From positions 51,019-115,018 of the forward strand of contig CAYTBW010000003.1 of NCBI GenBank assembly GCA_964436255.1: DNA of 64,000 nucleotides, written 5' to 3'. Both the position numbers and the translations under genes were made by a program. Origin of the DNA: an uncultured Candidatus Saccharibacteria bacterium (GTDB taxonomy: Bacteria; Patescibacteriota; Saccharimonadia; CAILAD01; JADZBC01). Of the stretch, positions 1 through 64,000 are shown piece by piece (position 1 is the stretch's first letter; each line of letters begins with the position of its first letter). The notes beneath the pieces were generated by a model, which was not told the origin of the DNA, searched no databases, and was given only the letters and a program-made list of their open reading frames with translations.

Positions 1-240
1 ACGCGGATGTCGGCCTCGTTGCCCTCGACATTGATGTCCTCGGTGATTTCGGCGACCACGTCGACGGCGCAGAACGAGGTGTGGCGGCGTTTGTTGGAGT
101 CGCACGGGCTGCTGCGCCCCCGGCCGTGCCCCCCGCGCCCCCCGGGCCCCCCCCCCGGGGCCCCCGCGGGGGGGGGGGGGGCCCCCGGGCCCCCCCCGCC
201 GCACCCACCACGAGACCTTGAACTTTGTTCAGGGTCTTCT
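1..240 (-). other. High-GC (>70%) partial coding-like segment running off the window start on the minus strand; its N-terminal part is Gly/Pro/Ala/Arg low complexity
   Basis: rc of 1-120 translates cleanly (…[37 protein letters not shown]). Bases 118-210 are C/G homopolymer runs. Composition is foreign to the remaining 63 kb. Confidence 0.25.
118..212. repeat. Low-complexity C/G homopolymer block (ccccccc/ggggggggggggg runs)
   Basis: Read directly from the sequence. The block sits at the boundary between the GC-rich first ~120 nt and the AT-rich region upstream of the first small ORF. Confidence 0.8.
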
Positions 241-299
241 TTCATTTTTGGATTAACTTTCTCTTCGACTCCCCATAGTTTTTATGCTTAAATAGAGTA

Positions 300-563
300 A
301 TGAAGAATAAGGGCGGCAAAAGGTATTACGAGTCTGACTTCGCTTTTTTGGTAAAGGCGGGCCTTTATCTCATCCTCGGACTTACATGGATATCGATTAA
401 CGGACATAGAGTGATCCCGATAGGTGTAATCCTGGGCTTTATATTCTCTAAGGTTGATGTGCTAAGGATTGATCGCAAGATAGAATATGCTCTACTCGTC
501 GTTGGGGCGCTCTTAGGGCTGGTTTTTACGGGCATTGGCTTAACGATCTCCATTAGTCTATAG
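300..563 (+). CDS. Small hydrophobic (2-TM) hypothetical protein, 87 aa
   Basis: ORF with two hydrophobic stretches. It occupies the position normally taken by rpsJ/tuf upstream of rplC. Confidence 0.3.
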   Translation: MKNKGGKRYYESDFAFLVKAGLYLILGLTWISINGHRVIPIGVILGFIFSKVDVLRIDRKIEYALLVVGALLGLVFTGIGLTISISL

Positions 564-565
564 TC

Positions 566-892
566 ATGGAGTTTACGCCTACACCCGCATTTTGGGTCAG
601 TTTGCTGCCGGTGCCATTTTTGACCTACCTTAATATTAAAGTCGGCTTCCTTTTACTCGAGCTCCGCAGGCGCAACCGTGTCAAACGTATAAAATCAAGC
701 AAGCTCTACAACCAGGGGAGGGCACTAGGTATGATATCTGCTTGCTTTGCCTTGTTGCCTGCAATCTTGGAGTGGCGTATATTCGTTCAGAACCCATGGT
801 GGGCAATATCCTACCTCATAGGTGGTATTTTGGGCGTGCTAGCGCTCAGAATGGTACAAAGGGGCCTCAAGGCCGAGCTGCGGCGTAAGTAG
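566..892 (+). CDS. Small membrane hypothetical protein, 108 aa
   Basis: ORF with an N-terminal and a C-terminal hydrophobic helix. It abuts the previous ORF. Confidence 0.3.
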   Translation: MEFTPTPAFWVSLLPVPFLTYLNIKVGFLLLELRRRNRVKRIKSSKLYNQGRALGMISACFALLPAILEWRIFVQNPWWAISYLIGGILGVLALRMVQRGLKAELRRK

Positions 893-916
893 GCGCTTAT
901 CTAGGCTCGAAAACTG

Positions 917-946
917 TTGACACTCCTGTTGGTTATCTGGTACACT
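917..946 (+). promoter_or_regulatory. Sigma70-like promoter (TTGACA-18-TACACT) upstream of rplC, followed by a ~145-nt leader
   Basis: ttgacactcctgttggttatctggtacact; SD aagga lies 9 nt before the GTG at 1091. Confidence 0.5.
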
Positions 947-1090
947 AACGCTTGGTCTAAAACATTCCTTTTCAGGCTTAACGGCTGGGAAGTGATTAGG
1001 TCCGCTCGGTACAGGGTAAAGCGCCCGGACGGAAACCCATCAACTTGCCAGGATTTGTTTTTCTAGAATAATCACATTAAGGAATCACGC

Positions 1091-1696
1091 GTGAAAGCAC
1101 TGCTTGCTAAAAAGATAGGTATGACCCAGATTTTTGACGAATCGGGCGTAATGACTCCAGTAACTGTACTGGAGGCTGGTCCGTGTGTGATTACTCAGCT
1201 CAAAAGCGAAGAGCGAGACGGATATAGTGCAGTTCAGATTGGGTTTGGAGAAGCCAAGCACCAAGCCAAGCCGCAAGCCGGCCACCTCAAGCCAGCCAAA
1301 GCCAATAGCCGTTTCCTTACTGAGTATCGCGTAGATGGAGATCAGCCAGAGATGACAATTGGAGATGAACTTAAAGCCGATGTTTTTGCCGTCGGTGACA
1401 GCATAACAGTAAGTGCTGTTTCTAAGGGCAAAGGCTTCGCCGGAACTATCAAGCGTCACAACTTCGCTCGTGGTCCAATGAGTCACGGTAGCCATAATCA
1501 CCGTGCTCCTGGTTCAATTGGTGCTGGTTATCCCCAACACGTGTTTAAAGGTCAAAAGATGGCCGGTCAAATGGGTAGTAAGGCCGTTACCGTTAAGAAC
1601 CTCAAGGTAATGGAAGTAGATGTAGAAAATAACTTGCTCGTGGTTCGTGGTGCAGTTCCAGGCCCAAAAAAGAGCTTAGTAATGGTGAGAGGCTAA
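1091..1696 (+). CDS. rplC: 50S ribosomal protein L3
   Basis: 201-aa translation is typical L3 (…FAGTIKRHNFARGPMSHGSHNHRAPGSIGAG…). GTG start with SD. Confidence 0.95.
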   Translation: MKALLAKKIGMTQIFDESGVMTPVTVLEAGPCVITQLKSEERDGYSAVQIGFGEAKHQAKPQAGHLKPAKANSRFLTEYRVDGDQPEMTIGDELKADVFAVGDSITVSAVSKGKGFAGTIKRHNFARGPMSHGSHNHRAPGSIGAGYPQHVFKGQKMAGQMGSKAVTVKNLKVMEVDVENNLLVVRGAVPGPKKSLVMVRG

Positions 1697-1700
1697 GGAC

Positions 1701-2330
1701 ATGAAGGCGATGACGTACACAGCTGCAGGCAAGAAGGCCACCACTGAAGTTACTTTGGATAAGGCGATATTCGGGCAAGAAGTGAATGCTGAGCTATTGA
1801 GCTTAGCGTATCGCCGCACTCTGGCTAACCGCCGAACTAATAACGCCAAGACCCTTACCCGCGGTCTTGTGCGTGGTGGCGGTAAGAAGCCATGGCGCCA
1901 AAAGGGTACTGGCCGAGCTCGTGTAGGCTCTAGTCGTACTCCGTTATGGCGAACTGGTGGTATCGTTTTTGGCCCAACTGGTAACGAAAACTACAGCATC
2001 ACCATGACTAAGAAGATGATTCGCGGTTCAGTTGCCCAGGCTCTAAGCGCCCAGGCCGATCGAATTCGGGTTATCGAGTCATTTAAGCCCGCAGAGTCCA
2101 AGACTCGCGCAGCAGTTGATTTGCTCGCCAAGCTAGAAGTAGAAGGTAGGGTGTTCATCGTAGTAAACGCCATGAGTGAAGCAATTGCTCGATCTGTTGC
2201 AAACCTTCCAGGTGTTGAGGCCGTGACCCCGCAGCGCATTACTGCATTCGACGTGCTAAATGCCGACGCAATTATTATTGAACAGCCTGCTCTGGACAGC
2301 ATTAAATCTTGGCTAGGAGGCACGAAGTAA
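1701..2330 (+). CDS. rplD: 50S ribosomal protein L4
   Basis: L4-like translation in the canonical position after rplC. Confidence 0.9.
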   Translation: MKAMTYTAAGKKATTEVTLDKAIFGQEVNAELLSLAYRRTLANRRTNNAKTLTRGLVRGGGKKPWRQKGTGRARVGSSRTPLWRTGGIVFGPTGNENYSITMTKKMIRGSVAQALSAQADRIRVIESFKPAESKTRAAVDLLAKLEVEGRVFIVVNAMSEAIARSVANLPGVEAVTPQRITAFDVLNADAIIIEQPALDSIKSWLGGTK

Positions 2331-2698
2331 TGTCGCAGCTAATTCTAAAGCCTATCATTTCTGAAAAGAGCATTATGCTCGCCGCAAATCGAGTATACAC
2401 CTTTGAAGTTCCAATGGCGACTAACAAGATTGAAGTGGCTCGTGCTGTTAAGACTGCCTTTAACGTTGACGCAACAGACGTCCGAATCGTTATTACAAAG
2501 GGCAAAGTTAAGCGATTTAAGGGCAAAAGTGGTCGTCGCGTTGATGTTAAGAAAGCTATGGTTGCCGTGAAGGAAGGCCAAAGCATTAAGATCTTCGAAG
2601 CTGAAGCCGAGACAAAAGAAGACAAAAAGGCAGTCAAGAAGCAGTCTAAGGACGAAGCTAAGAAGCCAGCTGCCAAGATTGCGAAGGAGGCCAAGTAA
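2330..2698 (+). CDS. rplW: 50S ribosomal protein L23 (start taken at the ATG overlapping the rplD stop; GGAGG SD at 2316-2320)
   Basis: [14 protein letters not shown]… is L23-like with a Lys/Ala-rich C-terminal tail. The ORF track's upstream start at 2309 lacks an SD. Confidence 0.9.
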
Positions 2699-3531
2699 TG
2701 CCAGTACGAGTTTACAAGCCGAATACCGCTGCTCGCCGAAATATGAGCGTAAGTGACTTCGCAGAGATTACAAAGAAGTCTCCAGAAAAGTCATTGATCC
2801 TCAAGCGCAAGCAGAAGGCTGGCCGTAATAATCAGGGTAAGATTACTACTCGACACCGAGGTGGCGGTGCTAAGCGTGCGATTCGTATTGTGGACTTCAA
2901 GCTCACAGGCGTAGAAGGTGCCAAGGTAGTCGCAATTGAGTACGATCCAGGCAGAAGCGCTCGCATTGCTTTGCTTCAGCTCAAAGAAGGTGGCAAGGCT
3001 TATGTGGTGGCTAACGCCGGTCTCAAGGTCGGTCAAACGGTTACGTCTGGCAAGGACGCAGAAATCAAAGTTGGCAATCGCTTGCCATTATCTGCCATAC
3101 CGGTAGGGTCCGTTATTTCTAACATCGAGCTTACTCCGGGTCGTGGCGGGCAAATGGCTCGTTCTGCAGGTGCTCGTGCTCAGCTAGCCGCTAAAGAGGG
3201 CGTATATGTGCAGGTTAAATTACCATCTGGAGAGGTACGACTCGTACACCAGACCTGCATGGCTACTCTGGGTGCTATCGGCAATGCCGAGCATCAGAAC
3301 ATCAAGATTGGTAACGCTGGTCGCAAGCGACATATGGGCTTCCGACCAACAGTACGTGGTAAGGCTATGAACCCGGTTGATCACCCACACGGTGGTGGTG
3401 AAGGTGGTACAGATATTGGTATGCCGTTCCAGAAGACGCCGTGGGGTAAGCATGCTCTAGGTAAGCGAACACGCCGACGTAAGAAGGGCATTGATATGAT
3501 TATTCGCCGACGCGGAAAGGGTAATAGGTAG
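2698..3531 (+). CDS. rplB: 50S ribosomal protein L2
   Basis: 277 aa with C-terminal …[13 protein letters not shown]… signature. Confidence 0.95.
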
Positions 3532-3537
3532 GTTATT

Positions 3538-3816
3538 ATGAGTAGATCTCTAAAGAAAGGTCCATACGTAGACGCCAAGCTTCTGAAGAAGGTTGTTGCT
3601 CTTGGCCCGAATGATAAGACAATAATTAAGACTTGGGCTCGCTCTAGTAGTATTTCCCCAGAAATGGTTGGTAAGACTATCGCGGTTCATAATGGCCGAC
3701 AGCATCTCCCTGTATTCGTTACCGAAAATATGGTAGGACATAAGCTTGGTGAGTTCTCACCTACACGCAAGTTCCGTGGTCACGGTGGTAAATTAGCAAA
3801 GGCACAAGGAAAGTAG
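3538..3816 (+). CDS. rpsS: 30S ribosomal protein S19
   Basis: [12 protein letters not shown]… is canonical S19. Confidence 0.95.
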
Positions 3817-3817
3817 T

Positions 3818-4216
3818 ATGAAGGTTCAAGCTAAAACTCGCCAATTACCAATTTCTGCTCGCAAGCTACGACTTGTGGCGGACATGGTTCGTGGTAAGGA
3901 TGTTGTTGCAGCTCAGCAGCTTTTGCGAGTTACGCATAAGAAGGCAGCCGACATGGTTTACTCTACCTTGAAAAGCGCAAGTGCAAACGCGGAAAACAAC
4001 TACAACCTGAACCCAAAGACTATGCGTATCGACGAGATTCGAGTCGATGAGGGGTCTACCCTTAAGCGCATGCGACCACGAGCTAAGGGTGCTAGTAGTG
4101 CAATTCTGCATCGCAGCTCTCATCTTGTGATCACGCTAACTGACGCAAAGCCGGCTGTAGACGCAAAGGCCAAGCCTGCGGTAAAAGCAAAACCAGTAAC
4201 GAAGGAGGCCAAGTAA
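3818..4216 (+). CDS. rplV: 50S ribosomal protein L22
   Basis: L22-like 132 aa with a basic C-terminal extension. Confidence 0.9.
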   Translation: MKVQAKTRQLPISARKLRLVADMVRGKDVVAAQQLLRVTHKKAADMVYSTLKSASANAENNYNLNPKTMRIDEIRVDEGSTLKRMRPRAKGASSAILHRSSHLVITLTDAKPAVDAKAKPAVKAKPVTKEAK

Positions 4217-4833
4217 TGGGTCAAAAAGTAAATCCAACAAGTTTCCGTCTCCAGATTAACAAGGATTGGTCTAGTAAGTGGTTTGCCACTAAGGATTTTG
4301 CAAAAAACCTTTCAGGCGACATTGCAATTCGACGAGTTATTGCGCAGAACCTTACCTTCCGTGCGGGAGTTGCTACTGTGGATATCGAGCGCTCAACTGG
4401 TGCTGTGACCGTTACTATTCATACCTCTAAGCCAGGTGTGGTGATTGGGCGAAGTGGAACTGGCATTGAAGCGCTTAAGAAGGCTTTGGCTAAGGCCGCT
4501 GGTCCAAATATCAAGGTGAATATCGAAGAGGTCAAGCAGCCCGAAATGCGCGCTCAACTCATCGCAGAAAACGTAGCTTCTCAGCTAGAGCGACGTATCG
4601 CTTTCAGGCGCGTAATTAAAATGACAGTAGACAGTGCAGTAAAGGCTGGTGCCCTTGGAGCCAAGGTTCGTGTTGCCGGACGCCTGAACGGCGCGGAAAT
4701 GGCTCGTGCCGAAGTTGCATCGCAGGGGAGTATCCCACTCCACACTCTGCGGGCAAATATTGACTACGGTACTGCAGAAGCAAAAACCACCTACGGCATC
4801 ATCGGTGTTAAAGTATGGGTCTATAAGAAGTAA
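4216..4833 (+). CDS. rpsC: 30S ribosomal protein S3
   Basis: MGQKVNPTSFRL… with KH domain. Confidence 0.95.
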   Translation: MGQKVNPTSFRLQINKDWSSKWFATKDFAKNLSGDIAIRRVIAQNLTFRAGVATVDIERSTGAVTVTIHTSKPGVVIGRSGTGIEALKKALAKAAGPNIKVNIEEVKQPEMRAQLIAENVASQLERRIAFRRVIKMTVDSAVKAGALGAKVRVAGRLNGAEMARAEVASQGSIPLHTLRANIDYGTAEAKTTYGIIGVKVWVYKK

Positions 4834-4850
4834 GGCCATAGGAAAAGATT

Positions 4851-5282
4851 ATGCTATTACCAAAGAAAACTAAATTCCGAAAAGCATTTAAGGGCAAGAA
4901 CGTTGGCCTGGCTACACGTGGTACCGAAATTAACTTCGGACGTTACGGTTTGCAGGCTATGGGCAATGAGCGTATTACGTCTCGCCAGATCGAAGCAGCA
5001 CGTCGGGCAATGACTCGCTACATTAAACGTGGCGGTAAGATTTGGATTCGTATTTTTCCGCACACCCCAGTTACTTCTAAGCCGGCGGAAGTTCGCATGG
5101 GTAGCGGTAAGGGGGCATTGAGCCATTACGTGGCAAAGGTTCAAGCCGGCAGGATTATGTTCGAGATGGACGGGGTAAGCGAAGAAGTTGCCAAAGAGGC
5201 AATGCGTCTCGCAGCTATGAAGATGCCAGTAAAAACGAAGTTTATCGTTAAGGCTACGCCAGGAGAAAGTCATGAAGGTTAA
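4851..5282 (+). CDS. rplP: 50S ribosomal protein L16
   Basis: [11 protein letters not shown]… is canonical L16. Confidence 0.95.
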
Positions 5283-5484
5283 GGAAATGCGAACAAAATC
5301 ATCCAAGGAACTTGAGACTATGCTTCAGGATCTAAGGACTAAGTTGGCTCAGACGCATGTCGACATGAGAGTCAAAGAGACCCCAAATGTTAAGCAAATT
5401 AAGGCTATTAAGCGAGATATCGCACGCGTCCTGACCCTTCAGCGTGAAGCGCAAGTGAAAGATATGGAGAAGACCAATGAGTAG
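5272..5484 (+). CDS. rpmC: 50S ribosomal protein L29
   Basis: 70-aa helical protein at the L29 position. Confidence 0.85.
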
Positions 5485-5737
5485 AGTATTAAGCGGCAAG
5501 ATCGTATCAGACAAGATGGACAAGACGGTTGTGGTAGCAGTAGAGCGCCTCAAAACTCATCCATTGTACAAAAAGCAGTATAAGACTACTGCTAAGTTCA
5601 AGGCGCACGATGAGAACAACGAGTACAAGGTTGGAGATGTAGTTGAGATTACCGAGACTCGCCCATTGAGTAAGACTAAGAAGTTTACTATTACCAAGAA
5701 GACAGGCGAAGTAATCGTAAAGGGAGGTAAGGCATGA
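5477..5737 (+). CDS. rpsQ: 30S ribosomal protein S17
   Basis: S17-like 86 aa. Confidence 0.9.
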
Positions 5738-6102
5738 TTCAGCCTCAGACCCGACTTAAGATAGCCGACAACACCGGCGCTAAGCAGATCATGTGCATCA
5801 AGGTACTTGGCGGATCAAGACGTCGTTATGCTCGCGTGGGAGATATTATCGTCGCTAGTGTAAAGACTGCAACTCCTAACGGAACGGTTAAGAAGAAAGA
5901 AGTAATTCGAGCGGTTGTAGTGCGTACTGCTAAGGAAACACTACGTCAAGACGGGTCTTCAATTCGCTTTGACGAGAACGCAGCCGTTGTTATTGATAAG
6001 GCTGGTTTGCCTCGTGGAACACGAATCTTCGGCCCGGTTACACGTGAACTGCGCGAACGCGGATACATGAAGATTGTGTCGTTAGCACCGGAGGTACTCT
6101 AG
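5734..6102 (+). CDS. rplN: 50S ribosomal protein L14
   Basis: [17 protein letters not shown]… is canonical L14. Confidence 0.95.
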
Positions 6103-6103
6103 T

Positions 6104-6484
6104 ATGAACGCTATGAAACTTAGACTTAAGGATAAAGTAATGGTTATCCGTGGTCGAGATAAGGGCAAGAAGGGCGAGATCGTTGCCGTTCTTCCTAAGG
6201 AAAATAAGGTGGTAGTGGAAGGCATTAACATTGCCAAGAAGCACACCAAGCCAAGCGCAAAGACTCCGCGAGGAGGCATTGTTGAGCTTGCTAAGCCAAT
6301 TGATGTTGCGAAGGTGATGATCCTAGACCCAACCTCGGGAAAGCCAGCCCGCATTGGCTACAAGCTCGATGCCAAAGGCAATAAGGAGCGAATCTTTAAA
6401 GTGTCTAAGTTCCAGAACAAGACGAAGCCAAAGGCGAGCGAAAAGCCAGCCAAGGCTGCTAAGCCAGAAAAGAATGAGAAGTAA
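6104..6484 (+). CDS. rplX: 50S ribosomal protein L24 (KOW) with Lys-rich C-terminal tail
   Basis: L24-like KOW motif near the N-terminus. Confidence 0.9.
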   Translation: MNAMKLRLKDKVMVIRGRDKGKKGEIVAVLPKENKVVVEGINIAKKHTKPSAKTPRGGIVELAKPIDVAKVMILDPTSGKPARIGYKLDAKGNKERIFKVSKFQNKTKPKASEKPAKAAKPEKNEK

Positions 6485-6486
6485 TC

Positions 6487-7035
6487 ATGAATAGACTAAA
6501 AGATCACTACAAGAATACGCTTGCCAAGGAATTGGCAACATCACTCGGACTCAAGAACCCAAATCAGGTTCCAAAAATCGAGAAGATTGTTGTGAGCGTT
6601 GGCGTAGGCCGAGCCCTTCAAGACAGCAAGCATCTTGAGCAGGCCATGGCTACACTCACGAAAGTTACAGGCCAGAAGCCAGTAGTTACAAAAGCACGAA
6701 AGAGTATTGCTACTTTTAAGCTGCGAGAGGGCAACGAAATTGGCGCGACCGTGACTTTGCGCGGGGAGCGCATGTACTACTTCCTGGACCAGCTCGTTAG
6801 CGTGGTTCTGCCTCGTATCCGTGACTTCCACGGCGTAAAGGCGAGTGCTTTTGACCCGCAGGGCAACTATAGTATCGGGATTAAAGAGCAAACTGTGTTT
6901 CCTCAGATATCTTACGAGGAAGCTCACACCACTCACGGGATGCAAATAAACATAATTACAAGCGGACGAGACAAGGCAGCTGCCAAAGCTTTGCTTACAG
7001 GCCTTGGTATGCCGTTTGAGAAAGGAGCGAACTAA
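6487..7035 (+). CDS. rplE: 50S ribosomal protein L5
   Basis: L5-like 182 aa. Confidence 0.95.
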
Positions 7036-7304
7036 TGGCTAGAAAAGCATTATTGCAGCGCGAGCTAAAGCGTCAGAAATTAGCTGACAAGTATGCCGTT
7101 AAGCGCGCCGAATTAAAGGCAATGGGGGATTTAGAGGGGTTGGCAAAGTTGCCTCGCAACTCTAACCCTAATCGTATGCGTAACCGCTGCGAAGTCACCG
7201 GAAGGTCACGTGGTTATATTCGTAAGTTTGGTTTATCACGCATTACGTTCCGTGAGTACGCCTCCAAGGGCCAAGTCCCTGGTGTAACGAAATCAAGTTG
7301 GTAA
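7035..7304 (+). CDS. rpsN: 30S ribosomal protein S14 (long, non-zinc-ribbon form)
   Basis: 89 aa, …[26 protein letters not shown]… without a Cys4 cluster. Confidence 0.9.
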
Positions 7305-7320
7305 AGGAAAGGAGACAAGC

Positions 7321-7716
7321 ATGATTACAACAGATCCAATCGCAGATATGCTTACTCGCATCCGCAATGCACGCGGTGCCGGTATGTCACAGGTCTCTAT
7401 TCCTTATTCAAGGATTAAGCATCAAATTGCTGATATTCTTGCCAAATCGGGATACGTTTCAGGGGTTAAGGTCGGCAAGAACGGTGCCTTCCAGGTGCTC
7501 GAGCTTGGTATCGACGGAAGTGGTGTAAAGCGTCCGTTGCAAAAGCTTATGCGCGTCAGTAAGCCGGGTCGACGAGTTTACGCAAAGCGTGACGAAATCC
7601 CACACGTTTTAAGTGGTAGAGGTATCGTTATCGTATCGACTTCGTCAGGTCTTATGACTGGTCAAGAAGCTCGGCAAAAAGGCCTTGGCGGCGAATTAAT
7701 TTGTAAGGTATGGTAG
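7321..7716 (+). CDS. rpsH: 30S ribosomal protein S8
   Basis: MITTDPIADMLTRIRNA… is canonical S8. Confidence 0.95.
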   Translation: MITTDPIADMLTRIRNARGAGMSQVSIPYSRIKHQIADILAKSGYVSGVKVGKNGAFQVLELGIDGSGVKRPLQKLMRVSKPGRRVYAKRDEIPHVLSGRGIVIVSTSSGLMTGQEARQKGLGGELICKVW

Positions 7717-7723
7717 GTGTAGC

Positions 7724-8263
7724 ATGAGTAGAATCGGAAAAGTACCAGTTACAATCCCTGCAGGAGTTACCCTAGAAGTTAAGGACGGTATGATTGTCGT
7801 GACCGGCTCAAAGGGAAGCCTAAGCCAGCCCCTCCTTCCGGGCTTCAAAATCGAACAACAAGATGGTTTAGTCACTGTTGTGCGTGAGGTAGAGAACAGC
7901 GACACCCAGAAGCAGTTTGGTCTACTGAGAACCTTGATCGCTAACATGGTAATCGGAGTCTCCACTGGGTTTGAAAAGACATTAGAAATCAACGGTGTTG
8001 GTTACCGTGCGGCAGCTGAAGGTCGCGGCGTAAGCTTGAGCCTTGGGTACTCGCACAAAATCAGCTACCTACCTCCAGAGGGCGTAGAGCTGAAGGTCGA
8101 GGGCAATAAGATCATTGTTTCGGGTTATGATAAGCAGCTCGTAGGTGAAGCTGCAGCTAAAATCCGCTCGTATCGCAAGCCAGAGCCGTACAAGGGTAAA
8201 GGTATCAAGTACGCAGGCGAGCACATTCGACGTAAGGCTGGTAAGACAGCGGCTAAGGGATAA
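7724..8263 (+). CDS. rplF: 50S ribosomal protein L6
   Basis: L6-like two-domain 179 aa. Confidence 0.95.
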   Translation: MSRIGKVPVTIPAGVTLEVKDGMIVVTGSKGSLSQPLLPGFKIEQQDGLVTVVREVENSDTQKQFGLLRTLIANMVIGVSTGFEKTLEINGVGYRAAAEGRGVSLSLGYSHKISYLPPEGVELKVEGNKIIVSGYDKQLVGEAAAKIRSYRKPEPYKGKGIKYAGEHIRRKAGKTAAKG

Positions 8264-8267
8264 TATT

Positions 8268-8615
8268 ATGAAAAGACTCACATCTGACATCCTCAAGAAA
8301 AAACGAATCAGGGCTAAGATTCACGGTACCGCTCAGCGACCACGTTTAGCAGTAAGCGTGTCTAATCGCCAGGTTGTAGCTCAGCTCATTGACGATGATG
8401 CTGCTAAGACTTTGGCATACGCTACATCAACTGGTCAAAAAGAGTTGGACGGTAAGACCATGACCGAAAAGGCCACTTGGGTAGGCACAAAGATTGCAGA
8501 ACTCGGTGCTGCCAAGAAGGTATCGACGGTAATCTTTGATCGTGGTATACACATTTATCATGGTAGGGTTGCTGCATTGGCTGGCGCTGCTCGTGAGAAA
8601 GGATTAAAATTCTAG
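8268..8615 (+). CDS. rplR: 50S ribosomal protein L18. The ORF-track start at 8145 is an upstream extension overlapping rplF.
   Basis: MKRLTSDILKKKRIRAKIHGTAQRPRLAV… from the ATG at 8268. Confidence 0.9.
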   Translation: MKRLTSDILKKKRIRAKIHGTAQRPRLAVSVSNRQVVAQLIDDDAAKTLAYATSTGQKELDGKTMTEKATWVGTKIAELGAAKKVSTVIFDRGIHIYHGRVAALAGAAREKGLKF

Positions 8616-8617
8616 AT

Positions 8618-9103
8618 ATGGTAGAAGCAGTAAAAGAATTCGAAGAAAAGATCATAGCCCTAGATCGTGTTACACGTGTTGTTAAGGGTGGTCGACGTTT
8701 CCGCTTTAGAGCGACCGTAGTAGTAGGGAATGGTAAAGACAAAGTTGGCGTTGGCGTAGGTAAGGGACAGGACGTTCAGACAGCTATCGCTAAAGCCGTA
8801 AGCAAGGCTAAGAAGGCAATGATTACTGTTGAGCTAAAGGACAATACGATCCCTCACGAAACCCAGGTTACTTTTGGCGGAGCAACGGTGTTTATGAAGC
8901 CAGCCAGTCCTGGTACAGGTGTGATCGCCGGCGGCGCAGTTCGATCCGTGGTGGAAGCAGTCGGCATCAAAGACTTGCTCACCAAGTCGCTTGGTTCAAC
9001 AAACAAGATTAATAATGCTTACGCGACACAAGAGGCTCTATCTACTCTAGGTAGTGTAGCTGCGTTTGGCGCAAAGCCAACGGTAGCTAAGGAGGCCAAA
9101 TAA
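8618..9103 (+). CDS. rpsE: 30S ribosomal protein S5
   Basis: S5-like. Its stop overlaps the rplO start (taATG) with no rpmD in between. Confidence 0.95.
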   Translation: MVEAVKEFEEKIIALDRVTRVVKGGRRFRFRATVVVGNGKDKVGVGVGKGQDVQTAIAKAVSKAKKAMITVELKDNTIPHETQVTFGGATVFMKPASPGTGVIAGGAVRSVVEAVGIKDLLTKSLGSTNKINNAYATQEALSTLGSVAAFGAKPTVAKEAK

Positions 9104-9591
9104 TGAAGATCCATGAATTGCCCCTAAAGTCCCACAAGGCCAAGAAGCGCCTAGGGCGCGGTATTGGTTCTGGTCAGGGAAAGACTGCCGGACGTGGTAC
9201 AAAGGGTCAGAACTCACGAACCGGCGGAGGTGTACGCGTTGGTTTCGAAGGTGGTCAGACTCAGCTTTCTCAGCGCTTACCGAAGGTACGCGGATTTAAA
9301 TCTAAAAACCCGACTAATTATCAGGTTGTGAATGTCGGTGACCTTGCTCGTTACAAGGCAGGGGTTGTTGACGGCGCCAAGCTGGCGGCCGACGGACTTG
9401 TCAAGAAGGCTGATGGTCTCATCAAGCTCCTTTCTGTTGGCGAAGTCACCGTTGCCTACACGGTAGAAGTGACTGCTGCCAGCCAAGTTGCTATCAAGAA
9501 GATCGAAAAAGCAGGAGGCAAGGTAGTACTCGCTGCCAAGAAGGCTCAAAAGCCAGTAGCAAAAGCACAGGATTCAGAAGACGCTAAATAA
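9103..9591 (+). CDS. rplO: 50S ribosomal protein L15
   Basis: …GRGIGSGQGKTAGRGTKGQNSR… is canonical L15. Confidence 0.95.
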   Translation: MKIHELPLKSHKAKKRLGRGIGSGQGKTAGRGTKGQNSRTGGGVRVGFEGGQTQLSQRLPKVRGFKSKNPTNYQVVNVGDLARYKAGVVDGAKLAADGLVKKADGLIKLLSVGEVTVAYTVEVTAASQVAIKKIEKAGGKVVLAAKKAQKPVAKAQDSEDAK

Positions 9592-9612
9592 TCAAATGGG
9601 AGGGTAGGCGAT

Positions 9613-10929
9613 ATGAATAGTACAGTGCTACGACAAATGTATCGAAACAAAGAGTTGCGCAAGCGGCTCGGCGTCGTCGCGCTCGTACTATTTGTGTACG
9701 CTTGTATCTCGAATGTGCCTGTTCCGGTCCCGGACACCGTAAAGCTTCAGAGCTTTTTGCTTCGACTCTTCCAGTCGAATCCACTCCTAGGCTTCGCTAA
9801 TTTATTCTCAGGTGGCGCCATGACGAACTTCTCAATCATCCTCATGGGGCTCGGGCCTTACATTAACGCCTCTATCATTATGCAGCTATTGACTCAGGTA
9901 GTACCTAAACTTGAGGCTCTGAGTAAAGAAGGTGAATCAGGCCGCAATAAGATCAACTACTATACAAGGCTCCTGACAGTTCCTTTGGCACTCATTCAGT
10001 CAGTTGCAATGATATTCTTCGTACAAACTACTTCAAAGCAGATATCGGGCGTTGATCTGATCGGCAAGCCTTCGCCATTCCAGTGGGCACTTATGGTCGC
10101 CACGATAACCGCGGGGAGTATGCTTCTGATGTGGCTCGGCGAGATTATCACTGACAGAGGTATCGGCAATGGTATATCAATACTGATTGTTGCGGGTATC
10201 GTGGCTTCCTTGCCCTCTACAATCTCTCAGCAGGCAGCTTTATTGCAGGCCGACCCTTCGAAGATTGTAAGTATTGTAGCTATAGTCGTTATGTTCTTGC
10301 TTACGATCGTTGGTGTGGTGTACATCAACGAAGGTCAGCGCAATATACCTGTTTCGTACGCCAGGCGTACAAGTGCAAACGCAGCTTATGGCTCGGTAGA
10401 TACTCATCTTCCGCTTAAGGTAATTATTGCCGGCGTGGTGCCAATCATATTCTCTTTAGCTTTCTTGCAGGTGCCTGCATTTATTGGGCAGATATTCAGT
10501 AATGCAAAAACCGACTGGGTGGCTAGCTTCGCTCAGACACTCTCTAAGGTATTTGCTCCAACCAGTTGGGTATATGCTGCAACCTACTTTGTCCTCGTAG
10601 TCGCCTTTACCTATTTCTACACCTCGATTATATTTAAACCGACTGACATTGCCGAGAATCTACAGAAGCAGGGCGGGTTTATACCTGGTATACGGCCAGG
10701 TAAGGAAACCGCAACCTATCTCAAGAGAGTGGTGAACCGAATTACCCTCTTCGGCGCTCTGGCGCTCGGTACACTGGCTATCCTACCGTTTATACTCGAG
10801 GCAGTATTGAAAACGTCAGCCTCGCTCGCGATCGGTGGTACGAGCCTATTGATTATCGTTGCAGTGGCGATTGAGACTATGCGCCAAATCGAAGCCAAGG
10901 CGCTGACGGCGACGTATGATCAGTATTAA
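9613..10929 (+). CDS. secY: Preprotein translocase subunit SecY
   Basis: 438 aa, 10 TM, SecY-like. Confidence 0.95.
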   Translation: MNSTVLRQMYRNKELRKRLGVVALVLFVYACISNVPVPVPDTVKLQSFLLRLFQSNPLLGFANLFSGGAMTNFSIILMGLGPYINASIIMQLLTQVVPKLEALSKEGESGRNKINYYTRLLTVPLALIQSVAMIFFVQTTSKQISGVDLIGKPSPFQWALMVATITAGSMLLMWLGEIITDRGIGNGISILIVAGIVASLPSTISQQAALLQADPSKIVSIVAIVVMFLLTIVGVVYINEGQRNIPVSYARRTSANAAYGSVDTHLPLKVIIAGVVPIIFSLAFLQVPAFIGQIFSNAKTDWVASFAQTLSKVFAPTSWVYAATYFVLVVAFTYFYTSIIFKPTDIAENLQKQGGFIPGIRPGKETATYLKRVVNRITLFGALALGTLAILPFILEAVLKTSASLAIGGTSLLIIVAVAIETMRQIEAKALTATYDQY

Positions 10930-10952
10930 TCAACTTTAACCTGGAAAACCCT

Positions 10953-10980
10953 TTACAATGACACACGGAACCTATATAAT
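10953..10980 (+). promoter_or_regulatory. Internal sigma70-like promoter TTTACA-16-TATAAT ahead of infA
   Basis: ctttacaatgacacacggaacctatataat. Confidence 0.5.
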
Positions 10981-11002
10981 AACAACTTGTAGCGCGTAAT
11001 CT

Positions 11003-11224
11003 ATGGCAAATACAAAGGAAGTAATTGAAATTGACGGGACCGTGCTCGAGTCTCTACCGAATGCCATGTTTAAGGTAGAACTAGAGAACGGCCATACCAT
11101 CTTAGCCCACATATCAGGCAAGATGCGCATGCACTATATCAAAATTCTTCCAGGCGACAAGGTTACCGTTGAAATGACCCCATACGATCTTAGTAAGGGG
11201 CGAATAACATATCGCCATAAGTAA
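11003..11224 (+). CDS. infA: Translation initiation factor IF-1
   Basis: 73-aa S1-like OB fold, …[22 protein letters not shown]…. Confidence 0.95.
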
Positions 11225-11242
11225 CGCAGTAAGGGTAATTGT

Positions 11243-11356
11243 ATGAAAGTTCGAGCCGGAGTTAAGAAAATGTGTTCCAAGTGCAAAGTCGTAGTACGCA
11301 AGCGCGTAGTGCGGGTTATTTGTGAAAATCCTAAACATAAGCAGAGGCAAGGCTAG
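11243..11356 (+). CDS. rpmJ: 50S ribosomal protein L36 (37 aa; below the ORF-track size cutoff)
   Basis: [37 protein letters not shown] with the C-x2-C…C-x-H zinc ribbon. Its stop abuts the rpsM ATG. Confidence 0.9.
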
Positions 11357-11743
11357 ATGGCACGTATTGCAGGTACGAACGTTCCAAATGAAAAACGAGC
11401 AGAAGTAGGCTTGACCTACATATTTGGCGTTGGTCTTACAACGAGCCAAAAGATGCTTGCCGAACTTAAGATCGACCCAAGCACTAGAATTAAAGATATC
11501 TCCGAATCAGATCTCGTAAAGATTCGTGAATACATTGATAAGAACCTGCAAGTTGAGGCAGATCTTTCACGCCAAGTAAGCCTAAACATCAAGCGACTCA
11601 AAGAGATTAAGTCGTACCGTGGAGTGCGCCATGGAGCAAACTTGCCAGTACGTGGCCAGCGCACCAAGACTAACGCCCGAACCAAGCGTGGTCGCCGCGT
11701 AACAGTGGGTAGCGGACGTAAAAAAGCAGCAGCAAAGACATAG
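11357..11743 (+). CDS. rpsM: 30S ribosomal protein S13
   Basis: MARIAGTNVPNEKRAEVGLTYIFG…. Confidence 0.95.
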   Translation: MARIAGTNVPNEKRAEVGLTYIFGVGLTTSQKMLAELKIDPSTRIKDISESDLVKIREYIDKNLQVEADLSRQVSLNIKRLKEIKSYRGVRHGANLPVRGQRTKTNARTKRGRRVTVGSGRKKAAAKT

Positions 11744-11761
11744 GATAAACGGAATATAATA

Positions 11762-12154
11762 ATGGCAAAAGCAGCAACCAAACCAAAACGACGAAAGATT
11801 AAGCGCAGCCTACCTAAGGGCCAGGTGCACATTAAGTCTACGTTTAATAACACGATTATCTCTGTAACGGACGATAAGGGTAATGTAGTGAGCTGGGGAA
11901 CAGCCGGTCTTGCCGGTTTCAAGGGCTCACGCAAGAGTACTCCTTATGCTGCTCAGCTGGCATCAGAAAAGGCCATCAATACAGCTAAAGACTTTGGTCT
12001 AGCTAAGGTCGATGTATTCGTAAAAGGAATTGGTAGTGGTCGCGAGTCTGCTATCCGCGCACTTCAGGCTTCAGGCGTAGCTATTGCCAGCATCACCGAC
12101 GTCACGGGCGTTCCGCATAATGGCTGCAGGCCAAGAAAGGCAAGAAGGGTCTAG
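11762..12154 (+). CDS. rpsK: 30S ribosomal protein S11
   Basis: S11-like 130 aa. Confidence 0.95.
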
Positions 12155-12156
12155 AT

Positions 12157-12768
12157 ATGGCAAGAAATATTGGACCAATCGCTAAATTGTCACGTCGAGA
12201 GGGCGTAGAGCTTCATCCGAAGGCTGCAAAGGCTCTTGCTCGTCGTAACTACATCCCTGGCCAGCACGGTCAGTCAAGGCGTTCTAAGCCTAGTGATTAC
12301 TCTGTTCAGCTGCGTGAAAAACAAAAAGTTAAGCGCATGTACGGAATCCTTGAAAAGCAGTTCCGCATTTACGTTGCTCGAGCAGAACGCATGGATGGCG
12401 TTACAGGTGAAAACCTATTAGCTCTTTTAGAGCGAAGGCTCGACAACGTTTGTTACCGGCTTGGATTTGCTCCATCAAGGCAAGCTGCTCGTCAGATGGT
12501 GGCACATGCTCATATCACCCTGAACGGCAAGAAGGTGGACATTCCATCTATCACCGTCAAGCCTGGCGATGAGATAGCGGTTCGGGCTTCAAGCCTAAAG
12601 AAACCATTATTCGTAGCCCTAGATGGCAACCTGGCTGAAGCTAGCTCGGTAAGCTGGCTAAGCTTGAACGCCAAGAAGCTGTCAGCTAAGGTCACAAGCC
12701 TGCCGCTGCGAAGTGAGTTGGATCAGGATATTCAAGAGCAGTTAATCATTGAGTTCTACTCAAGGTAA
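12157..12768 (+). CDS. rpsD: 30S ribosomal protein S4
   Basis: S4-like 203 aa. Confidence 0.95.
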   Translation: MARNIGPIAKLSRREGVELHPKAAKALARRNYIPGQHGQSRRSKPSDYSVQLREKQKVKRMYGILEKQFRIYVARAERMDGVTGENLLALLERRLDNVCYRLGFAPSRQAARQMVAHAHITLNGKKVDIPSITVKPGDEIAVRASSLKKPLFVALDGNLAEASSVSWLSLNAKKLSAKVTSLPLRSELDQDIQEQLIIEFYSR

Positions 12769-12788
12769 TTAAAGTAAGGAGTTATACG

Positions 12789-13727
12789 GTGCTAATCGAC
12801 ATCAATCTACCAGAACTAAAAGAAATTTCAACAGAAGGGAACATGGCTACCTTTACGATCGAGCCATTGCACCCAGGCTACGGTATGACCCTAGGTAATT
12901 CTATGCGAAGAGTTTTGCTTTCTTCGTTGGCCGGAGCTGCCGTTACCGCTGTAAAGATTGACGGCGTCAGTCACGAGTTTTCAGCCCTAAAGGGTGTTAG
13001 CGAGGACATGATCGAGGTTATCCTGAACCTCAAGCAACTGCGATTACGCTATGCCGGTGACGAGCCAGTGCACTTAACGCTAAGCAAAACGGGCTCAGGC
13101 CCAGTTACCGCTGGAGACATCAAGACTGATAGCGAAGTCGAGGTGGTAAATAAGAGCCTCGTTATCGCCCACCTAGACGGCGCGAAGGCAAAGATTGAAA
13201 TGGAAATCAGAGTCGAACAGGGACGCGGTTATGTGCCAGTAGAGAACCGCCCAGGCGAGAAGCTTCCTGTAGGGATGATTGCTGTTGACGCCCTATATAC
13301 TCCTATCAAGCGCGTAAGGTATAGCGTTGAGAATACTCGTGTTGGACAGATGACCGATCTAGACAAACTCGTACTAGAAGTCGAGACTGACGGCACCATT
13401 ACTCCTAAGGATGCGGTCACTCAGGCAGCAGAGATTCTTGTAGGTCACTTCCAGGTGATTGCTGGTCACAACGTAGTAAGCGTTGGTGCAGACGGAATCG
13501 TTACTGCTGATGCTCGCGAACAGGCGAATCTAGCAACAGTACTGATTGATGAAGTAAACTTCAGCCCACGTACTACGAACGCCTTACTTAACAACGACAT
13601 TAAGACAATCAAGGATCTAAGCGAATTGACCGACGCTGAACTCAAAGAGCTCAAAGGTTTTGGCCAGAAAGCTTATGAAGAAGTTGTCGCTAAGCTCGAT
13701 GAGCTTGGAATTAAACAGGAAGATTAA
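12789..13727 (+). CDS. rpoA: DNA-directed RNA polymerase subunit alpha. The true start is possibly the internal ATG at 12843.
   Basis: NTD and CTD recognisable in 312 aa. Confidence 0.9.
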   Translation: MLIDINLPELKEISTEGNMATFTIEPLHPGYGMTLGNSMRRVLLSSLAGAAVTAVKIDGVSHEFSALKGVSEDMIEVILNLKQLRLRYAGDEPVHLTLSKTGSGPVTAGDIKTDSEVEVVNKSLVIAHLDGAKAKIEMEIRVEQGRGYVPVENRPGEKLPVGMIAVDALYTPIKRVRYSVENTRVGQMTDLDKLVLEVETDGTITPKDAVTQAAEILVGHFQVIAGHNVVSVGADGIVTADAREQANLATVLIDEVNFSPRTTNALLNNDIKTIKDLSELTDAELKELKGFGQKAYEEVVAKLDELGIKQED

Positions 13728-13739
13728 AGGAGAGATTCA

Positions 13740-14186
13740 ATGCATCGCCACGCATATAACCAGCGCAAATTGTCCCTAGCAGCCGGCCCACGTCGTGCGC
13801 TTGTGCGTGGTTTGATTGACTCACTTATCTTGTATGAGCGAATTGAAACCACCGAAGCTAAGGCAAAGACAATCGCACCTAAGTTCGAACAGCTCGTTAC
13901 GAAAGCAAAAAAGGGAGACCTCCACAATTATCGACAGATTATGAGTGTAACTTTGTCTCCAGTTGCTGCGCAGAAATTGCGTTATGAACTGGCCGACAAA
14001 TTTCAGAGCCGCCAAGGTGGCTACACCCGCATTATTAAGACCGGTGCCCGACGTGGCGACGGTGCTTCGATGGCGGTAGTAGAGCTCGTGCTCGACGAGC
14101 CAAAGTCACCGGCCGCTACTAAGAAGCAAGAATCTGCAGAAGAAGTTAAAAAACCAGTGGCTGAAAAGTCAGGAGCAAAGAAATGA
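13740..14186 (+). CDS. rplQ: 50S ribosomal protein L17
   Basis: L17-like with C-terminal Lys/Ala tail. Confidence 0.9.
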   Translation: MHRHAYNQRKLSLAAGPRRALVRGLIDSLILYERIETTEAKAKTIAPKFEQLVTKAKKGDLHNYRQIMSVTLSPVAAQKLRYELADKFQSRQGGYTRIIKTGARRGDGASMAVVELVLDEPKSPAATKKQESAEEVKKPVAEKSGAKK

Positions 14187-14617
14187 AGACATTTAGCTTA
14201 AAACCTCAGGACGCAAAACAGGGCTGGGTAGAGATTGACGCAGCCGGAAAGACTCTTGGCAGACTATCTACTGAAGTCGCAACTCGATTGATGGGAAAGA
14301 ACAAGCCAGAGTATACCGCGCACGTTGTTTGTGGCGACAAGGTTATCGTTACCAACTGTGTTCAAATCAAAGTAACCGGCAACAAGCTAACGGATAAAAT
14401 GTATTACTCACATAGTGGCTATCCTGGCGGAATTAAGGAGATTGCCCTCAAGGATCTTCTAATAAAAGACCCTACACTCGTCATACGCCACTCTGTTAAG
14501 GGTATGCTACCGAAGAACAAGCTAGCTGCAGATATGCTAAAGAACTTGAAGCTGTATGCAGGCTCTGAACATGGCCACGCGGCGCAGGCAGGATCAATAA
14601 CTAAGGTGGAAGTATAA
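14183..14617 (+). CDS. rplM: 50S ribosomal protein L13
   Basis: L13-like 144 aa. Confidence 0.9.
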   Translation: MKTFSLKPQDAKQGWVEIDAAGKTLGRLSTEVATRLMGKNKPEYTAHVVCGDKVIVTNCVQIKVTGNKLTDKMYYSHSGYPGGIKEIALKDLLIKDPTLVIRHSVKGMLPKNKLAADMLKNLKLYAGSEHGHAAQAGSITKVEV

Positions 14618-14618
14618 T

Positions 14619-15035
14619 ATGGCAACTGAAACAACAACCAAGAAGCAAGCACACTATTATCCTGGTGTTGGCCGACGTAAGGCTGCCGTGGCAACAGCAC
14701 GACTTGAAGCTGGTAAGGGTAAGATCACCGTTAATGGTAAATCACTCGAAGAATACGCAAACAACGCCACATTGGCAGCGATTATCACTCAACCACTCGA
14801 GTTAGTTGGTAAGCAGAAAGAATCAGATGTGAACGTGCGCGTAAGCGGCGGCGGTAAGACCGGACAGGTCGAGGCAATCCGTTTGGCAATTGCACGCGCA
14901 CTGAACAGTATGAGTGATGACTTTCACGTTTCTCTACGCAAGGCAGGATTCTTGACACGAGATGCCCGCAAGAAAGAGCGCAAAAAGTACGGACTCAAGA
15001 AGGCTCGTAAGGCGCCGCAGTTTAGTAAGCGTTAA
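14619..15035 (+). CDS. rpsI: 30S ribosomal protein S9
   Basis: …GGGKTGQVEAIRLAIARAL… …KYGLKKARKAPQFSKR. Confidence 0.95.
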   Translation: MATETTTKKQAHYYPGVGRRKAAVATARLEAGKGKITVNGKSLEEYANNATLAAIITQPLELVGKQKESDVNVRVSGGGKTGQVEAIRLAIARALNSMSDDFHVSLRKAGFLTRDARKKERKKYGLKKARKAPQFSKR

Positions 15036-15058
15036 GCACTACGGGGCATATCTCCATG

Positions 15059-15090
15059 CACAATACGAGGCTTTATGGCCTCGTATTGTG
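15059..15090 (+). terminator. Perfect 13-bp hairpin (cacaatacgaggc/gcctcgtattgtg) 24 nt after the rpsI stop with a weak U-tract. Probable operon terminator or processing site.
   Basis: Inverted repeat read directly from the sequence. Confidence 0.45.
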
Positions 15091-15186
15091 TTAAGGGTAA
15101 GCAGCTGGAAGAGTGGTGTCGGGGTGCAACGGAATGTATACTTAAACGTAAGTTGAACAAATTAGCCAAAGGGGAGAATAGCTAGA

Positions 15187-16095
15187 GTGACGATAATTGA
15201 CGAAAGCATGGTAGGACAGCGCCTTGATAGTACCTTGGCCCAAAGTCATGTGGACTATTCCAGACAAGATTGGCATAATTACATCTCGCTAGGTCTCGTC
15301 ACTATCAACGGAAGGGCCGTGAAGCCAGCGTACAGAGTCCAGTTAGGGGATGAGCTGTCCGTAGTGGAGGTAGAAGGTCATGTGGCAAAAAACGCCGTAG
15401 AGCAGCCTCCTGCGGCATATCGCGGACCAGATATACCGGTCGTGTACGAGGATGGCAACATCATCGTTATTAGTAAACCGGCGGGCGTCGTTGCGCATGG
15501 AGGTGACGGTGTGCCATATGAAGATTCTGTCGCAGCTTGCTTTGCGGACAGGATCGAGCAAGATGGCTCACAGAGGGCCGGTATTGTTCATAGACTTGAT
15601 AAGGATACGTCGGGCGTCATGGTATTGGCTCGTACTCTGGCTGCCAGTGAAGATCTTAAGGACCAGTTTAAATCACGAAGCGTAGATAAGTCTTATACGG
15701 CTCTCGTTTGGGGCTGCATGCAGCAGTCAACCGCTAGGGTCGAGCTGCCGCTTGCAAGACATCATTCAATTCCTACTCAGATGTCCGTATCCCCCGATGG
15801 CAAGATGGCCGTTACCGAATATAGTGTAGAGAAGGAGTATAGAGATTACTCACTGCTAGACATACGGCTCCTGACGGGAAGGATGCATCAGATTCGTGTC
15901 CACATGAATTATTTAGGCAACCCTGTCGTCGGGGATGCTACTTATGGCCGTCGGCCTGTACCTGAGGGCCTATCTAGGCAGTTTTTGCACGCGCGACGTA
16001 TAAGCTTTAAGGTTCCCGGCGGGGCACTAGAAAGTTTTGAGGCGCCGCTTCCAGCCGACCTAAAGGCCTTCCTGGAGGGGCTTGAACGTGCTTGA
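15187..16095 (+). CDS. RluA-family (RluD-like) 23S rRNA pseudouridine synthase
   Basis: N-terminal S4-like domain and catalytic HRLDKDTSGVMVLART motif. Confidence 0.85.
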   Translation: MTIIDESMVGQRLDSTLAQSHVDYSRQDWHNYISLGLVTINGRAVKPAYRVQLGDELSVVEVEGHVAKNAVEQPPAAYRGPDIPVVYEDGNIIVISKPAGVVAHGGDGVPYEDSVAACFADRIEQDGSQRAGIVHRLDKDTSGVMVLARTLAASEDLKDQFKSRSVDKSYTALVWGCMQQSTARVELPLARHHSIPTQMSVSPDGKMAVTEYSVEKEYRDYSLLDIRLLTGRMHQIRVHMNYLGNPVVGDATYGRRPVPEGLSRQFLHARRISFKVPGGALESFEAPLPADLKAFLEGLERA

Positions 16096-16864
16096 GTACA
16101 TTGCACATCCATCTACGAGGTCACAGCTAGAGGCCATTGCCCTCAATCCAAGTCATGCCTACGTTTTTAGTGGACCAAAGTATGTATATAAGCAGCGCGC
16201 GGCAGAGGAAATCGCTTTAAGCTTAGCCGGTGCCAAGAGCATTGATGACCCTAATATTGTTGTTGTCTCAGCCGACGAGGATGGGGGGAGGCTAAAAATA
16301 TCGCATATTAAGGCTGCGCTCGACCAGCTGGTTCGGACTGCTTATCGCGAAACAGCCCACCGAGTGGTGCTTGTAGCTGCTGCCGAAGCAATGACCCCAG
16401 ATGCGTCCAACGCGCTTCTAAAGAATTTAGAAGAACCTCGTGACGGAGTTGTATTTATACTCGTTACAAACGCAGCTCATGCCTTACTGCCGACAATCCG
16501 ATCGCGAACTCAACAGATCAATTTCTACGCTGGTAGCTTGGACCAAGGAGGTTTACCACCACGCTTGAGTGAAGAGCTTAAGAGCTCTCCCGAACTTGCC
16601 GAACGCCATGCTGGGGCTCGCACTATGGCGGATGACTTTATAAAGGGCGACATTAGTAGCCGCTTCTTGATTGCTAAACAAACTCACGAGATCGGCCTTT
16701 CTGTGGATCTACTTGGATATATTGCTGATGCATTAAGGGCCGAGGGCATTACTTCTGCCACAGAGGCTTCACTGGAAGCTGTCATCCGAGCTGAGGACAA
16801 TCTAGCGCGCAATGTGAGTGACAGGCTTTGTATTGAGTATCTGGGGATGGAGATGGCCTTATGA
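16082..16864 (+). CDS. holB: DNA polymerase III delta' (clamp-loader) subunit-like with degenerate Walker A
   Basis: …LLKNLEEP… and …SRTQ… clamp-loader motifs. The gene overlaps the previous gene. Confidence 0.55.
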   Translation: MNVLEYIAHPSTRSQLEAIALNPSHAYVFSGPKYVYKQRAAEEIALSLAGAKSIDDPNIVVVSADEDGGRLKISHIKAALDQLVRTAYRETAHRVVLVAAAEAMTPDASNALLKNLEEPRDGVVFILVTNAAHALLPTIRSRTQQINFYAGSLDQGGLPPRLSEELKSSPELAERHAGARTMADDFIKGDISSRFLIAKQTHEIGLSVDLLGYIADALRAEGITSATEASLEAVIRAEDNLARNVSDRLCIEYLGMEMAL

Positions 16865-17541
16865 TTGCCGAGCTCGCACTAGTTATCATGGCGACGGTAT
16901 TTTGTTGGACTATTATTCGCCGGGGTGACTCACTTACGAATTCATCCATTACGGGCTTCATGACAGGGAAGCCAATGAGTCATGATGAGCGAGTCGCGAG
17001 GTTGATTAACTTGGCGGACCGCTATTATAGCGAACATAAATACATACCCGCCGAGAGGGCGTATCTGCGAATTTTACGCTTAGATCACCGTAATACACAC
17101 GCCTATAACAGGCTCGGCTTTATTTACACACAGCTCAACAATGCCCCGGACGCATTGGAATGCTTCAAGATCGTAGCAGACCAAAAGCCAAGTGCGGCCC
17201 ACTATCACAACTACGCCATGGCACTGTTCAAGAACCGCGAGTTCAGGCAAGCTGCAGATGTTTTAATCAAAGCAAATGGAATAGAAAAGACGCAAACTAG
17301 ACTCATAAGCTTAGCGCGTATTTATCGTATCCTTGGCGAATACGATAAGCAGGCGGCTACTTTGGAAGAGGCTTTGGAGCTGCAGGGCGGAGATAGTATC
17401 GAGATCCTGCACTTACTTGCGGAGACGCACTTGCACAACAAAGACCTCGTTGCTGCAAAGGCTGTATTTAAGAGGATTCTAAAGCTTGAGCCTGACAACA
17501 TGAGGGCTAGGCAGGTGTTAAGCCAACCCGCCCAATCTTGA
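16861..17541 (+). CDS. TPR-repeat protein
   Basis: Tandem TPR-like Y/A/L periodicity. Confidence 0.6.
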   Translation: MIAELALVIMATVFCWTIIRRGDSLTNSSITGFMTGKPMSHDERVARLINLADRYYSEHKYIPAERAYLRILRLDHRNTHAYNRLGFIYTQLNNAPDALECFKIVADQKPSAAHYHNYAMALFKNREFRQAADVLIKANGIEKTQTRLISLARIYRILGEYDKQAATLEEALELQGGDSIEILHLLAETHLHNKDLVAAKAVFKRILKLEPDNMRARQVLSQPAQS

Positions 17542-17608
17542 ACGCTAAGCATAAAAATGCTAAACTGAAGCCTGCATTTAGGCTTAACTTGTTTCGTGAG
17601 TTCTTTAT

Positions 17609-17682
17609 GCCCCTATAGCTCAATGGTAGAGCAGCGGTTTTGTAAACCGTCGATGCGGGTTCGATTCCCTCTAGGGGCTCCA
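17609..17682 (+). tRNA. tRNA-Thr, anticodon most likely TGT
   Basis: Cloverleaf with acceptor GCCCCTA/TAGGGGC, T-loop TTCGATT, encoded CCA, and anticodon loop tttGTaa. The spurious ORF 17596-17820 covers the tRNA cluster. Confidence 0.7.
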
Positions 17683-17693
17683 GTTAGTAACTC

Positions 17694-17779
17694 GCAGGGG
17701 TACCGAAGTGGCCAACCGGGGCAGACTGTAAATCTGCTGACATTCGTCTTCGGGGGTTCGAATCCCTCCCCCTGCACCA
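17694..17779 (+). tRNA. tRNA-Tyr(GTA), class II with long variable arm
   Basis: Acceptor GCAGGGG/CCCCTGC, anticodon arm gcaga-ctGTAaa-tctgc, encoded CCA. Confidence 0.8.
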
Positions 17780-17799
17780 TGTATTATCTAAGCCCGTTT

Positions 17800-17874
<75 letters not shown>

Positions 17875-17881
17875 TGCAATT

Positions 17882-18082
17882 ATGAAGAAAAAAGAACTTA
17901 CATTATCTAAAGACAAAAAAGCCCTCGGCGTAGCGGGCGGAATTGCTGAATACTTTGATACCGATCCTGCTTGGGTTCGAATTATCGCGCTTATTTTTAT
18001 TGTCGCAACTGGCTTGGTGCCTGGTTTGATTGTGTACTTTATTATTGGTAAGGCCATAATCCCCGAGGGAAAAAAGAAGTGA
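17882..18082 (+). CDS. PspC-domain small membrane protein
   Basis: …[25 protein letters not shown]… is the PspC signature, followed by a TM helix. Confidence 0.6.
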
Positions 18083-18240
18083 CCGAGCGTAAGCAGCGAA
18101 TCATGGTGGCGCTTGAATGCAGTACTTGTGGCAGCAAGAATTATCGTACGAGTAAGAACCGCGCTAAAGCTGAGCGCCTGGAGCTCAAGAAGTTTTGCCG
18201 CAAGTGTAATAAGCTGACCCTTCACAAAGAGTCTCGCTAG
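18079..18240 (+). CDS. rpmG: 50S ribosomal protein L33 (53 aa; GTG start overlapping the upstream stop; below the ORF-track cutoff)
   Basis: [53 protein letters not shown], with the L33 CxxC…CxxC fold. Confidence 0.85.
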
Positions 18241-18287
18241 GTATAAAAGCACCTAGTTTTCTGCTAAAATAGGCGAGTTACAAATAA

Positions 18288-18364
18288 AGGGGTGTAGCTC
18301 AGATGGCTAGAGCGTCGGTCTCCAAAACCGAAGGCCGCGGGTTCGATTCCTGCCACCCCTGCCA
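18288..18364 (+). tRNA. tRNA-Trp(CCA)
   Basis: Acceptor AGGGGTG/CACCCCT, anticodon arm tcggt-ctCCAaa-accga, encoded CCA. This is the canonical position upstream of secE-nusG. Confidence 0.85.
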
Positions 18365-18415
18365 AGCAATCATACGCTACCATATAAAGCCCCGAGAGGG
18401 GTTTTATGCTATCAT

Positions 18416-19408
18416 ATGTCATATATAGGAGGGTGTATGACAGGGACAGGAGAATTGGGTCAAGATAAAAAGAGGTTTGTGCCATCGTTAGACCCAGGGA
18501 TATTAGAGACGGACTCAAATGAGGGTAACGAAGGCAAGGCTGAAAAGCTAGGTCATAAGCCGGTAACTACAATTGATGTACGCCGTCATAGCGACTACGA
18601 TGGTGGATTTCCAGATGCAGGTTGGGGTAAGCCTACGGAAGAGGAACAACAAAAACTTGGGCACTTAACCGAGCAAGGCATCGAGAATGCTACTCGCGTA
18701 GCCAGAGAGATAGTCGGCAGGAGGCTTGATGAGTCTGGAGATGATGTTGACTTTTTAGTTATAGCAAGCCCTACCCACTGGCTTGGAGACGAGCAGCTTG
18801 GGCAAAGGGCCATCGAGACAGGAAAGATATACTCAGACGAGATCAAGCGTCAACTTGAAGAAAGAGGCTTGTCGAGTGACCACTTGATCAATACCACTCA
18901 GCCTAAAGCCTTAGAGCACGAGGTCGGCGACGTAAGGGTCGGCAGGAAGATGGTTGAAGCACAGATTTTTGATGACCCCGCGGCACTAGACGTAATTGAT
19001 GAACTCCGTGCTAAATATGGGGGTCAAGGTACGGAGTTTTGGGATGCATGGTATGCCGGCGATGATAGTGAAGCCCTTGATTCTGTAGGAGCCGAGAGCT
19101 CTACTGATGCTGCGGACCGAGCAGACAAAATGATAGAAGCCATTGTTCGCTACGGTAAGATTTATAACACGAAGACGGGCAGGAGCCTAGCAGTAATAGT
19201 CCTAACTCACCATGAAATTTTACAGCCCTATGCGCTACACAAGCTTGGGGTTTCTCAGCAAGAGTTCGTACCCGGTAAAAACGATGGGTTTGAGATAAGA
19301 GTCGAGGATGAAAGGGCAGTTGTATCAATTGCTGGCCACGAGATTGAGCGGACATCAAGACGCGAGAGAAGGTCTGGTGAGAGCCCGGACGTTGCCGAAG
19401 TAGATTAG
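18416..19408 (+). CDS. Histidine-phosphatase-superfamily (phosphoglycerate-mutase/SixA-like) protein, acidic, 330 aa
   Basis: …DVRRHSDYDG… (RHG-type catalytic motif variant) and C-terminal …VIVLTHHEIL…. Confidence 0.45.
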   Translation: MSYIGGCMTGTGELGQDKKRFVPSLDPGILETDSNEGNEGKAEKLGHKPVTTIDVRRHSDYDGGFPDAGWGKPTEEEQQKLGHLTEQGIENATRVAREIVGRRLDESGDDVDFLVIASPTHWLGDEQLGQRAIETGKIYSDEIKRQLEERGLSSDHLINTTQPKALEHEVGDVRVGRKMVEAQIFDDPAALDVIDELRAKYGGQGTEFWDAWYAGDDSEALDSVGAESSTDAADRADKMIEAIVRYGKIYNTKTGRSLAVIVLTHHEILQPYALHKLGVSQQEFVPGKNDGFEIRVEDERAVVSIAGHEIERTSRRERRSGESPDVAEVD

Positions 19409-19421
19409 GTAATCCATCTAT

Positions 19422-20951
19422 ATGACCCCCACTAAGAAATTCAAGCAACTAGTGTTTATTAAAGCGATGGAGATAAATGGGATATCTCCACTACCGCACT
19501 ATTTCGAGGAGATCTATACGAACCGGACAGGTATAAGAAAGCTTGGCTTACGTGGTGATGAGAATTACTTATTCCATAGTGTGAATGGGCTTGGGGCTGG
19601 CTACTACGAGCGGCATGAGATGGAGTTATCTGCTCAATCCGTCTATAAGTTTTTTCAGACAAAGCAGCACCGTGTCGACTTCTTTAAGAAGATAGAGAGG
19701 CTTCTGCAGGATCTCCATGTTTTTAGCGAGATGCTAGATGAGGAAGACCTCTCAGCGCTAAGCGACAAGCAGATAGCTCAATATTTTCTTGAGGCTAACC
19801 GTATGCATGGTAGGGCTTTTTCCCTGTACATCGTTAGCCAACCATATAGGATGGCCATTTTCGAGAAGAATCTTAGGTATGAATTGGGGAAGAGGGTTGC
19901 TGCAAGTCGCATAGACTCGTATTTGGCTGAGCTTGCGACTTCAGAGAAGCCTACGAAGGTCACTGCTGAAGAGCTTGATTGGCTTCGCTTCCTGATAAAA
20001 TACAAAACTAAGTACGGCAATAGCTTAAGTCTTTCCGGTCTTCGAGAGAGCAAGCCTGATATGTACAGTGACTTAGTTAGCCATTTCGAGAAGTATAGGA
20101 CTCTCACGCTTGGCGATGGTAATTGGACATATGATATAAAACATTACCTGAACAACTTGAAGAACGATTACCCAAAAGACCTAAAGGACCTTAAGAAGAG
20201 CCTAAATGAAAGGTCCGGCTATCCTGGCTTTGTAAAAGCTCGTCGCAATTTGCTTATAAGTGAGCTTTATCTGACTCAGGAAACCGTCGATGACCTCGCT
20301 TTTTTGGCGGACATAGGCCATACTCGCCTCGTCATGAGGATTGATGGCTGGTTGCCATTTGTATCTACGATTATTAAGTTAGACATCGAGCTTTCTAAAA
20401 GACTAGATGTGGGGGATGTACTTAACTATATGACCGAAGAAGAGCTGGTAGCCCTGGCCGAGAATGGAGATATGGTGCCCGAGAGAGAACTGCTCGCGCG
20501 GAAAAAAACTGGGGAGTTCCTCATCCTGAATGACCATGGCTCGTACAGAATTTTTTATGGCGCAGAGGCAAATAAGAAGTTTAAATCTCTAGTACCCGAG
20601 GTCGATCATGCAGCTATCACGGAGCTCAAAGGCTCAACCGCTGTAATGGGTAAAATTACAGGGAAGGCATGTGTATACCGATGGGATGATAACTTAGAGA
20701 AGAAGCTCGAAGTCATTAAGAAAAACCCAATCCTAATTACTGGTCAGACGCGACCCTCCATGATGCCTATCATCCGTCTTGCGAAGGGGATCGCCACCGA
20801 TGAGGGTGGTGTTACTTCTCACGCCGCCATAGTGTCACGGGAGCTTGGCATACCGGCAGTCATTGGTACGGTCCACGCTACTAAGGTTTTCAAGGACGGA
20901 GACCTAGTGGAGATTGATGCGGACAACGGAGTAGTGAGGAAACTGTCATGA
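19422..20951 (+). CDS. PEP-utilizing-enzyme family protein with a ~400-aa helical N-terminal domain of unknown specificity and a C-terminal swivelling phosphohistidine domain
   Basis: C-terminal …TDEGGVTSHAAIVSRELGIPAVIGT… is the PEP-utilizers signature. Confidence 0.7.
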   Translation: MTPTKKFKQLVFIKAMEINGISPLPHYFEEIYTNRTGIRKLGLRGDENYLFHSVNGLGAGYYERHEMELSAQSVYKFFQTKQHRVDFFKKIERLLQDLHVFSEMLDEEDLSALSDKQIAQYFLEANRMHGRAFSLYIVSQPYRMAIFEKNLRYELGKRVAASRIDSYLAELATSEKPTKVTAEELDWLRFLIKYKTKYGNSLSLSGLRESKPDMYSDLVSHFEKYRTLTLGDGNWTYDIKHYLNNLKNDYPKDLKDLKKSLNERSGYPGFVKARRNLLISELYLTQETVDDLAFLADIGHTRLVMRIDGWLPFVSTIIKLDIELSKRLDVGDVLNYMTEEELVALAENGDMVPERELLARKKTGEFLILNDHGSYRIFYGAEANKKFKSLVPEVDHAAITELKGSTAVMGKITGKACVYRWDDNLEKKLEVIKKNPILITGQTRPSMMPIIRLAKGIATDEGGVTSHAAIVSRELGIPAVIGTVHATKVFKDGDLVEIDADNGVVRKLS

Positions 20952-21784
20952 AATACATATCCCCATTTAGTAGGATTTCAAAGAAGGATTCCATGGTATA
21001 TGGGGGGAAGGTTGCTTCTCTCGGTGAAATGTATTCAGCTGGCATCCCGGTACCAAACGGGTTTGGGGTGTCAATTGAAGCTCATAGAGAATTGGGGGGC
21101 AAGCCCTTTACAGATGAGTTTAGGCAGGACCTCCAGAGCGCGCTTAACGAGCTGGGGCATGACCGTGTTGCAGTTCGTTCATCCGCTGTCGCAGAGGATG
21201 CAGCGGATGCTTCATGGGCTGGCCAGCTGGAGACGTATTTGAACGTCGATGCAGATGGCCTTGAAGATGCTATCAGGAAGTGCTGGAAATCTGTCGATGC
21301 AAGTCATGTTAAGGCATATGCAAAAGGTAAGAAGCTAGGTAAAGACAGTCTGCTGGTTGGCGTCGTAGTTCAAGGCATGGTGGACAGCGAGGCTTCTGGC
21401 GTTATGTTTACCGTCAACCCCGTTACTCACAGTAAGGGTGAACTCATGATTGAGGGCGCTTATGGGCTCGGAGAGACCGTAGTCCAGGGTATCGTAACTC
21501 CCGATAATTGGCTCGTTGATCGTAAGGACCATACTGTGTCGCATTTCGGTATACAGGTTAAGGAGAAGATGATGATTTTTCAGAATGGCAAGAATGTCAC
21601 GTTAGCAGTCCCTGATGCAATAGCCGATAGGGCTGTCTTGATGGAAGAGCAGGTACTTGAGCTGGCAGCGTTAGGTATTAAGATAGAGGATCATTATGGG
21701 GCTCCGCAAGATATCGAGTGGGCTCGCTCTAAGGGTGCTTTCTATATAGTACAGGCACGTCCGATCACAACTCTTGATTCTTAG
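20948..21784 (+). CDS. PPDK/PEP-synthase N-terminal ATP-grasp nucleotide-binding domain protein (stand-alone), translationally coupled to the previous gene by an ATGA overlap
   Basis: …GGKVASLGEM…GIPVPNGF…, VRSSAVAEDAADASWAGQ, …PQDIEWA…YIVQARPIT. Confidence 0.7.
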   Translation: MKYISPFSRISKKDSMVYGGKVASLGEMYSAGIPVPNGFGVSIEAHRELGGKPFTDEFRQDLQSALNELGHDRVAVRSSAVAEDAADASWAGQLETYLNVDADGLEDAIRKCWKSVDASHVKAYAKGKKLGKDSLLVGVVVQGMVDSEASGVMFTVNPVTHSKGELMIEGAYGLGETVVQGIVTPDNWLVDRKDHTVSHFGIQVKEKMMIFQNGKNVTLAVPDAIADRAVLMEEQVLELAALGIKIEDHYGAPQDIEWARSKGAFYIVQARPITTLDS

Positions 21785-21888
21785 CTTCATTCAATAACAG
21801 TGTAGGGCATGGCATGGCACGGAGGCCCTATACAGGCCGACAATTGTTCATGCTTATGCTACAATTGATAGGTAAAATGACTTAATTT

Positions 21889-22740
21889 ATGCGCGTAATT
21901 GCAAAGATTATTATTATCCTAACATCCCTGGCTCTTGTGTGCTTGGTTGGTGCGCACGTAATCACCAGTAGCGTTACGAACGAGGACTTGCTAAGCAAGC
22001 AGTTTGAGTCAGCAGGGGTGTACAGCCTGGGGGCAGAGTCCTTGCAGGAATCATTCCAGGAAAGCCTTAAGGCGGCTAACGTTTCTGACCCTGTTGTAGG
22101 CGAGATACTCGCAAAGAGTGTGACTGCAGAGGCAGTGGCGAGTGCTGCCAAACCTGTAATCGGTGAATTTACCGACTGGATAGTCGCCAAGGGCGGGGAG
22201 GAGCTAAAACTAGCCTTGGATTTGACGAGTATTAAAAGCCAGATAGTACGGGAATCAAAACTCCGGGGAAGTATCGAGACGAGCTTTGTGGTGACACGCG
22301 AAGTACCTGATAGTTTGAGTTTACTAGAGACGTCTAAAGCCGGCTCAAATTACGAAGGGCTACAGCAGGCGTACCAGCGAGCCAATGCATTAGTTCTACC
22401 TTTGCTCGTAGGCGTGTTGGCAGGGATGGGTCTGCTCGTGCTGTTGGCGTTGCGCTTGCCCCACAAGCGCTTGGCCTGGCCAGGGTGGGTGTTGATTGCT
22501 GCCGCAGTTGTGGGCATCGTTCTGGTATATGCCACCCCCACACTCCTCGCCGCAACGATACTGAAAGAAGGAGCGGTGAACGCGGAGATTAATCGGATTA
22601 GCTTAGGACTGATCCGGGCGACACTGGATGCTTCACGGCTGTATTGGTATGTTCTTGCAGCTGCAGGAGCTGGCTTATTTGCGCTATCAATACCGCTGCA
22701 GCATCGCTACAATAAGCGACAGAAGAAAGGGCGGCACTAA
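21889..22740 (+). CDS. Membrane protein of unknown function (N-terminal TM, periplasmic-like middle, 3 C-terminal TM)
   Basis: Hydropathy read from the translation. Its stop abuts the downstream kinase start. Confidence 0.4.
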   Translation: MRVIAKIIIILTSLALVCLVGAHVITSSVTNEDLLSKQFESAGVYSLGAESLQESFQESLKAANVSDPVVGEILAKSVTAEAVASAAKPVIGEFTDWIVAKGGEELKLALDLTSIKSQIVRESKLRGSIETSFVVTREVPDSLSLLETSKAGSNYEGLQQAYQRANALVLPLLVGVLAGMGLLVLLALRLPHKRLAWPGWVLIAAAVVGIVLVYATPTLLAATILKEGAVNAEINRISLGLIRATLDASRLYWYVLAAAGAGLFALSIPLQHRYNKRQKKGRH

Positions 22741-24341
22741 TGTCTTTTGATAGCTCCCAATACCTAAGAAAACTATACGACGGAACCTCGAGTAGGCTAC
22801 GCTGGCAGATTATTGCATTGGTTGCAGCAACGTATTTGTTTGTTGGGAAAAACATTGGAGCTGTTACTGCAATACTAATCGTCGCATCGGCCTATAACGC
22901 TTTTACATATACCGCGTGGGCGGCGCGGCACGACGTCATAGGGACTAAATGGTTCGATATCACCACCAACTTCACCCTGATTGCCTTACTCGTTCTATGT
23001 ACGGGAGGTCTTGCAAGCCCGTATGGGCCGCTTGTGCTCGTTATTATCCTGGTTGCTAGCTATTGGTATGGTTATACGGGCCTGGGCTATGTCATGGCTC
23101 TATTGCTCGCTTATTGGGCTCTTATGCTCTTTCAGAACCCTATCTACGACTTATCACATGCAATCTTTGGTGTGTTCTCGATTATCTTAGGGGATTATAC
23201 TGTTCGATTGGGCAAACTTACTCGTAGCGAGCAGGAGAGGATCGATCGTGACACCAACGCGTTAATGCAGCAGCGCAAGAGGCTCTTTAGTCTCGTAAAC
23301 GGCCTCTCGCAGGCAATCTTTGTTGTCGACAAGGATGGAAAGATCATTGTGTATAACGGTGCGGCCTTGGAGCTTCTAGACACTCACTACGAGATTGAAC
23401 GCCTACCTGCGGTAGAGGTCGTACACTTATGTGATGAGGCTGGCTCGCAGGTTTTCCCAATTCAGCATTCTCTTTCTTCTGGAGAAATGTTCGCGAGCAG
23501 CGACTTGAAGCTAAAGGTTAACGAGACCACAACGCTCGATGTGTATACAAGCATTACCCCTATGGTTGAGGAGGGCGAAAGAGTTGGCGCGCTATTACTC
23601 CTAAGGGATATTAGTGAGCAAAAAACGCTCGATAGCCAGAAGGATGAGTTTATTTCTATCATATCTCATGAGTTACGAACTCCAGTAGCGATCGTGGAAG
23701 CCGACTTGTCTACGCTCATGTTGCCTAAGTTCGCCCAACTACCGGAGCATGCCAGCAAACTCCTTAATAATGCCTATCAGAACCTTACTTTCTTAGCGAG
23801 TTTATTAAAGGATCTATCAAATCTGGCTAGTTCCGAGCGCAGTCTGCTCGAAACAGAGTTGGCTCCATTGGACCCTGTATCGTTTTGCCACGCGATGATC
23901 GACGGCATCCGGCCAAAAGCAGAGGAGCAGGGCTTGAAGCTCAAGTTTACTCATTCCACTGGACTCAAGAAGGTCACCACAAGCCCCCAGCGCGTAGAGG
24001 AAATACTAATGAACTTCATGACGAATGCCTTGAAATACAGCAGCCGCAAGAACTCCATCGTAGAGCTTCGTATATCTCCATCCAAGATGTATCAGGGGGG
24101 TGTCTGCTTTAGCGTAAGCGACTCTGGCATAGGTATGAAGAAGAAGGATCAGGCCCAACTATTCACTAAGTTCTTCCGCTCCGAGAACCCTCAGGCACAG
24201 GCGGTCAAGGGAACCGGCATGGGGCTGTATATATCTAAAAAGCAGGCTGATAAGATCGGCGCAACAATCAGTTTGGAAAGTACATTCGGAAAGGGTAGTG
24301 TCTTTTCACTAGACGTCCCCCGTGACGTCAAGAAGGCTTAG
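22740..24341 (+). CDS. Sensor histidine kinase: polytopic membrane N-domain, PAS-like domain, HisKA and HATPase_c
   Basis: …ISHELRTPVAIVEADLS… (H-box) and …GTGMGLYISKKQADKIGATISLESTFGKGSVFSL… (G-boxes). Confidence 0.8.
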   Translation: MSFDSSQYLRKLYDGTSSRLRWQIIALVAATYLFVGKNIGAVTAILIVASAYNAFTYTAWAARHDVIGTKWFDITTNFTLIALLVLCTGGLASPYGPLVLVIILVASYWYGYTGLGYVMALLLAYWALMLFQNPIYDLSHAIFGVFSIILGDYTVRLGKLTRSEQERIDRDTNALMQQRKRLFSLVNGLSQAIFVVDKDGKIIVYNGAALELLDTHYEIERLPAVEVVHLCDEAGSQVFPIQHSLSSGEMFASSDLKLKVNETTTLDVYTSITPMVEEGERVGALLLLRDISEQKTLDSQKDEFISIISHELRTPVAIVEADLSTLMLPKFAQLPEHASKLLNNAYQNLTFLASLLKDLSNLASSERSLLETELAPLDPVSFCHAMIDGIRPKAEEQGLKLKFTHSTGLKKVTTSPQRVEEILMNFMTNALKYSSRKNSIVELRISPSKMYQGGVCFSVSDSGIGMKKKDQAQLFTKFFRSENPQAQAVKGTGMGLYISKKQADKIGATISLESTFGKGSVFSLDVPRDVKKA

Positions 24342-26347
24342 CGTAGTTCGGTACGCTTCTGCCAACGTGGGCGGAATAATTCATAGCTAAGCATTGAGAA
24401 TGCTAGCGCCGTTAGGCTGATGAGGCTTGTTGCGGGGTAGAACAGTGCCCCCAAGAAGCCTTGTTTGCTGGTGGAGGATATCATGATCCTCGGAGCTAAG
24501 CCCGCGCAGTACGCTGCCGCCCAGAGCGTGATTGACTGAGGGCTATAGACTGCCGAAGCAAGAAGTCCGATCCCCGGAGTTACAAAAAGGAAGGCCCCAA
24601 GTGTGATAGCGCTGACGGTTAGGGGCATGTTGAATTGTAAGGCGGGATAGTAACGCTGGACATTGTCATGGGTAATGGTTTCAAAAGTAGCATGGTTTTG
24701 AGACGTTGCTACGTCACTTGCTAGGTAGAAGCTGGTTTTAAGCCCTGCCAGGCTGGCTTGACGCGCTAGCTCCATTTCGGCGATTGGGCTCTTGCGAGAG
24801 GACTTGAAGCCTCCAATTTTGTGTAGGGCCGATCGATTCATCCCAATCAGGCCGCTGTAGGCTAAGTTGATGCTCGGGTGTTTCTTTTCAACCCATCCCG
24901 CCGGATAGCAACCTAGGAGCAAGAAGTGGTTTTGGTTGAGAACAAGTTTTTGTGCTAGGGTTTTGTTCTGGTCTGCAGGCAAGAGCGAGACGAGTTGTAG
25001 GCTTTGCTTCTCCATTAGGCTAACGATTGTTGCGAGGGCATTGGGCATTAGGATGGTATCAGCGGACAGCAGAACTACTACCTCGCCTTCGGCATGGGTT
25101 AGTAGCTGTTCGGCAGCCCAAGCACTGGCTTCCCAACCCGACTCTGGCTCACTAATGTCGAGTATCCTTAGTCTTTCGTCCTGAAAACCTTGCGCTAGTT
25201 TGAGCGTGTTGTCATCAGAACCTAGGTCGGTAAACAGTACCTCTATGTCAGGATAGCTTTGTCCAAGGACGGCAAGTAGGGTCGAGTTAATGTTTGAACC
25301 CTGGTTGAGGGCATGTATTAATACACTAACCTTAGGTGGCTCGCTTATGACAGAGTTTGTTTTTGGTCTTCGTAGGGAGAGGGCGTTGTAGGTGCCGAGT
25401 AGTAGTTGAAGCAGCCCAAGCCCAATGAGGCTGTAGGCAATAATGTTGAAGCGCGCTGTACCCAGATTGAATGGATCCGCGGTGAAAAGAATGATTTGAG
25501 TTAGCCAGAAGCCCACGAGCCAATTAAGCCAGAGGAAGTTTTTCCAGCCCCTGCGGTATACATGTGCTTTGGCATCGCTTTTGTACTTGCGGAAGAATGT
25601 GACGTTGAGCGCGTAAAGGCTAAGTAGTATGCCGCACACTAGCCCTAACGGCCAGTAGAAGGCAGCCACAATAATCGAGCACGCAACGTAGAGCGCTAAA
25701 GCGTAGCTTGCCGTTCTGCGCGTGCCAAGGTAGGTGGCGATAGACTTAATCCCACCGGCTCTATCCGGGGCAATGTCTTGGATTGCTCCGAATGCCTGAC
25801 TCGCCATACCCCAAAAAGTGAAAGCAACGAGTAGGGCTAGTGGGTACGATCTTGCACCACCAAAAGCCAAGCCGAATACCATTGGTCCGACAAAGTGGAG
25901 GGCGGAGTTGACTGAGTCCAGAAAAGGAACCTCTTTGAATCGCAGGCCTTTGATGCTATAGCTAACACAAAGAAAGCTTACGAGAGCTATGACTATATTG
26001 CTTGTAGGGCTACCTTGCCATATGAAGTATGCCAAGAAGGGAATATTGAACGCTGCAATCGCATACCATAGTTGCTTTCTTTGTTGGGGCGCAACGATAC
26101 TGCCCTCAATAGACCCTTTGCGAGGGTTTTTGATGTCAGATTCGTAGTCGTAAATGTCATTGATGCCGTACATTGCGAGGTTGTATGGCCAGAGGAAGTA
26201 GGCAATACCAATCCAGAAAGACAAATCTATTCTTCCGGTTGCCAATAGATAGCCTGCTGCATATGGTGCAGCCGTATTAATCCAGCTAAATGGCCTGCTT
26301 ACTGCAAAGACCTGTTTGATGATAACTGCTAGTTTATTTACTATCAT
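24338..26347 (-). CDS. Fusion protein: N-terminal UbiA-family prenyltransferase (lycopene-elongase/CrtEb-like), central GT2 glycosyltransferase domain, C-terminal TM helices
   Basis: N-terminal …GINDIYDYESDIKNPRK… Asp-rich UbiA motif with about 8 TM. Middle domain …VSVLIHALNQGSNI…FTDLGSDDNT…LLSADTIL… is GT2 with a DxD. Confidence 0.65.
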   Translation of the reverse strand: MIVNKLAVIIKQVFAVSRPFSWINTAAPYAAGYLLATGRIDLSFWIGIAYFLWPYNLAMYGINDIYDYESDIKNPRKGSIEGSIVAPQQRKQLWYAIAAFNIPFLAYFIWQGSPTSNIVIALVSFLCVSYSIKGLRFKEVPFLDSVNSALHFVGPMVFGLAFGGARSYPLALLVAFTFWGMASQAFGAIQDIAPDRAGGIKSIATYLGTRRTASYALALYVACSIIVAAFYWPLGLVCGILLSLYALNVTFFRKYKSDAKAHVYRRGWKNFLWLNWLVGFWLTQIILFTADPFNLGTARFNIIAYSLIGLGLLQLLLGTYNALSLRRPKTNSVISEPPKVSVLIHALNQGSNINSTLLAVLGQSYPDIEVLFTDLGSDDNTLKLAQGFQDERLRILDISEPESGWEASAWAAEQLLTHAEGEVVVLLSADTILMPNALATIVSLMEKQSLQLVSLLPADQNKTLAQKLVLNQNHFLLLGCYPAGWVEKKHPSINLAYSGLIGMNRSALHKIGGFKSSRKSPIAEMELARQASLAGLKTSFYLASDVATSQNHATFETITHDNVQRYYPALQFNMPLTVSAITLGAFLFVTPGIGLLASAVYSPQSITLWAAAYCAGLAPRIMISSTSKQGFLGALFYPATSLISLTALAFSMLSYELFRPRWQKRTELR

Positions 26348-26645
26348 GGGTTGTCTCCTTTGACCTGAAATGCAGAAACAATGTGGGTGCGAGTATTACC
26401 GCAACGATGAGGTAGGAAAAATCTTCGACTGGGATCGTTCCGAGCCTGACATTGAGCGTGTAATTTGTATTGTAGCGCACAATCGGCAGTGCCGTTAAGT
26501 ACGTGTTAAATACAATCATGCAGCCAAACATAATGAGGCCGCTGGCGCGGACTAGGCGCCAGTTTACGAGCAGCGGGCGAAGCCTAAGTATGATAAGCCC
26601 TGCTGTTGCGAGGAACACCATGTTAAGCAGCACATACCTATACAT
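26334..26645 (-). CDS. Lycopene-cyclase-domain small subunit (CrtYd/CrtYf-type), 103 aa
   Basis: 3 TM and a conserved …GTIPVEDFSY… PxE(D/E) motif. It overlaps both neighbours. Confidence 0.6.
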   Translation of the reverse strand: MYRYVLLNMVFLATAGLIILRLRPLLVNWRLVRASGLIMFGCMIVFNTYLTALPIVRYNTNYTLNVRLGTIPVEDFSYLIVAVILAPTLFLHFRSKETTHDSK

Positions 26646-26982
26646 GGCTCTTGCCCCTCATTCCCGCCCATAGTCCCACTAAAGAATAGAACCAAAGGCT
26701 TGTGTAGATAAGTAGTGTCAAGAAGAGTACCTCTTCAACTGGCAAGTTGGGGGTAAATAATGACACCCCAATAACGTAAGCCTGGTTAGTAGAGAACACA
26801 CCAAGCAAGATCCCCGCGATGTCCCAAAGCAGAAAAAAAACCATGAGTGCAGCCCAGGTCTTTAGTGCTGCCCGGCGGCTCTTGAATAGAACGAGCTTAT
26901 AGCGCCAATCAGCGATGCCAACCCCCACTAAGCTTATAATGAGTATGGCCAGGTAGGCGTAGTTGAGTTGCAGTAGCATCAT
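26638..26982 (-). CDS. Lycopene-cyclase-domain small subunit (CrtYc/CrtYe-type), 114 aa
   Basis: 3 TM, …WDIAGILLGVFSTN… …NLPVEEVLF…. Confidence 0.6.
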   Translation of the reverse strand: MMLLQLNYAYLAILIISLVGVGIADWRYKLVLFKSRRAALKTWAALMVFFLLWDIAGILLGVFSTNQAYVIGVSLFTPNLPVEEVLFLTLLIYTSLWFYSLVGLWAGMRGKSHV

Positions 26983-27036
26983 ATAGGATTAAGTATACTA
27001 CTCAATTCGGCTTCAGGTGTGATAATATATGCCGTA

Positions 27037-28530
27037 ATGGCAAAAAAAATGAAAACAGCAATTATAGTTGGTGCTGGCATAGGCGGTCTAACAACCGCTG
27101 CAAGACTTTCAAAGGATGGCTACCAAGTAACCATCCTGGAGAAGGACAAGAACGTCGGTGGGCGAGCTAATGTGATCAAACAGGACGGTTACACCTTCGA
27201 TACTGGTCCGACGATCCTTATGATGACGGATGTTCTTTACGACACGTTTTCGTATTGCGGTAAGAACTTCGATGACTATATCAACCTGTCACAGCTTGAG
27301 CCGAACTATCAGGTTAAGTGGGCCGATGGCAGCGGGGTTGAAGTTTCCAGTAATCTCCCAAGGTTCGCAAAGTCGCTTGCCAAAATTGACCCAAAAGCTC
27401 CAGAGCAGTTCTACACATTCTTTGGCGAGATGGCGAAGATGTACAGAATCGGTCGGGGGAAGTTTATAGATAAAAACTTTGATAAGCTCACGGATTTTAT
27501 CAACGTTCCGGCTGGACTCGAGCTATTAAAGGGCGGGGGCCTAAAGAAGCTTTACAGCTTTGTTTCGACTTACTTTGACGATCCGCGACTTAGGATGCTT
27601 TTCAGTTTCCAGAGTATGTATTTAGGAGTTTCGCCTTACGAGGCTCCTGCGGTATACGGCATGGTGAGCTATATGGAGACAGGGCTTGGAATATGGTACC
27701 CCAAGGGAGGCATGCATAAGCTGCCAGAGGCCTTTGCGAAGCTTGTGAAAGACATGGGCGGTGAAATTCGAGTTAGTACACCGGTCCAGCAAATCCTCAT
27801 TCAAGACAAGGTGGCGTATGGGGTGAAGCTTGAGGGTGGAGAAGTATTGAAGGCAGACGTGATCGTGTGTAACGCAGACTTGCCGTACGCATACAAAAAG
27901 CTCATAGAGCCAAAAGACAGGCCGAAAGTAAAAGAAGCGCAGATGGACAAGCTCAAGCAGGCGAGTTCAGCCCTCCTATTCTACTGGGGTGTTAACGATG
28001 AGATGAAAGACATGTTGCATCATAACGTCTATTTTTCCAAAGACTTTAGGGGCAACCTCGACCAAATCTTCCACGAGAACAAGCTACCGACTGATCCGGC
28101 ATTTTACATATACATACCAACCAAAACTGATCCAAAGCTGGCTCCCAAAGGTCGACACGCCGTCTATATATTAGTACCCGTACCGAATTTAGACGCCGGC
28201 ATTAACTGGGACACGGCAACTGAAAAGATAAAGAAGCGAGTCCTGGAGCGCATGAAGAAGATTTACAAAGTCGATATTGCAGAAAAGATCGAATCAGAGG
28301 CAATATTCTCCCCGCAAGACTTTGAGACTAGGTTTAACCTAACTGATGGCACAGCATTTGGACTCAGTCATCACTTTTTCCAGTCGGGCTACTTTAGGCC
28401 TTCGAACAAGGCAAGGGGCATAGAGAGACTTTACTTTGCTGGGGCTAGCACATACCCAGGCAGCGGCGTACCAATGGTGACACTGAGTGGCAAACTTGTG
28501 GCAGAGAGGATTGCTAAGGAGCTCCAATAA
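27037..28530 (+). CDS. crtI: Phytoene desaturase (FAD-dependent). The start is uncertain between 27019, 27037 and 27049.
   Basis: N-terminal dinucleotide fold KTAIIVGAGIGGLTTA and CrtI-like length and C-terminus. Confidence 0.85.
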   Translation: MAKKMKTAIIVGAGIGGLTTAARLSKDGYQVTILEKDKNVGGRANVIKQDGYTFDTGPTILMMTDVLYDTFSYCGKNFDDYINLSQLEPNYQVKWADGSGVEVSSNLPRFAKSLAKIDPKAPEQFYTFFGEMAKMYRIGRGKFIDKNFDKLTDFINVPAGLELLKGGGLKKLYSFVSTYFDDPRLRMLFSFQSMYLGVSPYEAPAVYGMVSYMETGLGIWYPKGGMHKLPEAFAKLVKDMGGEIRVSTPVQQILIQDKVAYGVKLEGGEVLKADVIVCNADLPYAYKKLIEPKDRPKVKEAQMDKLKQASSALLFYWGVNDEMKDMLHHNVYFSKDFRGNLDQIFHENKLPTDPAFYIYIPTKTDPKLAPKGRHAVYILVPVPNLDAGINWDTATEKIKKRVLERMKKIYKVDIAEKIESEAIFSPQDFETRFNLTDGTAFGLSHHFFQSGYFRPSNKARGIERLYFAGASTYPGSGVPMVTLSGKLVAERIAKELQ

Positions 28531-29612
28531 TGACAGTAGTTGCGCCAGAACTAGACTTCTTCTCGTTAAACAAGGCAGTGAAAGCCGGCGTCGATAGTCG
28601 ACTTGAGCAGTTCTTTGCCCATAAGAAAAAGAGGGCAGCTGGAATTGATGGCCGAACAAAACGACTCGTGGAGGATATTGAGAAGGTTGTGCGTAGGGGC
28701 GGCAAACGAATCCGCCCTACTTTGGCGGTCGTGGGCTATCAGGCTGCGGGAGGCAAGGACCTAGAGCATGCCCTCGATGCGGCTGTGGCAGTTGAACTGT
28801 TACATGCCTTTATGCTCGTGCATGACGACGTCATGGATCAAGACCTTGTACGTCATGGCGGCAAGAACCTTGGTGGAATATACCGTACTAGATTCGCCAA
28901 GAGCATGGGCGAGGCAGAAGCTGCACATACTGCCGACTCAATGGCTATTTTGGCCGGAGATTTGTTAATGTCTTGGGTTTTTGAGGTGCTAGCGGTCTAC
29001 GTTAAGGACGGAGCGTTGTTAGCGCGAGTAATTGGGCAGCAGTCAGCTGTGATTTTTGACACTGCAGCAGGTCAGCAGCTTGATGTGCTTTCTGTGTTCG
29101 AGGAGCAGATGAGCGTCAAGCAGATTATGAAAATTCCACATTATAAAACGGGCCTATATTCTTTTGTGGCACCGCTCCAGTTTGGCGTATTAATCGCCGG
29201 CCAACAAGAGCTCCCTGTATTTTTTGACTACGGGATTAATCTAGGCACGGCCTTCCAGCTCATAGACGATGACTTAGGGATGTTCGGCTCGAGTAGGCAA
29301 ACAGGCAAACCGGTTCAGTCAGACTTAGAAGAAAACAAACCAACTCTTTTGCGGCACTATGGCTTCAAGCTTTGCAAGGATGGTGAACTTGGAGAACTAA
29401 AGAGCTACTTTGGTAATCAAAATTTGAAGACTACAGATGTAGCGCGAGCACGCAGAATATTGAGTGAAAGTGGCGCTCGAGCCAAGGTCCTAATCGCAGC
29501 TGAGGGTTACGGAAAGAAGGCGACCCAAGCCTTAGAGGGTAGTGGCTTGGATACTTTGACAACCAGTAGGCTTACCGATCTCGCACATTTCTGTCTTAGC
29601 CGAAAGCACTAG
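28530..29612 (+). CDS. crtE: Polyprenyl (geranylgeranyl) diphosphate synthase
   Basis: First and second Asp-rich motifs LVHDDVMDQD and FQLIDDDLGMFG. Confidence 0.8.
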   Translation: MTVVAPELDFFSLNKAVKAGVDSRLEQFFAHKKKRAAGIDGRTKRLVEDIEKVVRRGGKRIRPTLAVVGYQAAGGKDLEHALDAAVAVELLHAFMLVHDDVMDQDLVRHGGKNLGGIYRTRFAKSMGEAEAAHTADSMAILAGDLLMSWVFEVLAVYVKDGALLARVIGQQSAVIFDTAAGQQLDVLSVFEEQMSVKQIMKIPHYKTGLYSFVAPLQFGVLIAGQQELPVFFDYGINLGTAFQLIDDDLGMFGSSRQTGKPVQSDLEENKPTLLRHYGFKLCKDGELGELKSYFGNQNLKTTDVARARRILSESGARAKVLIAAEGYGKKATQALEGSGLDTLTTSRLTDLAHFCLSRKH

Positions 29613-29616
29613 TAGG

Positions 29617-30450
29617 ATGGGCAGTCGCGCTAGTTATTGCTATTGTGCCAAAGTGACCCGTAAGTCGTCCTCATCTTTCTACTTAGCGTCGCGCTACTTT
29701 GATGCTGAAACACGAAGGCATCTTCATGCGATTTACGCCTTTTGTCGGACGGCCGATGATATTGCTGACGCCCCAGGCCTGGAACGCAATGTGCGGCTTG
29801 ACGAAATTGGCGTGCTCGAGCATACGCTGAAGACTGAGCGTTATGAGGCTGATGACCTATTGTGGCCGGCGTTCTTTGAATCTGTAAAGAAGTATGGTAT
29901 CCCAAAGAAGTACTTTAATGAGCTTCTCGAGGGCATGAGGTTTGATATTGAGGGTGGCGCGATCAAGTCCTTGGCGGACCTGGAGCGATATAGCTACCTA
30001 GTAGCAGGCACGGTAGGGGGCATGTGCGCCCACCTTGTGACGAAGCCCAGTGCCTCGATAATAGAGGCCGCAATAGACCTGGGTATCGCCATGCAGATTA
30101 CTAACATATTGCGAGATGTAAGCGCCGACGTTTTGATTGGTCGAATTTACCTCCCGGAGGACATGATGCGGCAATACGGACTAAAAGAGTCTGACATACG
30201 ACAAGGAAGGTTCACGGAGGGATCAGCTGTGCTGATGGCTGAACTGGCTGCTATAGCTCAACAAAAGTATGAACGAGCCGAAATTGTGGTTAGGCGGTTG
30301 CCTAAGAATAATCGCAGGCCTATCCTGATCGCACTTGGGTTGTATCGCGAGATTCTTATGCGCATAGAACAGCGAGAGTTTAGAGTCTATAATACGAGGG
30401 TACGCTTAAATATCCTTCAGAAGTTATGGCTCGTAATAAGAACAAGATAG
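29617..30450 (+). CDS. crtB: Phytoene synthase
   Basis: …YAFCRTADDIAD… and …GIAMQITNILRDV… squalene/phytoene synthase signatures. Confidence 0.85.
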   Translation: MGSRASYCYCAKVTRKSSSSFYLASRYFDAETRRHLHAIYAFCRTADDIADAPGLERNVRLDEIGVLEHTLKTERYEADDLLWPAFFESVKKYGIPKKYFNELLEGMRFDIEGGAIKSLADLERYSYLVAGTVGGMCAHLVTKPSASIIEAAIDLGIAMQITNILRDVSADVLIGRIYLPEDMMRQYGLKESDIRQGRFTEGSAVLMAELAAIAQQKYERAEIVVRRLPKNNRRPILIALGLYREILMRIEQREFRVYNTRVRLNILQKLWLVIRTR

Positions 30451-30459
30451 GTCATCAAT

Positions 30460-31683
30460 ATGAACCAAACCCCAAGTAGGCGGCCGGGGATAGACGGATT
30501 GAGCCATCGATCCCACAAGGTTCAGCCGCATCAATCTCACCACTCTCATTCAGTTAGCCCTGTAAAACCAGCACACGTAGTGCATCAACCTCGTCATGCT
30601 CTCGGCATGATGACTGTGCTGTCTCAGGTTTTTTCACCTCGGGTAGATGCTGGGCTCAAAAAGCTAGCTATCGTCCGTCTAGCGCTCGATATTAAGTTTT
30701 GGCTTTTACTCTGCTTGCCGTTTATTGCTCTATGGGCACTAAATGCCTCCCAGGGCTCTCCTTGGCTGGTATTCTCGGGCCTCAAGGAAGCTAGTTTAGA
30801 ATGGGGCTATCCTAGGTTTGTGATGGTGGCAGCGGGAGGCTACGTGGTCATTATTCTCTCGATTCTCGCCACGACTCTACTAAATCAGGTTATGTTGGGT
30901 CGAGAATTGCTTCGTAGTCACGGGCATGTGGTCGGGGTCCATTCACTCGTTCGCTTGACCGCGGCAAATGCGCTTAAACTGACATTTGGGTGGTTTGTCC
31001 ACGTCGCGGCTATCTTTTTGACTACAGTTGCTGTGACATGGGGCGCTTGGATCCTTGTTCGGGGCAATGTAGTTGGTAGATACTACCTCGCAGCCATTAT
31101 TTTGGCTTTGGGCTTGTCTTTAGTGTTGGGCATGGAGGCTGTGTGGTACGCTAGCCGTCTTGTGCTTGCAACAAGCAATGCGAAGCTCCGAAGGGCTTGG
31201 TTGCTAGCCTGGCGGACCGTAGTTTCGGGCCCCGTTTTTAGTCTTTGGGCAGTCGTTCTGGCAAAAAGCGTCCAGCTTATCTTCATTGCGCTGATCGCAT
31301 CCTCGGTATATTTTAGCACCCAGGTTCTTTTGGGCCAGAATTCAGCGGCTACCCGGGCGGCCGTATGGGTATTGTGGCTCATGTTTGACCTTGCTTCCGG
31401 TTACGCTCTGCTTATAGCGAGTACACGATATTGGGCTGGCTGGTACTCCTTGCTATTGTTGCGGCTTCCAGGGAGGTTCGCGGAGCAGCACAAGGTTGCA
31501 GCTCCTTCAGGCGCGGCGTTGAAGGGTTTCTGGAAGGGCCTGGTGTTGTGCCTCGTCGTGCTGTGTGTATTGTGCGCAGGACTCTTGTTGGCTGTTGCGT
31601 GGAGAGATCCTATCGTCACGTACCTGGGTGCCATGCGCGATTCGTTGCCCATGAACCTGGAGACCGTAGTACCCGGTAAATAG
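30460..31683 (+). CDS. Polytopic membrane protein of unknown function with a His-rich N-terminus
   Basis: N-terminal …HRSHKVQPHQSHHSHSVSPVKPAHVVHQPRH… followed by about 8 TM helices. Confidence 0.4.
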   Translation: MNQTPSRRPGIDGLSHRSHKVQPHQSHHSHSVSPVKPAHVVHQPRHALGMMTVLSQVFSPRVDAGLKKLAIVRLALDIKFWLLLCLPFIALWALNASQGSPWLVFSGLKEASLEWGYPRFVMVAAGGYVVIILSILATTLLNQVMLGRELLRSHGHVVGVHSLVRLTAANALKLTFGWFVHVAAIFLTTVAVTWGAWILVRGNVVGRYYLAAIILALGLSLVLGMEAVWYASRLVLATSNAKLRRAWLLAWRTVVSGPVFSLWAVVLAKSVQLIFIALIASSVYFSTQVLLGQNSAATRAAVWVLWLMFDLASGYALLIASTRYWAGWYSLLLLRLPGRFAEQHKVAAPSGAALKGFWKGLVLCLVVLCVLCAGLLLAVAWRDPIVTYLGAMRDSLPMNLETVVPGK

Positions 31684-31693
31684 GGGATAGAAC

Positions 31694-31723
31694 TTGACTA
31701 AGGCATCAAATCCAGGTTATAAT
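31694..31723 (+). promoter_or_regulatory. Sigma70-like promoter TTGACT-18-TATAAT
   Basis: ttgactaaggcatcaaatccaggttataat. Confidence 0.5.
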
Positions 31724-31732
31724 AGCCAACGA

Positions 31733-31750
31733 AAGCCGGAAGGCTTTTTT
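31733..31750 (+). terminator. Short intrinsic-terminator-like hairpin (aagcc-ggaa-ggctt) plus T6. It lies between two promoters and may be an attenuator.
   Basis: gaaagccggaaggctttttt. Confidence 0.4.
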
Positions 31751-31753
31751 AAG

Positions 31754-31784
31754 TTGGCAGTATGCACCCCGACTGGGGTATAAT
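31754..31784 (+). promoter_or_regulatory. Second sigma70-like promoter TTGGCA-19-TATAAT immediately upstream of secE (near-leaderless)
   Basis: ttggcagtatgcaccccgactggggtataat. Confidence 0.4.
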
Positions 31785-31789
31785 TACAA

Positions 31790-31990
31790 GTGAAACCTAT
31801 GGATAAACTCATTAATTACATTTCGCTATCGTATGCTGAGCTCAAAAAGGTAACTTGGCCAACACGCCGCCAGGCTTTGCAGCTGACCTTAATCGTTATT
31901 GTGTTCTCGGTTACTCTCGCTGTCATCGTCGGAGGTTTTGATGCAGCCATCCGTGCATTTTTACAACAAGTAATTTTAAAGGTGAATTAA
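31790..31990 (+). CDS. secE: Preprotein translocase subunit SecE. The GTG at 31790 or the ATG at 31799 may be the start.
   Basis: …LKKVTWPTRRQALQLTLIVIVFSVTLAVIVGGFD… is the SecE core helix. Confidence 0.85.
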   Translation: MKPMDKLINYISLSYAELKKVTWPTRRQALQLTLIVIVFSVTLAVIVGGFDAAIRAFLQQVILKVN

Positions 31991-32530
31991 ATGACCAAGG
32001 AAAGCACTCCGAGGGCGTGGTACGTAATTCATACGTACTCGGGCTACGAAGATCAGGTATCTGATAATTTACGACAGCGTATTGATTCGATGGGCATGCA
32101 GGACAAGGTGTTCAGCGTCATCGTCCCTAAAGAGAACCAGATTGAAATTAAGAACGGTAAACGTCGCGTGGTAGAGCGAAAGATCTTCCCTGGCTACATC
32201 CTCGTAGAGATGATAGTGACAGAGGACTCGTGGTACGTCGTACGTAATACGCCGAATGTAACGGGATTTGTTGGGACTGGAACTACGCCATCACCAATCA
32301 ATGATGACGAAGTTAAGTCCATCCAGAAGCGCATGGGCGTTGAGGAGCCTAAATACAAGATTGACTTTAGTATCGGTCAGCTTGTTAATATCATCGACGG
32401 TCCATTCAAAGGCTTTGATGGCTCCGTAAGCGAGATTGACGAAAGTAAGGGTAAGCTCAAGGTCCTGGTGAACATGTTTGGCCGAGAGACACCAGTCGAG
32501 CTTGATAGCTTGCAAGTAAAGAAAGTATAG
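31991..32530 (+). CDS. nusG: Transcription antiterminator NusG
   Basis: NGN domain (…WYVIHTYSGYE…) and C-terminal KOW. Confidence 0.95.
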   Translation: MTKESTPRAWYVIHTYSGYEDQVSDNLRQRIDSMGMQDKVFSVIVPKENQIEIKNGKRRVVERKIFPGYILVEMIVTEDSWYVVRNTPNVTGFVGTGTTPSPINDDEVKSIQKRMGVEEPKYKIDFSIGQLVNIIDGPFKGFDGSVSEIDESKGKLKVLVNMFGRETPVELDSLQVKKV

Positions 32531-32540
32531 GAATTAGATT

Positions 32541-32972
32541 ATGGCAGAAGCAAAGAAAGTAAAAGCACAACTCAAGATGGTTATACCTGGTGGCGGAGCA
32601 ACTCCAGCACCACCTGTAGGATCTGCACTTGGTCAGCATGGCGTAAATATGATGGACTTCATTAACGCATTTAACGAGCAGACTAAGGACGTAAAGGGGC
32701 AGCCAGTTCCAACTAAGATTACCGTTTACGAAGATAAGAGCTTTACGTTCGTAACAAAGTCTACACCAGCTGCAACGCTAATTAAGCAGGCAATCGGCTT
32801 GCAAAAAGGCTCTGGCGTTCCCCACAAGGAAAAGGTAGGAAAGCTTACTCAGGATCAGTTAACACAAATTGCAGAAACTAAGTTACCTGATTTGAGTGCA
32901 AATGACATTGAAGCAGCTAAGAAGGTTATTGCCGGCACAGCTCGCTCTATGGGTATTGAGGTAGAGAAATAA
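32541..32972 (+). CDS. rplK: 50S ribosomal protein L11
   Basis: …[29 protein letters not shown]…. Confidence 0.95.
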
Positions 32973-33033
32973 TATAGCAATATAACGAAGGTGGGAGGCA
33001 TGTACTGCCGCTTGCACCACTAAGGAGAAAACT

Positions 33034-33951
33034 ATGGTAGATAAGAAAAACGAAGAGATTAAAGAGGAAGTTGCCACTGAGACTAATGCCGTGGAGTCAA
33101 CTAACGTAGAGGTGATTGCGCCCGTGGCAACTACAAAAGCCGGTAAGCATTCTGCCAAGGCCGTTCGCGAGGCCGAACAGCTCGCCGAGAAAGAGGCTCG
33201 CAAGGAAGCCCAGCTCGACGAGGAGCCTGCCCCTCGACCCAAACTGAAGCCCCGAGTAAAAACTTATAGCAAGAAGCAGAAAGCTGCTCGCGAACTTGTT
33301 GATAAGGAAAAGCTCTACACTATAGGTGATGCGGTTGACCTATTGCCGAAGCTCTCGAGTAGTAACTTCGATGCAACTGCAGAGCTACATGTTGCGCTCG
33401 GTATTGACCCGCGCCAGGCTGACCAGCAGTTTCGCAATAGCGTAGTTTTGCCAGCAGGGACCGGAAGCGAAGTCCGAATCGCTGTCTTGACCGATGCGAA
33501 GCTAGCTAAGGCAGCTGCTGACGCCGGTGCCGACATGACTGATAGCGAACAGCTTTTAGCTGACATCGCAAAGGGGAAGTTTGACTTTGATGTGCTCGTT
33601 GCTTCGCCTGATCAGATGGCTGTTTTGGGGCGTCACGCTAAAGCACTCGGACCAAAAGGCCTTATGCCTTCACCTAAAAGCGGCACGGTAACTCCCGACC
33701 CAGCAAAAGCTGTTGCCGAGATCAAGAAGGGTCGCCTGGACCTCAAGAATGATGCAAGCGGCATTGTGCACGTTGCTATAGGTAAAGTAAGCTTTAAGTC
33801 TGCGGACTTGCTCGCTAATGCAGAAGCAGTCTTGAACGCGGTCGTACACAACCGCCCATCGGGAGTAAAAGGTGTGTATGTAAAATCTGCGTATATGGCT
33901 GCCACCATGACGCCGTCAATTAAGCTTGATATATCTAGCCTTTCGAAGTAG
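33034..33951 (+). CDS. rplA: 50S ribosomal protein L1 with a ~75-aa Lys/Glu/Ala-rich N-terminal extension
   Basis: Canonical L1 core from about residue 80. Strong SD (aaggag) at the 33034 ATG supports the long form. Confidence 0.85.
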   Translation: MVDKKNEEIKEEVATETNAVESTNVEVIAPVATTKAGKHSAKAVREAEQLAEKEARKEAQLDEEPAPRPKLKPRVKTYSKKQKAARELVDKEKLYTIGDAVDLLPKLSSSNFDATAELHVALGIDPRQADQQFRNSVVLPAGTGSEVRIAVLTDAKLAKAAADAGADMTDSEQLLADIAKGKFDFDVLVASPDQMAVLGRHAKALGPKGLMPSPKSGTVTPDPAKAVAEIKKGRLDLKNDASGIVHVAIGKVSFKSADLLANAEAVLNAVVHNRPSGVKGVYVKSAYMAATMTPSIKLDISSLSK

Positions 33952-33977
33952 CAGAAAAGACTCGTGTGTCACAAAAA

Positions 33978-34005
33978 ATACCCCGGAATTCCGGGGTATT
34001 TTTTG
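33978..34005 (+). terminator. Rho-independent terminator: 9-bp GC stem (ataccccgg/ccggggtat), loop aatt, flanked by an A-run and T6
   Basis: acaaaaaataccccggaattccggggtattttttg. Confidence 0.8.
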
Positions 34006-34065
34006 TTCATAGATATTGCGGAGCCACTTGTGCAGCCCCTATAATGAGGTAAATAGGGGGTGTGT

Positions 34066-34884
34066 ATGGCAAGGACTACAGAAGGTGATGCTCAGCAGTG
34101 GCTAAAAGCGCAGCTTCAGGGAGAGGGCTACGACCTTACTGCAGTTGAGATCTATCAGCGTAAAGTCGCTCGGCCTTTTTCGGGCGCACTGGGTGATGCG
34201 GAAATGATAGCCGCACGTAAGTCGGGCCAGATTGTAATTGAGCCATATTCCTCTGAGCTGCTTAACTCTTCGAGTTACGATGTGCGTTTGGGTGGGTATT
34301 TCTACCGAGCTGAGCGAGTCGGTCACAGAGTGGACTTCTCTCCTTATGACGAGGGCGAAGTTAGGGATTATTACGCGGGGCCTTACAAGGCTATGCGGCA
34401 CAAGGACTGGTGTAGCCGTAATCAGCGGCAGCCCTTTCACGGTATCGGAGAGGACGAACATATAATTGTATTAGCACCGGGTGAATGTATCCTGGGCCAT
34501 ACCGTGGAGTACATAGGCGCCCGTTATGGCGCTACAACTATGATGAAGGCACGATCTTCGCTTGGCAGGATAAATATTTCGGCCTGTGATGATGCCGGCT
34601 GGGGTGATGTCGGGTATATTAATCGTTGGACCATGGAGATTCGAAACAAGAACAAGGATGTTTGGGTTCCGCTGGTCGCAGGAATGCCAATAGGGCAAAT
34701 TGTGTTTTTCTGGGTTGCAGGAGCGACGGTAGACTACGGGGAGCAGGGGCATTACCAGGGCGATAAGGACCTACGCAAGGTGAAGAAGTCCTGGAAGCCT
34801 GAGGGCATGTTGCCCCAGATATATTCAAAGAAAAACAGGGATTTGCGAAGGCAGCTCTCTACTTCTCCTAAAGAGATATTCTAG
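34066..34884 (+). CDS. dcd: dCTP deaminase family protein with C-terminal Lys-rich tail. The ORF-track start at GTG 34060 is also possible.
   Basis: …SSYDVRLGGY… and …DDAGWGDVGY… dCTP-deaminase/dUTPase-fold motifs. Own promoter (TTGCGG-18-TATAAT) and SD aggggg. Confidence 0.7.
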   Translation: MARTTEGDAQQWLKAQLQGEGYDLTAVEIYQRKVARPFSGALGDAEMIAARKSGQIVIEPYSSELLNSSSYDVRLGGYFYRAERVGHRVDFSPYDEGEVRDYYAGPYKAMRHKDWCSRNQRQPFHGIGEDEHIIVLAPGECILGHTVEYIGARYGATTMMKARSSLGRINISACDDAGWGDVGYINRWTMEIRNKNKDVWVPLVAGMPIGQIVFFWVAGATVDYGEQGHYQGDKDLRKVKKSWKPEGMLPQIYSKKNRDLRRQLSTSPKEIF

Positions 34885-35124
34885 CCCGGCGATGAGCCAT
34901 TGTTGGCCCGTTTGCTTCTTGACCATGGCTACCTGATCTGTTAAAATACCTCTATCGATTACCAAAGACCGTAGCCGACGCAAGTCTTAATCCGCTACGA
35001 GAGGTGAGATGCTCACAAATATTGTTTGCTTTTCAACTCTTTGGTTTTCGCCAAAGTTTTTTGTTTTAGCCAAGGTCGAGGCTCAGAACAGGTTCTTAAT
35101 AATAAGTAATGAAAGGGTAGTTGC

Positions 35125-35658
35125 ATGGCAAAAACACGTGAACGCAAGCAGTCTGATGTTGCGAAGATGTCCGAACTTTTTGGTCAGACAAAACTCGCAG
35201 TTTTGACAGACTACCGAGGTCTTGATGTGCCAGCAATCAATGAGCTGCGTAGCAAGCTTCGAGATGCAGGTATTACCTATACTGTCGCCAAAAACACCCT
35301 AGTAAAGCTAGCTCTAGCGGATTCTCCACAGAAGAATGCCGACACCAGCCTTCTGAACGGCCCAATGGCAATCGCATTCGGGACCGACGAAGTTGATGCG
35401 GCCAAAATCGTGGCTGAGTTTGCGAAAGAGTATGCAGCACTCGATATTTTGGGTGCAATTTCTGAAGATGGCAGCATTTTAACCAAGGCAGAAGTGAAGG
35501 CTTTAGCCTCATTGCCGAGCCGCGAGCAACTTATGGCTCAGTTGGTTGGAACAATCGCTGCTCCGCTCAGTAGCTTTGTAAGGGTACTTAATGGCAATGT
35601 TGCCAGTGTGGTTTACGCACTAAACGCAATCAAAGAAAAGAAAGAGGCACAGGCCTAG
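35125..35658 (+). CDS. rplJ: 50S ribosomal protein L10
   Basis: L10-like 177 aa. Confidence 0.95.
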   Translation: MAKTRERKQSDVAKMSELFGQTKLAVLTDYRGLDVPAINELRSKLRDAGITYTVAKNTLVKLALADSPQKNADTSLLNGPMAIAFGTDEVDAAKIVAEFAKEYAALDILGAISEDGSILTKAEVKALASLPSREQLMAQLVGTIAAPLSSFVRVLNGNVASVVYALNAIKEKKEAQA

Positions 35659-35682
35659 TCCACTAATAATAAGGAGAACAAT

Positions 35683-36111
35683 ATGGCAGAAGAAGTAACA
35701 GTAGAAGAAAAAGCAAAGGTAGAAGTTCCAGAGAAGTTCAAAGGTCTCGTAAGTGAGATAGAAAAGCTAAGCGTTCTTGACCTTTCAGAGCTTGTAAAAG
35801 TTCTTGAAGATCACTTTGGCGTAAGCGCAGCAGCTCCAGCTGCAGCAGTAGCAGCAGCTCCAGCTGCAGGCGAAGGCGCCGACGCAGGTGCTGACGAAAA
35901 AGCCAACTACGATATCGTACTCACGGGTGCTGGCGAAAAGAAAATCGACGTCATTAAGGCCGTACGTGAGATTTCAGGTCTAGGTTTGGCTGAGAGCAAG
36001 GCTCTTGTAGACAGTGCTCCAAAGACTGTTAAGGAAGCCGCTCCGAAGGCAGAAGCCGAAGAAGCTAAGGCTAAGCTTGAAGCAGCCGGCGCTACTGTAG
36101 AGCTACAGTAA
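35683..36111 (+). CDS. rplL: 50S ribosomal protein L7/L12
   Basis: NTD, Ala/Pro hinge and CTD with …[24 protein letters not shown]…. Confidence 0.95.
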
Positions 36112-36138
36112 GCTCTAACGCTCAAAAGTATTATAAAT

Positions 36139-36160
36139 GGCCTCGCAAGGGGCCTTTTAT
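36139..36160 (+). terminator. Rho-independent terminator with a GCAA tetraloop (ggcctc-gcaa-ggggcc) and T4
   Basis: aatggcctcgcaaggggccttttat. Confidence 0.75.
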
Positions 36161-36249
36161 AATGGAGTAAAATTTAGCCCAACAGGTTGGCATAATATAC
36201 CAAAAGTGCTACACTAAGGCCAATCAGGTAAAAAGATATATCCAAAACA

Positions 36250-36798
36250 ATGATTGAAAAAGATAAACAACAAGCAAACCTCCAGGCACTAGCAAACCAA
36301 CTTGCTTCGGCAGAATCTAGTCTACGCGAAGTACATAGACTTATTCAGGAGATGGGAGTTAAGCCGGAGGACCTTCCCGAGCCAAGCAAAGCCCGAACGA
36401 CCAAGAGTCCCGCTGCCGCCAGTGCAGTAAACGGAAAAGTCATAGAGGGTCGGTTTGATGGTCAACATATGATTGGAGAGGGCAGTAAGAGCTATCCAGT
36501 TCCTGCTAACTATGCCTCCAAGTCTAAACTTGTCGAAGGAGACACTCTTAAACTTACTATTGCCGAGGACGGCTCGTTTATATACAAGCAGATTGGACCA
36601 GTAGAGCGCAAGAAGCTTATTGGTAAGCTCATACTTGACGATGGCCAGTATAAGGTTGAAGCTGGTAGTAAGGTATATAATGTGCTTTTTGCAAGCGTCA
36701 CTTACTTCAAGGGTAATCCTGGCGACGAAGTAACGATTGTGATTCCCGCTGCCGAAGGCGCCACTTGGGCTGCAATCGAAGCAATTATCGGCGCATAG
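36250..36798 (+). CDS. Hypothetical protein, 182 aa
   Basis: ORF in the slot where rpoBC usually follows rplL; no recognisable motif. The antisense ORF 36322-37161 is rejected as spurious. Confidence 0.45.
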   Translation: MIEKDKQQANLQALANQLASAESSLREVHRLIQEMGVKPEDLPEPSKARTTKSPAAASAVNGKVIEGRFDGQHMIGEGSKSYPVPANYASKSKLVEGDTLKLTIAEDGSFIYKQIGPVERKKLIGKLILDDGQYKVEAGSKVYNVLFASVTYFKGNPGDEVTIVIPAAEGATWAAIEAIIGA

Positions 36799-36883
36799 AA
36801 AGCACCTGTCGCTAACGGCTCTTGTGACTGGTCCCGCCACAGCGCTATAATAGGTGTAATAATGTTTGTGAAATGGAGGGGTT

Positions 36884-38338
36884 TTGTCTCGTATTGCGCT
36901 GTATCGCAAATACCGATCAGTCGACTTTAAGGATGTCGTTGGCCAAAAGCACGTTACTCGGACTCTTGAGGCCGCGGTTGAGCGGGGTTTGATAAGCCAC
37001 GCGTATTTACTTACAGGGCCAAGGGGCACCGGTAAGACCAGTATTGCTCGTATCTTGGCCCGGCGGATTAATTCCTTGCCATCTGGTGTTGATCTCGACA
37101 GGGAATTAGATATTATCGAGATCGATGCCGCCTCTAACCGCGGCATTGACGAGATACGCACACTGCGCGAGAAGATAGTCTCGGCCCCAACAAGCTTGGC
37201 CTACAAGATATATATTATTGACGAGGTTCATATGCTTACCCGCGAGGCCTTTAATGCCCTGCTTAAGACCCTTGAAGAGCCTCCAGCTCATGCTGTGTTT
37301 GTGCTTGCCACCACTGAGGCTCATAAGCTCCCTGAGACCATCATTTCTAGGACTCAGCGTTTTGATTTACGGCCAATAACCACGCAGGATCTGGTGTCGC
37401 GGCTCGAAGATATCGCAGCCAGTGAGAAGATAGTAATCGATCGGGATGCTCTCGAGATGATTGCTCGAGCAAGCAGAGGTGGGTTCCGCGATGCTATAGG
37501 CCTGCTCGATCAACTCTCTGTATTGAATGAGAAGCTAACGGTCGAGCAAGTTGCTGCTGTCCTAGGCATGGCCGCACGAGCTGATATTTTGGAGATTATT
37601 GAGGCAATTGCCGCTAAAGATTCTGCCACAGCCCTTACTAAGCTGGAGGCACTTATATCATCTGGCAATGAGCCGCAGGGGCTGACAGGACAGCTTTTAG
37701 AGGAGATACGTGAAGATTTATTGCGCGGGGTGATTGCAGGCGGCAAACAAGAGTCAGTACTCGACGGCACTCAGGCGGCCTGGGCGATCGAGTGTCTAAC
37801 CAAGGCGCTCGGCGATTTTAAGATTACCCAGCACTATAGTCTGCCCCTGGAGCTAGCCCTTTATCGTGCGAGTGTAGGTGTGTCGGTAGCGCCGTTAGAA
37901 CAGGCTGCCGTGCAGCGGCAACAGGAATCCAGGGACTCTACGCAGTCGACACCGAAACCTAAGATCCAAGAAGCTAAAAAGGCCTCGGCCAAGCCTAATG
38001 CAGAGCCCTCTGCCGACGAACAGAGTCTATGTACTAAGGGTCTCAGTTTGATCAAAGAAAGGAATAATTCACTATACGCTGTAATGCGTTCGGCGAATCC
38101 TCACATCGAGGATAATAAGCTTGTTTTGGAATGTAGATTCAGTTTTCACAAGGAGCGAATGGAAGAGCAGAAGAATCGGCAGCTCATTGAGCAAATCATG
38201 AGTAAGAGCTTGGGCCGCGATATCATGCTAAACTGTAGACTGACGAAGACGAGTGAGGAGAAGCAAATAGTGGATAGTGGGCAAGAGCTCGTAGCATCTG
38301 CTTTGGAGATTCTTGGAGGCGAGGTGGTAAATGGCTAA
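36884..38338 (+). CDS. dnaX: DNA polymerase III subunit gamma/tau
   Basis: Walker A GPRGTGKTSIARILAR, DEVHML box, SRTQ sensor. Confidence 0.9.
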   Translation: MSRIALYRKYRSVDFKDVVGQKHVTRTLEAAVERGLISHAYLLTGPRGTGKTSIARILARRINSLPSGVDLDRELDIIEIDAASNRGIDEIRTLREKIVSAPTSLAYKIYIIDEVHMLTREAFNALLKTLEEPPAHAVFVLATTEAHKLPETIISRTQRFDLRPITTQDLVSRLEDIAASEKIVIDRDALEMIARASRGGFRDAIGLLDQLSVLNEKLTVEQVAAVLGMAARADILEIIEAIAAKDSATALTKLEALISSGNEPQGLTGQLLEEIREDLLRGVIAGGKQESVLDGTQAAWAIECLTKALGDFKITQHYSLPLELALYRASVGVSVAPLEQAAVQRQQESRDSTQSTPKPKIQEAKKASAKPNAEPSADEQSLCTKGLSLIKERNNSLYAVMRSANPHIEDNKLVLECRFSFHKERMEEQKNRQLIEQIMSKSLGRDIMLNCRLTKTSEEKQIVDSGQELVASALEILGGEVVNG

Positions 38339-47727: not shown

Positions 47728-48978
47728 TTAGCGAGGGATGAAGGTCAAAGCCTTGCCTTTTTTGCCGGCTCGACCTGTACGACCGATTCGGTGTACGTAA
47801 TCCTGGTAAGTGTTTGGTTGGTCAAAGTTGATCACGTGACTGACGTTAGGGATGTCCAGGCCACGGGCTGCTACGTCTGTAGCTACAAGTACCTTGGCGC
47901 GATTATCTTTGAACGACTTGAGGGCACGTTGGCGTTGCGGCTGCGTTTTGTTACCGTGAATCGCTTCGGAATTATGTCCGCTACGGGTAAGGTCGTCGGC
48001 AAGTCGCTGTACACCATGTTTGGTCTCGCCGAACACGAGTACCTTCTCGAACTCTGGCTGCGAGAGCATCTCTTTGAGCACCGCGAACTTCTCATCCTTT
48101 GTGTTGGCTCGAATGACATCTTGCTCTACATGGTCGCTCGTTTCGCGAGTACGCACCGAAATAGTCACAGGGTCGCGTAGAAAGTCATGAATGAGCGTTT
48201 CGATAGCTGGCGTAATCGTTGCGCTAAAGCAAAGTGACTGACGGGCTGCCGGCATTTGCTCAACAATAAAGCGGATATCGGCGATAAAGCCCATGTCGAG
48301 CATCTGGTCTGCTTCGTCGAGCACAAGAATACTAGACTTATCAAGCTGCAATGCCCGCTGCTGTATAAGGTCTTTAAGTCGACCCGGTGTACCAATTACA
48401 ACTTGTGGTCGTCGCTTAAGGTCTTGGATTTGTCGATACATGTTCATGCCACCAACGCAGAGTGCGGTATATAGGCGCATATCGCGAGAGAACGCTCGGA
48501 ACTCGTCATTGATCTGATTGGCGAGCTCGCGAGTAGGGGCCATGATTAGCACAGCTGGCTTGTCGTGAATGTTCTTGAGTCGTTCAATAATAGGGATTAC
48601 AAAGGCAGCGGTTTTGCCTGTACCGGTATTGGCGAGCCCAATAAGGTCTTTACCTTCTAGGATTGGTGGGATCGCCCCATCTTGAATCGCTGAAGGTTGA
48701 TTGTACTTACGAGCAGCAATGTTGCGCTTCAGGTCGTCAGAAACAGCGAAGTCGTTGAAGGTGTGTACGGGTACAAAAACGTCTTCCTGGGGGATGACTG
48801 CAACTTTGTTTACAAACTTAGCTGGGTCAATGTAAGCACCCTGTTTGCCGCCACCTTTGCCATAACGACGTCCTCCGCCGCCTCCGCCGTAGCGCTTACC
48901 GCCACCACCGAAGCTTCGGGTGTTACTGTTAGTATTTCGGCCACGCGAATTTGCGGGGCGTGCATATGATTGGTTCAT
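47728..48978 (-). CDS. DEAD-box ATP-dependent RNA helicase with N-terminal Gly/Arg-rich (RGG-like) region
   Basis: Q-motif, Walker A (ANTGTGKTAAF), DEAD (LDEADQMLD), SAT, and HRIGRTGRAG. Confidence 0.9.
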   Translation of the reverse strand: MNQSYARPANSRGRNTNSNTRSFGGGGKRYGGGGGGRRYGKGGGKQGAYIDPAKFVNKVAVIPQEDVFVPVHTFNDFAVSDDLKRNIAARKYNQPSAIQDGAIPPILEGKDLIGLANTGTGKTAAFVIPIIERLKNIHDKPAVLIMAPTRELANQINDEFRAFSRDMRLYTALCVGGMNMYRQIQDLKRRPQVVIGTPGRLKDLIQQRALQLDKSSILVLDEADQMLDMGFIADIRFIVEQMPAARQSLCFSATITPAIETLIHDFLRDPVTISVRTRETSDHVEQDVIRANTKDEKFAVLKEMLSQPEFEKVLVFGETKHGVQRLADDLTRSGHNSEAIHGNKTQPQRQRALKSFKDNRAKVLVATDVAARGLDIPNVSHVINFDQPNTYQDYVHRIGRTGRAGKKGKALTFIPR

Positions 48979-49128
48979 ACGTGCCTTTCGGATTATTATT
49001 CTTGCTTGATGAACAGCGAGAATAATCTTTCCGAAGATCGGATTCTAGGCTCGGCATTCACCCATGTCATATGTGACAATCAGATAACTATAGCACATAC
49101 GCTTTAATTTGTCTAGTACCAGGTCTAG

Positions 49129-49767
49129 CTATTGTTTTTTACGACGTACTGAGCTGGCGGCTGCCTTGATCTTGTTCCTGTTTTCTACATCACGCAGGAA
49201 GTGCAGCATCGATGGGATAATTGATACGGCAACAATGATGATGACGCCAGGGATAATGTAGCGTTCCACATCCGGAATAACACTTCCTAGGAAGTAGCCT
49301 AGAGAGGTTACTCCAACGGCCCAAAGGAACGCTCCAATCAGGTTAAATACGAAGAACTTGCGGTATGTCATTTTGCCAACTCCAGCTAGAATCGGCGCAA
49401 TGGTGCGTACTACGGGAGTGAAGCGGGCGAGAATAAGGGTTTTCCCGCCATGCTTGGCATAAAACGCCTCCGAGCGTTCAATATGCTTCTTGTTCAGAAA
49501 CAAGGCGTCATCTTTTTTGAAGACTTTGTGGCCATAGCGTTTCCCTGTTATGTAGCCAGTGGTGTCGCCGGCAACAGCGGCAACGAAAGTTACTACCAAG
49601 AGTAGCGGGAAGTTGAGTACGCTTTGCGAGGCCAAGAAACCGGCAGTGAATAGTAGACTGTCGCCTGGCAGGAACATGCCCACCAAAAGCCCAGATTCGG
49701 CAAATACAGCGGCGAACACCCCGATGTAGCCAAGGCTTTTAATAAGTGCGGTTATATCAAAATCCAT
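49129..49767 (-). CDS. DedA-family membrane protein
   Basis: …VFAESGLLVGMFLPGDSLLFTAGFLA… and …LARFTPVVRTIAPILAGVGKMTYRKF…. Confidence 0.8.
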   Translation of the reverse strand: MDFDITALIKSLGYIGVFAAVFAESGLLVGMFLPGDSLLFTAGFLASQSVLNFPLLLVVTFVAAVAGDTTGYITGKRYGHKVFKKDDALFLNKKHIERSEAFYAKHGGKTLILARFTPVVRTIAPILAGVGKMTYRKFFVFNLIGAFLWAVGVTSLGYFLGSVIPDVERYIIPGVIIIVAVSIIPSMLHFLRDVENRNKIKAAASSVRRKKQ

Positions 49768-49862
49768 TAGACATAGTATACATGGTTATGTTCACAACGA
49801 GAATCGCCACCTCCAGGCGATTGTTGTCTCGCGCCAGAAGTGGCGAATAGTACCAGAACATG

Positions 49863-50489
49863 TTAGACGGAGTAAGGCTCGGTGATGGGCTGTGGACGCC
49901 CAAGCTTGTTGCGCCAGCGAGCACCACGACCTCCCTGCATGAGCAGCAGGCTGAGCCCGTTCCGCGTCCAGGTGCCGTAGATCGAGCTGATGCTGTCGCT
50001 GACCTGCTCCGAGGTGTTCACCCTTTCTGGATGCAGGATGACGCCTACGATCTTCTCGACGGCCTCGATCCAGCTCCAGAGGGGCTGGGTGATCAGGTAT
50101 GCCCATCCATCAGGGACGAACCCTTCTTCGGCGAACATCTTCCCCTCGATCGGGATCTTGGTCGCGTCAGAGGCGATTTCAACAACCTTGATGGCCCAGG
50201 CGACCGTGGCCGTCTGGGGTAGGCGTCGCTGGATGGAAGGAGCCAGCTTGTGACCGAGTCCAGGCAGCCACTTTGGCATCATGCCGACGCCGATGAAGTC
50301 TTGCCCGACCGTCCAGAACATGGCCTGGCCTATCAGGGAGAACCCAACATCGGCTGTTGTGGCAGCCGGCTGCTCGCGCCAGCGCCTCAGCCCGAGACGA
50401 AGGTTACGGGTTGCTTGTTTGTGAACGAGCGGCCAGGCGGCCAACACGGCGGCCGATGCCACAATCTTTCGGTTTTTGCTGGGGGCCAT
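49863..50489 (-). CDS. Hypothetical protein, 208 aa, encoded by a ~60% GC island with native-looking AT-rich promoter and SD (aaggagg)
   Basis: Sharp GC shift across 49.80-50.50 kb. The only long frame is on the minus strand; the plus-strand ORFs in the same block are rejected as GC-driven artefacts. Confidence 0.45.
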   Translation of the reverse strand: MAPSKNRKIVASAAVLAAWPLVHKQATRNLRLGLRRWREQPAATTADVGFSLIGQAMFWTVGQDFIGVGMMPKWLPGLGHKLAPSIQRRLPQTATVAWAIKVVEIASDATKIPIEGKMFAEEGFVPDGWAYLITQPLWSWIEAVEKIVGVILHPERVNTSEQVSDSISSIYGTWTRNGLSLLLMQGGRGARWRNKLGRPQPITEPYSV

Positions 50490-50625
50490 GGCCCCTCCTT
50501 AATTTTGGGGATAGAACCTGCATATAATAGTACTTTTTTGAGATAAAGTCAATATCGTAACTTACGATAAATACCTACGCCCCGGGTTGACCGGGGCGTA
50601 GAAAGTATTGGCGAATTGTCTTGGC

Positions 50626-51144
50626 TTATTCGTTCCGCTGGGAGTCGTTGTAGCGCATCATCTTGCCCATACCACCACCTGGTCCGTGTCCTTCACGCTC
50701 GCCACGGGCTGGCCGAATGGCGCTTAGGTCAATGCCGTTATCTTTGGCCCATTGTTCCATTTCACTTTTGATAGCTTCGTGAGCCGCCTTGCGTTTGGCT
50801 GGATCGGTTTCGTTGTGGGCCGCCTCTCGCTTTGTTTCCATGGCTTCATGCTTTGCCTTCAGCTTATCGGCTTGCTCTTGGGTAAGCTTGCCGTCCTTGA
50901 CCAGCTCGGCTAGGCGCTGCTGCTGGCGCTCTTCGTGGCTTTGCTTCCGCTGGTCTTTCATTACCTGCTGCACTTCGGTCTTATTAAGTTTGAACTTGTT
51001 TGCGATCGCGTCGGCCATGTTGTCCTGGCCGCCAGAATGAGCTGAAGCCATACCGCTTGTGGTCATGACCCCAACCGTGGCGACACCGAGTAAGCCGCTG
51101 GCAAGCATGGCGCGCTTAGTGGTTTTTTTAAGATGTTTTCTCAT
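50626..51144 (-). CDS. Secreted LTXXQ-motif (CpxP/Spy-like) periplasmic stress protein
   Basis: Signal peptide, charged helical repeats, …GKLTQEQADKLKAKHEAM…. Confidence 0.5.
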   Translation of the reverse strand: MRKHLKKTTKRAMLASGLLGVATVGVMTTSGMASAHSGGQDNMADAIANKFKLNKTEVQQVMKDQRKQSHEERQQQRLAELVKDGKLTQEQADKLKAKHEAMETKREAAHNETDPAKRKAAHEAIKSEMEQWAKDNGIDLSAIRPARGEREGHGPGGGMGKMMRYNDSQRNE

Positions 51145-51321
51145 TGTATTAAACTCCTCGTGTTACGTTGGTAGGGGTGTGCTGGCGTCTTGGGCTGGAT
51201 AGTTCAAGACTCGCGCAGTCATGTTTTACACCACGTAGGCAATTTTGCCACTGCATTCTGAATGCGGACTGAAGGTATTGGCTCAGCGAATATTCAGCTC
51301 CAAGGGAGTATACTTAATTGT

Positions 51322-51999
51322 ATGAAGATACTGATTACTGAGGATGAAGTGAAGTTGGCGCAGGCACTAAAGCGAGGCCTGGAGCAGGAGGGCTGGGCGG
51401 TTGATGTTGCATTTGACGCCGAAGAAAGCCGTGCCTGCATTCAGGCAGGGGAATACGATGCTATTGTGCTTGACAGGATGTTGCCTGGTGACGAGGACGG
51501 CCTCGATATCTGCAAGGTAACCAGGAACGGCGAGGGACCAAACAGGCAGACACCAATACTAATGCTAACCGCCCGGGGCGAGGTAGTTGATCGAGTTCAG
51601 GGGCTTAATAGTGGGGCCGATGATTACTTAATTAAGCCGTTTGCTTTCGATGAGCTATTGGCTCGACTAAACGCCTTAGTGCGTCGACCCGCCGGTGTAC
51701 TTCAGGAACGATTGCGACTAGGGAAGGTCACCATTGAGCCAGCAAAGAAGCTCGTGGAGCTAAATGATAAGCCTATCAAGCTCAGTCGAAAAGAGTATGG
51801 CCTCCTCGAGTACCTAGCCTTCAACGGCGGGCAGACATTGAGCAAGAACCAGATTATCGAACACGTTTGGGATTTTGATGCCGACGTGCTGGACAATACC
51901 GTCGAAGTTTTTGTTAGAAACCTGCGCAAGAAGCTAGGAGAAGATATTATTCAGACGGTTCGTGGCTTCGGTTATCGAATAGGCGAAGTTGTGGAATGA
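51322..51999 (+). CDS. OmpR-family response regulator. The start is taken at the ATG at 51322; the ORF-track start at 51262 is upstream.
   Basis: Receiver domain (MKILITEDE…D…LMLTARG) plus winged-helix DNA-binding domain. Confidence 0.85.
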   Translation: MKILITEDEVKLAQALKRGLEQEGWAVDVAFDAEESRACIQAGEYDAIVLDRMLPGDEDGLDICKVTRNGEGPNRQTPILMLTARGEVVDRVQGLNSGADDYLIKPFAFDELLARLNALVRRPAGVLQERLRLGKVTIEPAKKLVELNDKPIKLSRKEYGLLEYLAFNGGQTLSKNQIIEHVWDFDADVLDNTVEVFVRNLRKKLGEDIIQTVRGFGYRIGEVVE

Positions 52000-53000
52000 A
52001 CAGGATGTTTGAATCTGCGGTTATTAAGCTAACGCTGTGGTACATTGGTGTTCTCATGCTTGTTTCCCTTGCCTTTAGCCTGCCCGTGTTCATCATTACA
52101 TCTGATCGACTTGAGCGCAGCGCCGTTATGCAGATGGAAATCTTGCGCGACAGCCCCCGTTTAAGAGGCGGCTTTGGTTCTACCGAGGTGCTAGAATCGC
52201 GTCGCGAGGCGCAACTAGAACTAGACCGCCAACAACTTTTGAATAATATCATTCTGGAAAACATACTCATTTTAGTTGCGGGTACAATCGCGAGTTACCT
52301 ATTTGCCCGTCGCACTCTGCGTCCTATCGAGGAGTCGCATGCTGCGCAGAGTCGCTTTACTGCTAATGCTAGCCATCAGCTGCGCACCCCGCTTGCTACC
52401 ATGCAGGCCGAAATTGACGTTGCGCTTAGAGATAAAAAGCTATCTGCTGCGGCCGCCCGCGAGGTATTGGAAAGTAACCTTGAGGAGATTGCGCGGCTCA
52501 GGAAGCTGAGTGATCAACTGCTGACTCTGACGCACAGTAGCGGTGATGACGTAGGGGGAGGCTTCGACACTTCTAAAATGCTCGGGGACTTCGTAGCAAA
52601 GTATAAGAAGGACTACAAGTTACAGTACCAGCCCCAAAAAGGCGCGGAAAAGGTCTGTGCTAAAGGGGATGCTGTGCTTGTAGGCGAGGTGCTCAGGGTG
52701 TTGTGCGATAATGCCAGGCAGTATAGCGGCGGTAAGCCAGTGAAGATATCTTTGGTTCGAGGCCGAAGTTCCGTCCGCATTTATGTTGAAGATAAGGGTC
52801 CTGGCATGACCTCTGGTGAGCAGGAGCATATATTCGATCGATTTTATCGCGGCAAGGATGCGACAAGGTCGAATCCATCTGGGCACGGGCTTGGTCTGGC
52901 GTTGGCTCGAGAGATTATTGAGCGCTTTGATGGCTCGATTAGCGTGAAAAGTAGCGTCGGAAAGGGTTCTTGCTTTGCCGTCACGCTTCCTAGGGCCTAG
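51996..53000 (+). CDS. Sensor histidine kinase (2 TM, HisKA, HATPase_c), overlapping the regulator gene
   Basis: …ASHQLRTPLATMQAEIDVAL… and …GHGLGLALAREIIERFDGSISVKSSVGKGSCF…. Confidence 0.85.
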   Translation: MNRMFESAVIKLTLWYIGVLMLVSLAFSLPVFIITSDRLERSAVMQMEILRDSPRLRGGFGSTEVLESRREAQLELDRQQLLNNIILENILILVAGTIASYLFARRTLRPIEESHAAQSRFTANASHQLRTPLATMQAEIDVALRDKKLSAAAAREVLESNLEEIARLRKLSDQLLTLTHSSGDDVGGGFDTSKMLGDFVAKYKKDYKLQYQPQKGAEKVCAKGDAVLVGEVLRVLCDNARQYSGGKPVKISLVRGRSSVRIYVEDKGPGMTSGEQEHIFDRFYRGKDATRSNPSGHGLGLALAREIIERFDGSISVKSSVGKGSCFAVTLPRA

Positions 53001-54211
53001 AGCAGGAATTGTCTAAGTTCGTAGAGAATAACAAGGCTGCTGCAGAGGGCGCCAAAGTAGGGGACGACGGTAGGTACGGTTATGAGCCCCTTGTGGGAGG
53101 GGTGTCTACGCTTTATAAGTATAAGCGATACGTTCACGAGTGCGAAGATTGCTAGTACGATGAGGCTTGTTAGCTTTGCTAGCGATACGAGAGGCAAGGA
53201 GACTACCGCGATCATCATAATCCCAACAACTAGTGCCGTAGCGGCTACTGGCGTCCTTGTCGTTTTATTCACCTCTGAAAGGTGCTTATCGAGCCAGCCT
53301 TGGCGTGAGAGGCCATAGAGCACTCGGGAGCCCATAATTATCTGCACAATCACACCGTTAATCGCAGCCGAAATACCAATTATTGTCAAAAAGATTGCGT
53401 TACCGCCAGTAGTACGTGAATATACAAGCGAAAGCGGTGCGGCGCTCTTAGCTAGTTCTTCGGGGCTTACCGCAGTTATTGCTACGGCAGCCACAAGTAG
53501 GTAAAGAACGGTTGAGGCGATCAGCGCAAACAATATGGCTAGCGGCATCGTTCGTTGTGGGTTCTTCGTTTCTTCCGCTACGTTGACCATATCTTCAAAG
53601 CCAATGAAGGCGTAGAAAGCCAGGAAAGCCCCACCGATTATTCCGCTTAGACCAACCGCAGGATCCACCGTTAGAAGTTTGCTTGGATCGATTGCGCCAA
53701 GTGATTCCTTACCCGCATAGATTACGAGCATTAAGCCGGCAATCTCTATGAAGGTAAAAACGCCGGCCATGATTGCCGACTCACCGATGCCTTTGGCGGC
53801 AATAAGTCCCAGCACTATGAGTAGACCTAGGCTGGCTAATACTTCGGGTGCAGGTATGAGCGCGTTCAGATATCCCGAAAACCCTTTGGCCAGAGTCGCA
53901 GCCGAAGTAATTCCGCCGGCAACCATTGCCAGCCCAATACCAACAGAGAGCCAACGTTTGCCAAATGCTTTATGCAGATATACTGATACAGATGCGCTGG
54001 CGGGGTAGCGGCCAGATAGCTCCATGTAGGAAAATGCCGTAAGCCCAGCAATAATCATCGCCACCATGAACGCAAGTAGGGTAGAGTAACCAGCTTCACC
54101 CGCGACTTTACCGACCAGTACATAAATGCCAGCCCCGAGGATATTGCCAAGTCCATAAAGCGTGACAAGAGGCAGGCCTAGACTGCGATTCAGACTCTTC
54201 GATTTCGTCAT
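52997..54211 (-). CDS. APC-superfamily amino-acid permease
   Basis: 404 aa, 12 TM, APC-like N-terminal glycine-rich helices. Confidence 0.7.
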   Translation of the reverse strand: MTKSKSLNRSLGLPLVTLYGLGNILGAGIYVLVGKVAGEAGYSTLLAFMVAMIIAGLTAFSYMELSGRYPASASVSVYLHKAFGKRWLSVGIGLAMVAGGITSAATLAKGFSGYLNALIPAPEVLASLGLLIVLGLIAAKGIGESAIMAGVFTFIEIAGLMLVIYAGKESLGAIDPSKLLTVDPAVGLSGIIGGAFLAFYAFIGFEDMVNVAEETKNPQRTMPLAILFALIASTVLYLLVAAVAITAVSPEELAKSAAPLSLVYSRTTGGNAIFLTIIGISAAINGVIVQIIMGSRVLYGLSRQGWLDKHLSEVNKTTRTPVAATALVVGIMMIAVVSLPLVSLAKLTSLIVLAIFALVNVSLILIKRRHPSHKGLITVPTVVPYFGALCSSLVILYELRQFLL

Positions 54212-54255
54212 GGCTTCATTCTAACATAAGCACATTGACAGCGGGTTAGCCCGTC

Positions 54256-54891
54256 TTACGAGTCCAGAGCCTTGCGTTTGCGGTAGAACCAAATGAGCCC
54301 AACCGCGGCGAGGACAAGGAGGATGATTTTGCCGTAGGTTTCGTAGCTTGAGAGTTGATTGGTTACATCGCTAATGGTTCCTGTTGCCGTATAGCCTAAG
54401 TAAAGGAAGAAGAGGCTCCGTACAAACATGCCAGCAGCGCTCGCTAGTAAGTAGGACTTTACTTGGAGCTTTAGAATTCCTGCTACGATCGAAACGGGCG
54501 CAGATGGAATGAGCGGAGTGGCTCGAAGTAGGAAAATTGCTACTTCATCGCTTGAGCTCTTTTCGAGTTTTTTACCAATTGCCTCGATGTTCTTATGGCT
54601 CAAGCCGAAGACCCTACCAAACTTGCCGGTTATTAGGTCCTCGAGCTTGTCTGCAAGCACATAAAATACGTAGCTCCCAGCCGTTTTTGCGACAGCTGCA
54701 ATCGCCGCGAGCATGACCAGATAGAGTAAGTTGGAATTTTGAGCCTTCGCAAGAGATCCCGCGAGGGTAAGTACGAAAGGGGACGGGATGAAAGAAATCA
54801 GCTCCTCGGTAAGTGATCCAATGAGCACAAATATAGGGAGAGGTAGGGATTGAGCAGTTTGTTCGAGTAGGTTAAGGAAAGATTCAATCAT
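54256..54891 (-). CDS. DedA/TVP38-family membrane protein (second paralog)
   Basis: …LRATPLIPSAPVSIVAGILKLQ… re-entrant-loop-like region. Confidence 0.55.
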   Translation of the reverse strand: MIESFLNLLEQTAQSLPLPIFVLIGSLTEELISFIPSPFVLTLAGSLAKAQNSNLLYLVMLAAIAAVAKTAGSYVFYVLADKLEDLITGKFGRVFGLSHKNIEAIGKKLEKSSSDEVAIFLLRATPLIPSAPVSIVAGILKLQVKSYLLASAAGMFVRSLFFLYLGYTATGTISDVTNQLSSYETYGKIILLVLAAVGLIWFYRKRKALDS

Positions 54892-54916
54892 AGTCTAGAT
54901 AATAATCGCATAGTGT

Positions 54917-55444
54917 TTATGCTCTTTCAATGCCGCGCCTGGTCAGTGTGGCTTTACGCCTGATACGCTTAACGTAAGCCCGGTGTAGTGGCCCCATGGG
55001 GCGAGCAAACGGCAGCACCAAGATAGTAGTGAGGCCTGCTCGATTTGCTCCGACTATGTCGTTGAGAATCCTGTCTCCTGCCATGACGACATGATTGGGC
55101 GTGGTTTGGGCGGCCTGCACTACCATACTGTAGTAGGACTTCTGCGGTTTGAACTTGAACCTCGTAGGCCGGACTATTTTGCCTTGCAACTGGTTGATAA
55201 TGTTATCGATGTTGCGGGGTGTATTGCTGCCAATCAGTATACCAATGCCATGTTCTTCAAGGCTTTGAAGGTGCGCAAGGTATTTGGGGGACAATGTGTC
55301 GTCACCCCGGCGCACGAGTGTATCATCCACGTCAAAAGCAATATGGGTAATACCGTTGCGCTTAAGTTTATCGACAGTAATCTCTAAGACGGAGCTAGCA
55401 ACATAGTCGGGGTATAGATTCGAGGTTTGGTTTGTTTTAAGCAT
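54917..55444 (-). CDS. HAD-superfamily phosphatase (YqeG-like, subfamily IIIA)
   Basis: …ITHIAFDVDDTLV… DxDxT motif I and downstream motifs. Confidence 0.7.
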   Translation of the reverse strand: MLKTNQTSNLYPDYVASSVLEITVDKLKRNGITHIAFDVDDTLVRRGDDTLSPKYLAHLQSLEEHGIGILIGSNTPRNIDNIINQLQGKIVRPTRFKFKPQKSYYSMVVQAAQTTPNHVVMAGDRILNDIVGANRAGLTTILVLPFARPMGPLHRAYVKRIRRKATLTRRGIERA

Positions 55445-55492
55445 GAAATAATTGTATTACTGGCCTATACTATATATGAAAGGTAGGTATGT

Positions 55493-56839
55493 ATGAAGCT
55501 TGAACTACGTTGGAGGATCTTGGCGCTTTTAGCATTAATGGGATATGGGGCTATTGCTGTCGCGTTATTGCTGCTCGTCCTTCGGAGCCCAGTCCTTCTT
55601 GCGCTGTGGGCTCTCACCACGCTGGGAGTGTTGTATGGTGCGTGGCTGGTATTTAGCGGAGAGGGTCGACGCCATAAGCGCGGTGTCGTGTTGCTCGTAG
55701 TGCTTGCGATCTTATGGGGGACCGAACTTGTCCTAATTGCTCGTGAGCCAGGTAATATTCGGACGATTGTTGGCATTTGCGTTGTATCTGCTTTCTATAC
55801 TCTTATTGTCGGTATTCTGCGCAAGCAATATTGGGAGTCTGTAAGGCGTAACAACACGATGACAAAACCGACCGCTAGCTTCAAGAAGCCATATCTTGTA
55901 ATTAACCCAAAGTCCGGAGGGGGTCGGGCTACCAAATCCCGTTTAGCAGATCACGCCCGCAAGCTTGGTATTACCACGATTGTTCTGAATAAAGGTGATG
56001 ATGTTGAGGCTCTCGCTCGAAAGGCAGCCAGTGAGGGTGCTGATGTATTAGGTGTTTCGGGGGGCGATGGCAGTATAGGAGCTGTTGCCAAGGTCGCCAT
56101 CGAACGCGATTTGCCCATAGTGGTTCTGGCAGGGGGTACACGCTGTCATTTTGCGCGTGATTTAGGCTTGAACCCCAAGGAGATTAACGACGGCCTCGCG
56201 GGTTTCAGCGGCGTGGAGCGCCGGGTTGATGTGGGCGAAATCAATGGTCGAATCTTTTTGAACAATGCTTCGTTCGGTATGTATGCGGACATTGTAGATA
56301 GCCCAGACTATCGTGACAACAAGCTTGCAGTTAGCCGTGCAGTTCTCAAAGACTTGGCTTCGGGCAAAAAACCAGGCTACAAGTTGTCGTTCGCTCATAA
56401 TGGCACTAAGTACACCAATGCAGTGCAGATTCTTGTGGGTGTTAACCAGTACAAAACCATCAGCTTGCTAGACCTTGGAGAGCGTGACCAGCTAGACGAG
56501 GGGGTGCTACAGATAACGGTGATTACCAAGTTGACGGACGAGCTGGTTAAGCAGCTATTGAAGGTATTTAGTATAGACTTCAGCGGTGGCGTTGATAGGG
56601 CTGACGGCGTAGAGCAGTGGAATGCGAAGGAATTCAAGGTCACCGACGGCAGCAAGCTGGTAGTCGGCGTTGACGGCGAGCGAGAAGAATATTCCTCCCC
56701 AGTAGTCATTCAGGTTAAGCCGAAGGCACTACGCATTTATGTTCCAGCAGAAGGTAAGCGCAGCAGGCCCAAGAAGGCAGCATCACTCGGCTTGGTACGA
56801 CGGTTGTGGCAAGCAGTTATGGGCGCAGAAGTTCGTTAG
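55493..56839 (+). CDS. Membrane-anchored diacylglycerol/lipid kinase catalytic-domain protein (DAGK_cat/YegS-like)
   Basis: 4 N-terminal TM, then …YLVINPKSGGGRA… and …GVSGGDGSIGAVAK… in the NAD-kinase/DAGK fold. Confidence 0.65.
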   Translation: MKLELRWRILALLALMGYGAIAVALLLLVLRSPVLLALWALTTLGVLYGAWLVFSGEGRRHKRGVVLLVVLAILWGTELVLIAREPGNIRTIVGICVVSAFYTLIVGILRKQYWESVRRNNTMTKPTASFKKPYLVINPKSGGGRATKSRLADHARKLGITTIVLNKGDDVEALARKAASEGADVLGVSGGDGSIGAVAKVAIERDLPIVVLAGGTRCHFARDLGLNPKEINDGLAGFSGVERRVDVGEINGRIFLNNASFGMYADIVDSPDYRDNKLAVSRAVLKDLASGKKPGYKLSFAHNGTKYTNAVQILVGVNQYKTISLLDLGERDQLDEGVLQITVITKLTDELVKQLLKVFSIDFSGGVDRADGVEQWNAKEFKVTDGSKLVVGVDGEREEYSSPVVIQVKPKALRIYVPAEGKRSRPKKAASLGLVRRLWQAVMGAEVR

Positions 56840-56923
56840 TTGTTTTCAGCTTCTCATCAGCTTGCACGAATAGTATGGAGTAAGCAAGGGGGTTGTTATA
56901 ACACTGACTGAAAGGGGGAGAAT

Positions 56924-57127
56924 ATGGATATCTTTAGTAGCTTGGCGGACTTAGGCCAAGGGGCAAGCGAGGTTGTACAAGGAGGGGTTGAGCAAGCGGG
57001 CGACGTGCTCGATCCTGCGCAGTTAGGGGACATGGCATCAAGTGCAACCGAGGGCGTGACCCGAGGTGCAGAAGACCTGATGGGCTCAGCCCAGGACGCG
57101 CTCGATAGTTTTAATCCGTTCGGCTAA
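56924..57127 (+). CDS. Small acidic Gly/Ala-rich hypothetical protein, 67 aa
   Basis: Strong SD (aaggggga) 7 nt upstream. No motif. Confidence 0.35.
   Translation: MDIFSSLADLGQGASEVVQGGVEQAGDVLDPAQLGDMASSATEGVTRGAEDLMGSAQDALDSFNPFG

Positions 57128-64000: not shown

Follow-up and report, generated by a model that had tools for sequence, protein, structure and literature searches.

The locus described here raises two questions, namely whether a group of carotenoid genes belongs to the Candidatus Saccharibacteria genome in which it is found, and what its products make together. It lies in a stretch of 64,000 nucleotides, the whole of which was analysed and is called the window below. Our analysis makes it reasonably probable that two divergent operons convert C5 units into a glycosylated cyclic C50-type carotenoid. 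The central protein is a fusion of a UbiA-family prenyltransferase with a family-2 glycosyltransferase (GT2). Public MAGs contain this fusion in at least 95 protein clusters, annotated merely as “prenyltransferase”, and no publication describing it was found in the literature. The first-pass annotation considered a pigment pathway unexpected in CPR bacteria; this is less unprecedented than claimed, as a 2023 paper had already described C50 genes from Patescibacteria (PMC9948471).

Gene layout, chromosomal site and age

All six ORFs listed by the first-pass annotation were recovered with their positions and domains (ORF calls, Pfam/NCBIfam; Table 1). On the minus strand, where cycA is the first gene, neighbouring ORFs overlap by 8 nt (cycA/cycB) and 14 nt (cycB/fusion start), and on the plus strand they show a 1 nt overlap or a 4 nt gap; these short distances fit two divergent, translationally coupled operons. 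The region between the operons measures 36-54 nt, the lower figure applying if crtI begins at an alternative GTG (27019), which gives 503 aa; a promoter scan was uninformative, with 15 sites versus 8.6 +/- 2.8 expected.

Table 1. Features of the carotenoid locus and its direct neighbours, in window coordinates.
Feature	Position	Strand	Basis
PAS-domain histidine kinase, neighbour	22740..24341	+	Pfam PAS, HisKA, HATPase_c
UbiA-GT2 fusion, 669 aa	24338-26347	-	ORF
GT-A fold family-2 glycosyltransferase with three C-terminal membrane helices, aa 325-669	24338..25375	-	PF00535, HpnB/CruG-like, Foldseek
Linker transmembrane helix (tenth helix), aa 298-324	25376..25456	-	AF2 model
UbiA-family prenyltransferase half, nine helices, aa 1-295	25463..26347	-	PF01040, NF009608, motifs
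Cyclase subunit B (cycB), 103 aa, motif IPVED	26334..26645	-	PF18916, TIGR03462, B-type alignment
Cyclase subunit A (cycA), 114 aa, motif LPVEE	26638..26982	-	TIGR03462, identity to actinobacterial A subunits
Divergent intergenic region	26983..27036	.	Sequence read directly
CrtI-type phytoene desaturase, 497 aa from ATG	27037..28530	+	TIGR02734
Short-chain trans-prenyl diphosphate synthase, 360 aa	28530..29612	+	PF00348
Squalene/phytoene synthase family enzyme, 277 aa, probable CrtB	29617..30450	+	PF00494; assignment from context
Multi-pass membrane protein, 407 aa, neighbour	30460..31683	+	Between crtB and secE-nusG

The histidine kinase gene converges on the fusion gene, overlapping its end by 4 nt. 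The same kinase adjoins loci with and without crt genes (L001, L003, L015, L017, L019 and L020); we treat it as a neighbour and not as a member of the cluster. The 407-aa membrane protein has no Pfam or NCBIfam match. Its syntenic homologues in Saccharibacteria loci, including loci without crt genes, are 21-26% identical, and this fast-evolving protein probably stands outside the pathway.

The named homologues of the fusion come from Candidatus Saccharibacteria or Saccharimonadales, which specifies what had first been called a CPR-like genome, and the NusG encoded beside the cluster shares 92-93% identity with its counterparts in Saccharibacteria MAGs. On a single contig the cluster is flanked by a ribosomal-protein, SecY and RpoA block and by secE-nusG-rplKA. 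At least six assemblies of Saccharibacteria, divergent from one another, have it at this fixed site beside secE-nusG-rplKA, and the fusion proteins of these same-site lineages are 47-94% identical. Independent assemblies in NCBI, ENA, JGI and Logan show the same arrangement, the contigs reaching 487 kb. Because the fixed site is shared by divergent assemblies, the cluster is resident and old; its residence in Saccharibacteria is vertical, and the earlier view that it is not a recent arrival holds. The composition called host-like does equal that of the surroundings (48.8% GC versus 49.2% in the window minus its last 4 kb), the 46-48% given at first being slightly low.

Could the cluster stem from an actinobacterial host and have entered a Saccharibacteria contig through mis-binning or mis-assembly? 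Actinobacteria are known Saccharibacteria hosts, and the nearest relatives of the elongase and the cyclases outside Saccharibacteria are indeed actinobacterial. The flanking genes, the GC content and the recurrence in independent assemblies effectively refute such an artefact, and we give it next to no credence.

All ORFs of at least 150 aa with a Pfam match were scanned across the window. Among these, as the first-pass annotation had stated, there is no rhodopsin, Blh or carotenoid oxygenase; nor is there a CruF or any MEP/mevalonate enzyme, and no second CrtI/CrtD paralogue was found within the window. The term “complete pigment pathway” therefore goes too far, the window being devoid of genes for IPP/DMAPP synthesis. 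Freshwater Saccharimonadia are reported to encode the C10-C20 steps only, and an IPP/DMAPP pathway was not found in them (PMC9166423); IPP and DMAPP are probably supplied by the host.

From C5 units to a probable elongated, cyclised carotenoid

The plus-strand operon carries three early enzymes. CrtI is well defined (TIGR02734, 507 bits, cut-off 238) and 65-77% identical among Saccharibacteria loci, its closest solved relative being Pantoea CrtI (4dgk, 282 bits). The prenyl synthase (PF00348, 3e-49) reaches no NCBIfam equivalog cut-off. Its first Asp-rich motif, DDVMD, is free of insertions and is preceded by a Phe at five residues. Among solved structures the enzyme comes closest to an FPP synthase (8f8f) and to the GGPP synthase of C. 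glutamicum (3lk5), each scoring ~118-120 bits; it is a probable GGPP (or FPP/GGPP) synthase. The SQS_PSY protein (PF00494, 3e-68) stays below the NCBIfam cut-offs for HpnD (207 bits, cut-off 279) and CrtB (136-155 bits, cut-offs 480-550), and gene context makes it a probable phytoene synthase CrtB.

The closest solved relatives of this CrtB candidate are 8is6, named “CrtM”, and the Enterococcus enzyme 5iys. Together with a prenyl synthase equally close to FPP and GGPP synthases, and with CrtQ being a GT2, they could be read as a C30 diapocarotenoid pathway of CrtM, CrtN and a CrtQ-like GT2, comparable to staphyloxanthin synthesis. We hold this to be very unlikely. C30 diapocarotenoids have no psi-end groups, and these are the groups on which both CrtEb and cyclases of the ionone type should act; moreover, the Pantoea relative of CrtI is a C40 enzyme, and the gene set corresponds one for one to C50 clusters.

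The UbiA half of the fusion (aa 27-270, PF01040, 5e-25) belongs to the CrtEb-type NCBIfam equivalog NF009608 (338 bits, cut-off 217), while the UbiA, MenA and MqnP models give it only about 20 bits. A JGI/KEGG-labelled CrtEb (P0150) matches the same equivalog, and so does the elongase from Amnibacterium, which lies in a canonical crtE-crtB-crtI-cyc-cyc-UbiA cluster. The UbiA half shares 46-52% identity with CrtEb-type proteins of Micrococcales, to some of which JGI gives the label “lycopene elongase/hydratase (flavuxanthin-forming)”, and ~50% with elongases of canonical actinobacterial crtE-B-I-Ye-Yf-Eb clusters. Its two Asp-rich motifs, N63-D64-xx-D67-xxx-D71 and D191-xxx-D195, are intact and conserved in A1, and the helices of the AF2 model agree with the UbiA fold. 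All motifs first quoted for the fusion (NDIYDYESDIKN, SVLIHALNQ, DLGSDDNT and SADTIL) were found in it. Model scores and identities thus place the UbiA half with lycopene elongases, as first proposed, and not with quinone/haem prenyltransferases; it is predicted to be a lycopene elongase of the CrtEb type.

Both small subunits carry the cyclase PxE(E/D) motif in alignments, PVEE in A and PVED in B, as anticipated by the first-pass annotation. Subunit B matches PF18916 (3e-14) and TIGR03462 (44 bits, cut-off 39); subunit A passes TIGR03462 (49 bits, cut-off 39), stays below the PF18916 cut-off (3e-4, 21.6 bits) and is 39-40% identical to the A subunits of Amnibacterium and Kocuria. The A-type and B-type subunits align one to one with their counterparts in actinobacterial C50 clusters.

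These two intact subunits also bear on an acyclic, bacterioruberin-type C50 product, the reading given by Haro-Moreno et al. 2023 to lyeJ, crtD and cruF matches in Patescibacteria, one Saccharibacteria genome included (PMC9948471). A second cluster type in Saccharibacteria (L004-L007) might be taken in its favour, having an unfused elongase paired with a CrtI-family protein that is only 28-37% identical to the present CrtI and could be CrtD-like. For the present locus we judge an acyclic product quite improbable, given the cyclase pair, a window free of a CruF-type hydratase and of a second CrtI/CrtD paralogue, and a UbiA half that passes NF009608 and falls below the cut-offs of the sister equivalogs NF009516 and NF010119.

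The function of the UbiA half is further illuminated by three Saccharibacteria lineages in which crtI, the synthase and the cyclase genes have been deleted at the same chromosomal site. In exactly these three, both Asp-rich UbiA motifs are lost and the GT2 half is still conserved (37-42% identity for the UbiA half versus 47-51% for the GT2 half; in intact loci the UbiA/GT2 identity ratio is 0.94-1.30). This joint loss ties the UbiA half to carotenoids and speaks in favour of its being an elongase.

Such coupling weighs against a purely C40 product, in which a CrtYc/Yd-type cyclase would form beta- or epsilon-carotene and the UbiA-GT2 protein would prenylate or glycosylate something else. PF18916 and TIGR03462 span C40 and C50 cyclases alike, so that by sequence the pair is indistinguishable from C40 heterodimeric cyclases (CrtYc/Yd), and some Saccharibacteria have rhodopsins without blh (PMC9296517). 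Against this stand the CrtEb-type equivalog score, the translational coupling between fusion and cyclase genes, a trait shared with actinobacterial C50 operons, and the absence of blh and rhodopsin among the ORFs scanned; we consider a C40-only pathway improbable. Its beta- or epsilon-carotene would possibly be a retinal precursor.

The glycosyltransferase half

The AF2 model of the whole fusion is confident (pLDDT 88, pTM 0.86) and places one linker helix (pLDDT 84-96 across this stretch) after the UbiA helices and ahead of E340-346, the first strand of the GT-A fold. Standalone HpnB-like GT2s align only from residue ~36-45 onward, so they possess an equivalent N-terminal helix. From topology reasoning, the linker would return the GT2 catalytic domain to the cytoplasmic side, that of the UbiA active-site loops.

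A GT2 domain is indeed present (aa 341-461, PF00535, 3e-14), and the leading Foldseek PDB matches are the GT2 enzymes WrtF, PcManGT, SpsA and BcsA. By its sequence this half falls into the HpnB/CruG-like class, whose members are membrane GT2s associated with terpenoids, and it is predicted to be a carotenoid glycosyltransferase. That the fused GT2 makes the glycoside, as the first-pass annotation proposed, is an inference. The scores lie far below the NCBIfam cut-offs (HpnB-like 1e-29, 103 bits, cut-off 379; CruG-like 3e-17, 62 bits, cut-off 600) and the motifs are non-canonical (IHALNQ, TDLGSDDNT and SAD430T). Aligned to SpsA, the positions of D39 and D98, which we take to bind uracil and ribose, are Leu and Ala; two canonical nucleotide-binding Asp residues are thus missing and the metal-binding Asp alone is kept. 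An exhaustive search returned only fused proteins at better than 1e-30, identity to any standalone GT2 being about 28%. The retention of this half in the three lineages without crtI, synthase and cyclases suggests a further role besides carotenoids, so that glycosylating carotenoids may be just one of its tasks, or not the real one.

An elongated cyclic C50 carotenoid would then be made all the same, with the GT2 half glycosylating a different target, such as a membrane lipid or an envelope component, and merely being anchored through the fusion. We regard this as unlikely. The nearest curated families are terpenoid-associated, and cyclic C50 producers known so far normally glycosylate their product (PMC5401885). 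A dual role, furthermore, would reconcile retention elsewhere with carotenoid glycosylation here. Moreover, the fusion is not confined to CPR genomes: a MAG of Limnocylindrales and metagenome contigs of no assigned lineage also have UbiA-GT2 fusions beside crtI or crtB, including one cyclase-UbiA-GT2 triple fusion. The GT2 halves of these proteins are only 21-25% identical to the present one, which suggests that elongase and GT2 were joined independently in other lineages.

The proposed pathway and its actinobacterial counterparts

In the pathway that we infer, with its chemical steps, synthase chain length, ring type, sugar donor and acceptor and IPP/DMAPP source, the prenyl diphosphate synthase would provide GGPP, CrtB would join two GGPP to phytoene, and CrtI would desaturate phytoene to lycopene. 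The UbiA half would then add a C5 unit from DMAPP to lycopene C-2 and C-2', giving a hydroxylated acyclic C45/C50 intermediate, flavuxanthin-like, whose end rings the CycA/CycB heterodimer would close. Tethered in the same membrane protein, and with the linker helix bringing its catalytic domain back on the cytoplasmic side, the GT2 half would transfer sugar to the hydroxyls of the added C5 units.

A Saccharibacteria cell with a tiny genome thus most likely builds a C50-type pigment resembling that of its actinobacterial hosts. The proposed product would be like the glucosides of decaprenoxanthin, sarcinaxanthin or C.p.450 in Actinobacteria, and known glycosylated cyclic C50 Actinobacteria carry exactly crtEb, crtYe/Yf and crtX (PMC5401885). 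Gene for gene, the set matches that of C50 clusters in Actinobacteria. Against the proposed reading, CrtB, CrtI and the synthase are only ~29-35% identical to their counterparts in the two clusters compared. The chain-lengthening and the putative sugar-adding enzyme are here one protein, made of UbiA, an extra helix and a membrane-anchored GT2.

Gene order and chromosomal residence

Six open reading frames (ORFs) at positions 24338-30450 form two divergent, closely packed operons with an intervening gap of just 36-54 nt, and the ORFs of the minus-strand operon overlap by 8 and 14 nt. The ORF map together with Pfam and NCBIfam searches upheld the genes and domains described in the first-pass annotation, and all sequence motifs quoted there were found in the sequence. 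The remainder of the window is core chromosome. A ribosomal-protein, SecY and RpoA block and some tRNAs lie upstream of the cluster, and nusG-rplK-rplA-rplJ, dnaX, dnaB, recR and cysS lie downstream. A scan of the 24-32 kb region for promoters and terminators barely exceeded the expectation from shuffled sequence.

Features of the cluster and of the surrounding window, with profile evidence (scores in bits, family cut-off in brackets where one applies)
Feature	Position	Strand	Evidence
Split PEP synthase/pyruvate-phosphate-dikinase-like enzyme	19422-21784	+	two overlapping ORFs
PAS-domain histidine kinase	22740-24341	+
Elongase-glycosyltransferase fusion (669 aa)	24338-26347	-	UbiA aa 27-270 (PF01040 5e-25); Glycos_transf_2 from aa 341 (PF00535 3e-14)
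cycB, cyclase subunit B (103 aa)	26334-26645	-	TIGR03462 44.4 (39.4); PF18916 53.7 (27)
cycA, cyclase subunit A (114 aa)	26638-26982	-	TIGR03462 48.8 (39.4); PF18916 21.6 (27)
crtI (497 aa from ATG 27037; 503 aa from GTG 27019)	27037-28530	+	TIGR02734 506.8 (238.1)
Polyprenyl synthase (360 aa)	28530-29612	+	PF00348 168
SQS_PSY enzyme, putative crtB (277 aa)	29617-30450	+	PF00494 231
Multi-pass membrane protein (407 aa)	30460-31683	+
GtrA-like gene of glycosylation block	39711-40235
PMT_2 gene of glycosylation block	40228-41784
GT2 gene of glycosylation block (254 aa)	41766-42530
Second PMT_2 gene of glycosylation block	42545-44386	opposite to the rest of the block
Vault-like protein (873 aa)	61308-63929	+	Pfam MVP_shoulder (4e-25), Vault_3, Band_7

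Full-length homologues of the fusion protein fall into about 95 protein clusters (40-94% identity), and all named ones belong to Candidatus Saccharibacteria or Saccharimonadales. The fusion of the window itself is the public protein P0395, whose JGI name just lists its two domains. Six of the eight loci from a genome scan are Saccharibacteria or Patescibacteria metagenome-assembled genomes (MAGs); of the other two, L003 is labelled ‘bacterium’ and L008 is a Microbacteriaceae MAG. A recurring arrangement, i.e. secE-nusG-rplKA, an uncharacterised membrane protein gene and the divergent pair crtB-synthase-crtI and cycA-cycB-fusion, often accompanied by a PAS histidine kinase, was found in loci L001, L002, L013, L016 and L017 from NCBI, ENA and Logan assemblies, on contigs of up to 487 kb. 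Since these loci share the secE-nusG site despite fusion identities to the window of 47-68% (NusG: 80-93%), the cluster is an old, vertically kept part of the chromosome in a Saccharibacteria subgroup. The initial view that it is not a recent arrival is borne out by this fixed site in divergent assemblies and by a GC content (48.8%) equal to that of the surroundings (49.2%). Contamination by DNA of an actinobacterial host was rejected because of synteny, composition and recurrence in independent assemblies, and we regard the chance of a mis-binning or mis-assembly artefact as negligible. A recent en bloc transfer from Actinobacteria was also rejected. Against two actinobacterial C50 clusters, CrtI, CrtB and the synthase are merely 29-35% identical, whereas the elongase reaches 46-48% and the A-type cyclase subunit 39-40% (elongase and cyclases together: 38-52%), and the position of the locus is conserved across deep Saccharibacteria divergences. 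This contrast in identity makes the cluster look mosaic rather than like a single block taken from a host.

Both flanking genes are conserved neighbours. The histidine kinase gene runs towards the fusion gene, the two sharing their last 4 nt, and has no response regulator gene next to it; most Saccharibacteria loci keep this pairing, whether or not they have crt genes (L001, L003, L015, L017, L019, L020). The 407-aa membrane protein has a His/Pro-rich N-terminus and no family match. Every Saccharibacteria locus examined has a syntenic homologue between secE and the cluster with only 21-26% identity, so that this neighbour is conserved and yet evolves very fast. A role as a pathway member, e.g. 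as an exporter, was set aside, because the syntenic homologues remain where the crt genes are gone. Further features of the window lie outside the cluster. Over about residues 500-847 the vault-like protein aligns colinearly with eukaryotic major vault proteins of 861-893 aa (E 5e-21 to 7pkz, 4hl8 and 2qzv). GC content rises from about 46% to 61-68% exactly at the start of its gene, and GC3 is 83% as opposed to about 53% in the carotenoid genes; this foreign composition points either to acquisition by horizontal transfer or to a chimeric assembly at the end of the contig. The split PEP synthase-like enzyme carries its parts in swapped order, a 509-aa protein ending in a PEP-utiliser mobile domain being followed by a 278-aa protein with a PPDK_N ATP-binding domain.

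Predicted elongase, cyclase and backbone enzymes

The UbiA half of the fusion scores 338.4 bits on the NCBIfam equivalog NF009608 (cut-off 217) and only 20-39 bits on the UbiA, MqnP and ubiA_other models, i.e. it sides with the lycopene elongases and not with the quinone/haem prenyltransferases, in agreement with the first-pass annotation. It stays below both sister equivalogs (159 of 248 bits and 143 of 205 bits), one or the other of which we take to be LyeJ. NF009608 is also matched by a JGI-labelled CrtEb (P0150, 454 bits) and by the elongase of the Amnibacterium cluster (P0160, 472 bits). The closest unfused relatives are 285-290-aa Micrococcales proteins (Rathayibacter, Arthrobacter, Georgenia, Amnibacterium, Subtercola) with 46-52% identity over about 280 residues, and two among the matches listed bear the JGI label ‘lycopene elongase/hydratase (flavuxanthin-forming)’. 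Both Asp-rich motifs are intact, N63-D64..D67...D71 (NDxxDxxxD) and D191...D195 (DxxxD), and both are conserved across intact homologues. The gene lies directly downstream of the cyclase pair and is encoded together with crtI and crtB. From these data the UbiA half is predicted to be a lycopene-elongase-type (CrtEb-type) enzyme. A PDB sequence search with the UbiA half returned nothing at E <= 0.01, and a full-length Foldseek search had no UbiA structure in its top 50, which are dominated by GT-A matches. A clade of unfused 326-336-aa elongase homologues (P0128, encoded at L014 658-1653, and P0122, P0124, P0133, P0145, P0166, P0184, P0193) is 47-54% identical to the UbiA half of the window and is longer at the C-terminus by about 40 residues, which may be the linker helix with no glycosyltransferase attached. 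The L014 gene is preceded by two cyclase genes and is not followed by a GT2 gene.

Both cyclase subunits keep the PxE(E/D) motif on alignment (LPVEE in subunit A, IPVED in subunit B), as expected for the cyclase role first proposed; the corresponding motifs in the Amnibacterium and Kocuria subunits are PLEE/PVEE and PIED/PVED. Aligned with those and with other Saccharibacteria subunits, the two proteins sort into A-type and B-type columns. We know of no sequence marker that separates a C50 (flavuxanthin) from a lycopene substrate in heterodimeric cyclases. Position and translational coupling to the elongase, as in Actinobacteria, argue for the C50 substrate here, and we consider it improbable that the cluster makes a C40 product only.

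In the plus-strand operon the CrtI assignment can be regarded as secure by sequence: the protein has an N-terminal FAD-binding VGAGIGG motif (GxGxxG), and its best solved relative is 4dgk (282 bits). The two other enzymes are less clear-cut by profile. The 277-aa SQS_PSY enzyme is below every NCBIfam equivalog cut-off (HpnD 207/279; CrtB 155/500, 148/550 and 136/480), as is the 360-aa synthase for all of its equivalogs. The synthase has a Phe at -5 and a DDVMD motif without insertion; a Phe at this position and an uninterrupted first Asp-rich motif are traits of type-I short-chain (FPP/GGPP) synthases. By context, the 277-aa protein is probably CrtB and the 360-aa protein probably a GGPP synthase. 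The best PDB matches of the former carry the name CrtM and the PDB neighbours of the latter are FPP synthase and GGPP synthase with equal scores, which would also suit a C30 (diapocarotenoid) pathway. Ionone-type cyclases and CrtEb, on the other hand, need psi-end groups, and from this carotenoid chemistry a C30 pathway is extremely unlikely.

Glycosyltransferase half, gene loss and precursor supply

The AlphaFold2 model of the fusion (23-sequence alignment; pLDDT 88, pTM 0.86) shows nine UbiA helices, an extra helix at aa 298-324, a GT-A domain and three C-terminal helices. Helices were counted from the secondary structure of the model, while a Kyte-Doolittle count found 5 of about 13. In the standard UbiA topology the Asp-rich loops are cytoplasmic and the ninth helix ends outside, so that a tenth helix is exactly what returns the GT-A domain to the cytoplasmic face. 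Standalone GT2 relatives have an equivalent N-terminal helix. Foldseek matches are the GT2 enzymes WrtF, PcManGT, SpsA and BcsA (E about 3e-9). The closest curated families are HpnB (TIGR03469; 103.3 bits against 379, aligned over positions 29-367 of 386) and CruG (NF045692; 62.5 bits against 600), and the GT2 half appears to be a relative of this class while belonging to neither family. An exhaustive HMMER search with the GT2 half gave no more than nine representatives with E below 1e-30. Seven of these are full-length fusions; the other two, of 494 and 538 aa, are shorter and resemble fusions that have been truncated. Past this threshold identity falls to about 28%, with standalone HpnB/CruG-like GT2s of 360-400 aa.

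The GT2 halves of Saccharibacteria share non-canonical motifs. On alignment with SpsA the D39 position is Leu and the D98 position Ala, while D430, the equivalent of D99, is kept and invariant. We take D39, D98 and D99 of SpsA to be nucleotide-sugar-binding residues, the D99 position presumably being metal-binding. Family-wide conservation argues for a working GT2 domain, and the two substitutions would then point to an unusual donor or to unusual donor binding. The predicted role of the GT2 half is to glycosylate a carotenoid hydroxyl group. This role is supported by the fusion itself, by similar fusions beside crtI or crtB in a Limnocylindrales MAG and in metagenome contigs, by a cyclase-UbiA-GT2 triple fusion and by the known cyclic C50 producers, which glycosylate their product (PMC5401885). 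It is weakened by the fact that lineages lacking crt genes have kept the GT2 half. The same fact speaks for a cluster that makes the same cyclic C50 carotenoid while its GT2 half has another job, an alternative we hold to be unlikely.

Three fusions in A1, our alignment of fusion homologues, lack both Asp-rich UbiA motifs: P0092 (L015 8001-9953), P0082 (L019 7001-9004) and P0091 (L020 7001-8986). All three loci occupy the same secE-nusG site, and in every one of them crtI, the synthase and both cyclase genes are gone; L019 retains a lone SQS_PSY gene. Relative to the window, the decayed fusions are 37-42% identical in the UbiA half and 47-51% in the GT2 half, whereas intact loci have a UbiA/GT2 identity ratio of 0.94-1.30. 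With the motifs and the carotenoid genes lost together, selection thus acts on the UbiA half only where the genes for the carotenoid backbone exist. This ‘natural experiment’ in gene loss is the strongest comparative evidence for the elongase reading. With crt genes lost, elongase motifs decayed and the GT2 half retained, the series also offers a comparative handle on the real role of the latter. L003 was considered as a further reduced locus and left out of the decayed set, because its fusion retains intact motifs. P0092 and P0082 each occur in > 30 blocks of the collection index, so their organisms are common. Decay in the opposite direction is seen in P0041 and P0085 of A1, where the GT2 motif TDLGSxDNT has become YANLDKNQNS or YANLDHNPQS; P0041 has kept its UbiA motifs intact, and those of P0085 are partly altered.

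Among the window ORFs of at least 150 aa with family matches there is no MEP/mevalonate enzyme, idi, CruF, second CrtI paralogue, carotenoid oxygenase or rhodopsin. The last two absences (blh included) had been noted from the beginning, but the description of the pathway as complete could not be maintained: genes for C5 synthesis are absent from the window, and in a survey of freshwater CPR bacteria classes other than Gracilibacteria encode only C10-C20 steps (PMC9166423). The C5 units probably come from the host. The rhodopsin/retinal problem is touched indirectly, as lycopene and a cyclase would be available with no oxygenase. The glycosylation block at 39711-44386 indicates polyprenyl-phosphate-sugar-dependent glycosylation, which would be another process in this genome in need of an isoprenoid lipid.

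On balance, we favour the reading of the cluster as a pathway to a glycosylated cyclic C50-type carotenoid fed by external C5 units, and consider it fairly probable. A more elaborate scenario, in our view rather improbable, is a pigment metabolism shared with an actinobacterial host, where the C50 glycoside would be made from IPP/DMAPP or prenyl diphosphates of the host; in the deleted lineages the conserved GT2 half would act in a salvage route, glycosylating carotenoids or other polyprenoid lipids drawn directly from the host membrane, and the decayed UbiA half would persist as a lipid-binding scaffold. CPR bacteria are usually portrayed as metabolically minimal, with lipids and cofactors obtained from their hosts. 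On the favoured reading, a six-enzyme specialised lipid pathway sits at a fixed site across much of Saccharibacteria, a conserved pigment pathway that is of note to CPR specialists. It would imply that members from the environment, presumably exposed to light or oxidants, invest in a membrane pigment of their own, likely for photoprotection or for control of membrane rigidity, as proposed for actinobacterial C50 carotenoids. Should a C5 pathway be absent, the host must supply the precursors, which makes precursor exchange testable.

Comparison with known systems

Rhodopsin-bearing Saccharibacteria lack blh, as shown in a study that did not describe carotenoid genes in them (Jaffe et al., PMC9296517). 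HMM matches to lyeJ, crtD and cruF in Baikal Patescibacteria and one Saccharibacteria genome have been read as bacterioruberin synthesis (Haro-Moreno et al., PMC9948471). As in the bacterioruberin genes of haloarchaea and Arthrobacter (lyeJ-crtD-cruF), the committing enzyme of the window would be a UbiA-type elongase, and both readings propose a C50 product in a CPR genome. An acyclic bacterioruberin-type product is nonetheless very unlikely here and the published reading does not fit the window, because its cluster has cyclase subunits and neither CruF nor CrtD, and its UbiA half is below both sister equivalogs. In a second cluster type of Saccharibacteria/Patescibacteria MAGs (L004, L006, L007 and also L005), the cyclase gene(s) are followed by the gene of an unfused elongase homologue of 290-310 aa. 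It adjoins the gene of a possibly CrtD-like CrtI-family protein only 28-37% identical to the CrtI of the window, and a fused GT2 is absent; this cluster type may be what was called lyeJ plus crtD (PMC9948471). Our literature search found no description of the elongase-GT2 fusion, including those of other phyla. What is new is therefore the fused architecture of a C50-type carotenoid cluster, which is found in an unusual host and accompanied by an informative gene-loss series. Its enzymology is of a conventional kind, and the finding was in part anticipated in print.

Like the GT2 half of the window, the hopanoid-associated HpnB and the myxol 2'-O-glycosyltransferase CruG, both terpenoid-lipid-associated families, have an N-terminal helix, a GT-A domain and C-terminal membrane helices, and they align over the full length. 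Unlike them, the window GT2 is far below the cut-offs, about 28% identical to the closest standalone members and altered in its nucleotide-binding motifs.

Consecutive C50 membrane enzymes have been joined before. Dietzia sp. CQ4 LbtBC is reportedly a natural fusion of a C50 cyclase subunit and a lycopene elongase (Tao et al. 2007). Further precedent comes from Kocuria and Leucobacter, whose 393-aa cyclase-UbiA fusions have UbiA parts 47% identical to that of the window; in contrast to the window, the partner in this type is an N-terminal cyclase subunit and not a C-terminal GT2. The Kocuria locus L012 encodes an 836-aa CrtB-CrtI fusion (5135-7645) and the 393-aa protein (8001-9182), with a small 259-aa GT2 and DUF2238 divergently upstream. 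No similarity was detectable between this GT2 and the fused one of the window. Architectural parallels are P0097-P0103 (P0100 from a Limnocylindrales/Chloroflexota MAG) and P0109, which have the same UbiA-GT2 order and linker helix as well as the same neighbours, a cyclase gene upstream and crtI and crtB downstream. P0109 is itself a 737-aa cyclase-UbiA-GT2 triple fusion (L010 1802-4015, a JGI metagenome contig). The GT2 halves of this group have canonical IPxRNE, VDDGSTD and DADT motifs and are 21-25% identical to that of the window, and in a neighbour-joining tree (midpoint-rooted, without bootstrap support or biochemically characterised reference enzymes) the UbiA halves of fusions from other phyla group in a clade of their own. 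Both observations suggest that the fusion probably arose more than once, independently. Such a recurrent elongase-GT2 fusion in several phyla would be a Rosetta-stone link that could help to assign carotenoid glycosyltransferases, and, as a compact enzyme for two steps, could be of use in engineering glycosylated C50 carotenoids.

The C50 genes of C. glutamicum are ordered crtE-crtB-crtI-crtYe-crtYf-crtEb (PMC5401885), and the Amnibacterium cluster (L009), which reads synthase-SQS_PSY-CrtI-cyc-cyc-UbiA, has the same order. In full, the decaprenoxanthin (di)glucoside pathway of C. glutamicum comprises crtE-cg0722-crtB-crtI-crtYe-crtYf-crtEb and a separate crtX; sarcinaxanthin synthesis in Micrococcus luteus (crtE2, crtYg/Yh, crtX) and Micrococcales clusters such as that of Amnibacterium are related. 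The genes of the window differ from those of C. glutamicum in being split into two divergent operons, in having the glycosyltransferase fused and not as a separate gene, and in lacking the MarR-type regulator CrtR and the MMPL gene; unlike the actinobacterial systems, they reside in a CPR bacterium without a known C5 precursor pathway. The enzyme set itself is that of the actinobacterial C50 pathways, i.e. a prenyl synthase, CrtB, CrtI, two cyclase subunits of about 100 aa, a UbiA-type elongase and a glycosyltransferase, and as in the actinobacterial clusters the cyclase genes immediately precede the gene of the elongase, which is about 50% identical to its counterparts there, with translational coupling between them.
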